Source of the DNA: Methanobacteriota archaeon
Lineage (GTDB): Archaea; Thermoplasmatota; Thermoplasmata; SG8-5; JAGLSY01
Assembly (NCBI GenBank): GCA_020697715.1
Contig: JAEHCO010000001.1
Location: 2,222-66,221 of the forward strand
Direction: 5' to 3'
Length of the DNA stretch: 64,000 bases
In this document: piece by piece, positions 1 to 64,000 of the stretch
Layout of the letters: every line of letters begins with the position of its first letter
How positions within the stretch are numbered: the first letter of the stretch is position 1
Position numbers and translations under genes: made by a program
Notes under the pieces: generated by a model
Database searches by the model: none
Told to the model about the DNA's origin: nothing
The model's input: only the letters and a program-made list of their open reading frames with translations

Positions 1-1
1 A

Positions 2-118
2 AAGGTGGAACTCGCGGTCAGAAAAGCAATACACGGCAAGGAAGTGAAGAACAAGGACGCTCTTGGGAATCCAGAGGCTGTGGATCTATACAGGGATCTC
101 CCAGAATTGAAAACCTGA
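2..118 (+). CDS. 3' end of an unidentified protein-coding gene (5'-partial, runs off window start)
   Basis: Open frame from window edge in frame 2 (…KVELAVRKAIHGKEVKNKDALGNPEAVDLYRDLPELKT) ending at TGA 116-118; no function recognisable. Confidence 0.3.
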   Translation, partial: KVELAVRKAIHGKEVKNKDALGNPEAVDLYRDLPELKT

Positions 119-127
119 TGATGAAGT

Positions 128-553
128 TCATTCAATGGTTACTTTGACAAGTCCTTTGCCAGCAACACAATCAATATCTTCATGTGTCTTGATGATCTTC
201 AATTTCCTCTTGGCGTCAAGGCCAGGCGGATAGCATAATAGATAATGTTCACAACCCCTCTCAATACAACTGGCAGTTCCATATGTGACAGTGGAGCCTT
301 CTATCGCCTTCTTCTTGTCCATGATGATATCAAAAGGCAGTTTCTCTATCTCAACTACCTTGACACCATCCTCATGGACAGTGCATTCGTGTTTTACATC
401 CCTTACTCCGACTATCTTGTAATGACTGCCCTTATCAAGATGAAAACATATGTTCTTGACCTTGCATACCTTACATTCAGATAGGGGGCCTAGAAAGATT
501 ATCTCCGTACCCTTCTTTGCCAAATTTACTCCAACTACTGTCAACATACCCAT
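128..553 (-). CDS. Small Cys-rich protein, UPF0179-like
   Basis: 141 aa ORF with paired Cys motifs (CKVCKVKNIC, CIERGCEH); resembles archaeal UPF0179 family from memory; 1-nt overlap with upstream egsA stop. Confidence 0.45.
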   Translation of the reverse strand: MGMLTVVGVNLAKKGTEIIFLGPLSECKVCKVKNICFHLDKGSHYKIVGVRDVKHECTVHEDGVKVVEIEKLPFDIIMDKKKAIEGSTVTYGTASCIERGCEHYLLCYPPGLDAKRKLKIIKTHEDIDCVAGKGLVKVTIE

Positions 554-1632
554 TATATCACCATCGTGGTCTTGGCCAATCTTTCTGCGGCATCTGTGGT
601 CATTCCCTTGTAGCCCAATATGGTGTATCTCTCGGGCTTTATCTCATGGGCTTTGACCAAAGCATTTATCACATCTTCATTCGACAGACCAGCTGCCTTG
701 GCGGTAGTGGGAGCTCCGATTATCCAGAGAGCTTCCTTGATACTCTCCCAATCTCCACCATGAAGATACATCATCATTATGGTTCCCAGTCCACATTGCT
801 CACCATGCAGGGCTGGTTTCTCGCATATCATATCAAGAGCGTGGGAGAACTTATGTTCTGATCCACTTGCTGGTCTTGAGGATCCCGCAATGCTCATTGA
901 TACACCTGAGGATACAAGCCCTTTGACCACGGTCCAGGATGATTCCTCCAAACCTGGCCGTATATGAGATGCATTCTCTATGAGGATCTTGGCCACCATC
1001 TCGGAAAGTGTGGCGGCATAACTACTATAATCTTCATTTCTCAGCCTCTGGGCCAATTTCCAGTCCTTGACCGCTGTGAGGTTGGATATTATATCTCCAC
1101 AACCGGCCGCCAAGAGCCTATGCGGCGATTGTGATATGATACCCGTATCAGCAATGACCCCCAATGGAGTATGGGCGTCAAGTGACTTCTTAACACCATC
1201 CATTGTTATCGAGGCGCGGGATGACACAATGCCATCATGAGAGGCGGCTGTCGGAACACTTAGAAATGGAATTCCAATATTGAAAGAGGCGGCTTTGGCA
1301 ATATCAATTGGCTGTCCTCCTCCCACTCCAAGGGCGAAGCCAGCTTTTCCTTCAGTTGCCAATGAACTAACAGTGTTCACAGTATCGCCATCTGCGGTTT
1401 TTATCGTGACCATATCTATATCAAAGCCAACATCCTCCAGGAGATCCTTCACTTTATCTCCTGCAATGGATCTGGTAGTCTCATCGCATACCAGGATACC
1501 CGAATCTTGCAGGCCGAGGTGTTTACAGACCTCGGGAGCCTCATCAAGAGCATCGTGGCCGACCACGACCTCTCGGGGCAATTCCATTCTTTTACTCTTT
1601 TCAAAACCAGACATGTGCTTCGGAACTGACAA
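553..1632 (-). CDS. egsA: sn-glycerol-1-phosphate dehydrogenase (archaeal lipid backbone synthesis)
   Basis: 359 aa; N-terminal ELPREVVVGHDALDE motif and Gly-rich NAD(P)-binding stretch typical of G1PDH / iron-ADH-like fold. Confidence 0.85.
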   Translation of the reverse strand: MSVPKHMSGFEKSKRMELPREVVVGHDALDEAPEVCKHLGLQDSGILVCDETTRSIAGDKVKDLLEDVGFDIDMVTIKTADGDTVNTVSSLATEGKAGFALGVGGGQPIDIAKAASFNIGIPFLSVPTAASHDGIVSSRASITMDGVKKSLDAHTPLGVIADTGIISQSPHRLLAAGCGDIISNLTAVKDWKLAQRLRNEDYSSYAATLSEMVAKILIENASHIRPGLEESSWTVVKGLVSSGVSMSIAGSSRPASGSEHKFSHALDMICEKPALHGEQCGLGTIMMMYLHGGDWESIKEALWIIGAPTTAKAAGLSNEDVINALVKAHEIKPERYTILGYKGMTTDAAERLAKTTMVI

Positions 1633-1713
1633 AGGTCTTTAAGGATTTATAGTTGTGGACATTGCTTTATAAATAAATGAAGAATGGCTGGGCTATTAAT
1701 TAAGCCCAGCTTA

Positions 1714-2217
1714 TCACTTCAAACCTGCTTTTTTCATCAACATTTGCTTAAGCTCTTCAGGTTTTGTCATCTCCAATCCAAAGAACTCGAAGAACTTTGG
1801 CGTGGTATTGAGCATGATATTACCTTGAGCTCCACGCTCGGCGGTTATCAACCTGTGCTTCTTTAACTCATCAACATGAGGGTTAGCTGGCCGGCCTATC
1901 ATCTCCACCAGGTCCTTCTTCTTCATTGGCTGGTAGTACGCGATGAGTGCGGCTGTTTTTATCACCTCATGGGGAAGCTCACGTTGTGCCACTGTCTCGG
2001 TGGATTCCTTATATTCCTCCCTGAGCTGTAGAACATATTTCGAGCCTATCTTGGCGATCTCAAGACAGGTATTTCGATTCTTGTATGATCGAGAGAGCTT
2101 TTTGAGGGCAGAGCGAACTTGATCCACTTCCAGATCACTGGCTCTCGCTATATCCGGAACCGTCATCAGCTTACCGGAAGAGAATAATATTGCCTCAACG
2201 ACCTCGACTTCTGTCAA
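1714..2217 (-). CDS. scpB: Segregation and condensation protein B
   Basis: 167 aa; N-terminal EAILFSSGKLMTV winged-helix signature; immediately downstream of scpA and smc. Confidence 0.8.
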   Translation of the reverse strand: MTEVEVVEAILFSSGKLMTVPDIARASDLEVDQVRSALKKLSRSYKNRNTCLEIAKIGSKYVLQLREEYKESTETVAQRELPHEVIKTAALIAYYQPMKKKDLVEMIGRPANPHVDELKKHRLITAERGAQGNIMLNTTPKFFEFFGLEMTKPEELKQMLMKKAGLK

Positions 2218-2218
2218 A

Positions 2219-3181
2219 TCACACCACCGCGAGTTCTTCTAGGCTGATGCTTTCATTATCTGTCGACTGTGGCTCGGCAACCAGGCTGTCAATTGATTCT
2301 GAAACATCAATATCCTGTTCCATTCCAATTATTGGAGCAGTGTCCTCGATGTTCTTTATCATTATCTCGCCATAAGGTAATCTTTTCTGGGAAAGAGATA
2401 TCTTCTTCATCTTGGCCAGGAACAGGGATGATACAAAAACACGAACTCGATCCATCGGATCTCCATTCCATACCTGCGTAATTGGAATTGCGTCTTCGTC
2501 ACAATTACATATCCTCTGCCACGTGATGCTGATATTCTCTTCCAGATTTTCCAGGTGAAGGTTATCGGATACACAGAAAGGAACTTCAGGCTCATCAAAA
2601 TGCTTGCCTACCAATTTTCTAAGCTCTATTTCCTGGCGAGCCTCGTCAAAGGCCTCCAAAAGCGACATGAGTGAAACTTGACGTGTGGCTGTATTCCTCA
2701 CAGCCTCTTGGATGAGAGGAGCCTCACATTCCAACACGGTCTGGAAATAACCAGCGCTTGATGGCTCTTCAGGCTGTTCCATAATATCCCAACCATCGAA
2801 ATAATACTCCTCTTGTTCTGGCTTTATATCCGCATCCAGAAGAACTTTATCACTCTGCATCTTGAGAACAGACCAGGCCATGAGAATGAGTCTTCCAGCG
2901 ATTATGAAATTGACATCCTCTTCATTGTTAATTCTCTTCAGATATAATTTGGTGAATTCAGCAAGGTCCAGATCCCAAGGATCGAACTTACTCTCCATCA
3001 CCAATTGGAATGCAATAGCTACTGCTTTTTCAATAGGATCTTCGATCACCACATGCATGCCTTCATCCAATTTATGGAGTAAAGACACATAATTGTCTAT
3101 GTCCAGATCCTCATCATTCTCCTTTATTATTGCCTTGTGAAAAAGCAAATGGTTCAATATATTCTCTGTGTCGTATTTCAT
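2219..3181 (-). CDS. scpA: Segregation and condensation protein A (kleisin)
   Basis: 320 aa; FDPWDLDL motif near N-terminus; 1-nt gap to smc and scpB (operon). Confidence 0.8.
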   Translation of the reverse strand: MKYDTENILNHLLFHKAIIKENDEDLDIDNYVSLLHKLDEGMHVVIEDPIEKAVAIAFQLVMESKFDPWDLDLAEFTKLYLKRINNEEDVNFIIAGRLILMAWSVLKMQSDKVLLDADIKPEQEEYYFDGWDIMEQPEEPSSAGYFQTVLECEAPLIQEAVRNTATRQVSLMSLLEAFDEARQEIELRKLVGKHFDEPEVPFCVSDNLHLENLEENISITWQRICNCDEDAIPITQVWNGDPMDRVRVFVSSLFLAKMKKISLSQKRLPYGEIMIKNIEDTAPIIGMEQDIDVSESIDSLVAEPQSTDNESISLEELAVV

Positions 3182-3182
3182 T

Positions 3183-6100
3183 CTATCCCATCCCGTGTTC
3201 TGTATCTATGATTTCATCATCAATGTCATCCTGGCCAGGTGCATCTATCTGGCCAGTATTGCCCATATCTTTCTCGGCATCCATGCCACCCTTGATGTCC
3301 TTCAGGCTTCCCAGATCGACCTTCATAATAACTTTGGATATTCCATCGTTCTGCATTGTCACCCCTACTAAATTAGAGGCCTCTTTCAATGTCACCTCAC
3401 GAAGTGATATCTGAAGGAATTGCGCCCGCTCGGAATTCCTCTTTATCATCTGCGCGATATTGCGTGCGTTTATGGCATCGAGGTTTTGATCGACCTCATC
3501 AAGAACGTAGAAAGGCGATGGTTGGTATCTCTGAATTGCGAATATGAAGGACATGGAAACCAGACCCTTCTCTCCACCAGAAAGCGCTTCCAATCTATGC
3601 ACTTTCTTTCCCTTGGGTCTGGCCTTTATCTGAAGACCACCCTGGAAAGGATCTGCCATATTCTCTATAAGGAGCTCGGCCTCTCCACCATCCGAAAGAT
3701 CAGCGTACACGTCCTTGAACTTCTCATTTATACCATCGAAGACCTTCAGAAGCCCGGTCTTCTTTTTCTCTTTGAGCTCGCCGACAAGTTTTATCAATCT
3801 CTTTCTCTGGTCTTTCAATCTTTTTACTTCTATTTTGAGCTCTTCATGTCTGGCCTTCTGTTCATCATATGTTTCCAGTGCCAGCATGTTAACACTTCCA
3901 ATGGTCTCCAGTGTCACTTCGGACCTTCTGATTATCTTCTTCAGGGTTTCCATCGATGGTATCTTATCCTTATCTTCGAGCTTGATGTCCTTAACCGCTT
4001 CCTCGATCTCCATCAATCTCTTGGAAGCGTTCTCATACTCGATCCTCAGACCTCGGATAAAGTCCTCCTTGGTCTCCGCTCTGTGATTGAGTTTCTCTAT
4101 CTCGGCCTCGGTCTCCATCTTGGCCTTGTACACTTTGTCTCTTTTGTTCCTTGCTTCGATGAGATCCTTGCCCATGGATTCCTGTAATTTTAATTCAGCT
4201 TTAAGACTTACTTGGAGCTTCTCAACCATTTTGGACTTTGACTTGATATTCTTCTGATTTTCTTCGATCTTATTGTCAAGGTCATCCAATGTGGCCTGTA
4301 TCTCCTTCTTTCTGTCTTGATATAATTTGATCTGTGCTTTTAATGAATCCTTGCCAGCTTCCAGCTCGGATCTGATATTGACATGCTCGGATAATTTGGA
4401 CTGAAGCTCATTCATTTCCTTACCCATCTTCGCAGGCGTGTGTTTGAACAGAGTCTTTTCCATCTCATCTTTCTGAGCCTTCAGGGTCTCCACTTTGTCA
4501 GCCAGGATCATGATCTCGGATTCCACTTTCGTGATATCCTTTTCTAAGGCTATCATTTCCTTTTTCTTTGTATTGATATTATTATCCAGGACCTTGAGAT
4601 TGGTCTGAAGCTCCTTTTTCTTCATATTGAGAACTTCACTTTTACCCAGTGTTCCCCCGGTTGTGGCACCAGCCTCTTTAATATTCTTTTCAAGCTCGAT
4701 CAATTCCAACCTCAGTGAGCTTAATTCCCCACTGATCTTGTCCGCCTCATTTGTGGCCTTTCTCAGCTTCTTGGAAACATCATCCAAGGATTTCTTATCC
4801 ACGCTTCCCACTTTGATCATGGACCTGGACTTCAAGCCACCTATCATGGCTCCAGAAGCCTCGATCAATTCCCCATCTTTTGTCACGATCCTCACACCGC
4901 CCATGATCTCCCTTGCTTCTGCAAGAGAGCCCATGACCACGGTGTCTCCGAACACATATGAGAATACATCTCGATATTTCTCATCGAAATCCACCAGGTC
5001 TAAAGCGAATCCGAGTGATCTCTTGACTGCCAATTGAGCCTTGCCCCTTGGCTTCTGCATCATCATCTTATTGAGTGGAAGGAATGTCGCCCTTCCGATC
5101 TTGTTCTTCTTGAGATAGGATATACATTTCTCCGCCACTGCATCATCCTCGACGACCAGGGCCTGCATCCTTGGCCCTGCGGCCGTGTTTATCGCTGTCT
5201 CGTACTGATCATCCACCTTGACCAGTTCGGCGATAGTTCCATGAATGCCCTTTATGTCACCACGATCCCTTGCCTCCATCATCTTATCAACTGCCGCGGT
5301 GTAACCTCTGGCCACGGACTTGGAGGCCTCATTTTCAGCCTTAAGTTGATTATACTGCCTTGTCAGGGACCTTATGGCATTCTCGAGTTCTACAGCCTGC
5401 TTGGAAAGCTCTGTCTCCCTGTTCTTCTTTTTGAAAAAGCCTTCTTGCAATGCTTTCAATTCCTTGTCCGAGCTCTTTGTGCTGGAATTATGCTCCTTAA
5501 GGCGCCAATCCGTATCCTTGATCTCGAATTTCAGAGCTTTTTTGGTCTCTTCAAGCTCTGCCACTTCCTGCTTGATCCTCTTGTGTTTGTCTATGGCTCG
5601 ATCTTTTTCCAATATCGAACTCTGTACCTGGGAAGAAGCAGTGTCCATCTTGTTCTTCATATCAACTACGTCATCTTGAAGTTTAGAAATATCCGTATCT
5701 GACTTGGAGAGCTTGGACTTGTGCTTTTTCAAAGACTTATCAAGTTCCTTCATCTCACGGTCATTTTCTTTTATTTTGGCCTCAGTGGATCTGAGCTCGG
5801 TATTAAGATCATCAAGCTCTGTGTCGATCTTCTTCATGTCCAGGGCTTTCTTCTTTTTCTCGCTCTTTAGCTCGGGAATTTGTTCTTTAGAGAGCTCCGA
5901 AGAATCATTGCCTCTTGCGATCTCCACGCGTAGCCCATCTATTTTGTTCTTTAATTCCAAGTTCTCTTGTGAGCTCTTCTCAGAGAATTCCTTCTCCAGA
6001 TCATCCAATTCCGTTGTGAGCTTATCAAGTTTTTCTTTGAAAGAGTCCTTCTCGGCTTTTGTCTTGGATATCTCTTCCTCTCTCTTGTTGATCTGCTCTT

Positions 6101-6857
6101 CCATGCTTTGGATCTCATTTTCCACACTGCTCTTTTTCTTATACTCTATCTGCGCTCTGGCCAGATCAAGTTTTTCCTTGACCTCCTTGTGCTTCATCGC
6201 ACTGACCCTTTCGCCTTCCAGCTGCTTCAATTGCTTGCGGATCTCGTCCATGATGATATCGATCCTTTCAAGATTGTCATCGGTCTCTATCTTTTCAACA
6301 TTAGCAGAGTCTATGTCCTTGTCAAACCTGGTGATCCCGGCGATCTCATCCAATATCTGTCTTCTTTCCACTCCACCCATGCTGACAATATTGGTTATAT
6401 CACCCTGTTGCACGATATTGTAGCCATCCGAGGAAATTCTTGCATGAGCGAGGATATTATCGAAGTCACCCAATGTGGATTTTTTCCCATTGACATAAAA
6501 ATTACTGGTATATCCGATTTGATTCTTCGAGCGTTTGACAAGTCTGGTCAGCTTCACCTCATTGCTTGAGATCGGCAAGATATTTTCCGAATTATCGAAG
6601 GTCAAAGAGACCTTGCAAAAGGGTGCTGGCTTACCGGTCTTCCCACCATTGAATATCAGATCAGTGAGCTTGCCCGCCCTTATGGCCTTGGAGCTCCGTG
6701 GCCCTAACACGAAAAGTACAGCATCGGATACATTTGATTTTCCACTGCCATTCGGCCCCGTAATAGCCGTAAATCCATCCATGAATGGTATGGACAATTT
6801 GCCCTTGAATGATTTGAAATTCTCCACTTCAAGTTGTTTGAGATACAAACTCGTCAC
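3183..6857 (-). CDS. smc: Chromosome segregation protein SMC
   Basis: 1224 aa; N-terminal Walker A (GPNGSGKSN), long coiled-coil arms, hinge, C-terminal ABC signature (LSGGEK) and D-loop. Confidence 0.95.
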   Translation of the reverse strand: MTSLYLKQLEVENFKSFKGKLSIPFMDGFTAITGPNGSGKSNVSDAVLFVLGPRSSKAIRAGKLTDLIFNGGKTGKPAPFCKVSLTFDNSENILPISSNEVKLTRLVKRSKNQIGYTSNFYVNGKKSTLGDFDNILAHARISSDGYNIVQQGDITNIVSMGGVERRQILDEIAGITRFDKDIDSANVEKIETDDNLERIDIIMDEIRKQLKQLEGERVSAMKHKEVKEKLDLARAQIEYKKKSSVENEIQSMEEQINKREEEISKTKAEKDSFKEKLDKLTTELDDLEKEFSEKSSQENLELKNKIDGLRVEIARGNDSSELSKEQIPELKSEKKKKALDMKKIDTELDDLNTELRSTEAKIKENDREMKELDKSLKKHKSKLSKSDTDISKLQDDVVDMKNKMDTASSQVQSSILEKDRAIDKHKRIKQEVAELEETKKALKFEIKDTDWRLKEHNSSTKSSDKELKALQEGFFKKKNRETELSKQAVELENAIRSLTRQYNQLKAENEASKSVARGYTAAVDKMMEARDRGDIKGIHGTIAELVKVDDQYETAINTAAGPRMQALVVEDDAVAEKCISYLKKNKIGRATFLPLNKMMMQKPRGKAQLAVKRSLGFALDLVDFDEKYRDVFSYVFGDTVVMGSLAEAREIMGGVRIVTKDGELIEASGAMIGGLKSRSMIKVGSVDKKSLDDVSKKLRKATNEADKISGELSSLRLELIELEKNIKEAGATTGGTLGKSEVLNMKKKELQTNLKVLDNNINTKKKEMIALEKDITKVESEIMILADKVETLKAQKDEMEKTLFKHTPAKMGKEMNELQSKLSEHVNIRSELEAGKDSLKAQIKLYQDRKKEIQATLDDLDNKIEENQKNIKSKSKMVEKLQVSLKAELKLQESMGKDLIEARNKRDKVYKAKMETEAEIEKLNHRAETKEDFIRGLRIEYENASKRLMEIEEAVKDIKLEDKDKIPSMETLKKIIRRSEVTLETIGSVNMLALETYDEQKARHEELKIEVKRLKDQRKRLIKLVGELKEKKKTGLLKVFDGINEKFKDVYADLSDGGEAELLIENMADPFQGGLQIKARPKGKKVHRLEALSGGEKGLVSMSFIFAIQRYQPSPFYVLDEVDQNLDAINARNIAQMIKRNSERAQFLQISLREVTLKEASNLVGVTMQNDGISKVIMKVDLGSLKDIKGGMDAEKDMGNTGQIDAPGQDDIDDEIIDTEHGMG

Positions 6858-7257
6858 CTATCCAAATTACTGGAACAGGCAAAAAAGGTCATCTTTCGTT
6901 TGGTCTCGATCCATTATCGTATTAGCCCTGAAAGTGCTTTCTACATCCCATCCCATGTAGAGTCCGACCTTTGTCAGACAAGCAACTATATCTATTGCTG
7001 TATATATAAATGTTTCCTATTTGGTGTAAAAACTGTAAATATTAACTATATGGATTATATTTACTTATCAATATAATGAAACTAATAATCAATTAATCAT
7101 ATAATTACTGGCATGCACTGTCAGACAATATAAATAATCAATGTGTGAAAATCAGCAGATGGGCGAGATAGGTTTAAATCAAATAACTTATTTCAGGGAC
7201 ATGTAAGGACTCTAGTTCTATCTGACCCAACCAAGGGAGTCACTTACCAAACGCAAT

Positions 7258-7369
7258 GGGCCCATGGCTTAGCCTGGTTATAGCGCCCGGCTGATATGGA
7301 ACAAACCTCAAAAAAGGGTTTGTTCTCTCCGATACCGGGATGTCTCGAGTTCAAATCTCGTTGGGCCCA
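7258..7369 (+). tRNA. tRNA-Ile (anticodon GAU) with 37-nt canonical intron (7297-7333) between positions 37/38
   Basis: GGGCCCA/TGGGCCC acceptor stem, D-arm GCTT…TAGC, anticodon stem CCCGG/CCGGG with loop CTGATA-[intron]-A, T-loop TTCAAAT, discriminator A; intron contains 9-bp helix GAACAAACC/GGTTTGTTC. Confidence 0.75.
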
Positions 7370-7524
7370 CTTTTCTTTTTTCCCGATATATCAAAGATTG
7401 GAAGCCAGCTTTAGTTTCGTATATTATATGTGATCATCTTTCTATTCCATACAAGGATAAAACGCTTATATCACCTATGAATACAACCCTGTCAATAGCG
7501 CACCCAGTGTTATAACATGCATAG

Positions 7525-9117
7525 GTGAAACATATGACGGATTACATATTATCAAATTTACTCAAGAAGGCGGCAGAGCGATTCCCTGACAGGACTGCCA
7601 TATATTTTAAAGGATTAGAAATGACCTTTAGCGAACTGGACAAAAAAGCATCCAGGTTCGCCAGTGGTCTTTTGAATAATGGTATTAAAAAGGGAGATCG
7701 AGTTGGTCTATATATGCCGAATTATCCCGAATGGATAATCGCCTTTTTTGGAATTGCCAGGATGGGTGGTGTCGTGGTTCCAATGAACACCAGGTACAAG
7801 GCCAAGGAAGTTGATTACATAATGAACAACTCCGAGGCTACATCTCTCGTTATGACCTCGGATTTCATGAACTTGGATTATATCACAATACTTGATTCCC
7901 TCAGAGGTAAGATCCCCGAACTGAAGAAGGTCATCGTTCTTGGGGACAGGGTATTATCTGGAATGACTGCTTTCGATGAAATTCTGGAAGCAGGCTCGGA
8001 TCATGCCCATGACCAGGCTCTGGAAGATGCCATTTTGACCGCGAAGGAAGATGACGCGGTCTTCATCCTATACACCTCTGGAACGACCGGAGAGCCGAAG
8101 GGAGCTATGCTGACCAATCTGAACATCTCGAAAAACGCTGCCCAGATTGCTGAAGTTCTGGAGCAGAATGAGAATGACAATACTCTCATCGTAGTGCCTT
8201 TCTTCCACTGCTTTGGCTGTGTTATTGCGCTTTCGGCTTCAGTACATGCTGGATCTGGTGTGATTCCCATGCCCGCATTCGATGCAAAGGCATCACTGGA
8301 AGCCATGGAGAGATATAGGATCTCGATAGTTCATGGTGTTCCGACCATGTTCATCAACTACCTGGATGTGCTCAAGAACAAGGATTTCGATCTGGATGCG
8401 GTAAGGACCGGTGTGATGGCCGGAGCTCCCTGCCCCATAGAGGTGATGAAAGGGGCCATTGACAAGATGGGGGCCAATATCTCAATAGCCTACGGACTCA
8501 CGGAAGCATCACCCGTCATAACCATGACCAGGCTGGATGATTCCCTTGAGGACAGGGTGGAGACTGTTGGAAGAGCCTTGCCAGAACAGGAAATAAAAAT
8601 TATCGATGAGCATGGGAAGGAACTTCCCCTGGACAAGACCGGCGAGCTTGTCTCCCGGGGCTACAATATAATGAAAGGTTATTTCAAAATGCCAGAACAA
8701 ACAAGTGAGGCAATAGATGTTGACGGTTGGCTTCATTCTGGAGATCTGGCCACAATGGACGATAGAGGATATATCAGGATCGTGGGAAGAAAGAAGGAGA
8801 TGTACATATCCGGCGGCTTCAATGTATACCCCAGAGAGATCGAGGAATTCCTTTTCACCCTGCCTTACGTGGACAATGTCTCGGTCATCGGAGTCCCAGA
8901 CAAAAGACTGGGCGAGGCGGGGATGGCTGTCATCAAGTTGAAGAATGGCCACAATGCGACCAAAGAAGAACTTATCAGCCATTGCAAGGAAAATATAGCC
9001 AATTTCAAGGTTCCCAAATTCGTCTGGTTCGTCGATGAGTATCCAATGACCGAATCCGGCAAGATACAGAAGTTCAAGCTCAGGGATATGGCAGTAGAGG
9101 AATTCAAACTTGAATGA
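7525..9117 (+). CDS. Acyl-CoA synthetase / fatty-acid--CoA ligase (AMP-binding family)
   Basis: 530 aa; AMP-binding motif YTSGTTGEPKGAML and C-terminal GWLHSGDL…GRKKEM pattern. Confidence 0.85.
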   Translation: MKHMTDYILSNLLKKAAERFPDRTAIYFKGLEMTFSELDKKASRFASGLLNNGIKKGDRVGLYMPNYPEWIIAFFGIARMGGVVVPMNTRYKAKEVDYIMNNSEATSLVMTSDFMNLDYITILDSLRGKIPELKKVIVLGDRVLSGMTAFDEILEAGSDHAHDQALEDAILTAKEDDAVFILYTSGTTGEPKGAMLTNLNISKNAAQIAEVLEQNENDNTLIVVPFFHCFGCVIALSASVHAGSGVIPMPAFDAKASLEAMERYRISIVHGVPTMFINYLDVLKNKDFDLDAVRTGVMAGAPCPIEVMKGAIDKMGANISIAYGLTEASPVITMTRLDDSLEDRVETVGRALPEQEIKIIDEHGKELPLDKTGELVSRGYNIMKGYFKMPEQTSEAIDVDGWLHSGDLATMDDRGYIRIVGRKKEMYISGGFNVYPREIEEFLFTLPYVDNVSVIGVPDKRLGEAGMAVIKLKNGHNATKEELISHCKENIANFKVPKFVWFVDEYPMTESGKIQKFKLRDMAVEEFKLE

Positions 9118-9153
9118 TATAAAATTTCAAAGGAATGTTGATAGATCAGCAAT

Positions 9154-10239
9154 CTAATATCCAGCCTCAATATCCACAATATTGAGATAGTCTGTACTTC
9201 CGTCTCTCACCCTCTTGATATTCTCAATAACTTCATTCCACCTCTCCAGATCATCAAAGGGCGATGCACATCTGTGCGGTGACATCACGATATTGTCCAG
9301 CTCGTGAAAAGGATGTTCGAGCTGGTTATACGGATATTTACGGCCTTCTTCATCCTCTTCTGGCCGATAATCATACCACACGTCAATAGCTGCACCTGCT
9401 ATTGATCTGTCCTTAAGGGCTGTGAAAAGGGCCTTCTCGTCCACGATATCACCACGGCCCGTCTGTACAAGAATTCCATTTGATCCGAGTAGAGCCAACT
9501 CGGCCTTTCCGATCAGGCCGATGGTATCCTTCGTACTTGGCAAACTGATGAAAAGGATATCTATCTCTCTCAGGAATTCAGCAAGCTCGTCCGGACCATA
9601 TCGGACGAGTTGTGTTGGCCCATCATCATTGTACTTGCTCCAATCCTTACGCAGAGCGTGGAATTCCAATCGGAAATTTGATAGAAATAAATGCACATGC
9701 TGGCTGACATGCCCGAATCCGAGGAATCCGATCTTCCGATCCCTCAGTGGGATGGTCTTGGCCTTGTCATCCAGGAATCGCCAGTTTCCATCCACCATCC
9801 AATTATGGTGGATGATTATCTTGTTCATGAAAGATAGAAGAAGTCCCACTGCCCCAGTCGCTGTGAAATAAGCATTGCCATGTCCATTCGCCAATGGTAT
9901 ATCACGCCCCTCTTCCCTCAGTTCCAGGAAGAGGTCAGTTATGTGCTGCACACCCGCTCCAGGATTGATAAACAGCTTCATATTACTGGCTGCAAGAAGA
10001 AGCTCCTTGGATGGTCTCCAGCCAACTATCACATCTGCCTCACTAGCATATGGCAAATACATGTCCTCTGTCACTGTCTCGAAATTGTCATCCGAGCCAA
10101 CTGGACAAGGGTATATCATTTTCATATCTGGCAGGGCACCTTCCAGATATGACCTTAGCTCCGCGCGCACATTCCATATGAATAGAACCTTCATTGACCT
10201 AATATCGATGAAGAAGATAATATGTTTTGCCTCGCTCAC
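9154..10239 (-). CDS. D-isomer-specific 2-hydroxyacid dehydrogenase family protein
   Basis: 361 aa; NAD-binding GFLGFGHV and catalytic-domain pattern (GRGDIVDEKAL…AAIDV); start may be an internal Met. Confidence 0.7.
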   Translation of the reverse strand: MSEAKHIIFFIDIRSMKVLFIWNVRAELRSYLEGALPDMKMIYPCPVGSDDNFETVTEDMYLPYASEADVIVGWRPSKELLLAASNMKLFINPGAGVQHITDLFLELREEGRDIPLANGHGNAYFTATGAVGLLLSFMNKIIIHHNWMVDGNWRFLDDKAKTIPLRDRKIGFLGFGHVSQHVHLFLSNFRLEFHALRKDWSKYNDDGPTQLVRYGPDELAEFLREIDILFISLPSTKDTIGLIGKAELALLGSNGILVQTGRGDIVDEKALFTALKDRSIAGAAIDVWYDYRPEEDEEGRKYPYNQLEHPFHELDNIVMSPHRCASPFDDLERWNEVIENIKRVRDGSTDYLNIVDIEAGY

Positions 10240-11414
10240 TTGCCACTGCGGACGATATCCTTCACACCCTCTACCAGATCCTTGGACCCGGCCTTGGTCA
10301 GCACATCGATGGCTTTGTGTATGTTCATGACCGCCAGGTCCACCCTGCCGATCTTCATGTATATGCTTGCCAGCTCATACTGGATGACACCAAGATCATA
10401 TACCATCTTCAGACTTTCCATACGCCTTTCAGCCCTGCGGATCCATTCTATTCCCTCTTCAGGGCGATCATTGGCCACCTCTATCAATCCAGTGACGACC
10501 CACATGCAGGCCACTGCGAATTTATCTTCACTACCCTCCAAAATGACCTTGGCATTATCAAGACTGGCCTGTGCCGCGGAGATATCACCCTTGCGAATCT
10601 GGCATTCGGCCAAATTGGTCAAAAGATAGCCCAATTGTCTTTCCTTACCAGAGTCCAGAATGGATATGCCCTCCTGATACGAAATTATGGCATTATCGAA
10701 TTGCTTCATCCTCTTGTATATCTCACCCTGATTGTTCAATGCCCGGGCCAGGTCAGCTGGATTGGCCATATTCCTGTAAGTGGATACAGATAATTTAGCG
10801 GCTTGAAGTGCCTTGTCGAACTCTGCTAGCTCGTACCAGCATGAGCATAGTATACCAGCAGCTCCAGCTGTAAGCATGTTCTCATCATTCTCTAGACCGA
10901 TCTCCAAAACTTTCTCGGCCATCTGGATCGCATCCTTGTTCTTCCCACTTCGCCATAGAACATTAGCCTGGCCAGCCAATGCACGACCATACTGCACCTG
11001 GTTCTTGAAGTTCTGAACCAGTTTTTCAGCCTCCTTGAACCTCTCCATAGCACCATCACGGTTCCCCATTCGATTGAGTGTGAAGCCACTGGTATTCAGC
11101 ATCCTGGCCAGTGTCTCTCTATCATTCAATTTCCGGGCACCGTCTATCACATGGTCCGAGTACATTATATTGTCCACTAGGCGTCCTTCTATCCTTGTGA
11201 TCTCTACTAGAACATCATATATGCTCATCTTATCGCGTAGGTCGGATTCATGTGTTCCAGTCACATCATGGAGAATGGCCTTGCAGATATCCTTGGCCTT
11301 ATCATAATTCTTGGCATCTAGTGCCTGCTTCGCTTTCCCCAGCTCGGTATCGATATCAAACATATTAACAATTAACAATATGATACAAGAATAATAAAAC
11401 TTACGCATGATCAC
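10236..11414 (-). CDS. Tetratricopeptide-repeat protein with N-terminal signal/TM segment
   Basis: 392 aa; multiple 34-aa TPR-like units; 4-nt overlap with downstream dehydrogenase gene. Confidence 0.7.
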   Translation of the reverse strand: MIMRKFYYSCIILLIVNMFDIDTELGKAKQALDAKNYDKAKDICKAILHDVTGTHESDLRDKMSIYDVLVEITRIEGRLVDNIMYSDHVIDGARKLNDRETLARMLNTSGFTLNRMGNRDGAMERFKEAEKLVQNFKNQVQYGRALAGQANVLWRSGKNKDAIQMAEKVLEIGLENDENMLTAGAAGILCSCWYELAEFDKALQAAKLSVSTYRNMANPADLARALNNQGEIYKRMKQFDNAIISYQEGISILDSGKERQLGYLLTNLAECQIRKGDISAAQASLDNAKVILEGSEDKFAVACMWVVTGLIEVANDRPEEGIEWIRRAERRMESLKMVYDLGVIQYELASIYMKIGRVDLAVMNIHKAIDVLTKAGSKDLVEGVKDIVRSGK

Positions 11415-11435
11415 ATATCTGAGTTATTGGTAAGA

Positions 11436-12107
11436 TCACCAAATATACCTGTCCACCGCGCTGGTATCTTCCTCTTCAGTAGTCTGTACCTGAACTTCTT
11501 CGATCTCTTTTTCTTCCTTTTCTATCAAGCCCAGTTGGTATGCCAGACTCTTCACCAATTCCACCGCTTGGTCTTCAGGATACCCAGCCTCCACCATCTT
11601 GGTCTCGACCTCTTCCATGGGCGTGCCTTTGAGTAACTCGGCAGATCCCAAAGTGGCCATCTCCTTGGCAAAACGATTGTCCTCCTCTGTTTCACCAAGC
11701 TCGGCTATCAACCATCGGCCACCAAGTATAGTGGATTCCAATGCCAGATTGAATTCTTTCTTGTCCATATGCTGGGTGTATAGATCTGTCCTGAGGCAAA
11801 GAGTGTCATCCTCATCCATGAGAAAGAACTTGGAAAGACCCATGGCCTTGTTCTTCTTGAGAAGAGAACGGAAAACAGATTCAGCGATCTCCACTGGCTT
11901 GTCCTTTGTATATATGGCCGTTTTGACGGCAATGTAGGTGAGGTCATCATCTACCTGAATGATTATTTTGAAAGGCATCTGCTCAGTATCTATGACCATG
12001 GTACTTCCATCTTCCTCGATCATCCATCCATGGTCTACAGCTTGCTGGCTATCCTTAATGGTCTTCTCAAGCCATTTTCTTATCTTTTCCTGTGGGGAGT
12101 CGAACAT
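11436..12107 (-). CDS. Hypothetical protein with acidic C-terminal tail
   Basis: 223 aa ORF with clean codon usage; no confident family assignment. Confidence 0.4.
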   Translation of the reverse strand: MFDSPQEKIRKWLEKTIKDSQQAVDHGWMIEEDGSTMVIDTEQMPFKIIIQVDDDLTYIAVKTAIYTKDKPVEIAESVFRSLLKKNKAMGLSKFFLMDEDDTLCLRTDLYTQHMDKKEFNLALESTILGGRWLIAELGETEEDNRFAKEMATLGSAELLKGTPMEEVETKMVEAGYPEDQAVELVKSLAYQLGLIEKEEKEIEEVQVQTTEEEDTSAVDRYIW

Positions 12108-12194
12108 AGATGGGGAATCGGAATCATATGATAAAATATTTTCCAGAATAATATATGACCCAGAGCGGTGTTGGTCGCATTCTATTGCTTAGAA

Positions 12195-12824
12195 CTATTC
12201 CTGCCCGTCTTCTTCCTTAACAGCGGGCTTATCAGCCTCTGGAACCTGGCCTTGTGCTTCAGATGGTACAACAGGTGCCTCCCATCCAATGGGCTTTAGC
12301 TCGTCCTCATCATCAGCAGCCTCTTCCAACATCTGGTACCATTTTAAGGTATCAGACCTGAGTACCGCCCTTTCACGTTTGAATATGTGTGAAAGGAGTG
12401 CGTATTCACCTACGACCTTTCCTATAATGGTCGATACAAGAGCAACCGGGAATATTGTTACAATGGCTATCGATATATTCTGAATGACAAATACATAATA
12501 GAGGCCTATAAAGTCTCCAGCTACCCCGAACAATAGGGGTGAGAAAAGGGACAATGATATCAGTGATACTGCGGATATAGTCATTATTATGGAAGCGAAA
12601 ACTGAATGATGTAGCTCATCCATTGTTGTCAGGATGCCCAAAATAAAGCCGCAGAACAGGGGACTTATGAAAAGGATCTCACCACTCAGTGAGAGGCCCG
12701 TGGCGAATTTCAGGAAATTGCCACCAAAGAAAAAGGCCACTATAACTCCAGCGGATATAGACCATATCAGAAGCTTCAGCTTCCTTTTATTATCCATAGC
12801 ACCTGTATTTACATCATCCTGCAT
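12195..12824 (-). CDS. Multi-pass membrane protein with acidic cytoplasmic tail
   Basis: 209 aa; 4-5 hydrophobic helices then Glu/Asp/Pro-rich C-terminus; overlaps upstream gene by 11 nt. Confidence 0.5.
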   Translation of the reverse strand: MQDDVNTGAMDNKRKLKLLIWSISAGVIVAFFFGGNFLKFATGLSLSGEILFISPLFCGFILGILTTMDELHHSVFASIIMTISAVSLISLSLFSPLLFGVAGDFIGLYYVFVIQNISIAIVTIFPVALVSTIIGKVVGEYALLSHIFKRERAVLRSDTLKWYQMLEEAADDEDELKPIGWEAPVVPSEAQGQVPEADKPAVKEEDGQE

Positions 12825-13395
12825 TTACACTCACCTTGTCTCCATAATAGAACATGATAGAATCCTGAAGCCCACTGGAACCCATTATCTTGTAATGAGC
12901 CCTGCCCTGTATCAACACATATCCTGAACCATCTTCTGTGACATCCGTCAACTTTGAATAATATTCATTGTCAGAGTCAAATGTTATCGGTATATTGTAC
13001 ATTTGGCCGGTCCCTGCTTCCAATATATCATTTCCACTTGCGGAAGAGGTTATCATGCCAATATAATCATTGTAATCGGGACGAACTATAGGTTCATCGG
13101 AGATATATATCGAATATTCAATAAGATATATGTCAACGTCCAATCTGCTTTCAATATTAGAGACCGCGATATTTACATTTACGATCGAGTGATTATCTAA
13201 ATACGTAACGGATACTGAATCATCACCGTATGGCACATACGCACCAATATTCATCTGTGTCTCGGTTACTTTAGCATATTCATTGGATATGTAATAGATA
13301 CCATAAGCAGATATGAGAGCAGTAATTATTATACAGATGCCGATGATCTCAATGATCTCGCTTCTTTTTTTTATCTTGCCTGTATCGCTCATCAT
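12814..13395 (-). CDS. Membrane-anchored extracellular protein (single N-terminal TM)
   Basis: 193 aa; N-terminal hydrophobic helix then hydrophilic Tyr/Ser/Asp-rich domain; promoter carries conserved TTGTAC motif. Confidence 0.5.
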   Translation of the reverse strand: MMSDTGKIKKRSEIIEIIGICIIITALISAYGIYYISNEYAKVTETQMNIGAYVPYGDDSVSVTYLDNHSIVNVNIAVSNIESRLDVDIYLIEYSIYISDEPIVRPDYNDYIGMITSSASGNDILEAGTGQMYNIPITFDSDNEYYSKLTDVTEDGSGYVLIQGRAHYKIMGSSGLQDSIMFYYGDKVSVNAG

Positions 13396-13427
13396 ATGGA
13401 GAATGTCAGACTAATATAAAAGCGAAG

Positions 13428-13470
13428 TTGTACGGTTTTTTGTATAATATAAAATCTTTGTGGTACAGGC
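13428..13470 (-). promoter_or_regulatory. Conserved promoter/operator motif, copy a (TTGTACGG-N-TTTTGTATAATAT-N-TTTGTGGTACA)
   Basis: About 45-bp motif shared with 23232-23286 and 24505-24545; 33-75 bp upstream of the 12814-13395 start; contains TATA-like TTATATTA on the gene strand. Confidence 0.45.
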
Positions 13471-13560
13471 TTTTGTATTCCTACCATTTATAATATCCAG
13501 AACATGAAGAGATACCATATTGAAAATTAATAAAAATATAAAATTCGAAAATTAATGGGA

Positions 13561-13587
13561 TCAGCTTCGGCCTACGACCGAAGCTGA
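13561..13587 (-). terminator. Perfect 10-bp-stem hairpin followed by T-rich tract, likely terminator of the opp operon
   Basis: TCAGCTTCGG-CCTACGA-CCGAAGCTGA inverted repeat 17 nt downstream of oppF stop; T-rich run on gene strand. Confidence 0.5.
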
Positions 13588-13603
13588 CATTATGTTTTTC
13601 CTA

Positions 13604-14713
13604 TCAGGCTACCTGACGAGCTTCTGGAGCTTCAGTTGCTGGCTCGGTCTTTTCAGCAGCCTTCACCTGATCCTCAAAGGTTGGGATCTTAGGTTCATCC
13701 GTGCGGAAGTTTATATCTCCTGCAAAGTGGCATTGTATGAAGTGACCGGTCTTGATCTCCTTGGTATCAGGCTTCTTCTCCTTACATATATCCTTTGCAT
13801 AAAGACATCTTGGGTGGAATGAACATCCAGAAGGTATGTTCATAGCTGATGGAAGATCTCCCTTGATCTCCGTCCTGCCACGCTCCATAGCCGGATCTGG
13901 TATCGGAACCGCGGAAAGAAGAGCTCTGGTGTATGGGTGATTAGAGTCGTGTATGATCTCCTCAGCTGGTGCGTATTCCACAATATTTCCCAGATACATA
14001 ACAGCGATATGATCGCTCATGTACCTTGACACGGAAAGATCGTGTGTTACGAACATGAAGGGGATATTGTATCTATCCTTCAGACCTAGCATGAGGTTCA
14101 TAATTCCTGCCCTGATCGATACATCCAGCATGGATACAGGTTCATCAGCCACTATGAACTCCGGCCTTAATGCCAGTGTTCTCGCGATAGCAACCCTCTG
14201 TCTCTGTCCACCACTCAACTCGTGTGGGTATCTTCCCATGTATTCGGAGGATGGTTTCAATTCCGCATACTCAAGTGCCTTTGCGACCATGTCCTCTCTT
14301 TCCTCATAGGATTCTCCAACACCGTGAACGAGCAATGGCTCCACCACTGTGCCGAATACCGTGAACCTTGGATTCAGAGATTCATATGGATCCTGGAAGA
14401 TCATCTGGACCTTTCGCCTGAAATCTTTCAGTTCAGAACCTTTCTTCGCGGCAATGTCCTCACCCTGGAAGAACATGTTACCTGCAGTGGGGTCTTCCAA
14501 TCGCACAAGGAGTCGACCGACCGTGGTCTTACCACAGCCACTCTCTCCAACAAGTCCAAGGATCTTTCCCTTTTTGACCTGGAATGAGATATCATCGACC
14601 GCATGTACGAACATAGATTCCTTACTCATCAATGATGATAGGAAACCTCCGGACATTTCGAAATATTTTCTTAGATTCACCACATCGAATATTACATCAT
14701 CGTCTGCCATCAT
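13604..14713 (-). CDS. Oligopeptide/dipeptide ABC transporter ATP-binding protein (OppF/DppF-like)
   Basis: 369 aa; Walker A GESGCGKTT, ABC signature LSGGQRQR, Walker B, C-terminal Opp-type extension. Confidence 0.9.
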   Translation of the reverse strand: MMADDDVIFDVVNLRKYFEMSGGFLSSLMSKESMFVHAVDDISFQVKKGKILGLVGESGCGKTTVGRLLVRLEDPTAGNMFFQGEDIAAKKGSELKDFRRKVQMIFQDPYESLNPRFTVFGTVVEPLLVHGVGESYEEREDMVAKALEYAELKPSSEYMGRYPHELSGGQRQRVAIARTLALRPEFIVADEPVSMLDVSIRAGIMNLMLGLKDRYNIPFMFVTHDLSVSRYMSDHIAVMYLGNIVEYAPAEEIIHDSNHPYTRALLSAVPIPDPAMERGRTEIKGDLPSAMNIPSGCSFHPRCLYAKDICKEKKPDTKEIKTGHFIQCHFAGDINFRTDEPKIPTFEDQVKAAEKTEPATEAPEARQVA

Positions 14714-15738
14714 CTCACCTCCTTCAATTGGCCATTGAACAGCTCAAGCGCGAAATGACACAAGGAAAAGTGGTTTGGTTCAACCTCGATCGTCTCTGGT
14801 TCCTGGTCCTTACATATTTCCTTTGCATATTTGCATCTTGGATGGAATTTACATCCAGATGGTGGGTTTGCAAGGTCAGGTGGTGAACCAGGGATAGAAT
14901 AGAGTGGTTTCTTCTCACCAATGATACTTGGGAAAGAAGCAAGCAGACCCATAGCGTAAGGGTTCGCCGGTCTCTCAAATACCGCATCTATATCACCGTA
15001 CTCGAAGATCCTTCCAGCATACATGATACCTATCTTCTCAGCCACTTCCGCGACCACAGATATATCATGAGTGATGATGATCATAGCCATGCCCAGTTTC
15101 CTCTGAAGATCTCTGATCTCCGCCAGGACACGATCCTGCATGATCACATCCAATGCAGTCGTTGGTTCATCAGCTATAATGAGCTTCGGGTTGCAGGCAA
15201 GAGCCATAGCGATCATACCCCTCTGTCTCATTCCACCACTGTACTCGTGTGGATATCCATCTATTCTCTCAGAATCAAGCCCAACGAGCTTGAAAAGCTC
15301 AAGAACTCTTTTTCTTGCTTCCTGCTTAGTGATATCATCATGAGCCCTTATGGCTTCCGCTATCTGGTCTCCGACCTTAAATACAGGATTGAAAGCATTC
15401 ATCGCACTCTGGAAGATCATAGCTACTTCATCCCATCTAAAGTCGACCATGGTATTCTCCACGAACTTCTTTCTCTTTCTGGGGGATAGAGCCATTTCCT
15501 CTTCGCTTCCGGCAATGACCGTACCGTCGAAGGTTATCGTACCTTCGACGATGTCACCGTTATCTGGAAGAAGCCTGGTGATCGCATAGGCTGCTGTTGT
15601 CTTACCACATCCAGATTCACCGACAAGGCCAAGGGTCTCCCCTCTGTCCAGCTTTAGTGTTACTTTCTCGACAGCCTTGACTGTTCCTCTTTGAATGCCG
15701 TAATGCACACTTACATTATCTATTTCTAACAGTGCCAT
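14710..15738 (-). CDS. Oligopeptide/dipeptide ABC transporter ATP-binding protein (OppD/DppD-like)
   Basis: 342 aa; Walker A GESGCGKTT, signature YSGGMRQR; 4-nt overlap with oppF-like gene. Confidence 0.9.
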   Translation of the reverse strand: MALLEIDNVSVHYGIQRGTVKAVEKVTLKLDRGETLGLVGESGCGKTTAAYAITRLLPDNGDIVEGTITFDGTVIAGSEEEMALSPRKRKKFVENTMVDFRWDEVAMIFQSAMNAFNPVFKVGDQIAEAIRAHDDITKQEARKRVLELFKLVGLDSERIDGYPHEYSGGMRQRGMIAMALACNPKLIIADEPTTALDVIMQDRVLAEIRDLQRKLGMAMIIITHDISVVAEVAEKIGIMYAGRIFEYGDIDAVFERPANPYAMGLLASFPSIIGEKKPLYSIPGSPPDLANPPSGCKFHPRCKYAKEICKDQEPETIEVEPNHFSLCHFALELFNGQLKEVR

Positions 15739-15743
15739 TTAAA

Positions 15744-18047
15744 TCACCTCCTCCTCAATCTTGGATTAACGATCTCATCAAACGCCCTTCCAAGAAGGAA
15801 GAAAGACAAACATATCAGAGTGATACATATGCCAGGCGGCAATAGCCACCACCATGCGGTCAATGCATTTGCATGCTGAACGAAGTTCAACATCATTCCC
15901 CAGCTCATAGTACGCGGGTCACCCAATCCAATGAAACTCAATGAAGCTTCAGAAAGGATAGCACCACTGACATAGAAGGTCATGTACAGAACAGCCAATG
16001 GGAGAATGTTCGGAGCTATGTGCCTGAACATGATCCTCGTTTTGCTTGCTCCAGTGACCCTGGCTGAGTCGATGAAAGGCCTTTCCTTCAAAGTAAGGAC
16101 CTCTGATCTTATGACCCTGGCAGTTCCACCCCAACCTACAATACCAATTATGAACACGATATTGAACACACTCGGTTCCATCAGCGCCGCAAGAATAATA
16201 AGCAGCGGAAGGCCAGGAAGTGTCAAGATAACATCAGTGAACCTCATCAATATTATATCGACATTACCACCGTAATAACCTGAGACCAAACCTACGAGCA
16301 TACCTATGCTAATAGAGAATATAGCCGCAGCGAAACCGACCAATAGAGCTATTCTGGAACCCAGAAGAAGCTGGCTGAGAATATCTCTACCCTGAGCATC
16401 TGTGCCTAGTGGGTATTCAATACCACTTGCTGGCTTCTCATCATCTGGTACTGCCCATGTTGGCTTCAATGGAGCGATCATGGTTCCAGTACATCTGTGA
16501 GAATATACCTTTCCAGGCATAGGGTTACCATCTGAATCCAGGTATGAAGTGACAATAACCACTTCTCCCTCACCAATATGCTGAGATGTTTCGAGAGCGA
16601 AATCATCGTATACGATAGGTGAACCAAATGTCACGCCTTGTAAGTTCTTTCTCCATTTGACTATACCAGTCGCATCCAGACCATATATCTGGGTGAAATC
16701 ATCTGTTGGAGTTGCTGTGTCATTGGTATTCTTCACTGCGACAAAGATAAGTCTTGAGTAGACAGAGTCATAATATGGTGCTGCCACACAGGAAGTGTCC
16801 AAAACACCTTTGAGAGTTGTGTCAAAGTCCATCTTCACCATTGACTCAGCAGTGTCCACTCTTGCAGTTGTTGATAATCTATAGATATGGCCAGTATCTG
16901 AACCAACCACAAGCTCATCACCATCGGCTCTAACAGATGGTGAAGTAAGGTTTCCGAGATCAAGTTCTGTAAGTGTTACGTCGATCTTGTATCCACCTTC
17001 CCATCCAGTCAATGGTGTCAGATCAGCTGTCAATACATGAACCCTACCATCATCCGTCGATGCATAGACATTGGTTGCAGCACATACTGGAAATGATGAC
17101 CAATGGTCCCTTCTGTCATTAGCAGCTATCTCACCGGGATTGTCTCCAGGGTAATCATATAATGGATCATATAGATCATATTCACCGATCTTAGTTCCAT
17201 CCGATGTATTGAATGCGTAGATGATACCATCGCTAGATCCAACATAGACCTGTTCACCAGTAGAAGATATCGCTGGTTGAGTCAGTGTTGAATTTGATAC
17301 CTGGATGGTAGCCCTGATAGTGTACGAACCATCTATAATGTATAATGAGCCAGATTCAGTAGATGCGGCAAAGAGATCATCGCTGTTTAGAGTACTAACC
17401 GCATCCTGATAAATATCCACACCGGAAACAGAAGCACCTAGAATGAAAGTCTCTACATCATCACCTGATGGTGGATATTCTGAATCTAATCCATCATGAA
17501 GGAGATACAGGACACCACTCTGTGTTCCAAAGAGCAGTCTGAAATCCATTCCATTCGGGCTCCTCTTGGCTCCGAAGTTCATAGCTTCAACATTGGTCGT
17601 GATCTCAGAGTTGGTCTCAAATGCACCTGACCATCCTCGCCATGCTTTGCTTCCATCAGCTGATGATTTGGCATAAAGACCATAAGGCGATATGACCGAA
17701 TTCATATCGCTAAGAGGCAGACCACCCGCCACATAGAACCTGTCAACTTGCTTGGCATTTGCAGAGGGTATTATCCTCGCAGCCGCACTGTTAGTCACTA
17801 TTCCATTGGTTGTCTGGTCCAAGAAATTCTCAACATTGACCACGTCCTCATCAGGAGCAAACCAGTCTATCGGATGCTTCAATCCCATGAAGGGGGAGGC
17901 AGCTGCGATCAAAATGAAAGCGATCATTATTCCAAGTCCCAGAAGACCTACTTTATTCTCCTTAAAGAGATTCCAGTTATGTGTAAATGAACGTCTTGAG
18001 TCTCTGAACTTTTCTTTTATTTGTTTTGATGTAACCATTTTTCTCAC
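15744..18047 (-). CDS. ABC peptide transporter permease (OppC/DppC-like) with about 450-aa extracytoplasmic insertion after TM1
   Basis: 767 aa; canonical DppC N-terminal TM and C-terminal core (LGTDAQGRDILSQ…); insertion has beta-propeller-like repeats (YVGSSDGIIYAF, VYASTDDGRVHVL). Confidence 0.8.
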   Translation of the reverse strand: MRKMVTSKQIKEKFRDSRRSFTHNWNLFKENKVGLLGLGIMIAFILIAAASPFMGLKHPIDWFAPDEDVVNVENFLDQTTNGIVTNSAAARIIPSANAKQVDRFYVAGGLPLSDMNSVISPYGLYAKSSADGSKAWRGWSGAFETNSEITTNVEAMNFGAKRSPNGMDFRLLFGTQSGVLYLLHDGLDSEYPPSGDDVETFILGASVSGVDIYQDAVSTLNSDDLFAASTESGSLYIIDGSYTIRATIQVSNSTLTQPAISSTGEQVYVGSSDGIIYAFNTSDGTKIGEYDLYDPLYDYPGDNPGEIAANDRRDHWSSFPVCAATNVYASTDDGRVHVLTADLTPLTGWEGGYKIDVTLTELDLGNLTSPSVRADGDELVVGSDTGHIYRLSTTARVDTAESMVKMDFDTTLKGVLDTSCVAAPYYDSVYSRLIFVAVKNTNDTATPTDDFTQIYGLDATGIVKWRKNLQGVTFGSPIVYDDFALETSQHIGEGEVVIVTSYLDSDGNPMPGKVYSHRCTGTMIAPLKPTWAVPDDEKPASGIEYPLGTDAQGRDILSQLLLGSRIALLVGFAAAIFSISIGMLVGLVSGYYGGNVDIILMRFTDVILTLPGLPLLIILAALMEPSVFNIVFIIGIVGWGGTARVIRSEVLTLKERPFIDSARVTGASKTRIMFRHIAPNILPLAVLYMTFYVSGAILSEASLSFIGLGDPRTMSWGMMLNFVQHANALTAWWWLLPPGICITLICLSFFLLGRAFDEIVNPRLRRR

Positions 18048-18051
18048 CTCC

Positions 18052-20025
18052 TCACAATTGAACCCTCGGGTCTAGATATGCATACAATATATCGGCAAAC
18101 ATGTTTCCGAGAACGGTCATCAATGCCATTATGTAGAATGCACCCTGAACGATTGGATAGTTGTGTGTTAAAGTTCCTCTAACGAGGAGCGTTCCCATTC
18201 CAGGCCACGAAAAGATCGTTTCTGTCAACACACCACCACTGATGATACCACCGAGTGAAAGTGCCATCGATGTCACAACAGGCAACATCGCGTTCCTTGC
18301 TGCGTGTCTGTACACGACCTGTCTGGTCTTCAGACCCTTTGCCTTGGCCGTTGTAATGAAATCCTCACCCATGACCTCAAGCATAGAGCTTCGCATCAGA
18401 AGGATAGTGCCTGCAAGACCTAAGACCGTCAAGGTCATCAGTGGTAAGGTCAAATGCCATAACACATCAAGGAAATATTCCATACCTAAAAGTGTCTCAC
18501 CTGTAGCAGAAACACCTCCAAGACCACTTAGAGGGAACCATTCAAGTTGAACAAAGAACACCCATTGAGCTATCAAAGCAGACCAGAAGATCGGCATAGA
18601 ATACAAGAATAGTGTTACCACGATTGTACCTAATTCAATAGCTGTACCTCTTCTCCATGCAACTACGACACCAACTACAATACCTATCATGTAGCTCAAT
18701 ATCAAAGAGCTTCCGAAAAGAAGTAGAGTTGGTGGCACTCTTTCTATGATAACATCCCATACTGGTCTGTTATCTTCGAAGGAATTGCCAAAATCGAACA
18801 GAAGCATTGATTTCATATAGAAAGCGAATTGTTCGAACATTGTCCTGTCCACAATATCAGTAGGATGACTCAGAAAGATCGTTGCTACATGCCCATCTGG
18901 TTGGGTTATAACTCCTTCCAAAGCACCGGCAACTCTGTCCCCATTGCTCTTAGTGGCTGATACATTCACCATTATGGTGGGAATTGATGCCTGATCATAG
19001 ATGAATGGGTATTCGGCTTCTAATCCTTCACCGACCCTGTGCATTGTGAAATCCGACAGGATCGTTGAGTCTGCTGGTAATACAAGACTGGAAGAAGCAG
19101 CATTGACAGGGAAAGATGAAGATATCTCAATTCCATTATCTGTCTCAACCACCATACTGAACATACCATTTATCGCAATAGGATAAGAACCATTGAACCA
19201 GGTTCCATCTTGTGTGAGAGTTAATGGTTGGGATGTGATATTGTCTGGTGATGTCACTCTGATATCAGCGGTTGTCGCACCTTCTATTTGTGTCGAAATT
19301 ATGATATTTTCGCCATTGACAGCCACCTCATTATCGGCCATTGCAGTTCCAAGGTTCCACATTTTGAATGATGGAGTAACTGCCACGATATCATCTGATA
19401 AATCCGTAGTCACTTCGAACGTCATAGCTGCAGTTGCAATATTCTGATAGATGTCCCTTGCCTCAAACACAACTGTGTAATTCCTGTTAGCACCAACAAT
19501 AGACGTGTGATCGATCAATGCCATGTATGCACCAACTACGACCTCATTCATGACGAGATCGGAAGTGGTTTCATACCCAGGGTCCGTGACACTGTACTTA
19601 ACATTCCTTATACCCGCCACATCTTCGGCTTCAAATATCACAGCAATGGTGCTATTATCTAATGCCAGTGCGTCAATATTCCATATTGAAGGCGGGTTAA
19701 GATCAGTAATTGTGGGATCCATATTTACATCAAATGATGTCTGAACAGTATCCCCTTCAGTCTCGACCTCGATAGTATAATGTCCAATCCTCGTTGGGTT
19801 GAAATTATATATGAAATGATTTCCCGGATATTCTACCTCTTTGGCGAAACCATATCTCAAGGCTATTTGATCCTTTTCAATCTCTGTTATTCCTGGCTTC
19901 ATGAAAAGGCCCATTGCCGCATCTCCAGGCATCAGCCTGAACAATACGAACAAAAGCACCAGGACAATCAACAGGGTGACTACCATATGTATGGTTCGTT
20001 TAACCAGATATTTCCTCAATCTCAT
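18052..20025 (-). CDS. ABC peptide transporter permease (OppB/DppB-like) with about 350-aa extracytoplasmic insertion after TM1
   Basis: 657 aa; DppB-type N-terminus and C-terminal permease core; inserted beta-rich Ig-like domain. Confidence 0.8.
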   Translation of the reverse strand: MRLRKYLVKRTIHMVVTLLIVLVLLFVLFRLMPGDAAMGLFMKPGITEIEKDQIALRYGFAKEVEYPGNHFIYNFNPTRIGHYTIEVETEGDTVQTSFDVNMDPTITDLNPPSIWNIDALALDNSTIAVIFEAEDVAGIRNVKYSVTDPGYETTSDLVMNEVVVGAYMALIDHTSIVGANRNYTVVFEARDIYQNIATAAMTFEVTTDLSDDIVAVTPSFKMWNLGTAMADNEVAVNGENIIISTQIEGATTADIRVTSPDNITSQPLTLTQDGTWFNGSYPIAINGMFSMVVETDNGIEISSSFPVNAASSSLVLPADSTILSDFTMHRVGEGLEAEYPFIYDQASIPTIMVNVSATKSNGDRVAGALEGVITQPDGHVATIFLSHPTDIVDRTMFEQFAFYMKSMLLFDFGNSFEDNRPVWDVIIERVPPTLLLFGSSLILSYMIGIVVGVVVAWRRGTAIELGTIVVTLFLYSMPIFWSALIAQWVFFVQLEWFPLSGLGGVSATGETLLGMEYFLDVLWHLTLPLMTLTVLGLAGTILLMRSSMLEVMGEDFITTAKAKGLKTRQVVYRHAARNAMLPVVTSMALSLGGIISGGVLTETIFSWPGMGTLLVRGTLTHNYPIVQGAFYIMALMTVLGNMFADILYAYLDPRVQL

Positions 20026-20101
20026 TTAAACATCTCCGATTCCTTCCTATCTATCTCTCTCGGGACTCCCGAAAAAAAGAAAAGGAAGGGCACTAGCTAA
20101 G

Positions 20102-23089
20102 CTAGGCCCTTATTCTTCTGAACACTGCTGTTGCGACAGCTGTGATCGAGAACAATGAAGCGATCAGCAAGAACGAGGGGAACGGTGTCTCCTGTTCAGT
20201 ACCGGGAGTGACAGTATCCTCATCAACATCTAGTATACCGTCTCCATCATCGTCGTCATCGTCTACGTCTGGGATGCCGTCATTGTCATCATCAGTGTCG
20301 GTGGCATCTGGAATACCGTCGCCGTCAGTATCGATTTCAACGGTGCCAGGGCCAGTGACCTCATCCAGATTAATGACATTTATCGGGATGGACTGTGTTC
20401 CATTCTTGTAGTCCTTCATATTGCCACCATCCGAATACTGACCGAATGCTATCACACTTACTGTGTACTCTTTGTCTGCGTCTATGTCCGCTGCCTGGAA
20501 CGAGAAGGTCGCTTCTCCGTTTGAATCTGTTGTTGCGAACAATGGCGAGACTATGGGACCTTCAGGGTCCACCTGTATCACCACATTCATTCCAGATAAT
20601 GGTTCATAATCATTACCATTCTTGGTCACAGTCGCAGTAACACTTGTCAAACCAGGTGCATCAGCTGCATCCTTATCATCCACCACATCAGGGTTGGCTT
20701 CCAGCTGTACTGCAAGGAAGTCCACACCTTCTGGATATGCGGTCATCAAGGTCAGTTTATTAGGTGCATCGTCGTATCCTTCGATCTCCGCACTCTTGAT
20801 CTCAATAAGAATACCTGAACCGTTCTTGTAAAGATCTGGGTACAATAATTCATCGTTTGGAACATATGGTGCTGTGAAAGTGGTTCTCAATTTCCCAGTT
20901 GAATCTGTTGTTCCATTGTATACGGACAGTGTTCCATTGGTCACTGCGAGTTCGACAAATGCGTTCTTGACTGGCTCTCTTGTAAGAGATCCATCAGCGT
21001 TCTTCGTGATCCCTGTAATAAGTACATCTACATCGGCAGTTGCATTAGATTCGATAGCTGATACTGTGTTAACGAATCTGGCATTCAACCACTTGTTTGA
21101 TGGTGGTCTCAGTTCAAGGATGGATCTCCAGTTGTATATGGAACCTGATGATCCTGTTACCCAGCCTGTGAACCTGTCTGCACGGTAAGCTTCGATATTG
21201 GTCCTGAAGTAGAGAACATCGTATGGCAGATCGTAAGCAATTGCCGCCTGAGCATCCAATATAAGGTTAAGCCTAGCATCTTCATCTCCAGTTTCCCTTG
21301 CATTATCGATTATCTCATCGAAACTGGTATTGGAATATCCTGGGTAATTCTGACCTGCTGCTGCTGTGCTGGAATGGAAGAAAGCATACAAGAAATCTGT
21401 TGGATCGCTACCAATGCTCCATCCAAGAATGTACATGTCAAAGTCCCTTTGATCAATATGGTTGACAATGGTTCCGAAATCCATAGCAATGGACTCTGCA
21501 TATATACCAACATCCTGCATCTGCTTGGCTATCATCAATCCAGCCTGTGCTCTTATCGGATCATAATCTGCAGGTGGTGTATATATCTCTATTTTGCCAC
21601 CATCTGCATTGCCGATGTTCGAGCCATCTGGGTTAAGCCACCAGTTACCATTTCCTGGCTCGGCTCCTGGATTGGTCAATTTATATCCAGCCCTTGAAAG
21701 AATATCTTTGGACTCCTCTGGGTCAAATGCATACCTTGGAATTGTATCATTGTACCATGTACTGATAGATGATACAGGTCCATCTCCAGGTATACCGAAG
21801 TTCTGAAGCAGTCTCTGAACAATGGTCTGCTTATCGATACAGTGAGCTATGGCCTTCCTTAGTGGCATACCTACATCATTACCATTATCGTCGTATCCGA
21901 AGGATCTCTTGTTTGGTCTCATATTGTAAGCCAAGTAGAAGAAACCTTTCTCAGCAGATTGCTTGACACCAAGATCTGGCTCGTTCATTATTTCCTGAAC
22001 GAAGGTTGGTGGAATGGACCATGCAATGTAGTCCACATCATTGTTCTTCAGAGCCAATACGGCCTGTTCTGCTGTCTTGTAGATCTTGAAAACCATTGCC
22101 TCGATGGTGGGTTGTTTTGCAACTTCATTGACATCGTAGGTAGGGTTCCAGCCCTCTTTGTAAAAGTGCTCCCTGTATGTGGTGATCTTTGAGCTAACAC
22201 CGACATTCCATGAGGAGAACTTGAATACTCCACTGCCAACTGGGTTTGGGTTGTCCCAAGCCAAAGCTGCTCCGGAATCCCATGCTTGTGGGCTGTCCTT
22301 GGTGTAGCCTGGATCTGACCAGATGAGCATTCCATCCTGTGGCTGTCCTGATTCTGTGTATCCCCATACGTGGTATGGGATTAAGAAAGCTGATAGTGTG
22401 TTCCTGAAAAAGTCAGCGAAAGGTGTCTGGAGCTCGAACCTCAGTCCGGCCTGCAGTTTATCCGCACTCTCGTAAACCTTCTGGATGTGTAGGTAATTTG
22501 TGTCAGTGTGGTTTGTGCCGGCTTCTCCGCCCTTGTCCATCAAACACTTGACACTGGATACCCAGTCTGGAAGCTGTGACTGAACGTGATATGCGAACAT
22601 AACATCTCTAATGGTCATCTGTGTTCCATCATGCCATGTCACGTCTGTAAAATCGTAGAAGATCGTTGTCTCAGCGAGACCTGTCATTCCAGGATCCCAG
22701 TCTTCCTCTGGTGTGAATCCAAAGATGCCCTGGTTCATGTCGTCCCAGCCCCAGGCGTCATCCGCGCCCTTGCCGGTACCATTGGCAGAGCCAACGGCTA
22801 TGTAAGGGATTATCTCATCCGTGTTTGGATCGGAGTTAAGTGGACCCTCATAGAGATATCCAATAACATTCCATGTCCAGACATCCCCTGCAACTAGGGG
22901 ATTCAGGGTCTTGAGATCATCCTGCATAGCTACTTTCAAAATATATGTGTCATCTTCACTCTGTCTTGTACCCGCATCTGGGGCCGCAACAGCTACTGGG
23001 AAAGCGCTTAATACCATCACAAATACAAATGCTATTGATAAAGCTGCTATCCCCTTGCTCCTAATACTATCATTTTTGACCATTGTCAT
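20102..23089 (-). CDS. ABC transporter substrate-binding protein (family 5, peptide/nickel type) with C-terminal Ca-binding repeat and TM anchor
   Basis: 995 aa; signal peptide, SBP family-5 core, C-terminal DTDGDGIPD…DDDNDGIPD thrombospondin-type-3-like repeats then hydrophobic anchor. Confidence 0.8.
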   Translation of the reverse strand: MTMVKNDSIRSKGIAALSIAFVFVMVLSAFPVAVAAPDAGTRQSEDDTYILKVAMQDDLKTLNPLVAGDVWTWNVIGYLYEGPLNSDPNTDEIIPYIAVGSANGTGKGADDAWGWDDMNQGIFGFTPEEDWDPGMTGLAETTIFYDFTDVTWHDGTQMTIRDVMFAYHVQSQLPDWVSSVKCLMDKGGEAGTNHTDTNYLHIQKVYESADKLQAGLRFELQTPFADFFRNTLSAFLIPYHVWGYTESGQPQDGMLIWSDPGYTKDSPQAWDSGAALAWDNPNPVGSGVFKFSSWNVGVSSKITTYREHFYKEGWNPTYDVNEVAKQPTIEAMVFKIYKTAEQAVLALKNNDVDYIAWSIPPTFVQEIMNEPDLGVKQSAEKGFFYLAYNMRPNKRSFGYDDNGNDVGMPLRKAIAHCIDKQTIVQRLLQNFGIPGDGPVSSISTWYNDTIPRYAFDPEESKDILSRAGYKLTNPGAEPGNGNWWLNPDGSNIGNADGGKIEIYTPPADYDPIRAQAGLMIAKQMQDVGIYAESIAMDFGTIVNHIDQRDFDMYILGWSIGSDPTDFLYAFFHSSTAAAGQNYPGYSNTSFDEIIDNARETGDEDARLNLILDAQAAIAYDLPYDVLYFRTNIEAYRADRFTGWVTGSSGSIYNWRSILELRPPSNKWLNARFVNTVSAIESNATADVDVLITGITKNADGSLTREPVKNAFVELAVTNGTLSVYNGTTDSTGKLRTTFTAPYVPNDELLYPDLYKNGSGILIEIKSAEIEGYDDAPNKLTLMTAYPEGVDFLAVQLEANPDVVDDKDAADAPGLTSVTATVTKNGNDYEPLSGMNVVIQVDPEGPIVSPLFATTDSNGEATFSFQAADIDADKEYTVSVIAFGQYSDGGNMKDYKNGTQSIPINVINLDEVTGPGTVEIDTDGDGIPDATDTDDDNDGIPDVDDDDDDGDGILDVDEDTVTPGTEQETPFPSFLLIASLFSITAVATAVFRRIRA

Positions 23090-23231
23090 TACCTCCTTAT
23101 ATGATATCCAGCAACGTAAATTCTGATGGAATTCAAGTCCGCTGTAAGTGGTGACTATATTTATATTTTATTGGAATTTGTTTTAGTCATCATTAGTTGA
23201 TATAACATCAGTTCATGGTATAAAAGCAAAC

Positions 23232-23343
23232 TTGTACAGATTTTTGTCTAATATAAATGGTTTGTGGTATAAGGCTTTGTACAAAACATTGTTCTAATGA
23301 TCGATCGGAGCGAATATAACGCCAAAAATCGAGACTTGTACAA
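23232..23343 (-). promoter_or_regulatory. opp operon upstream region with conserved motif copy b and three TTGTACA(A/G) palindromic half-sites
   Basis: Motif at 23232-23286 matches copies a and c; TTGTACA at 23232, 23278 and 23336. Confidence 0.5.
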
Positions 23344-23400
23344 ATATGATAATTATTATGAAATAATCAAGTGATTGAATAAGTAAATGATATTATATGA

Positions 23401-24468
23401 TCAGGCAAGTTCATCATTTATGAAATAATGTTTCTTAACACCACTTCTCTCGAACCTAAGAATGTCCTTTCTTACAAGTATATTGAGATTGTAACTTATA
23501 GATTGCTGGCTCATTCCCAATCCTAATGCTATCTCAGACTGGGTCATACCTTCTGCCTGCCTCAGACAATCTATTATGCTAAGCTGGAGATCACTCAACC
23601 TAATTCCCTTGTTCTTAGAGTGCTTGACACCCATTGGATAGAAACGTTTGTAGGTTCCATCTCTATGGGATTTGACAAAGCCCTGCATCTCCAATGTTCT
23701 AAGATGATGGGATAAAGTGCCATTTGTGACCTTCAATTCCTGCTTTATCGCATTATAATGGGAACCTGGATGAGATATGATATGTCCATATATCTGACCT
23801 CGAACGAAATGGTCGAGAACCTCTTCCTTCTTAACTCGAGAGTAAAGCGGGATGAAGACCAGTTTGAGCATACCATATTTACCGACCTCGGTAGCTATGG
23901 CCCCTAGGCCAAGTAATAGAAGAGTGCTTGCCCCTATGTACAAGACCTCCTTCTCTATCTGTGTTATAGGAATAGGAACTGGATCATCAACAGCATCATC
24001 TATGGGTTCATCAGGAAGAAAAAGGATCGTGACCTCCATTGAATCAACAGCGGCCTCATACCCATTATAGGTGGCTAGGGCATTCAGAAGTATGGTATTG
24101 TCCTCGGTCACATATCCAACAATTATGAATTGCGATATGCCATCTATATTAGTCACATCTTCTATAGCGGTTATCGTGACATTGTCAGGAAGGGTGGATG
24201 TCAGGTTCACATTAGCTCCCTGCACTGGCCATTCATTTTCCATGACCTTCACGGTGACATATAAAGAATCATTGGAATTCACAACATCCTGATCTATTAA
24301 GAATTCTATATCAAGATAGCCTTCACTAATACTTGTATCAGAAGATGAGAACATATCATCCGCGCTGACGATAGGCATGAGGGAAAGAGCAGTAAGTGAT
24401 AGAGCTAGTACTACCAAAATACCTATGAAATAGCCTTCTCGGCAAGCTCCGCTCTCATTCCTTCTCAT
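23401..24468 (-). CDS. Membrane-anchored transcriptional regulator with two C-terminal winged-HTH domains (ArsR/MarR-like)
   Basis: 355 aa; N-terminal signal/TM, extracellular domain, second TM, then wHTH segments (YNAIKQELKVTNGTLSHHLRTLE; MTQSEIALGLGMSQQSISYNLNILV). Confidence 0.65.
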   Translation of the reverse strand: MRRNESGACREGYFIGILVVLALSLTALSLMPIVSADDMFSSSDTSISEGYLDIEFLIDQDVVNSNDSLYVTVKVMENEWPVQGANVNLTSTLPDNVTITAIEDVTNIDGISQFIIVGYVTEDNTILLNALATYNGYEAAVDSMEVTILFLPDEPIDDAVDDPVPIPITQIEKEVLYIGASTLLLLGLGAIATEVGKYGMLKLVFIPLYSRVKKEEVLDHFVRGQIYGHIISHPGSHYNAIKQELKVTNGTLSHHLRTLEMQGFVKSHRDGTYKRFYPMGVKHSKNKGIRLSDLQLSIIDCLRQAEGMTQSEIALGLGMSQQSISYNLNILVRKDILRFERSGVKKHYFINDELA

Positions 24469-24504
24469 AATTATAAATATGTAACCGGAGGTATATAAAG
24501 AGAT

Positions 24505-24545
24505 TTGTACGCGGTTTTGTCTAATATTTAAGGTTTGCGGTTTAT
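24505..24545 (-). promoter_or_regulatory. Conserved promoter/operator motif, copy c
   Basis: TTGTACGCGGTTTTGTCTAATATTTAAGGTTTGCGGT, 37-70 bp upstream of the wHTH regulator start; shares identical 13-mer TTTTGTCTAATAT with copy b. Confidence 0.45.
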
Positions 24546-25070
24546 TGAATGTAAAACAGCAGGAATTATACCCATCGCTGTACAGGTCTCCAGGGATAGT
24601 CCTTTTTGCGTTATGTCCAGATGATGGTTTCCGACCTCGAACACCTTCTTTGGAAGACCATGCGGACCGAGGCCAATGAGTAATAGCACAGATTTGCCTC
24701 TTTTGACCTGACTGGCCACTTCATCTGGAGCGATGCTTTTCTTCGCATCAGGCTTGCGAGTTGTGACGATCACATCACCAAATTGCGGAGGGAAACCTTT
24801 TTTCGGCATATCAAAAGCTTGAAAGCGACCAGCCTCGGCCAGTTCTATCAAGTACTGGCCGTTGTCTCCTATCGAAGTTGTTTCGGAGATCCACTCCACG
24901 ATATCTGCTGGTGTGCGCATTTCCCGATCATAGGGAAAGCCGAATGTAACTAGATTACAATCGAATGCCAGAGCGACCGGACCAGCTCTGGCCAGTGCCC
25001 TTCTGTGGGCTTCCCTTATCTTCTTCGGATCATAGCAATTGTACAGACCGAGGGTCATTCTTCCGGGCAT
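24528..25070 (-). CDS. SPOUT-class RNA methyltransferase-like protein (possibly tRNA 2'-O-methyltransferase)
   Basis: ORF track gives 24528-25262; the 5' extension would overlap folD, so start placed at internal Met (MPGRMTLGLY…); C-terminal knot-like motifs VLLLIGLGPHGLPK and LSLETCTAMGIIPAVL. Confidence 0.45.
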   Translation of the reverse strand: MPGRMTLGLYNCYDPKKIREAHRRALARAGPVALAFDCNLVTFGFPYDREMRTPADIVEWISETTSIGDNGQYLIELAEAGRFQAFDMPKKGFPPQFGDVIVTTRKPDAKKSIAPDEVASQVKRGKSVLLLIGLGPHGLPKKVFEVGNHHLDITQKGLSLETCTAMGIIPAVLHSINRKP

Positions 25071-25122
25071 GAGAGGGGACAATAGCCAATATTCAAATAG
25101 GCTTTTGGGTATATTCGACCGG

Positions 25123-26001
25123 ATGACAGCCAAGATCATTGATGGGAAGGGTATTGCGGAACAGGTGAAAGAGGAGCTTGGGCCAGCTATTAAGAGTTTG
25201 GGCGAAAGAGGTATAATCCCTGGACTGGCTGCCGTCATAGTGGGGGACGACCCCGCATCCAAGACCTATGTTGCGATGAAAGAGAGAGCATGTGATAGGC
25301 TGGGCATCAATAGTTTTGTGCATCGGCTTCCAGAGGAGACCACGGAATCCGAGCTACTGGCACTTGTTCAAGACCTGAATACCGATGATAAAATTCATGG
25401 CATCCTGGTCCAGATGCCAGTGCCCGATCATATCGACTCCAACAAGATACTAGATGCCATTGCCCAGGCAAAGGATGTGGACGGATTCAGCGCCGATTCC
25501 CTGGGAAAGATCATGTCCGGCAGGGAGTACTTCGTCCCCGCCACCCCCTTGGGCGTCATGGTCCTACTCGAAAGGTCGGGGATCGACCCATCTGGAAAGC
25601 ACGCTGTCATTGTTGGTCGAAGCAATATCGTGGGCAAACCACTGGCCAACCTCCTGATGCAGAAAAAGCAAGGAGCGAATGCCACGGTCACCATTTGCCA
25701 TTCCCGGACACCTGACGTGAGTGTTTTCACACGTCAGGCCGATATTCTTATCGCGGCCATCGGAGTGCCTGGATACATCAAGGCAGATATGGTCAAGCCT
25801 GGAGCTGTGATCATAGATGTGGGAATTAACAGCGTGGACGACCCAACGAAAAAGCGAGGCTACCGTCTTGTCGGAGATGTGGATTTTGATGCGGTATCGG
25901 AAGTGGCCAGTGCCATAACTCCGGTTCCCAAAGGTGTGGGGCCGATGACTATCGCGATGTTGATGAGTAATGTCGTCAAAGCCGCCGAGAATGGGCTTTG
26001 A
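25123..26001 (+). CDS. folD: Bifunctional 5,10-methylene-tetrahydrofolate dehydrogenase/cyclohydrolase
   Basis: Start placed at ATG 25123 (MTAKIIDGKG…); FolD motifs YVAMKERA, GILVQMPVP, VIVGRSNIVGKP. Confidence 0.9.
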   Translation: MTAKIIDGKGIAEQVKEELGPAIKSLGERGIIPGLAAVIVGDDPASKTYVAMKERACDRLGINSFVHRLPEETTESELLALVQDLNTDDKIHGILVQMPVPDHIDSNKILDAIAQAKDVDGFSADSLGKIMSGREYFVPATPLGVMVLLERSGIDPSGKHAVIVGRSNIVGKPLANLLMQKKQGANATVTICHSRTPDVSVFTRQADILIAAIGVPGYIKADMVKPGAVIIDVGINSVDDPTKKRGYRLVGDVDFDAVSEVASAITPVPKGVGPMTIAMLMSNVVKAAENGL

Positions 26002-26089
26002 CATCACATTATCATACGATGAGTAATGTTGTTAAGGCTGCGACAAAAAGTTAACACCCCGTTAACTTTTTGATTTTTAGATATCTGGC

Positions 26090-28591
26090 TCAGCCCAATC
26101 TATCATACGGATTCTGGGATTCCACATACGAAACAGTACCCTCTTCGGATGGTTTCCCTTCTTCTATTTTTAGGTGACCGCTCTCATCATATTCGTCCTC
26201 ATCTGGCTCAGGCATGTCTGGATCCCTATCATCAGGATGTTGAGACTCAGGCTTTCGTCCAAAACCAAGGCCAGCCAGAACTCCCAGGATACCGGCTATC
26301 GCAGGTGCGATGACCGCCCAAAGAGGGATCTTCTCCTTTTCCACAACCCGAACTTCATCCGTGCCATTGAAGGTCAGAGTAGGCGCATCCAGGAAGTCCG
26401 CCACACCATCACCGTCCGAGTCCGGGGGAAGGGACGTGGCATCAAGAGGATCGGAGCCTGCCAGTATCTCGACGATATCACGCCAGCCATCGCCATCCGA
26501 GTCAGAATCCTCCAATCCATCGGTGAGGTTCAGGGTCTGATTTTGATAAATGACATTGGTATTGTTGCTATACTCGGTCAGATTGGACCAGACCGTGCCA
26601 TTGCTGTACTCGGTCAAGTTCGCCCACTGGGTGCCATTATTGTATTCTGTGAGATTCGCCCACTCTGTGGAGTTGGTGAAGTCTGTGAGATTGTTGTATA
26701 TCTGCTTCTCGATGAAATCTGGATCCATGAAATCCGCCACACCGTCGAGGTCAGCGTCGCCTGGCATGCTGGAATTGTCGGTCGTGTTCGTGCCGGATAT
26801 CACCTCTATTATGTCCAGCCAGCCATCATCGTCATCATCGGTATCTGCGTTATTGCCGATTCCATCGCCATCCGTGTCCAGGCTTTCGAGTGGATCAAAG
26901 GGGAAGATGTCATTGGTGTCCGGAACACCATCATCATCATCATCCAGATCCACAGAATCTGCCAGTCCATCACCGTCAAAGTCAGCAGAGATGGCAAGTG
27001 TGAATTGGGTTGATACCGCATTCCCATTATTGTCTGTGGCTGTCACTTCAACTTCGTAGCTTCCTGCCATATCTGGCCAGCCAGATAGGACCCCGCTGGC
27101 TGAGTCCATCCACAGCCAACTTGCATTGGTATTGATGCTCCATGTATGTGTGTCAGCTCCATCAACATCTGTAAGATCATAATCATTTGAATATAGCTGA
27201 CCAGCTTGGCCAGCGAAGATGTTGGCTGTGTCGATTGTCTGAAGGTCGTTGGTGTTCAGGGCATTGATGATGACATTTGTAGTGAAGGAACGGCCATATC
27301 CGTCTGTCGTGTTGTAAGTGAATCCATCGGTGCCAGTCCAGTTGGCATCAGGCAGGACCGACAGATTATTGCCAGAAAAGGAAACCTGGCAATTTGTTCC
27401 ATTTGAAAAGCCAGTTATCGTGAACTCGTTCTGGTCTGGTGCGTCATTGGCCAGCACGTTGATTATCGTGCTGGTGTCTTCTGTAATATTGAACTCGTCC
27501 CACAATGGGGTGTAGCCCCAGACTATCTTATAGATATTCAGCTCGCTTGGACCATTGTTAATACCTGTGGCAATATACTTATCGTCAGGACTCCATACCG
27601 CACACTGGGTGGTCAAGCCATAGGACACAGTAGAAATCAAAGTTAAGGTTATTCCATCGAAGAAAAAGAGGTAGCACTCTGGATTTCCTCCTGAGACACC
27701 AGCGACAATTAGGTAACGACCGTCAGAGCTCCAGTCTGCTGATAAGAGCGAGTTTGCTGAATTGAAGCTATCGATTATAGTTAGGGTATTACCATTAAAC
27801 ATCAGAACACTACACTCATATCCACCAGCTCCAGTGTCGCCTGAGATAGCCAAGTATTGACCATCAGGCCTCCAATTGACATCCTCTACATGAGCACCGT
27901 GTGAAAATTGAGCGACCATTATCAATGAAGATCCTGTAAAAAAGAGAACACGCACCTCAACAGCTGCATTGGTATCACCGCCCATTGCAAGATAGTTGCC
28001 ATCAGGGGACCAGTGTACGTCATTTACATCAGCACCGTGGTTGTAGCTGTCTAACTGGAAAAGGCTGGTACCATCAAAAATGAGGATCCAGACTAAATTG
28101 TCCACGCCACAGGAGGCAATATAATTGCCGTTTGGGCTCCAAGATACAGATAATACATCTGCCGAAGTAATGAAGCTGTCTATTTGGGTCAACATTGCTC
28201 CATTGAAAGCGAACACTCTAACACTATCATCCATACCACCCACAGCAATGTACTGGCCGTCTGGGCTCCAGTCGACAGCGTAACAGCTGAAGGCAAACGA
28301 ATAGCTGTCTATCTCATAGAGGTTATTGTTTAGTAAACGCAATACCCTAAGATTATCGCTTAGGCTTGCGATGGCCACATATTGGCCATCGGGGCTCCAT
28401 GCAATATCTCTAATCCCGTCATTATCATCATATTGCTCCAACAAGAATTTATCGGCGTATTGGGTCTCGAAAGTGGGACTTACTGCCTCTTGAGGCTGTG
28501 CTCCTTTTACATTGTCCAGCATCATAAACAATGAGCTGAAAACTAACATTAAACTTATCATCAATACGGTAATTTTCCTCATATCCTTCAC
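26090..28591 (-). CDS. Large membrane-anchored surface protein: beta-propeller head, Ig-like domain, Ca-binding TSP3-like repeats, NxT sequon stalk, TM, acidic tail
   Basis: 833 aa; signal peptide; seven WSPDGQY(I/V)A-type repeats; DFDGDGLADSVDLDDDDDG…; 12-aa repeats EWANLTEYNNGT; C-terminal hydrophobic helix and Asp/Glu/Pro tail. Confidence 0.75.
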   Translation of the reverse strand: MKDMRKITVLMISLMLVFSSLFMMLDNVKGAQPQEAVSPTFETQYADKFLLEQYDDNDGIRDIAWSPDGQYVAIASLSDNLRVLRLLNNNLYEIDSYSFAFSCYAVDWSPDGQYIAVGGMDDSVRVFAFNGAMLTQIDSFITSADVLSVSWSPNGNYIASCGVDNLVWILIFDGTSLFQLDSYNHGADVNDVHWSPDGNYLAMGGDTNAAVEVRVLFFTGSSLIMVAQFSHGAHVEDVNWRPDGQYLAISGDTGAGGYECSVLMFNGNTLTIIDSFNSANSLLSADWSSDGRYLIVAGVSGGNPECYLFFFDGITLTLISTVSYGLTTQCAVWSPDDKYIATGINNGPSELNIYKIVWGYTPLWDEFNITEDTSTIINVLANDAPDQNEFTITGFSNGTNCQVSFSGNNLSVLPDANWTGTDGFTYNTTDGYGRSFTTNVIINALNTNDLQTIDTANIFAGQAGQLYSNDYDLTDVDGADTHTWSINTNASWLWMDSASGVLSGWPDMAGSYEVEVTATDNNGNAVSTQFTLAISADFDGDGLADSVDLDDDDDGVPDTNDIFPFDPLESLDTDGDGIGNNADTDDDDDGWLDIIEVISGTNTTDNSSMPGDADLDGVADFMDPDFIEKQIYNNLTDFTNSTEWANLTEYNNGTQWANLTEYSNGTVWSNLTEYSNNTNVIYQNQTLNLTDGLEDSDSDGDGWRDIVEILAGSDPLDATSLPPDSDGDGVADFLDAPTLTFNGTDEVRVVEKEKIPLWAVIAPAIAGILGVLAGLGFGRKPESQHPDDRDPDMPEPDEDEYDESGHLKIEEGKPSEEGTVSYVESQNPYDRLG

Positions 28592-28648
28592 CCTGATTAT
28601 CTCTAAAAGGTAATCGGGCGGCGGGATAATAACATTTCCGTAATATTG

Positions 28649-31600
28649 TTAAGGAGTGTCTGGCTCCTCAGTTTCTTCAGCCTCTACCTCAGGTTCAGCC
28701 TCTGGTTCCGGTGTCTCTTCCGCAACCTCTGGTTTCCTTCCGCTTACTCCACGCTCTGCGAAGAAAACAGCCAGTGCTCCAAAGACTATGGCTGCAATCA
28801 ATGCTCCATAGGCCCATGTCGGGGTTTCTGAGACTGTTTCGGTTATTGTGACAGGGTCGGTAGTTTCATTGTTCCAAATGGTGTTGTTGTGATACTCGGG
28901 AATTGTGGTGTTGTGATACTCAGGAACCGTCTCATTGTTCCATATCGTGTTATTACTGTATTCAGTAACATTGTCCCAGACGGTTTGATTCACTGTCTGG
29001 TTATCCCATATTGTTTGATTGTTATATTCTATCACAATCAGAAAATCAGGATCCATATAGTCTGCCACGGTGTCATTATCAACATCTGATGGTATGGATG
29101 TATTGTCCAGTGGATCAAATCCACCAGCGATCTCTATGGCATCGTTCCAACCGTCCCAGTCATCGTCCAGATCTGCATTGTTACCGATTCCATCACCGTC
29201 TGTATCTGTATCCTCAGTTGGGTCTAGTGGGAGATCATCAGAGGTATCTGGAGTGCCATCATTATCATCATCTAGATCGGTTTTATCTGGATCCCCATCT
29301 CTGTCGGAATCCAGATTAACTGTTAGAATGAATGTTTGAGTATCGATTCCACCGTTACCATCGTCCACGATGATCTCAACATTGTAAGTGCCATCCTCAG
29401 TAGTGCTGGGTGTTCCGCTTATAATTCCACTGCTATCTATTGTAAGCCAACCAGTTGCGTTTCCTGCCAAGCTCCAGGTCGTTGATGGATCATCTGTGGA
29501 ATCATAATCCACCTCGTACAGTGCACCAGTGTTTGTAATTTCAATATCATTCGTTGTAATAATTGGTTCTGAATTTATCACTATGAGAGTGTAATTGAAG
29601 TATCCTTCTCGATTGATTGAATCTATTGCTGTGATATTGGCATAATATGTGCCCACATCTAAATTCTCTGGAGTTCCTGTCAGAACTCCAGAGTCTGAAA
29701 CAGACAACCAGCCAGTCATATTTGTATCAAGGTTCCAGTCAGTGATGGTGTTAAAGCCTGGATGAGGTTGAGGAGTACAATCAAGATCGATTACATAGAT
29801 CGAATCCTCCAAACATGTGTCCATAGCTGTAACTTGTGTAGTGGTCACTATTAGGGATATCGGCGTCAAGAAAGGATATGTTACCGTCTCCATAATGCCC
29901 CAGATATCAGTGAAATCCCAGCCTGTAAAAGTTAATTCCTGCTTCATCTCGATAGTGGTCTTGCCGATCCCGCTGGCAGTGCTCGGATTGCCGGATGTAT
30001 TGGTATCCCAGAAGCAGTTCATGGTGGAGTTAAGATCAATTCCTGCAAAGCCGCCAATTGAACTAGCTCCACTAGCATTTCCTGTGCTGTAGGAATTCAT
30101 AATAAAGCCAATAACATTATTTTGTCCAACAAAGCCACCGATCATACTACCGCTACTGGCATTACCAGTGCTATAGGAGTTCGTGATATCACCGCCATTA
30201 CATCCTACGAAGCCACCAACATTACCTGCAGTTCCGTTGGCACTGCTAGTACTGTAGCAGTTCGTGATAGCACCAATATTATATCCTACGAAGCCACCGA
30301 TCCACTGAACTCCGCTGATGACACCACCAGTGCTGTAGCAGTTCGTGATGGAGCCGTCATTATTATATCCTGCAAAACCACCAACATAATTTCCACTTCC
30401 AATGGCACTGGCACTAGCATCGCCAGAGCTATAGCAGTTTGAAATGGTGGCGCCGGGAGCATTTCGACCTACAAAACCACCAACATAATCACTAATTCCA
30501 AATATCCCACTAGCACTTGCACTGCCAGTACTGTAGCAATTCATTATAGAATCAGCATTCTGGCCAACGAAACCTCCAATATATAATTCGTACCCTATGG
30601 CATTCCCAATACTGTAGCAGTTTGTGATGGGGCCATCGTTCTGGCCAACGAAACCTCCTATCTGGATCGTACCGCTGGCACTGTCTGTGCTATAGGAGTT
30701 GGAAATATTGCCAGCATTACTTCCGATGAAACCACCTATATTACTATTGCCAGATGCACTGCCCTGGCAGTATGAATTGGTGATTGTGTTCGTATTCGCT
30801 CCGGCGAAGCCACCAACATAGGTTCCCCCGTTAGTGTTTCCGGTTGAATAGCAGTCGTCAATATTATTCTCATTGATTCCCACAAAACCACCTACATTAT
30901 CACCACTGCCTGTAACCATCCCAGTTGAATAACTGGAAGTGATCGGACCATGGTTCCAGCCCACAAAACCTCCGAATTTGTTACTTGTCGAATTTACTAG
31001 TCCCGTACTATAACAAATATCAATTATGTGACCAAAGGTGCTGTATCCCATGAAGCCGCCAATAGTTCCAGCCCCCGAAACATTACCTGTACTGTAACTG
31101 TTGGTTATTGAGCCCCCATTTCCACCAGATCCGGCAAAGCCCCCACTGTATGAGCCTGAAACATCCCCAGTGCTGTAGCAGTATGAAATGTCAGTATTAG
31201 TAGCCATATTGCCGATAAAACCGCCAGTTGATTGTGGGCCTGATACAAGACCTGTGGCATAGCAGTTGGTTATTTCTCTCGATGAATGGAATCCAGTAAA
31301 TCCCCCGGCATTATTACCGATGGCAGTAGCATTGCCAGTTGCATAGCAATTATTAATTGTGCTTTGACTTGTACCGACAAATCCTCCAACACGATCACCT
31401 GTTCCAGTTGCATCACCTGTACTAAAACAATTAACGATTATTCCATTGAAACCACTATCATGTCCAATAAAGCCACCGACATCATCTCGCCCATCGGCTG
31501 AGCCAGTGCTGTAACAGTTAGTTAATTGACTGTCATCATTCAATCCAATAAACCCACCAATCTCATCAGATGTACCAATTGCTGTTGCTTCGCTGTGGCT

Positions 31601-32359
31601 GTCAGAAACCGTACCATAATTTACTCCTAAGAGCCCTCCAACCTGATTGGAGCCCGAAGCGATACCAATACTACTGAGGTTTTGCAATGAGCCAGCACTG
31701 AGCCCGATCAAAACACCAATATAGACATTGCCAGTGGATGTGCCGTTGGAATTACAATCACTTATGATTGATGAACCACTTGAGGAACCAAGCAAGAGCC
31801 CTGCATAGCTGGTATTTGTATTTACTGAACCCTGACAGGAGATCCCCGTAATGATCCCTGAAGCACTACCGGCTAAACCTCCAACAGTATGATTACCTTT
31901 TATGTTAAGGCCAATGAAGATGATGTCCCTGATCTCGCTGTTTGGACCGGCATGACCAAAAAGTCCGACATAGCGTTGAGAGGAACGGTTGATGAAAAGG
32001 TCATTAATACTGTAGCCCTGGCCATCTAAGGAACCTTGAAAATCATCGACCCAATTACCAATTGGATCAAAACCCTCGAAGGCAGAACCATTTAAGTTCC
32101 ATGTTGAGGTCGCGCTGGCATCGATATCATTCATCAGAACATAATGGGCATTCAGATCCAGCTCCATTTCCTGAAGCTGGTTCACATTTGTTACCTGATA
32201 TGGATCTCCAGGAGTTCCGACACCCCCGCCTGAGAACAATGGGGCAGGAACTATCTCCATTCCCTCAACATCCGTAGTCATGTCCAGCATCACGAATGAT
32301 GAGCTGAAGATCATAGCTAAACTTATCAATAATGTAATAGATTTTTTCATATCCTTCAC
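28649..32359 (-). CDS. Giant surface protein with GLUG-motif repeat array, Ig-like domains, TSP3-like Ca-binding repeats, NxT sequon stalk, TM anchor
   Basis: 1236 aa; signal peptide; more than 20 repeats of VGGFVGxNxGxITNCYSTG type; C-terminal module paralogous to 26090-28591 and 32416-35610. Confidence 0.75.
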   Translation of the reverse strand: MKDMKKSITLLISLAMIFSSSFVMLDMTTDVEGMEIVPAPLFSGGGVGTPGDPYQVTNVNQLQEMELDLNAHYVLMNDIDASATSTWNLNGSAFEGFDPIGNWVDDFQGSLDGQGYSINDLFINRSSQRYVGLFGHAGPNSEIRDIIFIGLNIKGNHTVGGLAGSASGIITGISCQGSVNTNTSYAGLLLGSSSGSSIISDCNSNGTSTGNVYIGVLIGLSAGSLQNLSSIGIASGSNQVGGLLGVNYGTVSDSHSEATAIGTSDEIGGFIGLNDDSQLTNCYSTGSADGRDDVGGFIGHDSGFNGIIVNCFSTGDATGTGDRVGGFVGTSQSTINNCYATGNATAIGNNAGGFTGFHSSREITNCYATGLVSGPQSTGGFIGNMATNTDISYCYSTGDVSGSYSGGFAGSGGNGGSITNSYSTGNVSGAGTIGGFMGYSTFGHIIDICYSTGLVNSTSNKFGGFVGWNHGPITSSYSTGMVTGSGDNVGGFVGINENNIDDCYSTGNTNGGTYVGGFAGANTNTITNSYCQGSASGNSNIGGFIGSNAGNISNSYSTDSASGTIQIGGFVGQNDGPITNCYSIGNAIGYELYIGGFVGQNADSIMNCYSTGSASASGIFGISDYVGGFVGRNAPGATISNCYSSGDASASAIGSGNYVGGFAGYNNDGSITNCYSTGGVISGVQWIGGFVGYNIGAITNCYSTSSANGTAGNVGGFVGCNGGDITNSYSTGNASSGSMIGGFVGQNNVIGFIMNSYSTGNASGASSIGGFAGIDLNSTMNCFWDTNTSGNPSTASGIGKTTIEMKQELTFTGWDFTDIWGIMETVTYPFLTPISLIVTTTQVTAMDTCLEDSIYVIDLDCTPQPHPGFNTITDWNLDTNMTGWLSVSDSGVLTGTPENLDVGTYYANITAIDSINREGYFNYTLIVINSEPIITTNDIEITNTGALYEVDYDSTDDPSTTWSLAGNATGWLTIDSSGIISGTPSTTEDGTYNVEIIVDDGNGGIDTQTFILTVNLDSDRDGDPDKTDLDDDNDGTPDTSDDLPLDPTEDTDTDGDGIGNNADLDDDWDGWNDAIEIAGGFDPLDNTSIPSDVDNDTVADYMDPDFLIVIEYNNQTIWDNQTVNQTVWDNVTEYSNNTIWNNETVPEYHNTTIPEYHNNTIWNNETTDPVTITETVSETPTWAYGALIAAIVFGALAVFFAERGVSGRKPEVAEETPEPEAEPEVEAEETEEPDTP

Positions 32360-32415
32360 CCGGCTTCCTCTGAATGGGAATCGGGTGGCAAGATAATAAC
32401 ATTTCCGTAATATTG

Positions 32416-35400
32416 TTAAGAAATGTCTGGCTCCCCTTGCCCTTCAGCCTCAACCTCAATTTCAGCATCTGGCTCTGGAGATCCTTCCACACCCTCCGGC
32501 TTTCCACCACTTCCACCTCTGGTGAATCCAATAACAGCCAGCACACCCATAACGACAGCCGCGATGACCGCGCCCCAGGCCCATGCCGGGGTCTCGATGA
32601 CCGTGTCCTGTGTGGATGGATCGGCGGTGCCATTATTCCAAACAGTTGTATTATGATATTCTGGAATTGTGTTATTGGCCCATTCGGTCGTGTTGTGGTA
32701 TTCTGGAATTGTCTCATTGTTCCATATTGTTTGATTGTGATACTCTGGAACTGTCTCATTGTTCCAGATGGTCTGATTGTTGTACTCTGGAACTGTCTCA
32801 TTGTTCCAGATGGTCTGATTGTTGTACTCTGTGACAATGAGGAAATCAGAATCCATGAAATCCGCTATGCCGTCATTGTCATCGTCTGGTGGAAGATCAG
32901 TGTCATCCAATGGGTCAAATCCACCTGCAATTTCGACTGCATCGTCCCAGTTATCATTGTCATCATCATCATCCACCGAATCGTCAATTCCATCGCCATC
33001 ATTATCTGATACCATTGTCGGATCAAGTGGGAAGTCATCAGAGGTATCTGGAGTGCCGTCATTGTCATCGTCCAGGTCTGTGGTGTCCGGTTGACCGTCA
33101 TTGTCTGTATCCAGATCCACAGTAAGGGTGAATATCCGGGTGTCATTGGCACCGTTCCCATCATCAACTGTGACCTCGACATTGTAGATACCTGCCTGCG
33201 CATTGTTGGGTGTTCCGGACAATATTCCGTCATTGTCTATTGAAAGCCAGCCTGTGACATTACCGGACAGGTTCCAGGTCGTGGATGGGTCATCTGTGGA
33301 ATCATAATCGACCGAGTACAATGCTCCAGTGTTGGTGCTCGGAACATCTGGGGTTGTTATACTGGGGCCCATGTTCTCCACATCGAAGGTGTAATTATAG
33401 AAGCCTTGGTGGCCCACAGGATCCGTGGCCGTGATATTTGCATAGTATGTGCCTACATCCACGTTCAAAGGAGTTCCAGATATTACTCCAAATGAGGATA
33501 TGGACAGCCAGCCTGTGGCATCGGTTTCCAAGCCCCATTGCATCATGCCAGATCCAGGAAGAGGTTGAAGGGCTGAATCAAAAACGATCATGTAATTTGA
33601 ATCTTCAATAGCCGTGTCCATCATGGTCACTTGCCCTGTCGAGATAATTGTGGAGAACGGAGTCAGGTATGGGTATGAAGTGGTCTCCATAATGCCCCAG
33701 ACATTTGTGAAGTTCCATGGCGGGTTGAATGTCGCTTGCTGCTTCATCTCAGCAGTGGTCTTACCAGTTGCACCAGTAAGTCCGCCAGCGCCGATTCCTA
33801 TTCCTGTTACAGAAGTGTCGGTATCCCAAAAACAATCTATGATAGCGCCAGAATTGTTATATCCGGCAAAGCCACCCGAATTGAGATTACCGATTGCCCT
33901 ACCTGTGCTGTAACAATTCTTTATCGTGCCAATGCCCCATACATATCCTGTGAATCCACCAACCCGGTCATTACCAATAGCATTTCCCATGCTGTAGCAG
34001 TTCGCGATGATACCGTGGTTCTGTCCTGAAAAACCACCAACATATTCAATTGTTCCAATAGAGCTCCCAGTACTGTAGCAGGCAGTGATCGATCCAACTT
34101 CATTGATACCCACAAAACCACCAACATAACTATCTGTTCCAGTTGCACCCCCTGTGCTGTAGCTTGCCGTTATCGGTCCTTCGTTCCATCCTACAAAACC
34201 ACCAATATACATATGTCCACTGGCACTACCTGTGCTGTAGCAATTTGTGATCGTGCCGACATTGGTCATAAACCCCGCGAAGCCCCCAACATAATCAAAA
34301 ATTCCTGTGGCACTGCCAGTGCTGTAGCAATTTGTGACCTGGCTATTATCAATATATCCAACGAAACCACCAACATACATATCTCCATTTACAATACCGG
34401 TGCTGTATGAGTTTATGATCGTGCCGCCAATATTAAATCCAACGAAGCCGCCGACATAATGATCGATCGATGTGGCATCTCCTGTGCTGTAGCAGTTAGA
34501 GGCGGTATTGCCATTAAGACCGATGAAGCCGCCGACATTGTTAGCACCGCTGGCATCTCCTGTGCTGTAGCAGTTAGAGACGGGATTGCCATTAAGACCG
34601 ATGAAGCCACCGACATGATCATCACCACTGGCATTGCCAGTACTGTAGCAGTTAGAGACGAGATTGTTATTAAGACCGATGAAGCCACCATAATAATCTC
34701 CCGATGCAAAAGAGATGGCATTGCCGGTGCTGTAGCAGTTTGTTATAGTGCCACTGTTACTTCCTGTGAATCCTCCTGCATAATCATCGACCCCATTGGC
34801 ATCTCCCGTACTATAGCAATTTATTATGTCTGCCTGATTTTGGCCTACAAAGCCTCCTGTATACTCAACTGCGGTTGACGTGCCAGTACTGTAGCAATTG
34901 GAGATATTACCTACAAAATTAAGTCCTACAAATCCACCAGCGGTCCATGAGATACCATTTACAGAACTGGTACTGTAGCAGTAAGTGATAGTGCCACCAT
35001 TATTTGTTCCAACAAGCCCGCCAACATCAAAGATTCCAGTTACGTATCCTGTGCTGTAACAGTCAGTGATCGTGCCCATATTTCTTGCAACCAAGCCTCC
35101 AACAGTATCTTGGCCATCTATATCTGAATTGTTCAGGCCAATGCCAGTTAAGCTGGCTGTTTCGCTGATAATGCCAAAGAGGCCAACTTGATCTGTGGTG
35201 GAACGGTTTATTATCAAATTAATTATTTCAAAGCCCTGGCCATCCAGAGAGCCATTGAACTTCGATGTGGTATTACCAATTGGTGTAAACCCTGCGCCAG
35301 AATCCCAGATATTGGTAATTGTGGCATCGATATCATTGCCCAATACGTAACTTGCATTCATGTCCAAGCGTATGTAATACAAATCAAGAACATCCTCCAC

Positions 35401-35610
35401 AATGTAAGGGTTGCCAATACTACCATCTCCACCACCGAAAGCTCCTCCGGCAAGTGGGACAGGGCCGGGAACAATTTCCTCACCCTCTACATTCGCGGTC
35501 ATATCCAGCATCACAAAAAGTGAGCTGAGAACTAGCATAGAACTGATAATTAATGTGGCTGTTTTCTTCATGATATCATTTCCCCTATCAATGTGAGGGA
35601 AATGCACCAT
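32416..35610 (-). CDS. Giant surface protein, paralog of 28649-32359 (GLUG repeats, Ig-like, TSP3-like repeats, sequon stalk, TM anchor)
   Basis: 1064 aa; same architecture and near-identical C-terminal module; downstream flank ATAATAACATTTCCGTAATATTGTTAAG duplicated after both paralogs. Confidence 0.75.
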   Translation of the reverse strand: MVHFPHIDRGNDIMKKTATLIISSMLVLSSLFVMLDMTANVEGEEIVPGPVPLAGGAFGGGDGSIGNPYIVEDVLDLYYIRLDMNASYVLGNDIDATITNIWDSGAGFTPIGNTTSKFNGSLDGQGFEIINLIINRSTTDQVGLFGIISETASLTGIGLNNSDIDGQDTVGGLVARNMGTITDCYSTGYVTGIFDVGGLVGTNNGGTITYCYSTSSVNGISWTAGGFVGLNFVGNISNCYSTGTSTAVEYTGGFVGQNQADIINCYSTGDANGVDDYAGGFTGSNSGTITNCYSTGNAISFASGDYYGGFIGLNNNLVSNCYSTGNASGDDHVGGFIGLNGNPVSNCYSTGDASGANNVGGFIGLNGNTASNCYSTGDATSIDHYVGGFVGFNIGGTIINSYSTGIVNGDMYVGGFVGYIDNSQVTNCYSTGSATGIFDYVGGFAGFMTNVGTITNCYSTGSASGHMYIGGFVGWNEGPITASYSTGGATGTDSYVGGFVGINEVGSITACYSTGSSIGTIEYVGGFSGQNHGIIANCYSMGNAIGNDRVGGFTGYVWGIGTIKNCYSTGRAIGNLNSGGFAGYNNSGAIIDCFWDTDTSVTGIGIGAGGLTGATGKTTAEMKQQATFNPPWNFTNVWGIMETTSYPYLTPFSTIISTGQVTMMDTAIEDSNYMIVFDSALQPLPGSGMMQWGLETDATGWLSISSFGVISGTPLNVDVGTYYANITATDPVGHQGFYNYTFDVENMGPSITTPDVPSTNTGALYSVDYDSTDDPSTTWNLSGNVTGWLSIDNDGILSGTPNNAQAGIYNVEVTVDDGNGANDTRIFTLTVDLDTDNDGQPDTTDLDDDNDGTPDTSDDFPLDPTMVSDNDGDGIDDSVDDDDDNDNWDDAVEIAGGFDPLDDTDLPPDDDNDGIADFMDSDFLIVTEYNNQTIWNNETVPEYNNQTIWNNETVPEYHNQTIWNNETIPEYHNTTEWANNTIPEYHNTTVWNNGTADPSTQDTVIETPAWAWGAVIAAVVMGVLAVIGFTRGGSGGKPEGVEGSPEPDAEIEVEAEGQGEPDIS
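32657..32840 (-). repeat. In-frame 42-bp tandem repeat (about 4.4 copies, two identical) encoding 14-aa double-sequon units (PEYHNQTIWNNETV)
   Basis: Units start at 32657, 32699, 32741, 32783, 32825; 32741-32782 is identical to 32783-32824. Confidence 0.8.
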
Positions 35611-35642
35611 ATGGCATAATTACTTTTAGATTGTTAATTGAA

Positions 35643-36680
35643 TTACAACAGCTTGCCCCACCTGGAAGGTTCCCTGCCCTTCCAGTTGCCCTTGTTGTAA
35701 GCATACCCGGCTATCAGCGGCAATGCGATGGTGGCCTCTGCCCAAACCATCTGCTCATGGTTGGTCTCTACTTTTCCCCATGAACTGGCTTCCTTCAGGG
35801 TGCTGCCGGATAATGCGCCATCGCGCTCGTCAGCCACTGTGATCTGTATCGCGTATTTGTGCATGCGGACATCCTCCAGGAGCTTGCCAGATGGGTCAAC
35901 TTCGACACCCAGGACAGTGTCCTGTACGAAGTTCTTGGGCACTCCGCCGCCTATCATGAAGATGCCGGATTGCTTGCTGGCTGTTACCAAGGCTACCAGT
36001 TCCCTGAAATCAGCGACCGAATCAATGCTCAGATGCAGATCCGGGTTCTGACGCTGGTGATCCAATAGACCGAATCCCGCACTGCAATCCGAGAAAGCTG
36101 GGCAGAAGATCGGAACATCCATCTTGTAGGCCGCGTGAATGACCGAGTCATCCACCTTCGGTCCCTGTTCATCCAGATACTTGCCCATCTCCTTGATGAA
36201 CTCGCGAGATGAATAGGGGCGCTTTTCGAGTTTGTCCGCTATCACTTTCACTGTCTGGTCGCACACGCGCAATTCTTCTTCATCTATGAACGTATCATAT
36301 ATTCTATCAATATGTAATTCGCGGAGATCATTGTCATCCACAAATGGTGTGCCGATGTAGTGCTTGAATCCAATGGCCTCGAAGAAATCCATGTCCACAA
36401 TTACCGCGCCAGTCGAGACAATTGCATCGATCATATTGTTCATTATCATGTCATGAACAATTTTCTTCAAACCTGCTGAGAAGAGGGAGCCGGACATACA
36501 AAGGATCACCTTGCAATCATGGTCAGCCAGCATCATGTCGTATATCTTGGCCGCGCGTGATAGATTGCGAGCCTGGAAAGCCATGCTGGACATCGACTCC
36601 ACGATATCTACAACGTCATGCTCTTTCATGTCATAATGCTCTATCAGGTCTTTGAGAAGGTCTTCTTTTTTCAGGTTCAT
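35643..36680 (-). CDS. dys: Deoxyhypusine synthase
   Basis: 345 aa; DHS motifs including MIGGGVPKNF and NAD-binding segment ILCMSGSLFSAGL. Confidence 0.85.
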   Translation of the reverse strand: MNLKKEDLLKDLIEHYDMKEHDVVDIVESMSSMAFQARNLSRAAKIYDMMLADHDCKVILCMSGSLFSAGLKKIVHDMIMNNMIDAIVSTGAVIVDMDFFEAIGFKHYIGTPFVDDNDLRELHIDRIYDTFIDEEELRVCDQTVKVIADKLEKRPYSSREFIKEMGKYLDEQGPKVDDSVIHAAYKMDVPIFCPAFSDCSAGFGLLDHQRQNPDLHLSIDSVADFRELVALVTASKQSGIFMIGGGVPKNFVQDTVLGVEVDPSGKLLEDVRMHKYAIQITVADERDGALSGSTLKEASSWGKVETNHEQMVWAEATIALPLIAGYAYNKGNWKGREPSRWGKLL

Positions 36681-36889
36681 ATGATCACATCTTATTGATT
36701 AGATAATTAATATTTGTAATGATAATAGATATTTAGTTCTTTTCAAAGAAGGCCTTAAACTTTAATTATTCGATAGATATTACCATCGGACATAAGGGAT
36801 GCATTCGAAGATCGGCCTTTATTGCAAGGCCAGCTTGTCTAATTAATATGGTAAATGCCAGCATTCCTTAATATCAACATAATGAAGGG

Positions 36890-38953
36890 ATGGAAATGGC
36901 AGTCTCAACAGCAGAGAAATTGGCGCAGGGTCAGAAAGAGATATCGATCGGAGAGTTCTTCCAGAGGAACAAGCAGATCCTGGGATTCGACTCATTGACC
37001 AGAGCTTTATTGACATCTGTGAAAGAGGGTGTGGACAATTCTCTGGATGCTTGCGAGGAAGCCGGAATTTTACCAGATATTTATGTCGAGATCGAGCAGA
37101 TATCCAAGATCGAGTTCAAGATCACGATGGAGGATAATGGACCCGGCATTGTCAAGCGACAGATCGCCAATGTCTTCGGCCGGCTTCTGTATGGTTCCAG
37201 GTTCCATGCGATCCGCCAATCCCGTGGCCAGCAGGGTATTGGGATTTCAGCCGTTGTAATGTACGGTCAGCTGACAACCGGAAAACCAACTTACGTTATT
37301 TCCAAGACCGAGAAGGAAGAGGCCGCCCACTGGATGAACCTCGTGCTCAATACGAAGAAGAATCGAGCGGACATTATCGAAGAAGATTTCAAGATCTGGG
37401 AGGGCAAGGAGCATGGAACCCGAATTGAAGTTTATGTCAATGCCCGATATACCGCGGGTAAGCAATCGGTTCTCGAATATCTGAAGGGAACTGCAATTGT
37501 CAACCCACATGCTCATATCACTTTCAAAGACCCGGCTGGGGAGATCCATGAGTTCAAGCGCGTGAGTGAGGATATACCACGCCAGACCAAGGAAGTCAAG
37601 CCACATCCGAAAGGAATAGAACTTGGCCATTTCCACAATATGGCCAAGGCATCCAGTCATCGCCGCATGGTCGCGTTTCTAACTGACGAGTTCTCCAGGG
37701 TCAGCCCCCGTGTTGCCAAAGAGATACTTGAGAAGGCCGGGGTTCGGGAGAAGAAAAGCCCCAAGACCCTGAGCATCCAGGAAGCGAAGGCAGTTGTCAA
37801 GGCCATCGATGCAGTGAAGATCATGGCTCCCCAGACCGATTGCCTGTCACCCATTGGCCCCACGCTTATCAAGAAGGGGCTGCGTAATGTTCTCAGTGGT
37901 CTTAAACCGAAGTTCTACGCGCCCCCTATCACTCGTGATCCGAGTGTTTACTCCGGCCACCCATTCCAAGTTGAGGTCGGTATGGTCTATGGAGGCCAGC
38001 TACCCAAGGACAAGCAAGTGGAGATACTCAGATTCGCCAATCGCGTGCCGTTGCTGTACCAGCAGGGTGGGGATGTGATCACCAATGCCATCTCCAAGGT
38101 GGACTGGCGGCGCTATGGACTTGAACAACGTGGCGGCAAGGGAATTCCCTATGGGCCAGCGGTAATCCTCGTGCATGTGGCTTCCACCCAGATACCTTTC
38201 ACCAGCGAGTCCAAAGACGCGATCGCCAATATCAAGATCATCGACAGCGAGATAGAGCGGGCGTTGAGATTATGCGCCCGTAAATTAAAATCACATCTCA
38301 GCAAGAGCGCGACCAAGGCCAAGAATCGAGAGAAGTTCAATATTGTTCAGATATTGCTTCCGGAGATCGCGAAGAAATCCGCCAATATCGTGGGCAAGCC
38401 AGTGCCCAAACTTGGCAAGACCATCACCAGCATCATGGACGTGATCTGGATAGATGATTCCATCGAGTATGACAAGAAGAGGCACAAGGTGCAGGTTGAC
38501 GTATATAATTACACATCGACCATCAAGAAAATGAAACTGTACGCGGAGCTTCCGATGGATGATATCGATATGAAGAAGTTCGATCCGGAGCCTGATGATA
38601 TAAATGGCGACAAGGTGCAGTGGAATATTAATAGGATAGCCAGTACCGACAGCTATCCTATTAAATTCGAATTAAAGGGTCTGGAAAAGGAAGAGTTCAA
38701 CGATGTTGAGGTTTATTTCAGTGATATGAACCCGGCCATCGTGATCGGAGCCGACATGCTGCCGGGCGACTGGAACCTGGATGATAAAAGGATCACGGCA
38801 GCGGCGCAGTCCTTGTTTGACTATGACGAGGCCGTGAGCAAGACCAAGAAACCGGACGATGATGATGATCTGGACTATGACGATGTGGCCGAGGTCCTGG
38901 ATGATGACAATGGCATTGGAGATAGTGCGGAGGTGATCTCAAATGACGAATAG
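36890..38953 (+). CDS. top6B: DNA topoisomerase VI subunit B
   Basis: 687 aa; GHKL/Bergerat ATPase motifs (EGVDNSLDA, GxxGxG-like loop), transducer domain, acidic C-terminus; overlaps top6A start by 11 nt. Confidence 0.9.
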
Positions 38954-40046
38954 TGACGACAGACACCAGAAAGCAGTGGAAGAGCTTTACAAGATAGCGG
39001 ACAGCGTGTACAAGCAGATCGATAAAGGCCAGATACCGAAGATGGAGATCCCGCTGAGGTCGAAGAAAAATATTCAATTCGCTCCCAGAAAAGGCGTATG
39101 GAAATACGGGAACATGAAAGGCGTACGCAGTGCGAAGAAGCTCAATGGGGCCTACATGCTCCTGCGAACGATGTACATGCTGGAGTTCATCCAGGACATG
39201 ATCAAGGACAGCAAATCATCCACCCTGAGAGAAATGTACTACATATCCGAGGGCTGGGACAAGGGCAAGTTCGGGTCCCAGGACGAGTCAAATAATCTGG
39301 CCGAGGACCTTGAGATAATTACAGCGTGTATGAGGGAGGACTTCAAGCTCCGCCCTGAAGAGGATGGAGCCAGAGTTATCGGCAATCTCACTTTGGAAGA
39401 GGTCAACAGAAAGGGAATTAAAAAGAGAATAAACTGCCAGGACGATGTCGGCGACAGTGGATACAGCATACCGTACAATGTGGAATCCGACAAGGTGAAC
39501 TTCATCGAGACCGATGCGAAGTTCGTCATGGCTGTCGAAACTGGTGGTATGTTCGACAGGTTGGTGGAGAATGGATTTGACGAGGATTCAAATGCAATTG
39601 TACTGCATCTCAAGGGACAGCCAGCGAGATCAACCAGGCGGATGATGAAGCGACTGAACGAGGAGATGAATCTACCAATTCTCGTATTCACGGATTGCGA
39701 TCCATGGTCCTTCAGAATTTATTCATCGATAGCATACGGGGCCATAAAGACAGCTCACATTTCAGAATACCTGGCCTGTCCAAGTGCGGTGTACATCGGC
39801 ATAACCACCGACGACATACTGACCTACGACCTGCCGACCGACAAATTAAACGCACAAGATGTCAAGGCACTCAAGTCCGAGCTAACAGACCCGAGGTTCA
39901 AGGATAGGTTCTGGCGCGATGAGATCGAGCTGATGTTAAAAATAAACAAAAAAGCAGAACAGCAAGCACTGGCCAAGTATGGTCTGAACTTCGTGACGGA
40001 TAAGTATCTGCCGGAGAAGTTGACGGAACTGGGTATGCTGGATTAA
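38943..40046 (+). CDS. top6A: DNA topoisomerase VI subunit A (Spo11-like)
   Basis: 367 aa; winged-helix region and Toprim segment ([17 protein letters not shown]) characteristic of Top6A/Spo11. Confidence 0.9.
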
Positions 40047-40493
40047 TTCATTATAAATGCACAAGAGCTCCGAGCAGGCCAATGGGGGTAGGGATTGGCC
40101 AGTGGAGGAGCTGGGTGGGGGGCCGACCCATAGGATGGGGTGGGCAATATTGCAATGTATCAGCAAGGCATCTTATATTCGAACATGCCCCGGGGCGAGT
40201 GTATTTTGTGTTAAATGCACAAAATAATAGTTCGAGAAGCAAAGCGATTCGAACTATGACGCAGACCCGGGGTACTATATTCTATATCTCAGTGAGTGAC
40301 AGTTGCGATGTGCCAGCAAAAAAATATCCTCCTCGCTCTCTCAATGCGAGGAGTCAAATAGAGCCCCGCCAGGAGTTCAACGATGGGCGGGGGCCTTATC
40401 CACACCCAGCTTAGCAAACTTATATCTCTGCAAGGGTGGGCATATTCAATGAATATTCATGGTGGGGGCGGTAAGCGGGCTAAATACCCGAAC
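40047..40493. ncRNA. Candidate structured non-coding RNA region (identity and strand unresolved)
   Basis: No protein-like ORF; G-rich and locally GC-enriched; several perfect hairpins (GGCCAAT-N10-ATTGGCC at 40077-40100, AGTTCGA-N13-TCGAACT, CTCCTCGC-N9-GCGAGGAG, GCCCCGCC…GGCGGGGGC). Confidence 0.3.
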
Positions 40494-41552
40494 CTAGAAA
40501 GCGTTGATAATCGTGTCCAGATCTTCCTTCGTCAATCCCGGATGCACCGGCAGGCTCAGCACCTCTTCCGCGGCCTTATCCGAGTTATCCAAGCCTTTGC
40601 TTCCATAATCAGATAGCAGGTCGAACTTGTGCAGGGATTTGGGGTAATACACACCTGATCCGACACCATTGTCCCTGAGCTTCTGGATGACATTGTCCCT
40701 ATCCTGCACTCTTATCGTGTACTGGTGGAAAACATGGCGGTAGCCATCTGGTACGTATGGAGTGACGATGCCTTTTGCTTTCAATCCTTCTGTTAAGTAA
40801 GCGGCATTTGCGATCCTGGCCTTGGTCATTTCTTCAAGTTTGGCAAGCTGGACAACGCCGATGGAGGCCGCGATGTCGGTCATTCTGAAATTGTATCCCA
40901 GGAATTCGTACACATAGCGGTCGGCCATGCCGTGGTTCCTGAACTTCTTGGCCAGGTCGTTTATCTCATCATCATTTGTCGTGATGATGCCGCCCTCGCC
41001 GGTTGTCATGTTCTTTGTTGGATAGAAGCTGAAACTGGCTGCATCTCCCATGGAGCCAGTGGTCTTCCCGTTCATGGCAGCTCCGTGAGCCTGGCATGAG
41101 TCTTCGAGAATCTTTAGACCATGCTGAACACCGAGCTTGTTTATCTTCTCCATGTCAGCTGACAGTCCGAAAATATGGACTGGCATGATGGCCTTTGTTC
41201 TTGGAGTTATCTTCTCAGCTATTGAATCAGGAGAGATATTGAAGGTCTTTGGATCTATATCCGCGAAGACCGGGGTCGCTCCCGTGAATAAGATGGATGT
41301 CGCACTGGCCACGAAGCTGAAAGGAGTTGTTATGACCTCATCGCCCTTGCCGATGCCCATTGATAATAGGGCGAGGTGAAGGGCCTGGGTTCCGTTTCCC
41401 ACCGCGATGCCGTGTTTCGCTCCGCAGTACTCGGCGAATTTTTCTTCCAATTCGGCGACTTTCTTTCCCTGAGCCAGCATACCGGATTGCATAACGGCTT
41501 TCACTGCCTCGAACTCGTCATCCCCTATCTGGGGGCTTGCTACGTTTATCAT
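40494..41552 (-). CDS. DegT/DnrJ/EryC1/StrS-family PLP-dependent sugar aminotransferase (WbpE-like)
   Basis: 352 aa; PLP-lysine region and family motifs (MPVHIFG, SFSFYPTKNMTTGEGG). Confidence 0.85.
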   Translation of the reverse strand: MINVASPQIGDDEFEAVKAVMQSGMLAQGKKVAELEEKFAEYCGAKHGIAVGNGTQALHLALLSMGIGKGDEVITTPFSFVASATSILFTGATPVFADIDPKTFNISPDSIAEKITPRTKAIMPVHIFGLSADMEKINKLGVQHGLKILEDSCQAHGAAMNGKTTGSMGDAASFSFYPTKNMTTGEGGIITTNDDEINDLAKKFRNHGMADRYVYEFLGYNFRMTDIAASIGVVQLAKLEEMTKARIANAAYLTEGLKAKGIVTPYVPDGYRHVFHQYTIRVQDRDNVIQKLRDNGVGSGVYYPKSLHKFDLLSDYGSKGLDNSDKAAEEVLSLPVHPGLTKEDLDTIINAF

Positions 41553-41553
41553 A

Positions 41554-42183
41554 TTACAATCTCCTGTGATCTTTTGGTGTTTCGCCTATTTGTCTAGCTG
41601 GCACACCTGCCATGATGGCGAAGTCCGGTACATCCTTCGTAACTACCGCGCCAGCTCCAATAACCGTATCCCTGCCGATCTTCACTCCTGGCAGGATCGT
41701 CGTATTGGCTCCTATCCTGGCATGGTCACCGACTCTCGCTCCTATCAAATTGATATCACCGCGACCCATGTACTTGTCATTCGTGAAGCACGCGCGTGGT
41801 CCGATAAAGACATCGTCGCCGATTATCGTGTTCGTTGGAATGTAAACACCTGTCTGGATGGATGTGCGATTCCCGATCTTGCACTGGTCCTCGATGACCG
41901 TGCTGGTACCGATTATAACCTGGTCGCCGATCTCTGTTTCTTCCCTTATGAGAGCGTGATGGCCAGTCTGGCATCTATCACCCATTTTCACATCCGTGTA
42001 GATGATCGTGTAATCCCTTATAACGCAGTTCTCTCCAAGTATCGAGCCGCGGGTCTCATTCTCGCGACCAGATATCATCAGTTCTTTGTCATGCTTTCCT
42101 GGATGGCCGATAACAGCAGTTTCTGCCACATATGTTCCATCACCTAGCTTGGTATCTCCAAGTATCCTTCCCATATTCATCAC
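41554..42183 (-). CDS. Hexapeptide-repeat sugar N-acetyltransferase (WbpD/PglD-like)
   Basis: 209 aa; left-handed beta-helix hexapeptide repeats across most of the protein; 1-nt gap and 4-nt overlap with neighbours. Confidence 0.8.
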   Translation of the reverse strand: MMNMGRILGDTKLGDGTYVAETAVIGHPGKHDKELMISGRENETRGSILGENCVIRDYTIIYTDVKMGDRCQTGHHALIREETEIGDQVIIGTSTVIEDQCKIGNRTSIQTGVYIPTNTIIGDDVFIGPRACFTNDKYMGRGDINLIGARVGDHARIGANTTILPGVKIGRDTVIGAGAVVTKDVPDFAIMAGVPARQIGETPKDHRRL

Positions 42184-43187
42184 TCCAGATCAATTTTCCT
42201 TCCAGTTTTAACGGATTCTATCGCGGCCTGGCAGACCTTGATCGTCTCCAGACCATCCTCACCGGATACGAGCGGTTCTCTCTTGTCCCGAATTGCTTCG
42301 AGGAAATCCACCAGTTCGTTCATGAGAGGTTCTTTCTTTCTTAGTGAAATGTCACGTATATCGAATTCAAGTGGGATATGCGACATATCTGAATTATCAA
42401 AAGCACGTACCTGGGAGGATGATATCCTCGCACTCTGAGTGATATAATCAAGCTCAACAAAGTTCTTCATGCACGTGAGCGAGAGCTTGCGCACTTTCAT
42501 GGGTGTCAACCAATTTATCTCGATGAAGCCAGTTGTACCGTTTTCGAAGTCAAGAAGTATGTTCGCATGATCCTCGAAAACATCATTGGCCTGCTTTCCA
42601 CCAAGTGCATAGACGCTCTTGATCGGGCTGCCGATGAGATAGCGGAGAGCATCGATATCATGAACACCCAGATCCATTACCACTCCCACATCCCGTATCC
42701 TTGCCGGGAAGGAACTAACGCGCCTGGCGGTGATAGTTACCACATCACCGAACTTCTTGGAAGCTATGGCTTCCTTGCCGAACTTCACCACTGGATTATG
42801 CCTCTCGATAAGACCGACCGCGAGGGTGAGGTTCGCATCCCTTGCCGCATTGATCAATGTCTGGGATTCCTCAATAGTGGAGCAGATGGGCTTCTCGATA
42901 AGCACATGCTTTCCAGCCGCGATCGCATCCATCGCGATCTGAAAATGCGTAACTGTCGGAGTCGCTATTGACACCGCTTCGATGTCAGAGGCAAGAAGTT
43001 CATGATAATCCTCATATGCCTTTGCTCCGAACTTTTCCGCAAGCTCACCGGCTGTCTTGAAATCCACATCGGATATTGCATCCAGAACACCAATATCTGA
43101 ATATACCCGGGCGTGGTTTCGACCCATTGAGCCAACACCTATAACTCCTACACTTATCTTACCTTCAAAGCTAGTCATCGCGAGCAC
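42180..43187 (-). CDS. Gfo/Idh/MocA-family NAD-dependent sugar oxidoreductase (WbpB-like)
   Basis: 335 aa; N-terminal Rossmann motif VGVIGVGSMGRNHARVY and EKP motif (LIEKPI). Confidence 0.85.
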   Translation of the reverse strand: MLAMTSFEGKISVGVIGVGSMGRNHARVYSDIGVLDAISDVDFKTAGELAEKFGAKAYEDYHELLASDIEAVSIATPTVTHFQIAMDAIAAGKHVLIEKPICSTIEESQTLINAARDANLTLAVGLIERHNPVVKFGKEAIASKKFGDVVTITARRVSSFPARIRDVGVVMDLGVHDIDALRYLIGSPIKSVYALGGKQANDVFEDHANILLDFENGTTGFIEINWLTPMKVRKLSLTCMKNFVELDYITQSARISSSQVRAFDNSDMSHIPLEFDIRDISLRKKEPLMNELVDFLEAIRDKREPLVSGEDGLETIKVCQAAIESVKTGRKIDLE

Positions 43188-43337
43188 CTAAGATACAATA
43201 GATATAAAGTTTTACCTTTTATGACATAAGATGATAAATGAATAAAAATTATAAGTGGGCTGAGGCGGATCGAGAAAAATACGAAGCTTTTTTCGACATA
43301 GCCTCGGTTCACGATTAAAATCAAAAAGAAAACAAAG

Positions 43338-43479
43338 TGGGCCGAGGCGGATTTGAACCGCCGATCTTCGCCTTGCTGATTGCATGTCAGAAATTTCTGG
43401 CATGCAACTGTAAGGGCGACGTCAGATGGAGTGAAATGTAAGCGAACTTGCCATTTCAAAACCCCTAGACCACCGGCCC
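43338..43479 (-). tRNA. tRNA-Val (anticodon UAC) with two introns: about 34 nt in the D-loop and 35 nt at canonical 37/38
   Basis: Gene-strand 5' GGGCCGGTGGTCTAG…TGACGTCGCC-CTTACA-[GTTGCATGCCAGAAATTTCTGACATGCAATCAGCA]-AGGCGAAGATCGGCGGTTCAAATCCGCCTCGGCCC-A; exons give a canonical 73-nt tRNA; exact D-loop intron boundaries not resolved. Confidence 0.6.
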
Positions 43480-43591
43480 GCGGTATTTCGGGGATTGGCG
43501 AAGTGGTATTTATTTCTGTGGTTTGATATGGTTTTTGTCAAAACCTTTAAAATGATGGTGGATATCACCTTAACATCCACAGCAAGAGTAT

Positions 43592-43724
43592 GCGAGGGTA
43601 GCTAAGCATGGTCAAATTGACCTGCAACCACTGACGAATCAACAGCGTTTGCAATCAAGGCTAACGGCGATAGACTCAAGATCTATTCCTTAGTGGTTCG
43701 CCGGTTCAAATCCGGTCCCTCGCA
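43592..43724 (+). tRNA. tRNA-Leu (anticodon CAA, type II) with about 48-nt non-canonical intron in the D-loop (about 43617-43664)
   Basis: GCGAGGG/CCCTCGC acceptor stem, D-loop AGCATGGTCAAA, intact anticodon arm ATAGA-CTCAAGA-TCTAT, 13-nt variable arm, T-arm GCCGG-TTCAAAT-CCGGT, discriminator A; 6-bp helix GGTCAA/TTGACC spans the exon-intron junction. Confidence 0.6.
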
Positions 43725-43876
43725 CCTTTTTATTTTTTGAGATAGCAGACTGTATTTTACACATACCCAGCAAGAATATGAAGCGAACGAGCAGGGTCAC
43801 CCGAGTTTTCTTTTGCAATGGAATACTTGTTCTTTTGGAGGGTGACCCAGCACAGTGAGCGTAAAAGAAAAGGCTT

Positions 43877-43900
43877 CCGTTTGAATCCGGTCCCTCGCAC
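43877..43900 (+). repeat. Direct repeat of the tRNA-Leu 3' end (20 of 20 nt identical: AATCCGGTCCCTCGCACCTT), att-like remnant
   Basis: Second copy 173 bp downstream of the tRNA; T-arm upstream of the repeat is degenerate, so not a functional tRNA. Confidence 0.5.
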
Positions 43901-43901
43901 C

Positions 43902-44612
43902 TTATTTTACCATATTTTGTATCATCTCAACAAGCCTATCGATGATGACCTCATTGGCTTTTTCTCCGAATTCCTTCGATGCAAGCTGGGGATCTCCCAT
44001 GACACCAGTTGGGAAGTATTTTTCAGGGTGCTTGAGTATCATAAAAGGTGGGAAATTTGGATGATTGGATTCGGCAGTTCCCTTTACCAGATCAGGGCGT
44101 ATGGCCATCACCCGCGAGGTCTCGATCATGCCCGCATGCCCGTCATTGACAGGTATCTCGATCTCGTTCATCGTGTACGCGATATCATAATCCGAAAGTA
44201 CCATCAGATTAATGTCCTCATCATGGGCTTCCAGAACAGTCTCACCTGCAAGCTTCAGCGCGGTCATGTGAGTTCGTCCAGCATGACCGGATAGGACCAC
44301 GATATTCCTGAATCCCATCCTGATCAACTCGGACAGGATGTCCTCCATCATCATCCGCAGAGTTTCGAATCTGAGTGTTATGGTTCCCGGGAAGTTCTTG
44401 GTGCTCGAACACTGTCCGTATTTCAAAATAGGTAACAGATAGGCTCCCAATCGCTCTGAAACTACTTCCGCAACATATTGGGGTTGCAAACAATCGGTGG
44501 ACAGGGGAAGATGTGGCCCATGCTCCTCTATCGCACCCAGTGGTAATATCGCGATAGAGCTCTCATTCACTTTTTCCCTTATCTCTTCAGTGGTCATTTC
44601 CTCCAATAACAT
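43902..44612 (-). CDS. Creatininase-family amidohydrolase (possibly ArfB-like formamide hydrolase)
   Basis: 236 aa; creatininase signature ILPLGAIEEHGPHLPLSTD and metal-binding His/Glu/Asp pattern. Confidence 0.8.
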   Translation of the reverse strand: MLLEEMTTEEIREKVNESSIAILPLGAIEEHGPHLPLSTDCLQPQYVAEVVSERLGAYLLPILKYGQCSSTKNFPGTITLRFETLRMMMEDILSELIRMGFRNIVVLSGHAGRTHMTALKLAGETVLEAHDEDINLMVLSDYDIAYTMNEIEIPVNDGHAGMIETSRVMAIRPDLVKGTAESNHPNFPPFMILKHPEKYFPTGVMGDPQLASKEFGEKANEVIIDRLVEMIQNMVK

Positions 44613-44631
44613 GTTATCCCTCTTTACTAGT

Positions 44632-44701
44632 TCATGATTTTGTCCATGATTATTTCATGATTTTCTCATATTCATTCATGATCGCTCATAGTCACTCATG
44701 A
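44632..44701. promoter_or_regulatory. Helically phased array of seven (T)CATGA(T) palindromic hexamers, spacing 9-13 bp
   Basis: TCATGA-like sites at 44632, 44645, 44655, 44666, 44676, 44687, 44696; starts 20 bp upstream of the creatininase-family start codon, in the divergent intergenic region. Confidence 0.4.
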
Positions 44702-44915
44702 TATACAAATGAAATCTTATAATTAACCTAAGGTAATCTTTATTATCAGTTAATCCATTATTGATTGTATAAATGGCACATAGGAGGCCTATTAGATAAC
44801 TCCAGCAAATCCGTCAGCAGAAGCCTCAATAGTCTTTGAGCGACTTTTCTCAGATTATCTTCAGACCCTTTCAAAGAGCGGAAGCATTAATCTTCACATC
44901 AAGAAGCTTCAGAAG

Positions 44916-46472
44916 ATGGCTGAGACACTCACCATACTGAAAGGCGTCAGTATAAATGATGACGGCCAGGTATCCATGGATCTCAGAGAATGGAGCATTG
45001 AGGATATCGTATCCACCATGAGCAAGGTGTTCGATTCGCTGATCGCGGTCTCCGCTATCACCAAAGGTGATGAAAAGGCCTACCTGGAAGCGGATGATTC
45101 CGTAATGAGGATAAAAAATCAATTCAAGTCCCAATTTGTCTCACTTGGCATAGAGAAGCATATCCTGAAGGGAGGTTTGAGATCCCATCTGGACGTGGGA
45201 ATTGAAGGAGCGGATAAGGTATTGGGGGGAGGGATCCCCAAAGGCAATACCATATTATTGCTCGGACCACCTGGAAGTGAGAAATACTTATTCGCATACC
45301 AATATATAATCCAGGGACTGAGGGATGGAAGTGCATGTCTTATCAGCACATCGGTCACTGACCATAAAGGAATGAAGAACAATCTTTCAAAGTTGAAGAT
45401 CAAGCCATCCACATTCGAGGGCCAGGGATTATTGAAGACCATCGACTGGTATTCTTATAAGAAAGAAAATCTGGTGGGTGTGGAGGATGATGGAAATGTT
45501 TTCAGAGCGTCCAAGGACATAACCAATCTTGATATCGCGATAGGATCGGCTGTCAACAAGCTCTCCTTTGCCCCGACAAAAAGAGCGATGCTGGATATAA
45601 TATCACCAGCACTCAATATCTATGATCATTCCATGGTCATAGAGTTCGTTCAAAAGGAGAAGAACCTATTGAAGACTAAGGGCTTCACGACACTTCTGGT
45701 GGTTGAGAGCGGAGCTCATGATGAAAGAACATTGTCCACTCTTAAACATCTTTCAGACGGTGTGTTGATTATCGAGAAAGGCAGCAAAGGCCAGCTTACA
45801 TTCAAAGTAGAAGCTTTATCTGGCATGAAGTTCGACCAGAAGGCCCATCGCATCAAGGTGACCAAGAAAGGTCTGGAGATCATTTCCAATGTGAAGGATG
45901 AAAGCTCCATATTACAGGATCTGCAAGAAATACCAGCGATTGACAAAATAACAGCAGAAAAACTTATCGAGGCTGGCTTCACCAGCATGGAAAAATTGGA
46001 AAAGGCGAAGAAGTCGGAACTGGAAAGTGTTACAGGCATTGATGCGAATGTGTCCAATAAGATCTACGAATACATACATTCTGTAGAATATTCAAAGAAG
46101 ATAATAGAGAGAAAGAGCCAGAACTGGGTAAGGAAAGGATTGCAATTCATTGGTAAAAAAGAGATAGACAAGGGAATGCAAAGTTTCCAGAGGGCGATAG
46201 AGATCCACCCCAAGAACTCAAGTGCGTGGCTGGAGATGGCCAGGCTTCTTTACAATGAAGGTAGCAAAGATGATTCCAGAAAATGCTTTGACAAAGCTTT
46301 GGAGATCGATCCCACATTGGCAAAAGAATGGTTCGATAAGACCGAGGTACAGGAAGCTGGATGGGGCTGTCCCGTATGTGGGTTCTACATAAAGGAAGAA
46401 AATATCGAATGCCCTGAATGTGGTGTCATATTCAGTGTTGAAGAAAGAGAGAGCCAGAGGGATCAAATATGA
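44916..46472 (+). CDS. KaiC/RecA-like domain protein fused to helix-hairpin-helix, TPR and C-terminal zinc ribbon
   Basis: 518 aa; KaiC-like core (GIEGADKVLGGGIPKGNTILLLGPPGSEKY) with atypical P-loop lacking GK[ST]; HhH (IPAIDKITAEKLIEAGF…VTGIDANVSNKI); TPR-like pair; CPVCG…CPECG; start uncertain. Confidence 0.65.
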   Translation: MAETLTILKGVSINDDGQVSMDLREWSIEDIVSTMSKVFDSLIAVSAITKGDEKAYLEADDSVMRIKNQFKSQFVSLGIEKHILKGGLRSHLDVGIEGADKVLGGGIPKGNTILLLGPPGSEKYLFAYQYIIQGLRDGSACLISTSVTDHKGMKNNLSKLKIKPSTFEGQGLLKTIDWYSYKKENLVGVEDDGNVFRASKDITNLDIAIGSAVNKLSFAPTKRAMLDIISPALNIYDHSMVIEFVQKEKNLLKTKGFTTLLVVESGAHDERTLSTLKHLSDGVLIIEKGSKGQLTFKVEALSGMKFDQKAHRIKVTKKGLEIISNVKDESSILQDLQEIPAIDKITAEKLIEAGFTSMEKLEKAKKSELESVTGIDANVSNKIYEYIHSVEYSKKIIERKSQNWVRKGLQFIGKKEIDKGMQSFQRAIEIHPKNSSAWLEMARLLYNEGSKDDSRKCFDKALEIDPTLAKEWFDKTEVQEAGWGCPVCGFYIKEENIECPECGVIFSVEERESQRDQI

Positions 46473-47413
46473 GCTTGGGCAAGAAGGCCTTCGCCTCGGC
46501 TCCCTGTAGCTTGACATTATTGGGATATGACCTACACGATCATATTGGAACCTCTGTGGGGATCGCACTGGATAAGCGAATAAAATGTGAGACCATGATA
46601 TCGGAAAGCTTCATGGTCAATAACGATGTCTATGATGGGAACAAATATCCTTATGTTAGGGCGGCTCTGCTTCATGGATGGAGCGATATTGACACCCCTG
46701 TCTCATTCGAGATAGATGATATTACGATCCCAGATAATGTCAGTGGCTATGGACCTGGACATATCGCCTCCACCCTGGGTTCCCTGTCAATGATGAACGA
46801 CAATCTGATGTTCGAGGATATCTTATTGAAAGGCCATGAGATATTGAAGGAGAATGATAGCAAGATGGGGGTATTGGGACTATCCACCGCTATCAATGGA
46901 TATGGCACTGTATTATCCAATGAGATCGGCAAAGGCCACTTATGGAGTGTGGGAAAGGGGAAGAAAGCGAGGCACATCCATCATCTCGACATGCCGGATA
47001 TGACATTCGTTCTCGCATTTCAGAAGGGTGGATCTGGGAAAGAGGATTTCTCTGGAAAGTTCAATAATTTCGCCAGGCGTCAGAGTGGCTTCTTCAAAGA
47101 CATGCTGAAGGATTCGGCAAAGCTGGCTAAAAAAGGTCTTCAGGCTTTGGAGCGTGGGGATATGGAAGGGCTTGGCCAGGCCATGAACGAGACCGACAAG
47201 TTGACGAAGACGATGGGCATGTACACGCCAGAACTGAAAGTCGTGGCCGACCTGTGCAGGAGCCAGGCATTTGGAGCGAGGCTTTGCATATCGGAGAAAC
47301 ATGCGTATGTGGTGACTTTGACCAATGAGCCGGAAGAATTGGCCAGCAATATCCGGGAAAAGGGACATATCGCGATGGTCGCTGGCATATCCCGCGATGG
47401 ATTGCAGATATAA
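46469..47413 (+). CDS. GHMP-kinase-like protein (divergent; function unassigned)
   Basis: 314 aa; weak GHMP-type motifs (APCSLTLLGYDLHDH…, Gly/Ser-rich loop PGHIASTLGS, C-terminal GARLCISEKHAYVVTL); 4-nt overlap with upstream gene. Confidence 0.4.
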   Translation: MSLGKKAFASAPCSLTLLGYDLHDHIGTSVGIALDKRIKCETMISESFMVNNDVYDGNKYPYVRAALLHGWSDIDTPVSFEIDDITIPDNVSGYGPGHIASTLGSLSMMNDNLMFEDILLKGHEILKENDSKMGVLGLSTAINGYGTVLSNEIGKGHLWSVGKGKKARHIHHLDMPDMTFVLAFQKGGSGKEDFSGKFNNFARRQSGFFKDMLKDSAKLAKKGLQALERGDMEGLGQAMNETDKLTKTMGMYTPELKVVADLCRSQAFGARLCISEKHAYVVTLTNEPEELASNIREKGHIAMVAGISRDGLQI

Positions 47414-47502
47414 ACAAACACTCTAAAGGGTTGATAAATTTAGTCGTGTTAGTTTTTCTAATCGCTAGTAATACATTGAATTTAGGCGATTAGAAAGAAC
47501 CT

Positions 47503-47600
47503 AGTCGGTTGCCGTAAGCCCATCTATGAAAATTTAGCTTAACTCGAAGCCATATAAGCTTCGAGAAATCGGGTTTTATGGCCTTGGATGAGAACATTCA
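47503..47600. other. Conserved intergenic element, copy 1 (17-mer AGTCGGTTGCCGTAAGC plus 8-bp-stem hairpin), candidate sRNA or terminator
   Basis: 17-mer at 47503-47519 identical to 52015-52031; hairpin CTCGAAGC-CATATAA-GCTTCGAG at 47543-47565; shared downstream TTATGGCC; between convergent genes. Confidence 0.3.
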
Positions 47601-47624
47601 GGCACTTTTTGGGCATGATAGTTC

Positions 47625-49367
47625 TCACATTTCTTCAGGGGCCACAATACCCAGCGTGTTCAGCGCGTTCTGAAGTACCATCTTGGAGCATTTTACCAGA
47701 TTCAAACGCGCCTCCATGATATCCGCTTCCGCGCTGAGAACCGGGCAATCTCTGTAAAATTGATTGAAGAGGGATGCCAGCTCGTAGGTGTATGACGCCA
47801 CAAGGTGGGGTGTCCTGTCATCCGCGCATTTGATTATGAGTGAAGGGAACCTGGCCAGTGCTTTTATCAAGCTTATCTCGGACTCATGGATCAGAAGTCC
47901 GGGGTCGAAGTCATTCGGAGCATCCGTATTCCTCAGGATGCTGCTCGCTCTGGCATGGGAGTATTGAATGAAAGGCGCGCTATTTCCTTCAAAGTTCATG
48001 GCCTCCTCCCATTTGAAGGTCATTTGCTTTTCCGCCTGCACCCGGATGATATTGTAGCGTATGGCACCGACACCCACGGTCTCCGCTATGCCCAGCTTGA
48101 TCTCTTCAGGAAGCTCCGGTCTTTTCTTTTCAACTTCCGCCAGTGCCCTTGACACGGCCTCTTCGATGAGGTCATCCATGTAGACAACCTGGCCCTTGCG
48201 TGTGGACATCTTGCCCTCTGGCAAGGACACGAAGGCGTAGAATATGACCTCGACCTTTTTCTCATAATCCAGTACCTCATTGAGGGCTATGCTGACTGCC
48301 TCTGCTTTGAGTTTGTGATCCTCACCCAGCACATTGATCATATGGTCAAAATTATTATGTTTATCAATGTGGTAAGCTATGTCACGTGTTGTGTAAAGGG
48401 ACGTACCATCACTTCTTGTAAGGAACAGCTTGTTCTCCCTACCATGTATACCGAATTTCTCAAGATCCAGATACAGCGCGCCATCATCCTCGCCTGTCGA
48501 TTCACTGGCTCTCAGTTTTTCAACTACTTCCGCCACACTACCGTCCCTGACATATTTTGATTCCAGGTCGAATTTATCATAATGAATATCCAATCTCATC
48601 ATGGGAACCAACATCCCTTCCAAAATGTCCTCACAGTTCTTCTTCACCTTCTTGGATATGTCAGCCTCTCCATCTTCCTCATAAAGTGAAATGAGCTTAT
48701 TGATCTCATTATTGATATTGGGATCCTCAGCCATCAGCCTGTTAGCTTCCTGGTAGAATTTCACGAACTTGTGGTCCGCCCTGTCGCTCTCCACATCCAA
48801 TCCAGTGATATTCTCATGGCCCCAGGTGAGAATAACTAATTGTTTTCCCATGTCATCAACGTAAAAATGAACATCCAGATCATATCCTCTTTTTCTCAGG
48901 ATACGCGCCATCGTGTCCCCGATTATTGGATTGCGAGCCCGGCCTACATGAAGCGGGCCAGTTGGGTTCGCACTGGTATGTTCGAGGATAATCTTGGGAG
49001 CCTGATCCTCGAATTCGAAGGAACCATATCTATCCTTCATGCGAAATACCATTTCCATGGTTTTCCCGGCCAGTACTTTCCTATCAATGTAAAAATTAAC
49101 ATAAGGGCCCACATTCTCTATCTTTTCGAATAGAGGATTCGCGCCAATGCCAGCCACCAATTTCTCGGCCAGTTCCTGTGGTTTCATACCCAGTGGCCCA
49201 GCTAATGAGAAACAAACAAAGGCATAATCACTGTGCTGGTGTAATTTCAATGGTGGTAGGTAGAGCTCATTCCCACCCAGGGAATCCAAGGCCTTTCTCA
49301 TCTGGGCATTTGCTTCTTTATCGAATAAGGCCAGTGGGTTGAACTTTTCTAAATTATCGACATCCAT
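47625..49367 (-). CDS. argS: Arginine--tRNA ligase
   Basis: 580 aa; class I HIGH-type motif (ANPTGPLHVGRARN), ArgRS anticodon-binding C-terminal domain. Confidence 0.9.
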   Translation of the reverse strand: MDVDNLEKFNPLALFDKEANAQMRKALDSLGGNELYLPPLKLHQHSDYAFVCFSLAGPLGMKPQELAEKLVAGIGANPLFEKIENVGPYVNFYIDRKVLAGKTMEMVFRMKDRYGSFEFEDQAPKIILEHTSANPTGPLHVGRARNPIIGDTMARILRKRGYDLDVHFYVDDMGKQLVILTWGHENITGLDVESDRADHKFVKFYQEANRLMAEDPNINNEINKLISLYEEDGEADISKKVKKNCEDILEGMLVPMMRLDIHYDKFDLESKYVRDGSVAEVVEKLRASESTGEDDGALYLDLEKFGIHGRENKLFLTRSDGTSLYTTRDIAYHIDKHNNFDHMINVLGEDHKLKAEAVSIALNEVLDYEKKVEVIFYAFVSLPEGKMSTRKGQVVYMDDLIEEAVSRALAEVEKKRPELPEEIKLGIAETVGVGAIRYNIIRVQAEKQMTFKWEEAMNFEGNSAPFIQYSHARASSILRNTDAPNDFDPGLLIHESEISLIKALARFPSLIIKCADDRTPHLVASYTYELASLFNQFYRDCPVLSAEADIMEARLNLVKCSKMVLQNALNTLGIVAPEEM

Positions 49368-49369
49368 CT

Positions 49370-50593
49370 CTATCCCACCTTGTATCGGAGAATGGCCGCC
49401 AGACCATTGAAGGCCTTCATCAGCATTTCTCCTTCTTCCGAATCCATTGAGATCAATTCCACTGTCGTGCCATAGCTTTCGGCATTCACATATAGCCCTT
49501 CGATGACATCCGCTTCCTCATCGATGGCCACATCCCCCGAGCATTTTTTGCATTTTATCTGATTTGGATCATTGATCATCTCCTGACCAGATACGCCGCA
49601 ATCCTTACAGGTGTATTTCACCCGGTATCTGTCAACTCCCTCAGATACCATCAGGACATCCACTGCCCCGGCATTCAGGGTTTCATAGACCTCGACCTCG
49701 CCGTATGCGGTCAAGCCACCATCTGGCTTGCGAAGTTCGTCCATGAACCTTCGCATCAGCTCCTTTTCCTTGGATATGTCCATATCCTTCAGGGTCATTG
49801 TGGCATTTTCCAGAAGCTCTTTAAGGCCGTATTCGTCAGTATAGCCAGTATCAAATGTATTGAGGATCTTGCTATTCAATGCGTGATTGAGATAATTCTT
49901 ATCCGCGAAGAAATTCTTGGTGCTTCCCGGCCCACCAAGGATAATGCCCTTCAAGCCTTCGATCTCCAGAAATGCATCGTCTGCAATTCCAGCAACTTTC
50001 TTGTAATACTCATGGGCTGATATTTCAATTAATCTTTCAAATCTCTGAGCGGACTGGCCACCCTGTCGATGCTTGCCCATGATCCTTGATTGGATATTCT
50101 TCACCACTTGCAATCTCTTGCCGTTCAGGATACCGATGGTCGCCTCGCTCCTGTCGATCACTATGAGGCCCAGAGTTTCCTTTTCAATGAGCATGTCCTC
50201 CAGAGCGTCCAGGTAAAAATACGAATCACATCTGTAAAGGAATGTGGAGATCGGTTCCGGTGGCTCGATGATGAAACTTACTGCAACTGTCTGATCACCG
50301 CCAGCAGCCTTGTGCCCGACGAAGAAGGCCAGGCCATTTTCAGGCACTGCTTTATAATTCTTCAATCGGCCCATTATGGACTCGATGGCCCAGGACACGT
50401 TCTTCTTTGTTGTTCTGGACTTGATATTGGATGACTGGGAAGCCTCATTCCTGAGATATGATACGACATCGTGCACCATCTTCTTCTGCGGAATATGGAG
50501 TGATATCAGCTCGGTCGCTCTACCCTTGATGCTCTGGATCTCTCTGATCTGTCGCTTGAACTCGTATCTCGCTAATGCATCTGGCTTTGCCAT
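49370..50593 (-). CDS. prf1: Peptide chain release factor aRF1
   Basis: 407 aa; NIKS codon-recognition motif (SSNIKSRTTKK) and GGQ peptidyl-hydrolase motif (HRQGGQSAQRF); C-terminal zinc-ribbon-like CxxC pair. Confidence 0.9.
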   Translation of the reverse strand: MAKPDALARYEFKRQIREIQSIKGRATELISLHIPQKKMVHDVVSYLRNEASQSSNIKSRTTKKNVSWAIESIMGRLKNYKAVPENGLAFFVGHKAAGGDQTVAVSFIIEPPEPISTFLYRCDSYFYLDALEDMLIEKETLGLIVIDRSEATIGILNGKRLQVVKNIQSRIMGKHRQGGQSAQRFERLIEISAHEYYKKVAGIADDAFLEIEGLKGIILGGPGSTKNFFADKNYLNHALNSKILNTFDTGYTDEYGLKELLENATMTLKDMDISKEKELMRRFMDELRKPDGGLTAYGEVEVYETLNAGAVDVLMVSEGVDRYRVKYTCKDCGVSGQEMINDPNQIKCKKCSGDVAIDEEADVIEGLYVNAESYGTTVELISMDSEEGEMLMKAFNGLAAILRYKVG

Positions 50594-50726
50594 GTATTGT
50601 CCTCGGTATTATATCGGGCACAAGGTATCCACCTTTATATATTTTATATGTTTGAGTTTGAGCACTCCCGCACTCATTATCAATAGCAAGTATGAAATAT
50701 TGATATCTGATTGTTCATGCGATAAT

Positions 50727-51410
50727 ATGGATAATGTAGTTATCTCAATAGGCGGCTCGATACTGGTACCGGACGATCATGATACCTCTTACATCAAGGA
50801 ACTGGCAGACATGCTTCTGAGGATCAAGAAGGATGCGAAGCTGTTCATCGTCGTGGGCGGTGGTCGAATAGCCAGATATTATATTCGACTTGGTCGTGAC
50901 CTTGGAGCTGATGAGTCCTATCTGGATGATGTTGGAATTGCTGTTACCAGGCTCAATTCCCGAATGCTGATTACCGCACTTGGGGACAGTGCTTATCACG
51001 TGCCAGCCGAGAGCTTTGACGAGGCGATCATGGCCTCTAAAAATCATGATATCGTGATAATGGGTGGCACACATCCAGGACACACGACAGACGCAGTTTC
51101 CGCCATGCTGGGTGAGCGTGTTGGAGCTGTTCGATTGATCAATGCCACATCCGTTGACGGTGTTTATACATCCGATCCGAAGAAGGACCCGGATGCCAAG
51201 CGCCTGCCCACGGTCAGTTTCCCCGAGCTGGTGCGCATCTGCCTGCAAGTCGAAGGCGGAGCTGGACCCAATGTGGTCTTCGATCCATTGGGTGCGAAGA
51301 TAATTGCAAGATCTGGTATCGAGACACGGATCGTGCACGGTCGTGAGCTAGTGGAACTGGAGAAGGCCATACTTGGCAAGGATTTCCACGGTACCATTGT
51401 ATCAGAATGA
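50727..51410 (+). CDS. pyrH: UMP kinase (archaeal type)
   Basis: Start placed at ATG 50727 (MDNVVISIGGSIL…); amino-acid-kinase fold motifs IVVGGGRIAR, VIMGGTHPGHTTD. Confidence 0.85.
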   Translation: MDNVVISIGGSILVPDDHDTSYIKELADMLLRIKKDAKLFIVVGGGRIARYYIRLGRDLGADESYLDDVGIAVTRLNSRMLITALGDSAYHVPAESFDEAIMASKNHDIVIMGGTHPGHTTDAVSAMLGERVGAVRLINATSVDGVYTSDPKKDPDAKRLPTVSFPELVRICLQVEGGAGPNVVFDPLGAKIIARSGIETRIVHGRELVELEKAILGKDFHGTIVSE

Positions 51411-51424
51411 GGGGTGTTTGAGAT

Positions 51425-51982
51425 ATGGGAGATAAAATAAGGAGTTTCATCGCTGTCGATATAGGCCGCGTTCCTGAGCTCTTGAAATTCGTCAAGGCTT
51501 TGAGAGATATAGATTCAGATCTCAAGTTCGTAAAGCTGGATAACCTTCATATAACCTTGAAATTCTTGGGTGATATCGATGAGGAATTGGTTCCGGAGAT
51601 CGAGAGCTTTATGAGGAAGGCAGTTGAAGGACATGGACCTTTTGAAATGGATCTGAAAGGTACTGGTGTGTTTCCCAATTACAAAAGGATATCAGTGGTA
51701 TGGGCCGGCCTTGAGAAGACAGAGGTCTTGGCCGATATCGCAGATAAGCTGAACAACAACTTGACCATGATGGGGTTCCGTCAGGAAAGAAGGGGATTCT
51801 CACCTCATATCACGATCGCGAGAGTGGGGAACACTCTGGATACGATCGGCTTGCCGGAAACCGTCAAAAAGTTCGAGAACTTGGAGTTCACCACACTTAA
51901 GGTCGAGAGGATCATTTTGAAGAAATCCGAGCTCACACCTAAGGGTCCGATCTACTCGGATGTTGTAACTGTTGAGCTATAA
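51425..51982 (+). CDS. thpR: RNA 2',3'-cyclic phosphodiesterase (2H phosphoesterase, LigT/ThpR)
   Basis: 185 aa; two H-x-T-x motifs (HITLKFLG and HITIARV) at the expected spacing. Confidence 0.8.
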   Translation: MGDKIRSFIAVDIGRVPELLKFVKALRDIDSDLKFVKLDNLHITLKFLGDIDEELVPEIESFMRKAVEGHGPFEMDLKGTGVFPNYKRISVVWAGLEKTEVLADIADKLNNNLTMMGFRQERRGFSPHITIARVGNTLDTIGLPETVKKFENLEFTTLKVERIILKKSELTPKGPIYSDVVTVEL

Positions 51983-52014
51983 CTGGCACCTATTGAAAAG
52001 GAAATACGAGGGGC

Positions 52015-52110
52015 AGTCGGTTGCCGTAAGCTCATCATAAAACATCAACTGGATGCGGCGAACCAAACGCCGCACGTTCGAGCTTATGGCCCTAATGATC
52101 CACTAATAGA
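52015..52110. other. Conserved intergenic element, copy 2 (17-mer AGTCGGTTGCCGTAAGC plus 7-bp-stem hairpin)
   Basis: 17-mer at 52015-52031; hairpin TGCGGCG-AACCAAA-CGCCGCA at 52054-52074; then CGTTCGAGCTTATGGCC as in copy 1; between convergent genes. Confidence 0.3.
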
Positions 52111-52122
52111 TTCTCAGTGTTT

Positions 52123-52527
52123 TCATTTCTTATATTTGTGGATCAACATCTTGTCCCAGTCCACATCATTCTCAAAGCCCTTGCTTTTCAGATATCGACT
52201 CATGGACTCGGTGACCCTGGCCACTTCCAATGACTTGGCTGAATGGTAATGTCCGTAGATGTACATCTCCAGGTCATCTGATTCTTCCTGGATCGGGAAT
52301 ATCATTCTCATGCGTCCCTGGCGATTGTAACCTTCTGGCTTCTTGTTCTTTTCCAGATCGATGAGGTTCTCCTTTATCATCATATTGACCACCTCTTCCT
52401 CTTCGGGTGTCTGGTCCGTGTCCTCCAGGAACTTGAGGTACATCTCTGAGAATATAGGTGTGAAGTCCTTGTATTGCACACCCTTGTCAAATTTTATGTG
52501 TCCGCTTCTTACTTTCATATTGATCAC
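52123..52527 (-). CDS. Hypothetical small acidic protein
   Basis: 134 aa ORF downstream of pilin gene; no recognisable family. Confidence 0.4.
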   Translation of the reverse strand: MINMKVRSGHIKFDKGVQYKDFTPIFSEMYLKFLEDTDQTPEEEEVVNMMIKENLIDLEKNKKPEGYNRQGRMRMIFPIQEESDDLEMYIYGHYHSAKSLEVARVTESMSRYLKSKGFENDVDWDKMLIHKYKK

Positions 52528-52649
52528 TTTTCTATACTATCCAAAATAGGATGGAGTGATATTTAATGGTTGTGGCTAAGAATTCGAATGTGTTATTCGG
52601 ATCAGAAATGAGAATAATAATAATAATAATAAGTAAAGAGGAACAAGCA

Positions 52650-52695
52650 GAGAAGGATAATAAAAAAGAGAAGATTTGCGGGTCCGAAGACCCGC
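52650..52695 (-). terminator. Hairpin (GCGGGTC-CGAA-GACCCGC) followed by T-rich tract, terminator of pilin gene
   Basis: Perfect 7-bp stem with tetraloop at 52678-52695, 30 nt downstream of pilin stop; T-rich run on gene strand. Confidence 0.5.
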
Positions 52696-52724
52696 ATTAA
52701 CTTAGTTGATTAGCGATAGCTGGC

Positions 52725-53231
52725 TTACATATTCAGTAAGCTGCCGCCGCTCATCTGGATCTCTTGTCCGTCTAGGTCGACTATTGTAATTTCGTATTCA
52801 CCAGCCTGTGCGTTTGCCCAGGTCAATGTTACGTAGTCTCCACTGTTTATAAGAGAGTTGGCTCCGATATCAGTTGCTACTGCAGTGATATCCTGTCCAG
52901 CGCCAGATTTTGCAACAGAAATTGCTGTTGGCGGATTGGCATCAAACGATAATACATAACTAGTGGAATTAACACCAGCTATTGTTATTGTTATGTCTGT
53001 CCATTCGATATCTGTGCTGAACGATCCGAACTTCATTGTTGCGGTTGTTGAAGAGTCCTTATCGAGCTCTGACCAGTTTCCTGTTGCAGCTACACTGCCT
53101 CCACCGCCAAAGTCCATGACCATGACGTAAAGCACAGCAGCCAAAACCACGGTGATAGCGACCATCAAAATGGTAGCAATAACCGGAGACACTGCGTCGT
53201 CCTTCTTTCTTATATTCCATGTGTTTTTCAT
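52725..53231 (-). CDS. Archaeal type IV pilin-like protein (class III signal peptide)
   Basis: 168 aa; N-terminus MKNTWNIRKKDDAVSPVIATILMVAITVVLAAVLYV matches the prepilin-peptidase-processed motif; beta-rich Thr/Ser-rich C-terminal domain. Confidence 0.65.
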   Translation of the reverse strand: MKNTWNIRKKDDAVSPVIATILMVAITVVLAAVLYVMVMDFGGGGSVAATGNWSELDKDSSTTATMKFGSFSTDIEWTDITITIAGVNSTSYVLSFDANPPTAISVAKSGAGQDITAVATDIGANSLINSGDYVTLTWANAQAGEYEITIVDLDGQEIQMSGGSLLNM

Positions 53232-53367
53232 ATATTTTGTCCTCCTGTAGACTATAAGCCTACGTAATTATAGATTACAAGGACAATATATTTATAGTTT
53301 TCTCAAAATAATACGGCAATCAACGTATATACATACGGCAAATACCGATGCATTGTGCCTCAAAGGA

Positions 53368-54120
53368 TCATATGTTCTTTGCGGATATACCCTTATCATC
53401 TATGTTGCATGATAAGATCTTAGTTTTCTCTGGGTGATTCCTCACCTTCCTTATCAGCAGATTCCTTGTGAAAGTGGAGCCCTCTCTGAGCCTCTCCAGT
53501 TCTATTGTGATATCCACTATATCCTGGACACCACTTTCCACGCGATTGTCAAAAACCCCTTTCAGCATCGTGACGAGGGCTATGCCATTATTTAGTTGAG
53601 TATGAGCCTTGATGGTCCTTATGGCGGAAAGCACATCAGCCTCATCATAATACTCTAGGAAGAAATCCAGAGAATCCAATACGATCCTAAATGGTGGTTT
53701 GAGCTTCGATATACCATATGTGAGCGTGGTCAGGAAATTGACATCCATGCTTTGTTCAGCCTGGGCGGCATTGAATTGCTTGATATCTCGCATTTTCAAT
53801 CCTTCCTGGCGATACTTGCTAACTTCCAGGTTCTTGGCCAGAACCTTCTCATAATACATCTTGCCGATATTCACGACCCTGATATCCTGCTTCCACCCGA
53901 ATTCACCCATGGCGGTCTTAACAGCCTCATCACTTTCAGTGGTGGAGAAATAGGTAACGTTCTCATTTCCTATTCCAGCTGCTGCAAACTGCTTGGCAAA
54001 TAGCTCGACACCGGTTCCGGGTATACCGGTGATCAATATCGTACATCCTTTCGGAACACCATCCATCAGGGATTTATCCAGCTCCTTCACACCTATGCTG
54101 GTAGTTTCGATCAAACTCAT
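53368..54120 (-). CDS. KaiC/RecA-like ATPase domain protein (third of triad)
   Basis: 250 aa; P-loop-like GIPGTGVELF (non-canonical) and KaiC-type fold; 4-nt overlap with upstream gene. Confidence 0.7.
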   Translation of the reverse strand: MSLIETTSIGVKELDKSLMDGVPKGCTILITGIPGTGVELFAKQFAAAGIGNENVTYFSTTESDEAVKTAMGEFGWKQDIRVVNIGKMYYEKVLAKNLEVSKYRQEGLKMRDIKQFNAAQAEQSMDVNFLTTLTYGISKLKPPFRIVLDSLDFFLEYYDEADVLSAIRTIKAHTQLNNGIALVTMLKGVFDNRVESGVQDIVDITIELERLREGSTFTRNLLIRKVRNHPEKTKILSCNIDDKGISAKNI

Positions 54121-54689
54121 TCACCCCCTATGGTTATCGTGGTATCACATACCAACTTCATCATATTGGATATCTCTTCAGTGCTGAACTCTTCCATTGT
54201 GAAGACCATGGAATAGGCATCCTTGGCTCTCAGATTGTTTATGAATATATGCAAGAATTCGGACAGGATCTTCATATTATTGTGAATACCCAGGGCATTT
54301 ATGGCATCTAAAACAATGACATTGTTCTTGCCATCTGATTTCCTTATGAGGTATTCCACCTTCAGCATGATGTTCTCCAGCATGGTGGGGCTTTCCACAT
54401 AGAGCACGTTCTTGTATTTCTTGGCCCCTCCGACCATGATATGGGAAACACAGTCCACGAAGTAAATATTGGTAAGATCGATCTCCAGGATCTTCAAGAC
54501 ATCGATTATTGAATGTGATGGAATAGCCACCGTGATGTAGATGACATTCAAATTCTTCTTATTGGCGAAGATATCCACTATTCCCCTTATGGCATCGAAA
54601 TAACTATCACTGACTATCTTCAGGTTTATAGCGGATGAAGGTGGGAGCTCATGAAGCTCATCTGCCAGATCGCCAGGTGATTTGATCAT
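54117..54689 (-). CDS. KaiC/RecA-like fold protein lacking recognisable Walker A (second of triad)
   Basis: 190 aa; matches C-terminal part of KaiC-like fold (NVIVLDAINALG) without P-loop; 4-nt overlaps on both sides. Confidence 0.5.
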   Translation of the reverse strand: MIKSPGDLADELHELPPSSAINLKIVSDSYFDAIRGIVDIFANKKNLNVIYITVAIPSHSIIDVLKILEIDLTNIYFVDCVSHIMVGGAKKYKNVLYVESPTMLENIMLKVEYLIRKSDGKNNVIVLDAINALGIHNNMKILSEFLHIFINNLRAKDAYSMVFTMEEFSTEEISNMMKLVCDTTITIGGE

Positions 54690-55438
54690 AGACCACCACC
54701 GCCCTTGAGCAATGGAACAAGTAATACGCCCGCGGGTGTCAGATCCAGAACATATTTCGCTCTGGAATGTACTGTTCCTCTCATTTTCACCACTTGCAAT
54801 GTCCTCAGAAGGTCTCCCCTCCGCTCATAATTCCCCATAAGGACGATACCATCCGCGATGGCTTCCTCCACCCCGTAGAGCGAGTACCTGTCGGCAGATG
54901 GTGATATTTCGGATATCAGAAGACTGGTGCAACCCCTGGTAGAAAGAGCTTTTCCTATCTTCAATATGAATTCCCTTATCTTCTCCTCTGTTTTCAATCT
55001 GTAGCAAACGGAGGTTATGGAATCTATGACCAATCTTTTGACAGAAAGCTCATCCACGAGGTTACCCAGTGCACGAACCAGAGTGTCGACATCCTCCAGA
55101 CTGAACTCCACATTTGTCAAACCCAATCTCTCATAGATGACTGGCATATCGACGAATGCCAGTTTTCCTGTTTTTATCAGGGATTCCTCAAAGAAATCAT
55201 ATGGGATGACATTCGTGGTAAGTTTCTCAGATGATTCTGTAACTGAAACAAAAAGTGAATTCTCATCGGCCAGAGCCCCATGCACTAAAAATTCAAGGGA
55301 CAGTGTGGTCTTTCCAGTACCGCAACTGCCTGTGAACAAAATGGTATTTCCTCTGGGTATTCCTCCATTTAGAATATTATCCAAACCATCTATTCCTGTA
55401 ACGCAACGTTCTCTCTCAATGATATTTTCTGAGGCCAT
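54686..55438 (-). CDS. KaiC/RecA-like ATPase (first of triad; canonical Walker A)
   Basis: 250 aa; GIDGLDNILNGGIPRGNTILFTGSCGTGKTTL Walker A, Walker B (RLVIDSI), KaiC-type C-terminus. Confidence 0.75.
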   Translation of the reverse strand: MASENIIERERCVTGIDGLDNILNGGIPRGNTILFTGSCGTGKTTLSLEFLVHGALADENSLFVSVTESSEKLTTNVIPYDFFEESLIKTGKLAFVDMPVIYERLGLTNVEFSLEDVDTLVRALGNLVDELSVKRLVIDSITSVCYRLKTEEKIREFILKIGKALSTRGCTSLLISEISPSADRYSLYGVEEAIADGIVLMGNYERRGDLLRTLQVVKMRGTVHSRAKYVLDLTPAGVLLVPLLKGGGGL

Positions 55439-55591
55439 GATTTCCGTTCTCCAATATAGCTAACCATATTTTAATCATTTGCATAAGGATGGATTAATTT
55501 GTAATTACCTGCAAATCTATTTATAAGTCTTAACAGATATATAAAAAACTGTCCATAACATCAAGCAGACATCAAGTAGGAGACTGGCACT

Positions 55592-58500
55592 TTGAGCGAT
55601 TCCACACTTTACCTATGCCCATTTTGTGGCGCCTTCATAAACGAGGAGGCCGAGGTTTGTCCCAATTGCAGCAAACCATTGGAAGAGGAGGTGGAAGGTG
55701 GATTCGAGAAAGAGCTGGATGATCTTATAGATGAAGATCTCAATGCCATGTCAGGAAGTGAATCCTGTCCCAGATGTGGAAAGCAGCTGGAAGAAGGATC
55801 ATTAGAATGCCTGGATTGCAATATGAAGATCGAGGATGGACTGGAACCCGCATCTGAAGGAGAAGAGGAAGGAGTGGCTCTATTCCTTTGTTCAGGATGT
55901 GGGGCTTTTATCAATTCGAATTCCAATGAATGCCCCAAATGTGGTATTTCACTTGATGATGAGGCTGAAGAAGAACATGATTTTGTAGAATATGATAATG
56001 AATTGCTGGATCTCCTTGTTGAGAATGAGCCAGATGAAGAAGATGAGCTTATCCTGGAGTTGGATAGCATAGATGATCCAGAAGATCTGATATCGGTCAT
56101 TGACAAGATGCCGGATATTGAAGATGAAGAGCTATTCGATGATGAACCAGATATCGTACTTGATCTTGATCTGGCAGATGACGATCCGGAAGGCGATCTT
56201 CTTCACATGAACATTGATGATGAAATAGAGAAGACCAGGATAGTGGAATCCATTAGCGAAAGGGTAGCCGGAGAAGTGGCTATCGAAAGTGATAGTGGAG
56301 ATGAGATCATGCTCTGTGGAGAGTGTGGAGCATTTGTCTCCCAATCTTCAAAGGAATGTAATGTTTGTGGAAATGACATAAGACCTGGCAGCCATCTGGC
56401 TATTGAAAAAGATGAGATCCCCTCAGAGAATGATGGCGAAAATACAGAGACCGCCCTGAGGTCCATACTTGGGATATTGGATGATGTCATACTTGATCCG
56501 GATCCAATGGCAGATCATGAGGATGATATTGGCATATGCCAGAAATGTGGAGCTTTCATACCTCATGGCGAGAGTGCGTGTCCCGTATGTCATGCGGACA
56601 AAAAGAGTCTTCCAGATATCATATACACGGAACTGCCTATAGATGATCATGATTCTATGTCCATTTGCGGGGATTGTGGAGCTTTTGTCAAATCCGATTC
56701 AGATACATGTAATGTTTGTGGAGCCAAGGTCGATGCCGATATGCTAAGATCCATAGAGCCAGATGATGTCTTGGAGATGGGGATGGATGCGGATGACCCA
56801 ATGGATATTCTGAAAAAAGCACTGGGTGTGCTGGAATTACGAGATACGACACCAGAGGAAAGGATCGGTGGAGAACTGGATCTATGTCCGGATTGTGGTG
56901 CTTTCGTCTCAGCTAATGCCAAATCATGCTCCATTTGTGGCAGCGATCTGATCCAGGGCACGGATATAAGCCTGGATGATGGCATAGTCATGGATCTGGA
57001 TGATGGATCGGTCATTCTTTCAGACAGTGTTTGTCCCAATTGTGGCTCCAAGTTCGGGGTCGGGGCAGGAGATTGTGAGGTTTGTGGCTTCACATTCCTC
57101 GGTGATGAAAGTGATCATGACGAGAAGGAAATGTCCTATGAAGACAGGGTGGACATATCGGATATCATAGAATTCGAGGTTCCAGAATTGACAAAGGAAA
57201 GCGCTATCGATCACCTCAATGAAATGGAAGATGATATGGATGATCTAATTCTGGATGAAGTAAAGCCTGAATCATCTGCCGAGGTTAAGAGTGGGGAACT
57301 ATCCAATGAAGAAAAGCTGGCCAGGATAGAAAAGGCCTATGAAGAAGGGCAACTTAGCAAGGCCAATTACATAATCAACAAGGCCAAGTTCTACGGACTT
57401 GTTCAGGAAATGAATGAGATAGAAGATGACCTGGATGAGCTTTTGATAGATATTGATGAGACGATGGCCGAGACCGTGGAAGTGCCGACCGAAGAGGATG
57501 AAATAGAAAGTCTGGAGCTTGGAGATCTTCATCTGAATATCGATCCAGATGCTCAGGACGACGAGGATACCCAGCCAGATGTGGAAATGGAATATGATGA
57601 TCTGTCCCTTTCAGAAGATGACATCAAAGAAGGCATCCATGACGGAAAATATGATGATATCATCGAATTCGATGATCAGGATCTGGATCTAACCCAGGAT
57701 GATACTTATCAGGAAGATCTGGATGAGCATATTGAAACTTATGAGGAAGAGGATGAGACCTCGAAAGAGGATGAAACCTCGGATGAGGATGTCATATACG
57801 AAGAGGTCGAGGTCTATGTGGACGAAGATGGCCAGGAAATAGAATATGAAGAGGTCGAGGTAAATGAGGATGACATCGAAGAGTATGAGGAGGATGTCGA
57901 TGATCCTGAAGGAACCGATTTAGATGATCATGACCCCGAGGAAACATATTTCGAAGAGGAAGACGAGATCCATGTACCCTTCAGATCACATGCCATGGCG
58001 GAGACCACTGGAGGACCGCAATATCTCAATCATTCCGGATGGGAATATGGTGTCATCGCATCACTTCTTACATCCCTCTTCTATGTCGCGCTTTCCTCAT
58101 ACATACCCATCAATCCCATATCATTGGCCATAATATTTGGCGTGATACTTATCTTCGCCTTCATAATGATGGTCACATCAAGATCCATATTCATGAAAGG
58201 CGATCTGTACCGTGGTTCCGTGTTCATGATAGGCGGAGTGATAATTTCTTTCATCCTGCTCCATTGGTTCGCGGATATCATGATCGATGATCCGATGGTG
58301 GACAAAATGCTACTGTCGATAGGAATAATGATGATCGGTATAGGAATAATCTGGATAAGGGGCAAGATCCGATATATCCATCTCTGGTTATCCGGCACCA
58401 TATTCCTATTTCTGTTCTCCATAGGAGAGCTTTATTATTTCGAGCAATGGGCCTATTCCCCCATCCAGCCACCAGGAGCGATAGTGGCTGGGATCGGGAT

Positions 58501-59152
58501 ATCTCTGATCGTGGCCAGTTCCATACTGCTGGCCTATGAGAGAAGTCTACACACTTCGATAGAGACGGAGATCGTTCGAGGAGATATGGACTATCTCAAT
58601 AAGAATTACAAGAAGGCATTGCATTCCTATGATAGGGCGCTTGAGAAAAGCACCCTGAAGACCGAATCCGCATTGAAGGCAGATGATACCAGGGAATACG
58701 ATGTCCCATGGTACAGTAAAGGTGCGACCCTGATATTGATGGGTAATTTGAAAGAAGGAATTGAATGTCTGGATATGGCTCTATCCATAAATCCCAATAA
58801 CGAGGTCGCATGGGTGAGCAAGGGAAATGCCTATTCAAAGCTCGGGGACATGAGCAGTGCTTTGGAATCATATAACAATGCATTGATCGCGAACCCCAGA
58901 TACATAATAGCCTGGAACAATAGAGGTAATGCATTTGCCAGGAAGGAGAATTATATCGAAGCCCTGAAGAACTATAACAGGGCGATCAAGCTGGATCCAG
59001 ATTATAAGGACGCGTGGATCAATAAGGGCTATGTCCTGATGAAGATGGGAAAGCAGGATGAGGCGCTCAAATGTGTGTCGATGATAGGGGAGAAAAAGAT
59101 GGGACAGCATGGAGCAGCCAGTACCAATGGCAGTACTAAGGCCTCTGCCTGA
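55592..59152 (+). CDS. Giant membrane protein: eight N-terminal CxxC-N(9-11)-CxxC zinc ribbons, acidic linker, about six TM helices, C-terminal TPR repeats
   Basis: 1186 aa, TTG start; ribbons such as CPFCGAFINEEAEVCPNCSKP, CSGCGAFINSNSNECPKCGIS, CGDCGAFVKSDSDTCNVCGAK; hydrophobic block (…VIASLLTSLFYVALSSY…); four or more 34-aa TPR units. Confidence 0.7.
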   Translation: MSDSTLYLCPFCGAFINEEAEVCPNCSKPLEEEVEGGFEKELDDLIDEDLNAMSGSESCPRCGKQLEEGSLECLDCNMKIEDGLEPASEGEEEGVALFLCSGCGAFINSNSNECPKCGISLDDEAEEEHDFVEYDNELLDLLVENEPDEEDELILELDSIDDPEDLISVIDKMPDIEDEELFDDEPDIVLDLDLADDDPEGDLLHMNIDDEIEKTRIVESISERVAGEVAIESDSGDEIMLCGECGAFVSQSSKECNVCGNDIRPGSHLAIEKDEIPSENDGENTETALRSILGILDDVILDPDPMADHEDDIGICQKCGAFIPHGESACPVCHADKKSLPDIIYTELPIDDHDSMSICGDCGAFVKSDSDTCNVCGAKVDADMLRSIEPDDVLEMGMDADDPMDILKKALGVLELRDTTPEERIGGELDLCPDCGAFVSANAKSCSICGSDLIQGTDISLDDGIVMDLDDGSVILSDSVCPNCGSKFGVGAGDCEVCGFTFLGDESDHDEKEMSYEDRVDISDIIEFEVPELTKESAIDHLNEMEDDMDDLILDEVKPESSAEVKSGELSNEEKLARIEKAYEEGQLSKANYIINKAKFYGLVQEMNEIEDDLDELLIDIDETMAETVEVPTEEDEIESLELGDLHLNIDPDAQDDEDTQPDVEMEYDDLSLSEDDIKEGIHDGKYDDIIEFDDQDLDLTQDDTYQEDLDEHIETYEEEDETSKEDETSDEDVIYEEVEVYVDEDGQEIEYEEVEVNEDDIEEYEEDVDDPEGTDLDDHDPEETYFEEEDEIHVPFRSHAMAETTGGPQYLNHSGWEYGVIASLLTSLFYVALSSYIPINPISLAIIFGVILIFAFIMMVTSRSIFMKGDLYRGSVFMIGGVIISFILLHWFADIMIDDPMVDKMLLSIGIMMIGIGIIWIRGKIRYIHLWLSGTIFLFLFSIGELYYFEQWAYSPIQPPGAIVAGIGISLIVASSILLAYERSLHTSIETEIVRGDMDYLNKNYKKALHSYDRALEKSTLKTESALKADDTREYDVPWYSKGATLILMGNLKEGIECLDMALSINPNNEVAWVSKGNAYSKLGDMSSALESYNNALIANPRYIIAWNNRGNAFARKENYIEALKNYNRAIKLDPDYKDAWINKGYVLMKMGKQDEALKCVSMIGEKKMGQHGAASTNGSTKASA

Positions 59153-62100
59153 CCTGCATGATGCATATTCCGATCATGGTTGCCAGGATCAATGAGAAGA
59201 TATTACTGAACTCGTCAATAATGATTATATCGACCGATGCCACATCACTATCCGGCAGAAGCATGTAGCCACTGGAAGTAGTGTAATTCAATAGTGCCCA
59301 ATTATCAACAGGGCCAGCAAGTGGCGTCGCATTGACTGTCACATTGATGAATATCGCGTATGAGCCGGGCGCGATATTTGTGAAGTACCAGCTAATATCC
59401 TGACCCAGTATTGTCGAAGGAGCTGGAACCGCGCTGTCGAAGATAATTCCAGAGGGTAATGTGTCATTTATCCAGACATTGCCCGCATTGGTCGAGCCAG
59501 TATTATTGTAGAAGATGGTGTACATGATGGTGTCATTGGCATAGGCGGTTGTGACATTGGCGGTCTTCTGGATATCTATAACAGGCCGCTGGCAGGTGAC
59601 ATTGGCCCATGAGGTCTCGGTTCCCAGAGAGTATGTCAAAGTGGCGGAATTGGATAATAATTCCAGATCGGTCGCATTGGCATTCACCTGCACCTCGATG
59701 GTTATGAGATTCGTACTCTGTCTGGGAATCTGGGTGAAGGTCCAGCCAAGATCCTGGCCAACTATCGTCACGGGCAATGGATTGGCGACCACATAATCGA
59801 CATTCGCTGGAAGTACATCATCTATCTGAACATTCCAGGCCTTTCCCAAACCTGTATTATTGTACCATATCTCGTAGGTTATCAGATCGCCTGGTTGGGC
59901 AGTGGTCACATTGGCTGTTTTGGATATGGACATATTGGGGAGTTTAGGTGCCAGTGGATCAATGGGGTCAGAAAGCTCTATTTCTTCTAGCCCAGTCGAT
60001 CGGGATGACCTTGCGGCCTCGGCATTGTGCCTGATACTATTGGTCTCATCCTCCATACCCAGCCAGTCTGACATTTCGATGGCGATGGAGATATCAGATT
60101 GCCTGGATATTCCAAGAAGTCCAAGGGGCACGCCTACCTCAATCCGGGATAGATCATTGGCCCCGGATGCTTTGCCGAGATATGTCCATGGAGTGCTCGC
60201 GGACATCTCCTCATATGAGTATATCTCGCTGGATAGTATCTTATTGTATTTGCCAGTTATAAGGATTAAATGGTCAGCTCCAAGCTGACCATTTAAATAA
60301 TGGCCTGTTTCGATATCATCATCCGCGTCTATGTATATCAACAGATGATCCATACCTTTTCTCTCAATGTGCCTCACAGGGCCGATATAACGGCTTATGA
60401 ACCTGCCAGAATAATTCGCATCATAGCTCTGGGGGATGGTGGTATTGAGCCAATTGTCAACACCTCCAGCATCGTGATCCACTACACCGTCGCCATCACG
60501 ATCCCCATTAGAATTCGCATCATCGACACCGTCATTATTAAAATCATGAGCATATGAGCCATCAGGGCCATCCAGCACATCCGGGACACCATCATTGTCC
60601 GAGTCCAAATTAGGAGAAGTCTGAGTGACATTTTGAGCCGATGGTGTTGATCTGATCCTCAGCACTGGTATTGCGGATCCTCCCATGGCCACCCCACCCA
60701 CGGATGTGTAGATGTTCAGCTCATCATCCATATTCATGCGGTAATCCCTGATATCCACATTCCTGTTCAGGAACTTCAGCTTTGCAGGATCCTTTCCTGG
60801 AACTACCTGATCATTGGCCGCATCGATATTTGGAGGTGTCGATTGCCAGTCTCCAAATGCTCCATCTATCGTCGTACCAGATGGTTGGCCATAGTGTTTG
60901 AGAGATGGTGCACTTACTATCATGTCCAAGTTGACGGTGTCGATCATGCCCACATTCAAAGGCATGAGGCCGATGGTCTGGCCATTCTCTGTCCCGGTCA
61001 ATGTGGATGAAAGAATAAGTTGAGTGATTTCAGACGGCGATAGTGGCATGGGGTCGAATAATTCCAAATGAAGGACCTGGCCGTCCACCTGCATCGAGGA
61101 TAGGCCAACCACCTCGTCAATGACAGGTTCTATCAGGCCATTATCATTCATATCCTTGTATAATGTGAATTGTGAAAGAATATCCGGACTGGATGTTCCC
61201 AATATACGGAAGTCGAGTGAGTCGATCTCCACCTCATCCTCATAGCATACGAGTTCGAAGGAGCAAGAGAGAACATCATCTCTTGCCAGTATATCATTCG
61301 AAGGGTCAGTGATCGACCTTATAGACAGGGATGCGGTATTGGGGATCATTATGCCATCGGAAGTGTCTGTATTTCCTTCGGAATCACTTGTCATGACAAG
61401 GACTGATGGTGACTGGTCTGCCAGATCGCTCATGGCCGTTCTCAGTTCGATCTTATCTCCACTCACCTTACTGGATACCGAGGATATATACATGAACCCA
61501 CTCCAGTCATCAGGATCATGATCATTATCGAATCTCAATAGTTCAGATGCTTCCACATGATTATCATAACCATGAACATCTATCAGGACATCGGCGCCCA
61601 GATTGTCGATGGAATAGCCAGTGCGATTATTCCCATCTGCATCTAGGAAGATATAGATGGAATCCACACCACTGCCATTCGCACTACCACCTTCCATCAT
61701 GGTCCCGTCAACTTGTAGGAAAATGTCAAGATATGGATGATCCAATGAAAATCTAGTATCTACCAGATCTATATCAGGGTTTATGACATCCGATACTTCA
61801 TCGGCATAGGATGTGAACTTATTCCAGTCACTGAAAGCTCCGTCTATCGAGATATCTCGTGTGTCACCATTATTCATATTCTCGGTGAATATCGGCACAT
61901 AGAGTATCAAAGATATCACAATGACAATGGATAAAAAGCCGATCTTCCACCTACGTGCTTTTTGACGATTCCTTCTCAATATAGCCATATCCTGCTTTCT
62001 CTCAACCAAGGAATCACCATTTATGAAACCATCGCCATTAACTATGCCAGAGCCGTTGACCAGGCCATTCGTTAACCCATTGGTCAAGCCATTGGTACGA

Positions 62101-63953
62101 CCTTGACCATTTGTGATTCCATTCGTCCTACCCTGCCCATTCGTTAACCCATTGGTACGGCCTTGACCATTGGTGAGACCGTTCGTTCTTCCCATACCAT
62201 TTGTAAGGCCGTTCGTCCTACCCTGGCCATTAGTTAATCCATGGGCACCACCTTGACCATTGGTCAAACCATTTGTCCTACCTTGACCATTGGTAAAGCC
62301 TTGAGCATGACCGAATTTCCTTCTCATCTTTTCAGAAAGTTCAAGATCATTGGAATGGGATATCTTCTCGGCATCCACATCGTATACCAGAGAATCCAAT
62401 ATGGACTCCAATTCTTCTTCCGTATAGTCCTCTTCTTGATCGTCCACACACTCATCCTGATCGATGACCTCGAATGACTGGTCATCATCATCGTCCTCAT
62501 CATCTAAATCAAATTCAAGGGAATCAAGAAGATCCTGCATCTCTTCATCTGACTCGACCTCATCCATATCCGTATAGCCCAATTCCAATGGATCTTCAAT
62601 TATCTCTCCATCTAAACCGAAAATAATGGGAGTTGGAGCAGTATCCGGCTCATCAGTCTCATCAAGATCAAGAACAAGAGATTCGAGAAGATCGTCCATG
62701 TCTTCATCTGGCTCATCTTCAAGGATTAGCTCGGGTTCATGTTCAATATCATCTTCAAACTCTTCACCCTCAAGATCCAGACCCAATTCTGCCAGGTCGT
62801 CCAATCCATCCAATTCCAATAAGAGCCAGTCCTCTTTGAATGCCTCATCAGAGCCCTGGTCAAGATCAGATATATCGTCATCATCGTGCTCGACCACCTC
62901 GATCCTTTCCAGCTCTTCATCCTTCAATTCCAATAATTCCAGGGAGAACATCTCGTCCTCCAATTCAGCCATTTCAGATCTGAGGATATCGTCCTTCATC
63001 ATGCCCTTCTCTTCGATCTCCATCTGCTTACAGTTCGGGCATGAACTGGAATCTCCCATAACGAAGGTGCCGCAGGACTCGCAGACCGTGAACCCTATGG
63101 TTGGAACTGTCTCGAGAAGGTCTATTTCCTCTTCAGGGTCCTCATCCGGTTCATCCAGCTCCCTGGATAATACCTCATTCACTTCCTTGGACAGGACATT
63201 CACATCTCCGATCTCATCCTCCAGATCACCCAGGGAATTGATGATGGCCTCATCCAGCTTGAATTCCTTCATGTCTATGACATCGTCACAGTTCGGACAG
63301 CTTTCTGCCCCACTGCCCAGGAATGCTCCACAGGATCCGCATATACCAATATCTAGATCCGGGGCGGTCTCAAGCCTATCCACCTCTGGTTCATCCACCA
63401 GGTCCATTTCCAATATCTCATCGATCTCGGAAGATAGCATCTCGCCACATTTGGGACACGTGTCCACATCCCCCTCCACAAATGTCCCGCAGGAACTGCA
63501 CATTTGGAAATCGATCTCCGGTATCGTCTCAAGGAGATCGTCATGCTCATCTGCCAGTTCATTGCCCAATGCTTCTGCGGTGATATCTTGACTGAATATC
63601 TCACCACAGACCCCGCAATCCTCGGATATGGAGCTGATCAATGCACCACAACTCGAGCATCTGGATAATATCTCATCAGTTACATCATCCTCATCTTCCT
63701 CCACCGTGGTGTAACATATTGGACAGACCGCACTGTGCTCGTTCAGAAATGCTCCGCAGTTCCCACATAGGTAAAATTTGATATCAGCAGCATCTTCGCC
63801 AACTGAAAGCCCCAGGAAATTGATTATGTTCTCGATCGCGCCTTTCTCATCCAAGATAAGATCCGAGGTCGAAATACGAGTGCCAGTAATGGAGCCGACA
63901 TCGACTGGCTGACCCAATTGAACATGCATCCGATTCACAATATCATGGTTCAC
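59136..63953 (-). CDS. Giant membrane/surface protein: five or more N-terminal zinc ribbons, acidic region, GxTNG decapeptide repeats, TM, about 1000-aa extracellular region with DUF11-like repeat domains, C-terminal TM
   Basis: 1605 aa from GTG start; reading frame stays open upstream to the window end, so the N-terminus may be truncated; ribbons CGNCGAFLNEHSAVCPICYT etc.; repeats GLTNGQGRTN about nine times; domains TANVTTAQPGDLITYEIWYNNTG and TANVTTAYANDTIMYTIFYNNTG. Confidence 0.7.
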   Translation of the reverse strand: MNHDIVNRMHVQLGQPVDVGSITGTRISTSDLILDEKGAIENIINFLGLSVGEDAADIKFYLCGNCGAFLNEHSAVCPICYTTVEEDEDDVTDEILSRCSSCGALISSISEDCGVCGEIFSQDITAEALGNELADEHDDLLETIPEIDFQMCSSCGTFVEGDVDTCPKCGEMLSSEIDEILEMDLVDEPEVDRLETAPDLDIGICGSCGAFLGSGAESCPNCDDVIDMKEFKLDEAIINSLGDLEDEIGDVNVLSKEVNEVLSRELDEPDEDPEEEIDLLETVPTIGFTVCESCGTFVMGDSSSCPNCKQMEIEEKGMMKDDILRSEMAELEDEMFSLELLELKDEELERIEVVEHDDDDISDLDQGSDEAFKEDWLLLELDGLDDLAELGLDLEGEEFEDDIEHEPELILEDEPDEDMDDLLESLVLDLDETDEPDTAPTPIIFGLDGEIIEDPLELGYTDMDEVESDEEMQDLLDSLEFDLDDEDDDDDQSFEVIDQDECVDDQEEDYTEEELESILDSLVYDVDAEKISHSNDLELSEKMRRKFGHAQGFTNGQGRTNGLTNGQGGAHGLTNGQGRTNGLTNGMGRTNGLTNGQGRTNGLTNGQGRTNGITNGQGRTNGLTNGLTNGLVNGSGIVNGDGFINGDSLVERKQDMAILRRNRQKARRWKIGFLSIVIVISLILYVPIFTENMNNGDTRDISIDGAFSDWNKFTSYADEVSDVINPDIDLVDTRFSLDHPYLDIFLQVDGTMMEGGSANGSGVDSIYIFLDADGNNRTGYSIDNLGADVLIDVHGYDNHVEASELLRFDNDHDPDDWSGFMYISSVSSKVSGDKIELRTAMSDLADQSPSVLVMTSDSEGNTDTSDGIMIPNTASLSIRSITDPSNDILARDDVLSCSFELVCYEDEVEIDSLDFRILGTSSPDILSQFTLYKDMNDNGLIEPVIDEVVGLSSMQVDGQVLHLELFDPMPLSPSEITQLILSSTLTGTENGQTIGLMPLNVGMIDTVNLDMIVSAPSLKHYGQPSGTTIDGAFGDWQSTPPNIDAANDQVVPGKDPAKLKFLNRNVDIRDYRMNMDDELNIYTSVGGVAMGGSAIPVLRIRSTPSAQNVTQTSPNLDSDNDGVPDVLDGPDGSYAHDFNNDGVDDANSNGDRDGDGVVDHDAGGVDNWLNTTIPQSYDANYSGRFISRYIGPVRHIERKGMDHLLIYIDADDDIETGHYLNGQLGADHLILITGKYNKILSSEIYSYEEMSASTPWTYLGKASGANDLSRIEVGVPLGLLGISRQSDISIAIEMSDWLGMEDETNSIRHNAEAARSSRSTGLEEIELSDPIDPLAPKLPNMSISKTANVTTAQPGDLITYEIWYNNTGLGKAWNVQIDDVLPANVDYVVANPLPVTIVGQDLGWTFTQIPRQSTNLITIEVQVNANATDLELLSNSATLTYSLGTETSWANVTCQRPVIDIQKTANVTTAYANDTIMYTIFYNNTGSTNAGNVWINDTLPSGIIFDSAVPAPSTILGQDISWYFTNIAPGSYAIFINVTVNATPLAGPVDNWALLNYTTSSGYMLLPDSDVASVDIIIIDEFSNIFSLILATMIGICIMQVRQRP
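62020..62310 (-). repeat. In-frame 30-bp tandem repeat (about 9 copies) encoding GLTNGQGRTN decapeptides
   Basis: Recurrent CCATTGGT…CCTTGACC units on plus strand at 30-bp period inside the giant gene. Confidence 0.6.
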
Positions 63954-64000
63954 GAAACTGGGAGAGATGACATGAACGGACGTGATATCCTTATCCTGCA

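Follow-up and report, generated by a model that had tools for sequence, protein, structure and literature searches.

Tandem 42-bp repeats encode a predicted N-glycosylated, membrane-proximal stalk in a Thermoplasmatota surface protein

Repeat stalks with heavy glycosylation are familiar from fungal adhesins, from mucins, and from the S-layer proteins of haloarchaea, where the sugars form O-linked clusters. The Ser/Thr-rich cluster of the haloarchaeal proteins adjoins the C-terminal membrane anchor and serves as a spacer. Haloarchaeal S-layer glycoproteins contain a densely glycosylated low-complexity segment (PMC6098224), and in the fungal adhesins Epa1, Flo, and Als, whose repeats vary in copy number, glycosylation is thought to give an extended rod and to limit proteolytic shedding (PMC7199969). 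A role in adhesion has been suggested for archaeal membrane proteins with GLUG motifs (PMC9723798), and N-glycans on NXS/T sites have been observed directly in Thermoplasmatales (PMC12448462). No description of an archaeal stalk built purely of tandem N-glycosylation sequons was found in the literature searched or in the Pfam or NCBIfam libraries.

The repeats analyzed here lie in a 64,000-nucleotide stretch of DNA (the window) that is archaeal by its genes for topoisomerase VI A and B, deoxyhypusine synthase (DHS), DUF531, aRF1, and glycerol-1-phosphate dehydrogenase (511 bits, above cut-off). We propose, with a probability of roughly 0.7, that 42-bp repeats in gene p1 encode the membrane-proximal stalk of a Thermoplasmatota surface protein, that this stalk is a predicted N-glycosylated spacer, and that such arrays are remodeled by recombination or slippage. 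The features of p1 and of its paralogs p2 and p3 are collected in Table 1; the three genes are located in a variable genomic island.

Table 1. Positions in the window of gene p1, its predicted parts, and its two paralogs
Feature	Position	Strand	Basis
Gene p1, predicted 1064-aa type I membrane-anchored surface protein	32416..35610	minus	ORF list and translation, Pfam
Probable Sec signal peptide or N-terminal hydrophobic leader (MKKTATLIISSMLVLSSLFVMLDMTANVEG)	35482..35571	minus	read from sequence
Aspartate-rich, thrombospondin-type-3-like DxDxDG repeats; terminal conserved motif DGIADFMDSDFL directly before stalk	32839..33117	minus	motifs in sequence
Stalk array, five 14-aa units (EYxNxT-xWxNxT-xP), 10 sequons	32620..32829	minus	Tandem Repeats Finder and codon-registered extraction
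Unit 0 (EYNNQTIWNNETVP), perfect-pair copy farther from membrane	32788..32829	minus	42/42 to unit 1
Unit 1 (EYNNQTIWNNETVP), other perfect-pair copy	32746..32787	minus	42/42 to unit 0
Unit 2 (EYHNQTIWNNETIP)	32704..32745	minus	36/42 to units 0 and 1; 4/6 differences synonymous
Units 3 and 4 (EYHNTTEWANNTIP, EYHNTTVWNNGTAD), older diverged copies	32620..32703	minus	codon-registered extraction
Transmembrane anchor helix (AWAWGAVIAAVVMGVLAVIGF)	32524..32586	minus	AlphaFold helix, residues 152-174 of 207-aa fragment, pLDDT 76-82
Cytoplasmic tail, 35 aa: membrane-side basic residues (TRGGSGGK), then acidic stretch	32419..32523	minus	sequence
Paralog p2, 1236 aa, GLUG and Ig-like domains, 51% identical to p1	28649..32359	minus	translation, Pfam
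Paralog p3, 833 aa, WD40 beta-propeller ectodomain and same anchor module	26090..28591	minus	translation, Pfam

In terms of domain order, p1 runs from the signal peptide through GLUG repeats, two He_PIG Ig-like domains, the aspartate-rich repeats, and the sequon stalk to the transmembrane helix and acidic tail. The Pfam matches are Glug (PF07581; 4e-53, 8 stretches) and He_PIG (PF05345; 4.6e-16), the Glug scores being 174.7 bits for p1 and 187.7 bits for p2 (9 stretches) at a Pfam cut-off of 20.5. Translation of p1 probably begins from the ATG at 35571 rather than from that at 35610; the same leader is conserved in p1, p2, p3, and the gene of a sister metagenome-assembled genome (MAG) (L004), and is presumably cleaved. 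DxDxDGxxDxxD motifs are visible in p1, yet this segment has no Pfam match even at E ≤ 10 (the thrombospondin type 3-like profiles considered were PF18884 or PF02412); relatives have precomputed PF18884 matches, and the motif D[GT][IV]AD[FY]MD is conserved throughout the stalk family. Because the minus-strand frame carries the Pfam domains and has homologs, a plus-strand gene (ORF 32374–33009) is ruled out, and the first-pass annotation is corrected here in that the array gene lies on the minus strand.

The array occupies the place expected of a stalk, with the last ectodomain module on one side and the C-terminal transmembrane helix on the other, and the AlphaFold confidence (pLDDT) is 76–82 for the helix compared with about 30 for the stalk. 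From the N-terminal leader, the single C-terminal helix, and the Arg/Lys residues just past that helix, the array is predicted to be extracytoplasmic. The anchor is conserved across relatives as ETPxWAWGAVIAA. Anchoring by PGF-CTERM or another archaeosortase system was considered and rejected, as there is no PGF motif and the helix is trailed by 35 mostly acidic residues; no NCBIfam model of a C-terminal sorting signal matches p1 even at E ≤ 10.

The full array consists of five in-frame units headed by an adjacent pair that is identical at 42 of 42 positions by codon-registered extraction (minus strand, GAGTACAACAATCAGACCATCTGGAACAATGAGACAGTTCCA, encoding EYNNQTIWNNETVP). Each unit specifies 14 aa with two N-x-T sequons, giving 10 sequons in 70 aa. 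Tandem Repeats Finder, the check suggested at the outset, recovers the repeat at 32693–32831 with a period of 42, 3.3 copies, 91% matches, and a score of 222. The first-pass annotation thus stands on the identical pair and on in-frame units of about 14 aa with two sequons each; its near-identical flanking copies exist on the membrane side and not on the other, and its span of 32657–32840 clips the last unit and overshoots the array by 11 bases. Identity to the perfect pair is 86% for unit 2, 29/42 (69%) for unit 3 (32662–32703), and 23/42 (55%) for unit 4 (32620–32661), the only unit for which the closest relative offers a clear positional ortholog (34/42). The identity of units 0 and 1, together with a unit 2 that matches them at 36/42 with four of its six changes synonymous, points to recent intragenic duplication. 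Gene conversion between paralogs was rejected as the origin of the identical units; over the C-terminal 1365 nt, the DNA of p1 and p2 is about 66% identical and lacks any tract of high identity.

The sequon content of the array exceeds what its composition yields. When the 70 residues are shuffled 20,000 times, the sequon count is 2.7 ± 1.35 and never exceeds 8, against 10 observed; for the longer pattern aromatic-x-N-x-T, the shuffled value is 0.39, and all 10 of the 10 sequons have this form. The Asn-X-Ser/Thr acceptor sequence in which X is not Pro is present at each of these sites (10/10), at 9 sites in the p2 stalk, and at 10 in that of p3. A mucin-like, Ser/Thr-rich, O-glycosylated stalk was rejected for p1, since the array has no Ser/Thr clusters beyond the sequons and all but 2 of its 12 Thr/Ser residues occupy the +2 position of a sequon. 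A role of the repeat at the DNA level is ruled out as well: every synonymous codon of Asn and of Thr occurs at the conserved positions, and selection is therefore on the protein rather than on the DNA.

Paralogs p2 and p3, which lie downstream of p1, have the same stalk beside the same anchor, so that one stalk-and-anchor is combined with different ectodomains, a GLUG repeat region in p1 and p2 and a WD40 propeller in p3. The p2 protein corresponds to P0018 from residue 16 on. Its stalk (28856–29029, with the transmembrane helix at 28757–28819) is irregular, with 9 sequons, Asn-to-Asn spacings of 4, 6, and 8 residues, and a period of 24 bp at 28877–28926 according to Tandem Repeats Finder. The p3 stalk (26522–26701) has 10 sequons in a 12-aa (36-bp) period, found by the same program at 26595–26664, and is followed by one further aspartate-rich module and then the transmembrane helix (26261–26323). 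The 36-bp periodicity that had been ascribed to both paralogs therefore holds for p3 and not for p2. Array sizes differ between the paralogs (10, 9, and 10 sequons in p1, p2, and p3), as do the arrangements. An aromatic residue at −2 combined with Thr at +2 is found in 10/10, 8/9, and 9/10 of the respective sequons, and the three surface proteins contain 2.3–2.4 sequons per 100 aa, whereas cytoplasmic proteins encoded in the window have about 0.5.

Around 30 relatives share a stalk beside the anchor, with 0 to 14 sequons per protein, and all of them come from uncultured Thermoplasmata or Thermoplasmatota MAGs. The cassette is rare: among 1.84 billion representative proteins, about 30 clusters carry it; a locus scan with a narrow alignment found 11 loci on genome contigs and, on metagenome contigs, only one weak locus. 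Many lower-ranked matches from the representative proteins, which have unrelated N-x-T or Trp-containing repeats (P0019, P0031, P0038, P0043, P0050, P0051, P0053, and similar) were left out of the family. The stalk type is confined to one archaeal lineage and is a variation on a familiar theme. By analogy with cultured Thermoplasmatales, the host lineage may have no S-layer.

Across this family we compared 157 distinct stalk sequon contexts, in which Asn is 100% by the way contexts were selected, with 434 sequons elsewhere in the same proteins. In the stalk contexts Thr occupies +2 in 97%, an aromatic residue −2 in 78%, and Val/Ile +3 in 67%, while −1 and +1 are variable and +1 is never Pro; among the non-stalk sequons, Thr at +2 falls to 63% and Tyr at −2 is found in 9%. 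The Asn-to-Asn spacings are 6, 8, and 4 residues, half-units are inserted or deleted, and 7-aa half-units and 4-aa units are both present. Given such variable spacings and half-unit indels, the conserved element is the sequon module and not a 14-aa coil. Since the positional preferences of the stalk are strong while the x positions and unit lengths vary, the pattern points to selection acting on the glycosylation site itself rather than on a folded repeat.

The principal alternative is that the array is a folded structural repeat, either a β-solenoid or hairpin stack with ladders of Tyr/Trp, Asn, and Thr or an aromatic strip that binds carbohydrate or a surface, and that the N-x-T pattern is an unglycosylated by-product. 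The aromatic, Asn, and Thr at i, i+2, and i+4 would indeed fall on the same face of a β-strand, and an aromatic at −2 that is specific to the stalk and not shared by the sequons of the organism in general suits a structural role. However, unit lengths of 4, 6, and 8 residues with free insertion and deletion of half-units would not be tolerated by a solenoid coil, some arrays have a single unit or none (P0005, L010, and L011), and Thr at +2 in nearly all contexts with no Pro at +1 reproduces the known requirements of the transferase. The AlphaFold model likewise contains no strand in the stalk, which is weak evidence because the alignment had only 9 sequences. With a module of inconstant length and no regular β-structure in the model, the β-solenoid form is dismissed, and we consider a folded repeat of any kind unlikely.

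The arrays differ between species. In the positional ortholog of the sister MAG L004, whose neighboring DHS is 96% identical, a 5-sequon array is separated from one further unit by an additional aspartate-rich module, as opposed to the five contiguous units of p1. Such differences in stalk make-up between positional orthologs imply that the arrays turn over on evolutionary time, and from the sequences compared, copy number varies among species and paralogs. A rival reading is that the array is a fast-switching contingency locus, in which frequent slipped-strand mispairing produces stalk-length variants within a population, as for the variable surface proteins of pathogens. The perfect in-frame 42-bp duplication and the range of array sizes among paralogs and relatives would fit such a locus. 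On the other hand, only two units are identical and the others, at 86%, 69%, and 55%, are a poor substrate for frequent slippage; the stalk of the sister species ortholog is invariant across three independent assemblies; no length variant of p1 is present among about 15 billion proteins, where p1 is a singleton (P0197) at 90% identity; and p1 and p2 DNA share no conversion tract. We therefore regard rapid switching as improbable. The copy-number variability put forward in the first-pass annotation is seen among the paralogs, the family (0–14 sequons), and positional orthologs; no sign of fast slippage within a population emerged from the assemblies and proteins compared. That the identical pair is an assembly artefact, by spurious expansion or by collapse of a longer array, is very improbable: misassembly is classically associated with perfect tandem copies, but the exact repeat of about 47 bp (the 42-bp unit and 5 shared bases) is shorter than ordinary short reads, the flanking units can be distinguished from the pair, the source contig measures 956 kb (956,489 bp), arrays of the same size occur in independent assemblies of relatives (e.g., 9 sequons in L003 and L006), and the reading frame is unbroken.

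Under the favored interpretation of a glycosylated stalk, the N-terminal signal peptide would export p1 and the one C-terminal helix would hold it in the membrane. Each p1 unit is a doublet of an aromatic-x-Asn-x-Thr-(Val/Ile) module six to eight residues long, and after translocation the archaeal oligosaccharyltransferase AglB would place an N-glycan on each Asn, up to 10 glycans per 70 residues; sequons spaced as closely as 4–8 residues may be occupied incompletely. No oligosaccharyltransferase family match was found among the window ORFs scanned, and any AglB gene would lie outside the window. Once glycosylated, the otherwise unstructured peptide would become an extended spacer, sheathed in glycans and resistant to proteases, that would keep the GLUG, Ig-like, and aspartate-rich ectodomain off the membrane. 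We estimate that 70 residues in extended form would span about 17–24 nm. Unequal recombination or replication slippage between units would expand, contract, and remodel the arrays, and the two identical units would be the latest duplication. We infer export, glycosylation, spacer function, and mutational mechanism alike.

The aromatic at −2 and the Thr at +2 would probably either raise occupancy or, by stacking of the ring on the first sugar, stiffen the rod. Yeast and mammalian OST glycosylate more efficiently when Tyr, Trp, or Phe at −2 accompanies Thr at +2 (PMC7226087, PMC8191290), and eukaryotic OST favors the aromatic, or Tyr, at −2 and Thr at +2 (PMC7226087, PMC8191290, bioRxiv 10.64898/2026.09.03.749169). 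In yeast Stt3 the residue opposite −2, Asp362, makes room for a Tyr or Trp pocket, unlike Arg331 of PglB (PMC7226087). According to published surveys, aromatic neighbors are rare at archaeal N-glycosites (PMC3392279, citing Abu-Qarn and co-workers), and the −2 aromatic accordingly has no demonstrated role for any AglB. The consistent −2 aromatic of the stalks contradicts this published generalization and matches the eukaryotic preference. A bolder and more tentative proposal is that a Thermoplasmatota lineage evolved a portable “glyco-rod” cassette, in which optimized aromatic-x-Asn-x-Thr-(Val/Ile) arrays directly precede a conserved transmembrane anchor and the −2 aromatic is functionally required, either by a eukaryote-like AglB pocket or for aromatic-sugar stacking. 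If true, prokaryotes would be seen for the first time to make natural use of the enhanced aromatic sequon, and the “glyco-rod”, with one glycan for every seven residues, would exceed in density any other N-glycosylated segment known from archaea.

The stalk sequons offer a testable handle on the substrate preference of an uncultured archaeal AglB and a natural design for high-occupancy glycosylation tags, and the locus illustrates the modularity of surface proteins, with one stalk-and-anchor cassette serving different ectodomains. The stakes are moderate, as the cassette is rare and what we say of its function we infer throughout.

Among described systems, the Ser/Thr-rich cluster in the S-layer glycoproteins of Halobacterium salinarum and Haloferax volcanii resembles the p1 stalk as a densely glycosylated segment of an archaeal surface protein. 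The haloarchaeal sugars are O-linked to clustered Thr/Ser, whereas Thr in the p1 stalk is found almost only at +2 of N-x-T and the predicted linkage is to Asn; the haloarchaeal anchor is of the PGF type, a lipid anchor processed by archaeosortase, whereas that of p1 is a plain transmembrane helix with its acidic 35-aa tail. Fungal adhesins (Epa1, Flo, and Als) share with p1 in-frame minisatellite repeats between a binding domain and an anchor. Their stalks are eukaryotic and mostly O-mannosylated, with units of at least 40 aa and copy-number variation demonstrated between isolates, in contrast to the archaeal p1 with its 14-aa N-sequon units and variation seen only among species and paralogs.

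The enhanced aromatic sequon has a five-residue pattern identical to that of the p1 stalk sequons. Its definition comes from eukaryotic OST, and the Kelly laboratory reportedly placed it at single reverse-turn sites in which the aromatic ring packs against the first GlcNAc; the archaeal stalks, by contrast, carry up to 14 such sequons in a natural array. The stalk query also matched a fish-like C-type lectin, P0027, with 35% identity in a low-complexity match. In this protein a transmembrane segment is followed by numerous 14-aa repeats (RYDNQTIEKYQLQT) that all contain Tyr-x-Asn-x-Thr, and then by a lectin domain, so that sequon type and period are the same as in p1. It is unrelated by descent, however. 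It is a type II membrane protein with one sequon per unit, and a coiled coil is the probable structure of such necks in animal C-type lectin receptors. Finally, p1 and p2 are members of the GLUG-motif adhesin-like proteins (PF07581) by Pfam score. That family covers the ectodomain only, whereas the stalk-and-anchor module lies beyond it and in p3 is joined to a WD40 propeller.

The 42-bp repeat (Tandem Repeats Finder: period 42, 3.3 copies, 91% matches, score 222) is part of a long open reading frame on the minus strand that encodes the 1064-residue stalked surface protein p1, and codon-registered extraction resolves it into five units of 14 codons, all carrying two N-x-T sequons (sequon, N-x-S/T). 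The first-pass annotation had described adjacent identical 42-bp units of about 14 residues with a double N-x-T; Tandem Repeats Finder and in-frame extraction bear this out for units 0 and 1. It had found the right locus, but its bounds were slightly off and the strand was left unstated, and the near-identical copies it described as flanking the perfect pair are present on one side but not on the other. Unit 2 carries six differences from the identical pair, of which four are synonymous, and units 3 and 4 are far older. Chance origin of a perfect 42-bp tandem duplication in 64 kb is impossible. Shuffling the 70 residues of the array, which preserves its amino-acid composition, gives 2.7 ± 1.35 sequons (maximum 8 in 20,000) and 0.39 aromatic-x-N-x-T motifs, against 10 observed of each.

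Coordinates of the p1 array, its island and other features of the window
Feature	Position	Strand	Remarks
tRNA, 112 nt	7258-7369	+	Rfam model match, 49.4 bits
Oligopeptide-type ABC transporter	13604-23089	-	unusually large components
FolD	25039-26001		island bound
p3	26090-28591	-	833 aa, WD40 propeller in place of GLUG region
p3 stalk repeat	26595-26664		36-bp period
p2	28649-32359	-	1236 aa, GLUG paralog, 51% identical to p1
p2 stalk repeat	28877-28926		24-bp period
p2 and p1 GLUG-unit DNA arrays	30164-30349; 34030-34689	-	periods 78-84 bp, ≤89% matches
p1	32416-35610	-	longest open reading frame
p1 repeat	32693-32831		Tandem Repeats Finder
p1 unit 4	32620-32661	-	EYHNTTVWNNGTAD; 23/42 vs unit 0
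p1 unit 3	32662-32703	-	EYHNTTEWANNTIP; 29/42 vs unit 0
p1 unit 2	32704-32745	-	EYHNQTIWNNETIP; 36/42 vs unit 0
p1 unit 1	32746-32787	-	EYNNQTIWNNETVP; 42/42 vs unit 0
p1 unit 0	32788-32829	-	EYNNQTIWNNETVP; reference
Deoxyhypusine synthase	35643-36680		island bound
Sugar-modifying genes, three	40494-43187	-	adjacent
KaiC/ArlH-like ATPase genes, three	52725-55438	-	
Zinc-ribbon and TPR protein	55592-59152	+	1186 aa
1605-aa protein	59136-63953	-	30/90-bp tandem array at 62077-62300

In terms of architecture, translated p1 has an N-terminal hydrophobic leader, MKKTATLIISSMLVLSSLFVMLDMTANVEG, a long GLUG region (Pfam PF07581, 4e-53, eight stretches) followed by two Ig-like domains (Pfam He_PIG), and aspartate-rich DxDxDG repeats ending in DGIADFMDSDFL directly before the five-unit array. 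C-terminal of the array lies a transmembrane helix, AWAWGAVIAAVVMGVLAVIGF, and then a tail of 35 residues, basic at its start and acidic elsewhere. This layout is that of a predicted type I surface protein anchored in the membrane, in which the array would be the external, membrane-proximal stalk. For the last 207 residues, AlphaFold models the helix alone with confidence (pLDDT 76-82) and gives the stalk a pLDDT of ~30 with no secondary structure (alignment of nine sequences); this prediction and the varying module lengths argue against the array being a folded repeat, a reading that we disfavor. The longest p1 reading frame starts 13 codons upstream of a conserved MKK leader, and because the downstream neighbors p2 and p3 and the ortholog in the sister MAG (L004) all start at the MKK, translation of p1 probably initiates at the ATG at 35571. 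In the longer-period DNA arrays, one period matches one GLUG repeat unit (26-28 residues) of p2 or p1; the ectodomains of both proteins have therefore also been built by fairly recent internal duplications.

The genes p2 and p3 follow p1 on the same strand with gaps of ~57 bp, and both end in a stalk and anchor of the same kind. A 36-bp periodicity had been proposed for both paralogs; it is real in p3, but the p2 stalk is irregular, with spacings of 4, 6 and 8 residues. When ~15 billion proteins are clustered at 90% identity, p1 and p3 each stand alone in their cluster. For p1, p2, p3 and the adjacent deoxyhypusine synthase alike, the recorded NCBI contig is 956,489 bp long, evidently one and the same contig. 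Queried with the stalk and anchor, HMMER returned 56 matches among 1.84 billion representative proteins at E ≤ 0.001, about 30 of which share the p1-type architecture (surface ectodomain, aspartate-rich repeats, DFMDPDFL motif, sequon array, ETPxWAWGAVIAA helix and acidic tail), the rest being unrelated repeats. Every relative of the stalk-and-anchor module was found in a MAG of uncultured Thermoplasmata or Thermoplasmatota, and neither the stalk nor the anchor is covered by a model in Pfam or NCBIfam. Across 32 proteins and loci the arrays hold 0 to 14 sequons and either abut the helix (4-13 residues) or lie 53-75 residues from it, with one extra aspartate-rich module between.

We compared 157 distinct stalk contexts with the 434 sequons that these proteins carry elsewhere, Asn occupying position 0 in 100% of both sets by definition. 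Position -2 is Tyr in 45%, Trp in 30% and Phe in 3% of stalk contexts (elsewhere Tyr 9%), position +2 is Thr in 97% (elsewhere 63%), and position +3 is Val or Ile in 67% (elsewhere Gly 20%, Val 12%, Ile 7%); positions -1 and +1 are variable in both sets, +1 never being Pro in the stalk contexts by the definition of a sequon. Successive stalk Asn residues are 6 (82 cases), 8 (39) or 4 (29) residues apart, and all synonymous Asn and Thr codons are used. Because spacings and codons vary in this way, the conserved entity is a short sequon module, aromatic-x-N-x-T-(V/I), and neither a 14-residue structural coil nor a DNA motif. At times the module is followed by two inserted residues, the second of them Pro (VP or IP), and at times it is reduced to V-N-Q-T.

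The closest known C-terminus to that of p1, in P0001 on locus L003, is 75% identical and also has five units, the first of which lacks two residues; only the last unit can be paired by position (34/42), the internal units being unpairable. No high-identity tract was found between p1 and p2, and the perfect pair is therefore an intragenic duplication. We compared window positions 26090-35610 with L004, L003, L015 and L016. In the sister MAG, the synthase is 96% identical and again followed by a GLUG gene, one of at least two at this position, but identity drops to 55% for that gene; its stalk comprises a 5-sequon array, then one more aspartate-rich module and a lone unit, and its helix is almost unchanged. 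In relatives with synthases 89% and 82% identical, the surface-protein genes are absent and the synthase directly adjoins FolD, DUF531 and an HTH regulator; p1, p2 and p3 thus form a variable island. The earlier interpretation is broadly upheld, with "length-variable" applying on evolutionary time only: stalks are identical in three assemblies of the sister species, which counts against fast variation. This invariance of sister alleles, together with the small number of identical units, disfavors a contingency locus. An assembly artefact in the perfect pair is also disfavored, since the exact repeat is short (~47 bp), the contig is long (956,489 bp) and similar arrays occur in independent assemblies.

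The window (G+C 45.7%) is archaeal, as indicated by topoisomerase VI A and B, deoxyhypusine synthase, DUF531, SMC with ScpA and ScpB, aRF1, glycerol-1-phosphate dehydrogenase (511 bits; cut-off 413) and the 112-nt tRNA, which was missed by ARAGORN and is probably archaeal and intron-containing. The three sugar-modifying genes encode a DegT-family aminotransferase, a hexapeptide acetyltransferase (NeuD/PglB type) and an archaeal UDP-GlcNAc 3-dehydrogenase-like protein (342 bits, below the 450-bit cut-off); they look like a diacetamido-sugar pathway that could feed surface glycans. The ABC transporter includes a 995-residue binding protein with a Big_1 domain, a 657-residue OppB-like permease with a DUF7743 insert and a 767-residue OppC-like permease with a beta-propeller or PQQ-like insert. 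The 1605-residue protein combines zinc ribbons at its N-terminus with DUF11 repeats; it carries 18 sequons, 7 with an aromatic at -2, and adjoins the zinc-ribbon and TPR protein. The ATPase genes adjoin a small protein whose N-terminal domain is that of archaeal type IV pilins, and may be an accessory locus of a pilus or archaellum.

The best-supported reading, at the level of sequence, is that the p1 array would form an N-glycosylated spacer: it combines sequons, a predicted external location and a lineage with documented NXS/T N-glycosylation (PMC12448462), and Thermoplasma membrane proteins bear N-linked glycans (PMC11407970). Thr is the better acceptor at +2 (PMC7226087; bioRxiv 10.64898/2026.09.03.749169), and yeast and mammalian oligosaccharyltransferases favor Tyr or another aromatic at -2 (PMC8191290, PMC7226087); archaeal glycosites, in contrast, are reported to have aromatic neighbors rarely or not at all (PMC3392279). 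Because the aromatic preference is confined to stalk sequons, it may either maximize occupancy at crowded sites or stiffen a glycosylated rod.

An adhesion role has been proposed for archaeal GLUG membrane proteins (PMC9723798). If it works like the stalks of fungal adhesins (PMC7199969), the p1 stalk would likely project the ectodomain and resist proteolysis. The neck of P0027, an animal C-type lectin returned by the search of representative proteins, consists of many 14-residue repeats, RYDNQTIEKYQLQT, each with Tyr-x-Asn-x-Thr, and is apparently a eukaryotic parallel to the archaeal unit that arose by convergence. The p1 stalk is an uncatalogued, lineage-restricted variant of a well-known design, the glycosylated repeat stalk, notable for using N-sequons as building blocks in an optimal, eukaryote-like context.

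Follow-up and report, generated by a model that had tools for sequence, protein, structure and literature searches.

Small repeated elements of the REP/BIME, Correia/CREE and RUP/BOX types measure about 40-150 nt, occur in several copies per genome within post-gene spacers, fold into stable hairpins, are patchily distributed among relatives and can affect mRNA 3′ ends. The hairpin family described here, from the spacer downstream of an archaeal top6A gene, resembles them on these counts, with a putative effect on mRNA ends, but shares no sequence similarity with them: its invariant part is an internal loop, not a stem or a terminal tetranucleotide, neither terminal inverted repeats nor a short fixed target duplication were found, and its host is an archaeon. 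Integron attC sites offer a second parallel, as they too are recombination-associated hairpins defined by structure, in which the stems vary, certain unpaired bases are conserved and the loop may be of any length, and the tandem units found here at one tRNA-Leu locus (L410) recall a cassette array. Unlike in attC sites, the RYYYAAC/GTTRRRY boxes are absent, by eye, from the outer stems of all copies; there is no nearby integron integrase, most of the cassettes are gene-less, and what is repeated at the boundaries is 13-92 nt copied from the 3′ tail of the target gene instead of a 7-nt core.

A third parallel is with CIME-like elements (attP-only or cis-mobilisable remnants of integrative elements directed at the 3′ ends of tRNA or protein genes), in which the insert restores the 3′ end of its target and displaces the original tail. 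As in these, the direct repeats have diverged (86-92 nt at ~80% identity for top6A, ~22 nt for tRNA-Leu), and the larger versions carry cargo, here candidate defence systems; the minimal unit of the present family, however, spans just ~150-200 bp around a covarying hairpin, and no integrase was found. To our knowledge, neither top6A as an integration target nor the family hairpin has been described, and no paper on top6A as such a target surfaced in a literature search.

The family comprises two types, named G and T, and the second invites comparison with the ENE/MALAT1 triple helices. ENE-like elements also occur in transposable-element RNAs of plants and fungi. The T-type element has two C-interrupted U-rich tracts in one loop, followed by a G-interrupted A-rich tract, and its 5′ tract is compatible with parallel Hoogsteen pairing; it differs from the known elements in lacking an upper stem between the U-tracts and in carrying T5-T7 runs in its loop, and in the G-type, G-tracts stand where the T-type has its U and A tracts. 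Those passages of a 2026 review (PMC13541005) that match a term search bring up archaea solely in connection with riboswitches and H/ACA RNPs and mention no ENE-like triple helix from them. A last point of reference is the archaeal oligo-T terminator, which a minus-strand T7 run at 40318-24 resembles; other T6-T7 runs likewise lie just past genes or tRNAs.

Results

A hairpin-rich spacer between two converging genes

The window, i.e. the whole 64,000-nt stretch of DNA that was analysed, derives from an uncultured Thermoplasmata/Methanomassiliicoccales-like archaeon, and all positions are counted from its first letter. Positions 40047-40493 constitute a 447-nt spacer separating the stop codons of two converging genes. 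The genes and the perfect hairpins of the spacer are as follows.

38943-40046, plus strand: top6A; its stop codon is the left border of the interval
40494-41552, minus strand: DegT/DnrJ/EryC1-type aminotransferase gene; its stop codon is the right border
40077-83 / 40094-100: perfect hairpin, 7 bp
40202-10 / 40218-26: perfect hairpin, 9 bp
40227-35 / 40249-57: perfect hairpin, 9 bp
40329-36 / 40346-53: perfect hairpin, 8 bp
40364-70 / 40386-92: perfect hairpin, 7 bp

An initial annotation had singled out this spacer as dense in perfect inverted repeats of 7-8 bp, rich in GC and in G-runs, devoid of protein-like open reading frames and hence a candidate structured RNA gene. The hairpin density is confirmed: the five perfect hairpins (7-9 bp, loops of 7-15 nt) compare with 0.38 +/- 0.61 expected from dinucleotide shuffles, none of 1000 shuffles reaching five. 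Across the window the mean is 0.91 per 447 nt, and five hairpins were reached in only 4 of 1272 sliding windows, three of which overlap the interval. A further 7-bp pair (40188-94 / 40266-72) surrounds the two perfect 9-bp hairpins, a 12-nt palindrome lies at 40449-60, and the folding energy of the whole interval is low on both strands (z-score of -3.9 on the plus and -3.5 on the minus strand). The G-runs are likewise borne out, 40113-40144 being one of only four motifs with four G3+ tracts on both strands of the 64 kb, and a top-3 G4Hunter peak of the window falls inside the interval. The GC enrichment holds relative to other spacers (0.50 against mostly 0.29-0.45, with one other convergent spacer at 0.48) but not relative to genes; the whole window has a GC content of 0.457.

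Other repeats are present: an imperfect 18-nt inverted repeat (40046-63 / 40437-54, 78%) and a 9-nt direct repeat, GGGTGGGCA, at 40138 and 40434. Judged by MITE criteria, the inverted and direct repeats define no single consistent element, and no second copy occurs in the window or the loci. A replication origin or terminus was considered and rejected, since the GC skew tracks gene orientation only; the single ORB-like sequence, CCAGTGGAG, is not conserved in L001, the closest relative.

The interval is non-coding and matches no known RNA family

The initial annotation had overlooked an ORF of 110 codons at 40082-40414, and a second, Cys-containing ORF of 56 codons lies at 40057-40227. That either encodes a small protein is very improbable. 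A length of 110 codons is attained in only 1.9% of shuffles, and the ATGs at 40082 and 40451 are each preceded, at ~27 nt, by a TATA-like box, an arrangement that would fit a leaderless mRNA. Against this, the codon-usage score of each of the six ORFs scored is lower than that of any real-gene chunk in the window, and the GC content at second codon positions (GC2) is 0.49-0.57 in the five ORFs lying wholly inside the interval (0.53 in the 110-codon ORF) as opposed to 0.35 in genes. Pfam returned no match for the six ORFs, and a search of 1.84 billion representative proteins with the 110-aa product revealed no true homologue: both of the matches obtained are to repetitive proteins, with several weak stretches each. 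Neither its ATG nor its frame is retained in L001. The interval is hairpin-rich non-coding DNA.

SRP RNA and RNase P RNA had been named as possible identities. We scanned both strands against 4227 Rfam families (Rfam 15, cmscan), taking the whole window at the gathering score and 39900-40650 additionally at E<=10 with permissive filters. At the gathering score the sole match in the window is a tRNA at 7258-7369; at E<=10 the interval and its margins yield only a 25-nt, 16-bit chance match to the microRNA model mir-7386. The interval is not SRP RNA or RNase P RNA, because no Rfam family matches it on either strand. The scan was empty for five related loci as well, and ARAGORN reported no tRNA in the window. 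A regular-expression search for C/D boxes (RUGAUGA ... CUGA, 25-70 nt apart, one mismatch allowed) found none on the plus strand and, on the minus strand, a single weak C-like box with no D-box partner. That the interval is a diverged representative of a known family, be it SRP RNA, RNase P RNA, a C/D or H/ACA sRNA or a riboswitch, is suggested by nothing beyond the general look of the sequence and has next to no probability given the absence of any match at the gathering score and of a C/D box pair.

A mosaic at an integration hotspot

The top6A protein is 98% identical to that of the metagenome-assembled genome 'Methanobacteriota archaeon SF.bin11' (L001), 95% to L002 and 86% to L003, and the best top6A in a metagenome collection is 84% identical. 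The adjacency of top6A and the aminotransferase gene is shared by just a few close relatives, in which the stop-to-stop distance varies widely: 15 nt in L403/L404, 447 nt in the window and 2.3-3.4 kb in L001, L002/L408 and L003. In L403/L404, whose aminotransferase is 89% identical, the syntenic locus contains nothing of the interval, so nothing in it is essential for top6A or the aminotransferase. Two of the long versions carry candidate anti-phage systems, namely an HEC-01-like ATPase with a partner in L001 and PDC-M11 A and B in L002 (E = 1e-150 and 1e-50).

In L002, L003 and L082, the final 86-92 nt of top6A recur in diverged form downstream of the gene; the copy in L001 is 13 nt long. Such tail copies are the mark of elements that insert at the top6A 3′ end and supply a tail of their own. 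The homology passes the identical core, with mismatches, which fits attP-type homology and not a target-site duplication. An origin of the tail copies by diversity-generating retroelements or retrotransposition was rejected, because the differences are not A-specific, no reverse transcriptase is present and the homology runs past the identical core. The window allele has no cargo genes, and its interval holds no top6A tail duplicate (best local alignment score of 10, matched by 13.6% of shuffles); to judge from these comparisons, it is a nearly 'empty' allele that retains 447 bp of non-coding sequence.

Conservation within the interval is confined to its ends. By blastn, 40066-40145 is the only part that matches L001 (79%, gap-free), and only 40403-40480 matches L407 (76.5%). 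The left ~85 nt are conserved with compensatory changes, whereas the central 250 bp, which hold three of the five hairpins, have no homologue in ~170 related loci, phages or plasmids. The phage and plasmid collections gave no match to any part of the interval, and five pattern scans of IMG/VR returned chance matches in coding DNA only. On sequence grounds, then, the interval is not one RNA gene but a fast-changing mosaic at an integration and defence-island hotspot. The structured RNA gene first suggested is thus partly supported: the structure exceeds chance and the left end is conserved, but SRP RNA and RNase P RNA are excluded and the interval is not a single gene. We distinguish the following parts.

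40047-40065, plus strand: A/T-rich linker, ATTCATTATAAATGCACAAG, after the top6A stop codon
40066-40112, plus strand: G-type hairpin, conserved with L001 and L003, with compensatory pairs
40113-40146, plus strand: G-tract tail, GGGTGGGGGG...GGGGTGGGC, a G-quadruplex-type motif (with the hairpin, module 1, 40066-40146)
40147-40187, strand not assigned: linker with faint homology to L002, GCAATGTATCAGCA, 12/14
40183-40277, strand not assigned: three-way junction, assigned from the fold, the same structure on both strands (module 2)
40318-40392, minus strand: terminator-like module, assigned from the fold and the position of a T-run
40400-40493, minus strand: proximal 3′ flank of the aminotransferase gene, assigned from block conservation with L407 (with the terminator-like module, module 3, 40318-40493)

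A covarying hairpin at the end of top6A

The linker at 40047-40065 partly aligns with sequence upstream of the L001 and L002 copies of module 1. As the linker is free of T-runs, transcription of top6BA would be expected to continue into module 1. There, an outer stem, AGCTCC/GGAGCT (40066-71 / 40107-12), leads to an internal loop with GAGCA on its 5′ side (40072-76) and AGTGGAG on its 3′ side (40101-07), which holds two pairs, C75-G102 and G74.T103. An inner stem, GGCCAAT/ATTGGCC (40077-83 / 40094-100), is capped by a G-rich hairpin loop, GGGGGTAGGG (40084-93). The tail, which reads GGGUGGGGGG...GGGGUGGGC in the fold common to the window and L001, encloses a small hairpin (40122-24, 40126-29 / 40138-41, 40143-45); its segment 40113-40144 has a G4Hunter score of 1.6 and the four G3+ tracts of the G-quadruplex sequence criterion. 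Both GGGTGGGGGG and GGGGYGGGC are common to the window, L001 and L003, and GGGTGGGC adjoins the aminotransferase stop codon in L001, L409 and L411.

The window aligns with L001 8378-8457 at 79% identity with no gaps, and the substitutions preserve pairing. In the inner stem, three pairs differ at both positions between the window (GGCCAAU/AUUGGCC) and L001 (GGACAUC/GAUGUCC), and comparison of the outer stem with L003 (AGCUCC/GGAGCU against CGCACC/GGUGCG) adds two further double-sided changes, giving five covarying pairs in the three-sequence G-type consensus, a covariation that rests on few sequences, as the full-length G-type copies number only three. The plus strand folds with a minimum free energy (MFE) of -37.8 kcal/mol in the window (z -4.0) and -40.2 kcal/mol in L001 (z -4.6), and the minus strand with -28.9 and -28.8 kcal/mol, respectively; G.U pairs are seen on the plus strand. 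A covariance model (R1) combined with a motif search located further copies at L003 1847-1935, L001 7642-7712 and L002 6640-6719, of which the latter two are decayed. Four of the five G-type copies begin 0-20 nt past the stop codon of a co-oriented ORF; that of L003 lies upstream of top6B in a divergent spacer. The module 1 type is thereby present in three genomes with compensatory changes, which fit a structured nucleic-acid element in the left ~85 nt, and the covariation places module 1 in a previously undescribed, clade-specific hairpin family.

We defined this family by a 5′ CGAGCAGG and a 3′ CCAGYRSAG placed around an inner stem and inside a complementary outer stem. Window 40065-40113 has this arrangement, with 7/7 inner and 5/6 outer pairs. 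The asymmetric internal loop CGAGCAGG / CCAGYRSAG is the invariant feature of the family, and the stems vary yet stay complementary. Among all loci fetched, the core motif has 274 matches, most of them chance matches in ~240 viral loci, and their flanks commonly form 4-7 of 13 pairs; in 9 of 10 archaeal copies the count is 10-13 of 13, which indicates that the core motif alone does not make the hairpin. A K-turn in the conserved internal loop was rejected by eye, as the layout of the bulge and of the G.A pairs does not fit. The tandem G.A pairs in the outer stem of the T-type are U-A pairs in L002 and L082.

A sister element adjoining duplicated gene tails

The same internal loop occurs in a second element outside the interval.

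43781-43874, plus strand: T-type copy, with the same internal loop as the G-type

The T-type has a 9-bp stem, GGNUNACCC/GGGUNANCC, a U-rich loop of 32-37 nt and then an A-rich tail; in the window, the inner stem is GGGTCACCC/GGGTGACCC, the loop contains two U-rich tracts and the tail is AAAAGAAAA. Besides the window, copies were found at L001 7712, L002 4452, L010 1873 and L082 6094, to which a second covariance model (R2) adds L410 2568 and 2745, L081 10941, L005 4241 and a partial copy in L407. Over nine distinct copies, 87% of the cells are paired against 68% in shuffles (reached in 0 of 500), a result biased towards the covariance model, to which the alignment was fitted; slid controls give 23-44%, and 12 of 18 pairs show double-sided changes.

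In the window, the T-type is flanked by tRNA-Leu (~43592-43726) on one side and, on the other, by 22 nt that repeat the 3′ tail of this tRNA (43881-43902), and in the window, L001, L002, L082 and L410 it stands 0-10 nt before a copy of the 3′ tail of its target. It sits between top6A and the displaced tail in L002 and L082 and at the right end of the island in L001; that of L010 is upstream of top6B in a divergent spacer. At the tRNA-Leu locus of the L001 genome (L410) there are two tandem units where the window has one, in the order tRNA, unit 2, tail, unit 1, tail. With this adjacency to tails and two units against one, the T-type looks like a gene-less, site-specifically integrating cassette of ~150-200 bp.

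These observations bear on the main rival to the reading proposed in the Discussion, a DNA-level explanation, possible though on balance unlikely, in which the G-type hairpin and possibly other hairpins of the interval are remnants of recombination sites or mobile cassettes and, like attC or REP, work as DNA folded into single-stranded or cruciform structures, the recombinase being encoded elsewhere and any RNA incidental. The position of the T-type directly before tail copies and the presence/absence polymorphism between L410 and the window favour it, as do the variable stems, invariant internal loop and free-length loop, which resemble sites recognised by structure. The internal loop is shared by the G-type, which borders the hotspot, the element is missing from L403/L404, and the central perfect palindromes are identical on both strands. 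On the other hand, no locus that was read contains a recombinase gene, the window G-type has no adjacent duplicate of the top6A tail, and in L001 and L002 the inserted islands do not include the G-type, which is found rightward of the displaced tail copies. The tie of the T-type to duplicated tails points to a role in DNA recombination, one that the G-type might share.

A feature unexpected for a recombination site is the doubling of the U-tracts and their complementarity to the tail. In five of five copies, 9-12 nt of a U-tract in the loop can pair without mismatch with the A-rich tail, the C that interrupts the tract facing the G of the tail (p<=0.0055 each, shuffled tails). The best-pairing tract is the 3′ U-tract in four of the five; in the window, the 5′ tract provides the best run, and 7 nt of the 3′ tract pair. 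The 5′ tract could lie parallel to the tail, in the layout of an ENE/MALAT1-type triple helix, and a parallel reading is favoured only in L010 (UUUCUUUCC // AAAGAAAGG; 9 vs 7). This would allow both types to be one RNA device, a protein-recognised hairpin whose loop locks onto its own 3′ tail and which is spread by cassettes, a proposal to which we give little credence. A U.A-U/C+.G-C triple helix in the T-type, or a G-quadruplex in the G-type, would then cap the 3′ end of the transcript, and the device would spread by site-specific integration of gene-less cassettes of ~150-200 bp into the 3′ ends of top6A and tRNA-Leu and also ride at the end of larger defence-system islands. The T5-T7 runs in the T-type loop should terminate archaeal RNA polymerase and so count against an RNA reading.

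The central three-way junction

Module 2 folds into a three-way junction closed by two CCCGGGG palindromes (40188-94 / 40266-72) that enclose two abutting, perfect 9-bp A/T-rich hairpins (40202-26 and 40227-57). Its MFE is -41.5 kcal/mol (z -7.2) on the plus strand and -33.7 kcal/mol (z -5.1) on the minus strand. L002 shares just ~40 nt to its left, L001 has no module 2, and 40183-40277 has no homologue in any locus or collection searched.

Such extreme folding stability (z -7.2) could be expected of a new, independent sRNA gene, another identity proposed in the initial annotation, and the interval might contain one or more, for instance at 40183-40277, each with its own promoter. TATA-like boxes of the local consensus (C/T)TTATAT(A/C/T) are found at 40172-79 (CTTATATT), 40281-88 and 40419-26, and the GC content exceeds that of other spacers. 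We nevertheless consider sRNA genes improbable: the centre of the interval is without a homologue in ~170 related loci and is missing from the closest relative, L001; the sole comparable TATA-like box, 40419-26, is not conserved in L407; the start sites that the boxes predict land inside hairpins; and no plus-strand T-run is available to end the RNA. The closing helix, moreover, consists of two self-complementary CCCGGG copies, which pair by construction. Module 2 is most likely lineage-specific inserted DNA, and it may act as a roadblock between the converging transcripts.

The 3′ side of the aminotransferase gene

Read on the minus strand, the terminator-like module consists of a hairpin, GCCCCCGCC...GGCGGGGC (40364-92), a second hairpin, CTCCTCGC...GCGAGGAG (40329-53), GATA and a T7 run (40318-24, A7 on the plus strand) located 170 nt past the aminotransferase stop codon. 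It is one of only two minus-strand runs of at least seven T in the 64 kb, the other lying 24 nt past the end of a gene on that strand, and both tRNA genes are followed by T6 runs. Under an oligo-T criterion of at least five T shortly after a gene, a putative terminator is found on the minus strand; the longest run on the plus strand is T4. Archaeal termination is not known to need preceding GC hairpins. A scan for bacterial-type promoters and terminators found no terminator in the interval, because the 9-nt hairpin loop exceeds the limit of 8 set by the tool.

Closer to the gene, the 3′ flank is 76.5% identical to L407 over 81 nt, compared with 79.9% for the coding sequence next to it. The blocks kept in both are CACCCAGCTTARCAAACT, TCTCTGCAAGGGTGGG, CATGGTKGGGG and GGTARGCGGGC; in RNA form, the blocks shared with L407 include CACCCAGCUUARCAAACU and UCUCUGCAAGGGUGGG and extend ~95 nt past the stop codon. 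The 12-nt palindrome at 40449-60 is not conserved in L407. An internal promoter at the TATA-like box at 40419-26 was rejected for want of conservation in the same locus. Module 3 is probably the 3′ UTR of the aminotransferase gene together with a minus-strand terminator.

Discussion

Based on the above data, we propose that the interval combines the structured 3′ ends of two converging transcripts with a lineage-specific insert at a recombination hotspot. We hold this explanation tentatively, at somewhat less than even confidence; the mosaic hotspot with a family member is its firmer component, and the RNA mechanism the weaker. As the G-type element starts 19 nt past the top6A stop codon with no T-run between, we infer that transcription of top6B-top6A runs through it, so that it forms the terminal part of their mRNA. 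Its hairpin, along with a G-quadruplex built from the tail and possibly the loop, would set the mRNA 3′ end or protect it. The message of the aminotransferase operon, read from the opposite strand, would end in two GC hairpins and the T7 run, and the central junction would be an insert whose effect, at most, is to stop read-through from either side. Counting against this scheme, the G-type copy of L003 and the T-type copy of L010 stand in divergent spacers and not after a gene.

The comparison identifies the end of the top6 operon as a hotspot that exchanges candidate defence systems, and the presence/absence polymorphisms (15 nt, 447 nt or 2-3 kb after top6A; one or two tRNA-linked units) constitute natural controls for function. 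The two covariance models, R1 and R2, are usable for mapping the family over whole genomes. Should the elements be only insertion debris, the odd GC-rich spacer would still be explained and could be dropped from the candidate housekeeping RNAs. Were the RNA device true, it would provide the first archaeal ENE-like 3′-end triple helix and a miniature integrative element of a new kind. A real and functional family would represent a new class of small structured elements for an uncultured archaeal clade, one in which RNA or DNA folding, through the internal loop and the G-quadruplex- or triplex-prone pairs of loop and tail, would be linked to site-specific integration at gene 3′ ends.

Hairpin elements on either flank of top6BA

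The G-type and T-type elements, sister forms of a hairpin with a common conserved internal loop, flank the topoisomerase VI operon on either side, the side differing among genomes, since two related archaea carry their copies in the divergent spacer upstream of top6B:

L003 1700-1935: G-type copy, with further GC hairpins before it
L010 1873-1963: T-type copy

A T-type unit at tRNA-Leu

In the window, a gene-less insert of about 155 bp (43728-43902) has tRNA-Leu on one side and, on the other, 22 nt that duplicate the tRNA 3' tail; its components are a T5AT6 run, a hairpin of the T-type and a tail rich in A. Because the genome of L001 has two tandem units at this site (L410 2540-2925) and the window one, comparison of the sequences suggests that the T-type unit at tRNA-Leu is a miniature integrative cassette that has been mobile recently. 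The tRNA gene bounding the insert has a neighbor on the opposite strand:

43592-43726 (+): tRNA-Leu(CAA)-like gene, intron long or non-canonical
about 43330-43478 (-): second tRNA-like gene, intron long or non-canonical

Neither was detected by ARAGORN, and the Rfam score of the tRNA-Leu(CAA)-like gene is only 19 bits, below gathering. A further possible att-type remnant is what seems to be a partial copy of the minus-strand tRNA 3' end, at about 43254-43275. A further tRNA gene at 7258-7369 has a 38-nt intron, with a T6 run downstream at 7376-81.

Other structured and repetitive features

Both convergent spacers of the window other than 40047-40493 contain one copy each of a 22-nt motif, AGTCGGTTGCCGTAAGCYCATC, on the same strand (47503-47524 and 52015-52036; chance expectation, 0). 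After each copy come a hairpin and either GCTTATGGC or a sequence resembling it, able to pair back to GCCGTAAGC; these features may represent a further family of small structured elements at the ends of genes. Perfect hairpins of at least 7 bp are also in excess at about 9151-9600 and 49300-49650 (5 and 4 per 447 nt, respectively), each stretch lying within a predicted gene or at its edge. On the minus strand, two very large ORFs (28649-35610; 1236 and 1064 aa) are built of periodic repeats of 78-84 nt and 42 nt, which are common to both, and look like paralogous repetitive surface proteins.

Duplicated top6A tails and inserted candidate defence genes

Downstream of top6A, four relatives carry diverged second copies of its last 13-92 nt:

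L002 4553-4638
L003 5745-5836
L082 6189-6275
L001 about 7803-7815

Three of the four begin at the identical position (GAGCAGCAGGC), and top6A itself appears, from these sequences, to be an integration target; we know of no previous description of it as such. The DNA inserted 3' of top6A in two relatives encodes candidate anti-phage systems:

L001 5128-6870: HEC-01-like AAA ATPase and a 206-aa partner, candidate anti-phage system
L002 4787-6629 (= L408 7179-9021): PDC-M11 A and B (E = 1e-150 and 1e-50)

These inserts make the end of the topoisomerase VI operon, judged on predicted gene content, a hotspot for candidate defence islands in this clade.

Follow-up and report, generated by a model that had tools for sequence, protein, structure and literature searches.

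The window, by which I mean the whole 64,000-nt stretch of DNA that was analysed, very probably contains (I would put it at about 0.9) a functional gene for an archaeal tRNA-Val(UAC), from the transcript of which protein enzymes would remove two introns. One of the introns lies at the canonical site in the anticodon loop and the other within the D-loop. With both removed in silico, the product is the same as a tRNA-Val found without introns in a relative, and the pairing at the ends of the D-loop intron is maintained by covariation. A tRNA with two introns so placed is of a kind already known; the lineage of the host makes it mildly unexpected.

The gene and its spliced product

The complete gene, recognized from the sequence and by a scan for the acceptor stem and T-arm, occupies 142 nt (43338..43479) on the minus strand and consists of three exons and two introns. 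Read from 43479 to 43338, the precursor begins with GGGCCGG-UG-GUCU and ends with GGCGG-UUCAAAU-CCGCC-UCGGCCC-A, and the acceptor stem (one G.U pair) and T-arm are perfect. A preliminary description of the region had the coordinates and the length exactly, with the strand unstated, and was also right in the lengths and positions of the two introns (35 nt at 37/38 and about 34 nt in the D-loop).

Exon 1 (43460-43479, 20 nt; GGGCCGGTGGTCTAGGGGTT) supplies the 5' strand of the acceptor stem, U8 and G9, the 5' strand of the D-stem, and the D-loop through U20a, and its sequence is shared without a difference by the window and five related loci considered below (L029, L022, L039, L026, and L041). 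The D-loop intron (43426-43459, 34 nt; TTGAAATGGCAAGTTCGCTTACATTTCACTCCAT) follows at position 20a/21, separating GGGGUU from CUGAC. Exon 2 (43409-43425, 17 nt) runs from C21 through the 3' strand of the D-stem, G26, and the 5' strand of the anticodon stem to A37 of the loop, and includes the anticodon UAC (TAC in the DNA, 43410-43412). The anticodon arm, CUGAC-G-UCGCC-CUUACA ... A-GGCGA, is broken after A37 by the canonical intron (43374-43408, 35 nt; gene positions 72-106), which has A37 and A38 on either side and lies one base 3' of the anticodon. Exon 3 (43338-43373, 36 nt) provides A38, the 3' strand of the anticodon stem, the variable loop, the T-arm (GGCGG TTCAAAT CCGCC), the 3' strand of the acceptor stem, and the discriminator A73. 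CCA is not encoded, A73 being followed by CTT. I rejected a split or permuted tRNA gene, since the three exons are colinear within the single 142-nt locus.

An A/T-rich box (AAATAAATA, 43507..43515, minus strand) lies 28-36 nt upstream of where the mature tRNA begins and is a candidate archaeal TATA element, hence a putative promoter of the gene; its aligned counterpart in L022 and L026 is TTTTATACAA. Directly 3' of the gene is a T-rich tract (CTTTGTTTTCTTTTTGATTTT, 43317..43337, minus strand), which may serve as an archaeal oligo-T terminator. The divergent neighbour, on the opposite strand, is a gene for tRNA-Leu(CAA).

Splicing in silico at the sites predicted from bulge-helix-bulge (BHB) motifs, 20|55 and 71|107, yields a 73-nt tRNA that ARAGORN, run without its intron mode, calls tRNA-Val(tac) with a normal cloverleaf, in agreement with the isotype and anticodon that had been proposed. 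The spliced molecule has the structure of an archaeal elongator tRNA-Val(UAC): its acceptor stem has 7 bp, the D, T, and anticodon arms are all present, the anticodon loop of 7 nt contains U33, and the T-loop is TTCAAAT. It is identical at 73/73 positions to the intron-less tRNA-Val of the syntenic locus L041, which, together with the synteny of the window with L029, L026, and L022, indicates orthology to bona fide tRNA-Val genes. An intron-less and nearly identical relative, L013, scores 66.1 bits against the Rfam tRNA family RF00005. Excision of the D-loop intron restores a normal D-arm (GUCUAGGGGUUCUGAC), the same as that in genes that have no intron at this place (L041, L026, L015, and L021). 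Position 21 of the product is C in place of the usual A, and the intron-less relatives have C as well. The gene structure, the BHB folds, the conservation and covariation of their parts, and the identity of the product with an intron-less orthologue are all matters of direct observation.

Run with its intron option (-i), ARAGORN draws both the window gene and that of L029 as a tRNA-Arg(UCU) that has just one intron, of 53 nt, and a long variable arm. The drawing requires a mismatched D-stem, an A.A mismatch in the anticodon stem, and a long extra arm, and the same mode miscalls L026 as Ser and L022 as Cys; moreover, it is the reading with two introns, not tRNA-Arg, that reproduces exactly a gene existing without introns. 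I regard the chance that the locus encodes tRNA-Arg as negligible.

Other identities were considered for the introns themselves. Self-splicing group I and group II introns are on the order of 200 nt or more; those considered here are 34 and 35 nt and match no Rfam intron family even at E<=10, and so were rejected as such. Also rejected was an intron-borne C/D box guide RNA of the type in tRNA-Trp, for which the criteria were C (RUGAUGA) and D (CUGA) boxes, a guide region, and an intron at least about 60 nt long. Neither intron of the tRNA-Val gene has a C box, the sole CUGA lies inside a hairpin stem, and the Rfam C/D matches in the region fall elsewhere and far below threshold.

Predicted splice sites and their conservation among relatives

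The target of the archaeal endonuclease EndA is a 4-bp helix between two 3-nt bulges on opposite strands, each cut between its second and third bases. The 37/38 intron is consistent with this rule. Its motif has an hBHBh' geometry, slightly relaxed by a U.C in the central helix (C32-A35 against UCAG of the intron, 3/4 pairs), and its bulges read CA|G and CA|A. On the exon side the outer helix is the anticodon stem (5 bp), and on the intron side it is UUGCAUG/CAUGCAA (7 bp), extended by CAGA/UCUG. The hairpin that the preliminary description had reported in this intron is real, though not perfect and not without a loop, as had been supposed: it consists of 8 bp, a C.A mismatch, and 4 bp, closed by a 4-nt loop.

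The BHB fold at the D-loop junctions, on which the earlier proposal of an intron there had been staked, is likewise present. The scan for BHB motifs found in it the geometry of the 20/21 class: a central helix of G15-G18 with C49-C52 (GGGG/CUCC, 4/4 pairs, one G.U), a 5' bulge UU|U, a 3' bulge AU|C, and a 7-bp intron helix, UGAAAUG/CAUUUCA. The exon-side helix is of 2 bp only (A14-U and U13.G) and competes with the D-stem register.

The folding of the whole precursor is in keeping with both motifs. Its minimum free energy (MFE) is -58.4 kcal/mol (z = -4.66 relative to 200 dinucleotide shuffles), and the centroid structure contains both BHB-like motifs plus intact acceptor, D, anticodon, and T stems, the D-loop part appearing as 4 bp, a 3-nt bulge, and 7 bp. 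When the D-loop insert was shuffled, a BHB of like quality arose at the exact junction in about 0.2% of cases, and at any nearby junction in about 2.4%, the latter with a relaxed threshold for the intron-side helix. Shuffles equalled the quality of the motif at the 37/38 junction in 0.15% of cases. The junction in the D-loop could not be fixed by ARAGORN, which accepted as tRNA-Val nearly all of the excisions enumerated there. My own BHB scanner also gave shifted registers and spurious long-range "introns" from continuous helices, which were sorted out by comparative data. It is this comparative evidence that I take as decisive for the predicted splice sites.

Relatives were sought by scanning a collection of genomes with a pattern for the T-arm and the 3' strand of the acceptor stem, which gave 29 loci, mostly from metagenome-assembled genomes (MAGs) labelled Thermoplasmata. 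Synteny with the window was seen in three of the loci, L029, L026, and L022, each with a gene for a GFO-family oxidoreductase, the pair of tRNA genes, a creatininase-family gene, and a KaiC/TPR gene; their neighbouring proteins are 96%, 91%, and 74% identical, respectively, to those of the window. Homologues of the creatininase-family protein led to additional syntenic loci. The homologue at locus L037/L038 (89% identical) lies in a different gene neighbourhood, in which tRNAs are absent.

The closest relative, L029, has a tRNA-Val gene that is also 142 nt long. Flanking DNA is 79-87% identical between it and the window, and the exons are identical at 73/73 positions. The two genes differ at nine positions, all of them within the 69 predicted intron positions and none within the 73 exon positions, a distribution with a probability of about 0.0015 by chance. 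The differences are at gene positions 21, 24, 41, 45, and 46 in the D-loop intron and at 72, 80, 85, and 93 in the 37/38 intron, the first in each case (21 and 72) being the first base of the intron. One change in the D-loop intron is compensatory (A24-U46 to G-C), and the pair 80/93 in the other intron goes from a C.A mismatch in the window to a U.G wobble in L029.

Besides L029, five further relatives are interrupted in the D-loop at this junction, by introns whose helices differ and covary, and three are not. A pattern requiring the exact flanks of exon 1 and exon 2 found no match in metagenomes, and a looser one found seven more tRNA-Val(UAC) loci interrupted in the D-loop. In all, 12 tRNA-Val(UAC) genes from genomes and metagenomes have a D-loop intron at this junction. 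Pairs 1-3 of the intron helix are maintained in 12/12 of them, with two to four types of base pair at each position, and pair 2 of the central helix covaries with the exon base as G-C, U-A, or C-G. The helices of the D-loop intron are in this way kept by covariation.

The same comparison bears on a register in which the D-loop is cut one base inward on each side, exon 1 ending at 21 and exon 2 beginning at 54, with gene and introns otherwise the same. The product would be a 75-nt tRNA with a 10-nt D-loop (AGGGGUUUUC). Within the window this alternative is well formed: the central helix (GGGU/ACUC) runs to 4 bp between two bulges of 3 nt each, the helix on the intron side to 6 bp, and that on the exon side to 3 bp. 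Its U19-A48 pair is present in the MFE structure but not in the centroid. Only 20|55, however, which would give an 8-nt D-loop (GGGGUUCUGAC), reproduces the D-arms of L041, L026, L015, and L021. Cutting at 21|54 would leave an extra base that is U in the window but A in L029, where every other exon base is identical; the intron helix falls to 2 bp in L029, and the central helix falls to 3/4 pairs in L022 and L039. Because its product is unlike that of L029 and matches no intron-less orthologue, and because its motif weakens in L029, L022, and L039, I rejected the shifted register, to which I would allow a chance of about one in twenty, and retain 20|55.

It might also be that the D-loop insert has inactivated the gene, leaving a decaying tRNA-Val pseudogene while another copy supplies the decoding of valine UAC codons. 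Part of the tRNA's 3' end is indeed repeated 67 nt downstream (43253-43270), a sign of past rearrangement at the locus. A pseudogene is nonetheless hard to reconcile with exons that are 100% conserved relative to L029 amid diverged introns and flanks, with an insert that keeps its BHB geometry and covaries across 12 genes, or with an insertion retained at the same junction in six syntenic relatives. I consider decay very improbable, and the locus as most likely an active gene with two introns.

Intron content varies considerably among the relatives. The tRNA-Val genes of the window, L029, and L040 have both introns. Those of L022, L039, and L042 have the D-loop intron only, that of L026 has only an anticodon-loop intron, unrelated in sequence, and those of L041 and L043 have none. 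L044 (JGI Ga0209536_100000077) has a 93-nt intron near 25/26, and the metagenomic L033 and L034 have D-loop plus T-loop introns. The tRNA-Leu gene of L040 (a Logan ERR15087788 contig) has no D-loop intron, with one intron in the 3' strand of the anticodon stem and another in the T-loop (about 59/60). The sites used across these relatives are accordingly 20a/21, 21/22, about 25/26, the 3' strand of the anticodon stem, 59/60, and 37/38. Since intron content differs even among close syntenic relatives, the suggestion that the gene might be a useful phylogenetic marker holds only weakly: the gene points to an archaeal genome in which tRNA splicing is flexible, but is no stable character of a clade.

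Neighbouring tRNA genes, repeats, and detection

Three tRNA genes were found in the window, and all are interrupted; of their four introns, two lie in D-loops. The tRNA-Leu(CAA) gene (43592-43724, plus strand, 133 nt) has a 49-nt D-loop intron at 21/22 (43616-43664). Its motif is a relaxed HBh', with a central helix GGUC/GGCU that includes two G.U pairs, bulges AA|A and AA|C, an intron helix UUGA/UCAA, and an exon-side helix of only 1 bp. The spliced 84-mer is called tRNA-Leu(caa), and an intron-less orthologue of the same length in L043 is identical at 78/84 positions. The intron is conserved in L029, L026, L022, L039, and L041. The third gene, for tRNA-Ile(GAU) (7258-7370, plus strand), has a 37-nt anticodon-loop intron with a somewhat relaxed BHB and scores 49.4 bits with Rfam.

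Standard finders overlook most of this. ARAGORN at its default settings reports no tRNA in the window, and at a lowered threshold it gives about 148 calls, which are noise. The only Rfam match in the window at the gathering score is tRNA-Ile, placed at 7258-7369. The tRNA-Val gene is unmatched both at the gathering score and at E<=10, and the tRNA-Leu gene, missed by ARAGORN, obtains 19 bits from Rfam, below the gathering score. The failure with tRNA-Val is explained by the stepwise drop in Rfam score with intron content among relatives: 66 bits with no intron (L013), 55 bits with the D-loop intron only (L022), about 49 bits with the anticodon-loop intron only (L015 and L026), and no match with both (L029). 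Both the tRNA-Val gene and the neighbouring gene for tRNA-Leu escape default finders altogether. A genome from this lineage will therefore seem short of essential tRNAs unless it is annotated with BHB-aware archaeal search modes.

The surroundings of the tRNA genes are rich in repeats. The partial copy of the tRNA-Val 3' end noted above (43253-43270, minus strand) is an 18-nt direct repeat of 43335-43352 (ATCCGCCTCAGCCCACTT, one mismatch). The downstream flank of L029 joins the end of the tRNA-Val gene directly, and the window therefore has an insertion of about 82 nt, bounded by the repeat, which looks like the att-type scar of an integrated element. Beyond the tRNA-Leu gene, a 20-nt exact direct repeat (43884-43903 with respect to 43709-43728, plus strand; AATCCGGTCCCTCGCACCTT) comprises the 3' end of the gene and four trailing bases; it starts about 160 nt downstream of the gene, is present in L029 too, and has a comparable counterpart in L026.

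Between the two copies of the tRNA-Leu 3' end is a conserved inverted repeat (43783-43860, plus strand), with a 9-bp G+C-rich stem (GGGUCACCC/GGGUGACCC), interrupted pairs that extend it, and a 37-nt U-rich loop. Over 90 nt it shares 79% identity with a stretch of L035, an unrelated 633-kb metagenome contig, where that stretch adjoins a tRNA-Val gene with a D-loop intron. The stems are conserved between the two, with one compensatory pair, and the loop has diverged. No Rfam family matches the inverted repeat, which could be a small RNA, the end of a MITE, or a recombination site.

The divergent tRNA-Val/tRNA-Leu pair (43338-43724 in the window) appears as an inverted cassette in L026 (880-1609) and L022 (1465-1865), relative to the flanking GFO-family and creatininase-family genes; the window and L029 share one orientation. 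In L043, a unit of about 69 nt occurs twice in tandem (2391-2528, plus strand) upstream of the intron-less tRNA-Val gene, each copy with a 5' end like that of tRNA-Val (GGGCTGTTGGTCC / GCGCTGGTGGTCC) followed by a hairpin, GGAAAAGGCAGGCTTTTCC. Elsewhere, the window encodes very large predicted surface or repeat proteins at 28649-35610 (minus strand) and 55592-63953. Two of them are GLUG-motif/He_PIG proteins, 1236 and 1064 aa long; the others are a zinc-ribbon/TPR protein of 1186 aa and a DUF11 protein of 1605 aa. At 53368-55438, three genes for KaiC-family ATPases lie next to one another.

The probable course of splicing, and comparison with other archaea

The 142-nt precursor would fold such that each pair of intron-exon boundaries, that at 37/38 and that in the D-loop, lies within a BHB motif. 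In the D-loop, G18, G19, and their two 5' neighbours would pair with the 3' end of the intron. EndA would then make four cuts, each after the second base of a 3-nt bulge; an RtcB-type ligase would join the three exons, and CCA would be added after transcription. Removal of the D-loop intron would release G18 and G19 for the elbow between D-loop and T-loop, which could be formed only after excision because these bases are held until then in the central helix. A Pfam scan of 38 long ORFs of the window found neither a tRNA-intron endonuclease (tRNA_int_endo) nor RtcB. The window encodes at 51425-51982 (plus strand) a LigT-like 2H phosphoesterase ("2'-5' RNA ligase" family; PF02834, 4e-30); this family acts on RNA ends with 2',3'-cyclic phosphates, for example the products of EndA. 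The enzymes, the chemistry of cleavage, and the expression of the tRNA are presumed here by analogy with the established archaeal pathway, whose enzymology has been reviewed (PMC4090602, PMC6379350), and in which BHB splice sites have been described as transplantable (PMC4090602).

The syntenic relatives L022 and L026 were deposited as "Thermoplasmata archaeon", and protein homologues at 67-72% identity carry the name Thermoplasmata or "Ca. Proteinoplasmatales archaeon SG8-5". According to reviews, euryarchaeal tRNA genes have no more than one intron, at the canonical site, along with narrow alpha4 or alpha'2 endonucleases, and the enzyme of Thermoplasma acidophilum is alpha'2 and narrow (PMC4090602, PMC6379350). 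In my searches of the literature I came across no account of non-canonical tRNA introns in Thermoplasmata. It is possible, though I hold it only tentatively and with the odds against it, that non-canonical and multiple tRNA introns have proliferated, with fast turnover, in a Thermoplasmata-affiliated clade near the SG8-5/"Ca. Proteinoplasmatales" MAGs. If so, the splicing endonuclease of the clade would be of broad substrate specificity, and endonuclease and introns would have co-evolved independently inside the "cluster II" euryarchaea, a group credited until now with nothing beyond narrow alpha'2 enzymes and single introns at the canonical site. The presence or absence of each intron in an otherwise identical gene offers a clean natural series for the study of tRNA intron gain and loss, useful also for asking what type of endonuclease the lineage possesses.

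Interruption of a tRNA gene by several introns is well documented in Thermoproteales and Thaumarchaeota (PMC3218864, PMC8450103), and 20/21 is among the listed non-canonical sites (PMC4090602). The tRNA-Pro(UGG) gene of Pyrobaculum islandicum is interrupted at 25/26, at 37/38, and again at 56/57 (Sugahara et al. 2007/2008, as cited in PMC4090602). Insofar as these multi-intron tRNAs are described in that secondary account, the Thermoproteales resemble the present case in having several BHB introns in a gene, non-canonical sites that include 20/21, and gain and loss between close relatives; they differ in being hyperthermophilic Crenarchaeota with (alpha-beta)2 endonucleases, whereas the relatives of the window are labelled Thermoplasmata and the window has a GC content of 46%. 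The intron in tRNA-Thr(UGU) of Aeropyrum pernix also lies within the D-loop and is removed in vitro by EndA (Hirata et al. 2011, PMC3241643, as cited in PMC5829648). By that citation, however, it is a single intron in a crenarchaeon, and its cleavage needs a loop of EndA specific to Crenarchaea. Thaumarchaeota too have many non-canonical BHB introns, for which dedicated detection models were required (tRNAscan-SE 2.0, PMC8450103); they are mesophilic and of a different phylum.

The tRNA-Glu(UUC) of Methanopyrus kandleri, which has a D-loop intron at 20b/21 and a canonical intron at 37/38 (Kaneta et al. 2018, PMC5829648), is like the tRNA-Val described here in coming from a euryarchaeon, in the same pair of sites, with the D-loop intron just before position 21, and in the dependence of intron removal on motifs of the BHB family. 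The mature tRNA-Glu has been seen by RNA-seq in M. kandleri (PMC5829648). The isotype and the lineage differ. The D-loop motif of M. kandleri is a relaxed HBh', poorly cut in vitro by alpha'2 enzymes and by the enzyme of M. kandleri itself (PMC5829648). The D-loop motif of the tRNA-Val gene, by comparison, has both 3-nt bulges and the 4-bp central helix, with an exon-side helix of 2 bp, and therefore might be cut even by a narrow endonuclease.

Follow-up and report, generated by a model that had tools for sequence, protein, structure and literature searches.

The closest described counterpart of the intron reported here is that of the Methanopyrus kandleri pre-tRNA-Glu(UUC), a D-loop intron at position 20b/21 with an HBh' motif that has been tested in vitro (Kaneta et al. 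2018, PMC5829648). A BHB intron in the D-loop has also been documented in the pre-tRNA-Thr of Aeropyrum pernix (PMC3241643), and in Crenarchaeota, Thermoproteales and Thaumarchaeota BHB or relaxed-BHB introns occur beyond position 37/38, the D-loop included (Sugahara et al. 2008), with two introns in some tRNAs of the crenarchaeal or thaumarchaeal type. In Euryarchaeota, by contrast with this comparison group, non-canonical introns are few: tRNAscan-SE 2.0 lists 25 in 144 genomes overall, one in five Thermoplasmatales genomes, and six, together with one two-intron tRNA, in three Methanomassiliicoccales genomes (PMC8450103 Table S7). Given these counts and the D-loop precedents, the D-loop BHB intron is a type already known, rare but recorded in the Thermoplasmata clade. 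[quoted passage not shown]

Here we report that the window, the whole 64,000-nt stretch of DNA that was analysed, contains at 43592-43724 on the plus strand a genuine leucine tRNA gene of an uncultured Thermoplasmata archaeon, with an intron in its D-loop. We put at about 0.9 the probability that this is a functional tRNA-Leu(CAA) gene with a relaxed-BHB intron at position 21/22, predicted to be spliced by EndA. Like the M. kandleri intron, it belongs to a euryarchaeal host, interrupts the D-loop, with insertion points only one or two nucleotides apart, and has a relaxed BHB without a proper exon-side outer helix. It differs in interrupting tRNA-Leu(CAA), as a single 49-nt intron at 21/22 with extensive complementarity to its exons. 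The M. kandleri intron is removed by EndA, there an (alpha-beta)2 enzyme, in a case tested biochemically, whereas removal of the Thermoplasmata intron by EndA is a prediction.

The gene reads GCGAGGG UA GCU AAGCAUGGUCAA (49 nt) C GGC G AUAGA CUCAAGA UCUAU UCCUUAGUGGUUC GCCGG UUCAAAU CCGGU CCCUCGC A, a class II tRNA with intact acceptor stem, anticodon arm, T-arm and long variable arm, in which the extra 49 nt separate the D-loop from the 3' D-stem strand. The original prediction had named a tRNA-Leu(CAA), with intact anticodon and variable arms and with the extra sequence placed between these same two elements, and the sequence read directly from 43592-43724 agrees with it on all of these points; its estimate of roughly 48 extra nucleotides is corrected to 49 nt. 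When the insert was removed in silico, ARAGORN called an 84-nt tRNA-Leu(caa), while the unspliced precursor gave no ARAGORN match, and it is on this pair of results that we judge the feature real. Predictors that do not support non-canonical introns overlook the gene: ARAGORN found no tRNA in the whole window, and a search of the window with Rfam at the gathering threshold recovered neither tRNA-Leu nor tRNA-Val, its single match being a tRNA-Ile. At E<=10, Rfam gave a sub-threshold tRNA match of 19 bits, which covered the 3' two-thirds of the Leu gene only.

Relatives were gathered from reference genomes via the flanking creatininase-family gene, by which three were found: L001, a 'Methanobacteriota archaeon' MAG (97% protein identity), and L002 and L003, both 'Thermoplasmata archaeon' MAGs. 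The named homologues of the ArgRS encoded in the window are likewise from Thermoplasmata or Thermoplasmatota MAGs, and the other genes in the window (Topo VI A/B, aRF1, deoxyhypusine synthase, ScpB, type IV pilin) are consistent with an archaeal chromosome. A metagenome scan with the 3' 16-mer of the tRNA-Leu returned 120 loci, which were then parsed. Three of them (L009, L045 and L004) carry intronless tRNA-Leu(CAA) genes with the exons joined at the intron site, and ARAGORN called 3/3. The L009 gene, called tRNA-Leu(caa) as is the spliced form from the window, differs from the window exons at 2/84 positions, one of them nt 22 and the other, the sole difference in exon 1, A17 to U. Chance is excluded by the contiguous exons of L009 together with L001, where the whole precursor is 100% identical to that of the window (133/133). 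The parts of the gene, all on the plus strand, are as follows, an arrow marking the predicted cut.

43546..43552, plus strand: TATA-like box TTTAAAA, a putative archaeal promoter judged from its sequence, about 40 nt before the tRNA 5' end and conserved in L001
43592..43615, plus strand: exon 1 (nt 1-21), with the acceptor 5' strand GCGAGGG, U8 A9, the D-stem 5' strand GCU and the D-loop AAGCAUGGUCAA
43610..43613, plus strand: exon strand GGUC (nt 18-20a) of the 4-bp central BHB helix, pairing with 43659-43662
43614..43616, plus strand: 5' splice-site bulge AA↓A, predicted cleavage 43615/43616
43616..43664, plus strand: intron, 49 nt, in the D-loop at tRNA positions 21/22, missing in L009, L045 and L004
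43617..43620, plus strand: 5' strand UUGA of the intron helix h', pairing with 43655-43658
43623..43627, plus strand: 5' strand UGCAA of the intron stem extension, partner UUGCA at 43649-43653, in the fold with cloverleaf and BHB enforced
43626..43639, plus strand: intron stretch AACCACUGACGAAU, complement of the variable-arm region 43685-43698 (inverted repeat I3)
43655..43658, plus strand: 3' strand UCAA of the intron helix h'
43659..43662, plus strand: intron strand GGCU of the central BHB helix, a strand also used by L087
43663..43665, plus strand: 3' splice-site bulge AA↓C, predicted cleavage 43664/43665
43665..43724, plus strand: exon 2, with C22, GGC, G26, anticodon arm, 13-nt variable arm, T-arm, acceptor 3' strand and discriminator A
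43677-43679, plus strand: anticodon CAA, within the loop CUCAAGA
43727..43738, plus strand: T-rich tract TTTTTATTTTTT, a likely transcription terminator by its sequence, just past the gene

The splice motif was sought with a BHB scan over all pairs of 5' and 3' sites, which looked for an outer helix, a 4-bp helix and a 3-nt bulge on each strand, with the cut set between bulge nucleotides 2 and 3. In the resulting candidate, exon 1 ends at precursor nt 24 and exon 2 starts at nt 74; GGUC/GGCU forms the central helix, AA↓A and AA↓C the bulges, UUGA/UCAA the intron helix, and the outer helix is 1 bp. Two 3-nt bulges thus lie on opposite strands at either end of a 4-bp helix, with the splice sites inside them. 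Two of the four central-helix pairs are G.U, and the exon-exon outer helix h beside the 3' bulge, which in a strict hBHBh' motif has at least 2 bp, consists of the single pair U17a.G23 in the window, L001 and L002, so that what counts as the 3' 'bulge' is strictly one strand of an internal loop. With no more than this one U.G pair as outer helix on the exon side, the predicted splice motif is a relaxed BHB (HBh'-like). Nor is this a canonical 37/38 intron, since the anticodon loop CUCAAGA is uninterrupted and the intron lies at 21/22. When the precursor was scanned alone, several decoy (p,q) pairs scored equal to the chosen one, and the choice of BHB therefore rests on the comparison with orthologues.

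This comparison settles the choice. At least ten further loci (L024, L063, L069, L079, L080, L084, L087, L093, L094 and L108) have a 20-30 nt insert at exactly the insertion site of the window, and introns of 20-49 nt occupy the identical site in 12 related tRNA-Leu(CAA) genes. Some of the loci with D-loop introns lie on Methanomassiliicoccales-like contigs, that of L069 being placed by the named homologues of its succinyl-CoA synthetase. A common layout, GGUC AA↓N (h') ... (h') G(G/A)C(C/U) (A/C)A↓N GGCG, is found in 12/12 intron-bearing genes, with h' helices that differ widely (UUGA/UCAA, GGUG/CACC, GGCGC/GCGCC, GGCGU/ACGCC, CCGU/ACGG, GGUGCU/AGCGCC and CGCUUCGG/CCGAGGCG) and an outer helix of 2-3 bp in 10/12 genes, L087 having none. 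We trimmed these to the BHB motif in an alignment of 12 genes and seven distinct intron classes (A3). The central helix is 100% paired, compensatory changes on both sides occur in 4/4 h' pairs, and the observed covariation score was reached by 0/500 shuffles. Controls in which the 3' partners were slid by 1-3 columns address the fact that A3 was built in the BHB register: 97% of its cells pair, against 24-49% in the slid alignments. The non-canonical BHB-type intron of the original prediction is thus supported by orthologues, but the pairing on which it was based, exon GGTCAA with intron TTGACC, fails, because these are adjacent inverted repeats that form only a hairpin over the 5' junction (GCAUGGUCA/UGACCUGC in the MFE fold). 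Taken as the BHB, this exon GGUCAA:intron UUGACC pairing was rejected as a competing hairpin that excludes the actual BHB.

The window intron shares with the short introns of Methanomassiliicoccales-like tRNA-Leu(CAA) the same site after GGUCAA, the same central helix and the same bulges, and the two are evidently either homologous or recurrent at one site. The short introns, at 20-30 nt, add little more than a small loop to the BHB, and their outer helix is mostly of 2-3 bp; unlike them, the window intron has 49 nt, a 1-bp outer helix and an exon 2 that begins with C rather than A. In L040, L048 and L059 (and the end-truncated L039) a canonical 37/38 intron of 21-27 nt replaces the D-loop intron between nearly identical exons. 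Among close relatives, tRNA-Leu(CAA) is therefore found in three states: with no intron, with a D-loop intron or with an anticodon-loop intron.

A second tRNA gene, close to the first, bears on the position of the cut.

43338-43479, minus strand: tRNA-Val(UAC) with two introns, about 110-112 nt from tRNA-Leu and divergent from it
43426-43459, minus strand: D-loop intron of tRNA-Val, 34 nt, BHB GGGG/CUCC, h' of 7 bp
43374-43408, minus strand: canonical 37/38 intron of tRNA-Val, 35 nt

Doubly spliced, this gene was called tRNA-Val(tac), 73 nt, and it resembles in its two introns the crenarchaeal and thaumarchaeal-type tRNAs mentioned above; two-intron tRNAs are rare in Euryarchaeota. L001 shares the D-loop intron of this tRNA-Val, with one compensatory h' change, and L002 lacks it; on that distribution we regard the intron as recently gained or lost. 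With a clean BHB and simple absence from L002, this nearby intron indicates that the lineage handles D-loop introns. It also allowed the cut rule to be verified against the intronless L002: the L002 sequence GGUCUAGGGGUUCUGACG is recreated by one choice only, cleavage after the second of the three bulge nucleotides, which gives an exon 1 of 20 nt and an intron of 34 nt. The same cut recreates the intronless sequence for all short-intron Leu orthologues. Applied to tRNA-Leu, the rule gives an intron at 43616-43664, at nt 21/22 in Sprinzl-style numbering, with exon 1 ending ...GGUCAA and exon 2 starting CGGCG, one base away from the boundaries that the original prediction implied. Several alternative placements of the intron (for example after nt 7-9, with GCAAUCAAGGCUAAC as the D-arm) are also accepted by ARAGORN; these were dropped because exon 1 matches the D-loop of the orthologues, AAGCNNGGUCAA.

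We therefore favour the following course for the functional tRNA-Leu(CAA), in which the identity of the gene, the position of the intron, the BHB geometry with its covariation and the selection on the exons are shown by the sequence comparisons. The gene would be transcribed as a precursor of about 133 nt with the 49-nt intron at 21/22. In the splicing-competent fold, exon GGUC pairs with GGCU near the intron 3' end as the 4-bp central helix, flanked by the AA↓A bulge and the AA↓C stretch with the two predicted cleavage sites, and the intron's own helix UUGA/UCAA, extended by UGCAA/UUGCA, closes the motif. EndA, we infer, cuts at both sites, and an RNA ligase presumably joins the exons. The product would be an 84-nt class II tRNA with a mature D-arm predicted as GCU-AAGCAUGGUCAA-C-GGC, that is, the D-loop followed by C22 and the D-stem strand GGC; cleavage, ligation, the enzyme and the exact cut that makes nt 22 a C all belong to the predicted part of this scheme. 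A Pfam scan of 35 window proteins detected no EndA (tRNA_int_endo) gene. A gene of the LigT / 2'-5' RNA ligase family (2H phosphoesterase) lies at 51425-51982 on the plus strand, 8 kb from the tRNA pair.

The pattern of substitution shows purifying selection on the exons. Between the window and L001 the precursor is invariant, against 84-90% identity in the spacers and 67% identity (33% divergence) at third codon positions of the neighbouring gene. The precursor in L002 has five substitutions (positions 44, 49, 50, 51 and 62), every one of them in the intron loop, and its BHB and all 84 exon nt match the window (P = 0.006). The substitution at 62, A to G at 43653, preserves its pair in the intron-stem extension (U-A to U.G). 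There are 0 exon substitutions in the three genomes, and we found neither relaxed constraint nor lost expression signals.

The intron interior raises a further question. The MFE fold of the precursor (-46.3 kcal/mol) is not the BHB fold: in it the D-loop pairs with the intron 5' end and 14 nt of the intron with the variable arm. Enforcing cloverleaf and BHB gives -37.8 kcal/mol, a loss of 8.5 kcal/mol in stability. The intron, about twice the length of its homologues at 49 nt, has a conserved interior of 34 nt. It is ~90% identical to that of L002, whereas the canonical intron of tRNA-Val cannot be aligned between the window and L002. Two comparisons yield p-values, both modest and computed post hoc: the complementarity of the inverted repeat I3 between intron and variable arm (14 nt, 86% complementary) is equalled by 0.8% of shuffled loops (p = 0.008), and the intron shows 0/49 differences from L001 against 9/69 in the tRNA-Val introns (Fisher p about 0.01), with 20/167 in the spacers. 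Taken together, the relaxed motif, the alternative fold, the length and the conservation suggest that the intron interior may be under selection. It may be, then, that the interior is a functional RNA, either an antisense segment that, by pairing with the variable arm and the D-loop, keeps the precursor in an alternative fold and so serves as a folding or splicing switch, or a small circular RNA that is stable after excision; the conservation against both L001 and L002, the variable-arm complement, the stabler alternative fold and the doubled length would all favour this. We nevertheless consider it rather unlikely. This type of intron is present in three genomes only, its conservation may stem from gene conversion or from a locally low mutation rate, it has no C/D box pair or match to an Rfam family, and the exon side of the intron-exon pairing never varies and so can show no covariation. 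If it were true, the alternative, non-cloverleaf fold would have to be resolved before the relaxed BHB is cut, in an archaeon whose relatives have a narrow-specificity alpha'2 enzyme, and the intron would be a folding or splicing switch or, once excised, a stable circular antisense RNA.

A euryarchaeal intron with a second role is reportedly known, Clouet d'Orval and colleagues being said to have described in 2001 a pre-tRNA-Trp intron that carries a box C/D guide RNA. The window intron is like it in being long and conserved, with an interior that pairs with the exons of its own precursor, and unlike it in having no box C/box D pair and in lying in the D-loop rather than at 37/38. An intron-encoded box C/D guide was rejected for want of a box pair: CUGACGA is the only such element in the window intron, which had no Rfam match at E<=10, and the L002 intron has CUGAUGA with no partner CUGA rightly placed. 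The idea that the intron is simply part of the tRNA duplicated in inverted orientation was also discarded, its complements of the D-loop and the variable arm being in the wrong order.

Turning to the boundaries, nt 22 is C under the bulge 2/3 rule and A in the closest intronless orthologue, so it could be supposed, as the original prediction implies, that the intron spans 43617-43665, with exon 1 ending ...GGUCAAA (43616), exon 2 starting GGCG (43666) and A22 in the mature tRNA. Such a cut would exactly restore the consensus, L009 and most relatives reading GGUCAAAGGCG, and ARAGORN accepts its product equally well. We hold it to be improbable, as it needs cleavage past the third bulge nucleotide on both sides, the pair (25,74) is missing from the BHB candidates, and the bulge 2/3 rule fits tRNA-Val and the short-intron Leu orthologues alike; moreover, C before GGC is natural, being present in other archaeal tRNA-Leu genes (L078, L082). 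The intron at 43616-43664 with C22 thus remains our preferred reading. That the locus is a pseudogene, a tRNA-Leu broken by a 49-bp insertion with loss of function, is highly improbable: the failure of standard predictors, a BHB that is relaxed and not the most stable fold, and the partial tRNA copies around the locus would be compatible with it, but the exons are invariant in three genomes where neighbouring synonymous sites are 33% diverged, every substitution avoids the BHB, many relatives have covarying BHB introns at the identical site, and the promoter and terminator signals are retained. An insert located elsewhere, or a pseudogene, would have told against the original prediction; with invariant exons and the insert in the D-loop, it stands in this respect.

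The surroundings of the two genes contain repeats. Downstream of both tRNA-Leu and tRNA-Val lie partial repeats of the gene's own 3' end, and one further tRNA gene lies elsewhere in the window.

43780-43899, plus strand: 120-nt unit downstream of tRNA-Leu, starting after a copy of the tRNA 5' flank
43236-43270 versus 43318-43352: partial copy of the tRNA-Val 3' end with its 3' flank, 35 nt, 77% identical, 82 nt downstream of the gene
7258-7369, plus strand: tRNA-Ile(GAU) with a 37-nt intron at the canonical 37/38, Rfam 49 bits

The repeat pairs around tRNA-Leu are 43704-43731 / 43879-43906 and 43573-43592 / 43761-43780. The 120-nt unit contains a 9-bp inverted repeat (GGGTCACCC...GGGTGACCC), ends with a copy of tRNA nt 57-73 plus CCTTAT, and is 119/120 identical in L001, its flanking spacers being 84-90% identical. 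At ~3893-4072 on the minus strand, L001 has an extra, different unit of 184 nt inserted exactly at the tRNA-Leu 3' end, with the direct repeat AATCCGGTCCCTCGCACCTT at its borders; its end motifs (CGAGCA...CAGCGCAGTGAG..TAAAA) recur in the window unit, and its internal inverted repeat differs in sequence. L002 has a 157-nt unit at 2157-2313 on the plus strand, bounded by CGGTCCCTCGCATATTATTTTT. This pattern resembles the att-site duplications left by integrase activity with a crossover in the T-loop, and the units look like the residue, or miniature passengers, of such integrase-mediated recombination. No integrase was found among the 35 window proteins scanned. Scans of viral contigs with the 16-mer and the unit motif gave unrelated coding matches only, and a viral or plasmid source for the repeated 3' end of the tRNA was rejected on that ground. 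The unit at 43780-43899 (unit 2) was likewise rejected as a second or split tRNA, having no cloverleaf, a replaced C56 and an MFE z-score of -1.0, with no Rfam match and no significant folding energy.

The copied 3' end of tRNA-Val parallels what is seen at tRNA-Leu. In L002 the divergent tRNA-Val/tRNA-Leu pair is inverted relative to the creatininase-family gene, and in L003 the tRNA-Val adjoins that gene, which fits the same inversion; the arrangement suggests that the pair may have been inverted by recombination between the repeated tRNA-end copies. Copies of the 5' end also occur, upstream of the related tRNA-Leu(CAA) genes of L009 (690-915), L040 (3880-4083), L048 (2240-2315) and L059 (1236-1367), with coordinates oriented so that the tRNA is on plus, where one to three partial copies (GCGAGGGTAGCTA, then a hairpin) were found. 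In three of these four loci (L009, L040 and L059) an antisense copy, TTAGCTACCCTC, lies ~20-25 nt upstream of the gene, and it could pair with the tRNA 5' end in a leader transcript. The BHB of the tRNA-Ile in the window is imperfect: 3/4 central pairs form, and an extra base separates h' from the central helix.

In summary, tRNA-Leu(CAA) and tRNA-Val(UAC) would both seem to be missing from this genome without intron-aware prediction, and gaps of this kind distort inferences of completeness and codon usage for Thermoplasmata MAGs. The locus adds well-supported relaxed-BHB non-canonical introns and a two-intron tRNA in a euryarchaeal class where such introns are rare, and it bears on the proposed co-evolution of intron diversity with EndA architecture, in that the characterised endonuclease is said to need strict motifs. 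Together, the states of tRNA-Leu (no intron, D-loop intron or 37/38 intron) and the presence or absence of the D-loop intron in tRNA-Val constitute a small natural system for the gain and loss of introns.
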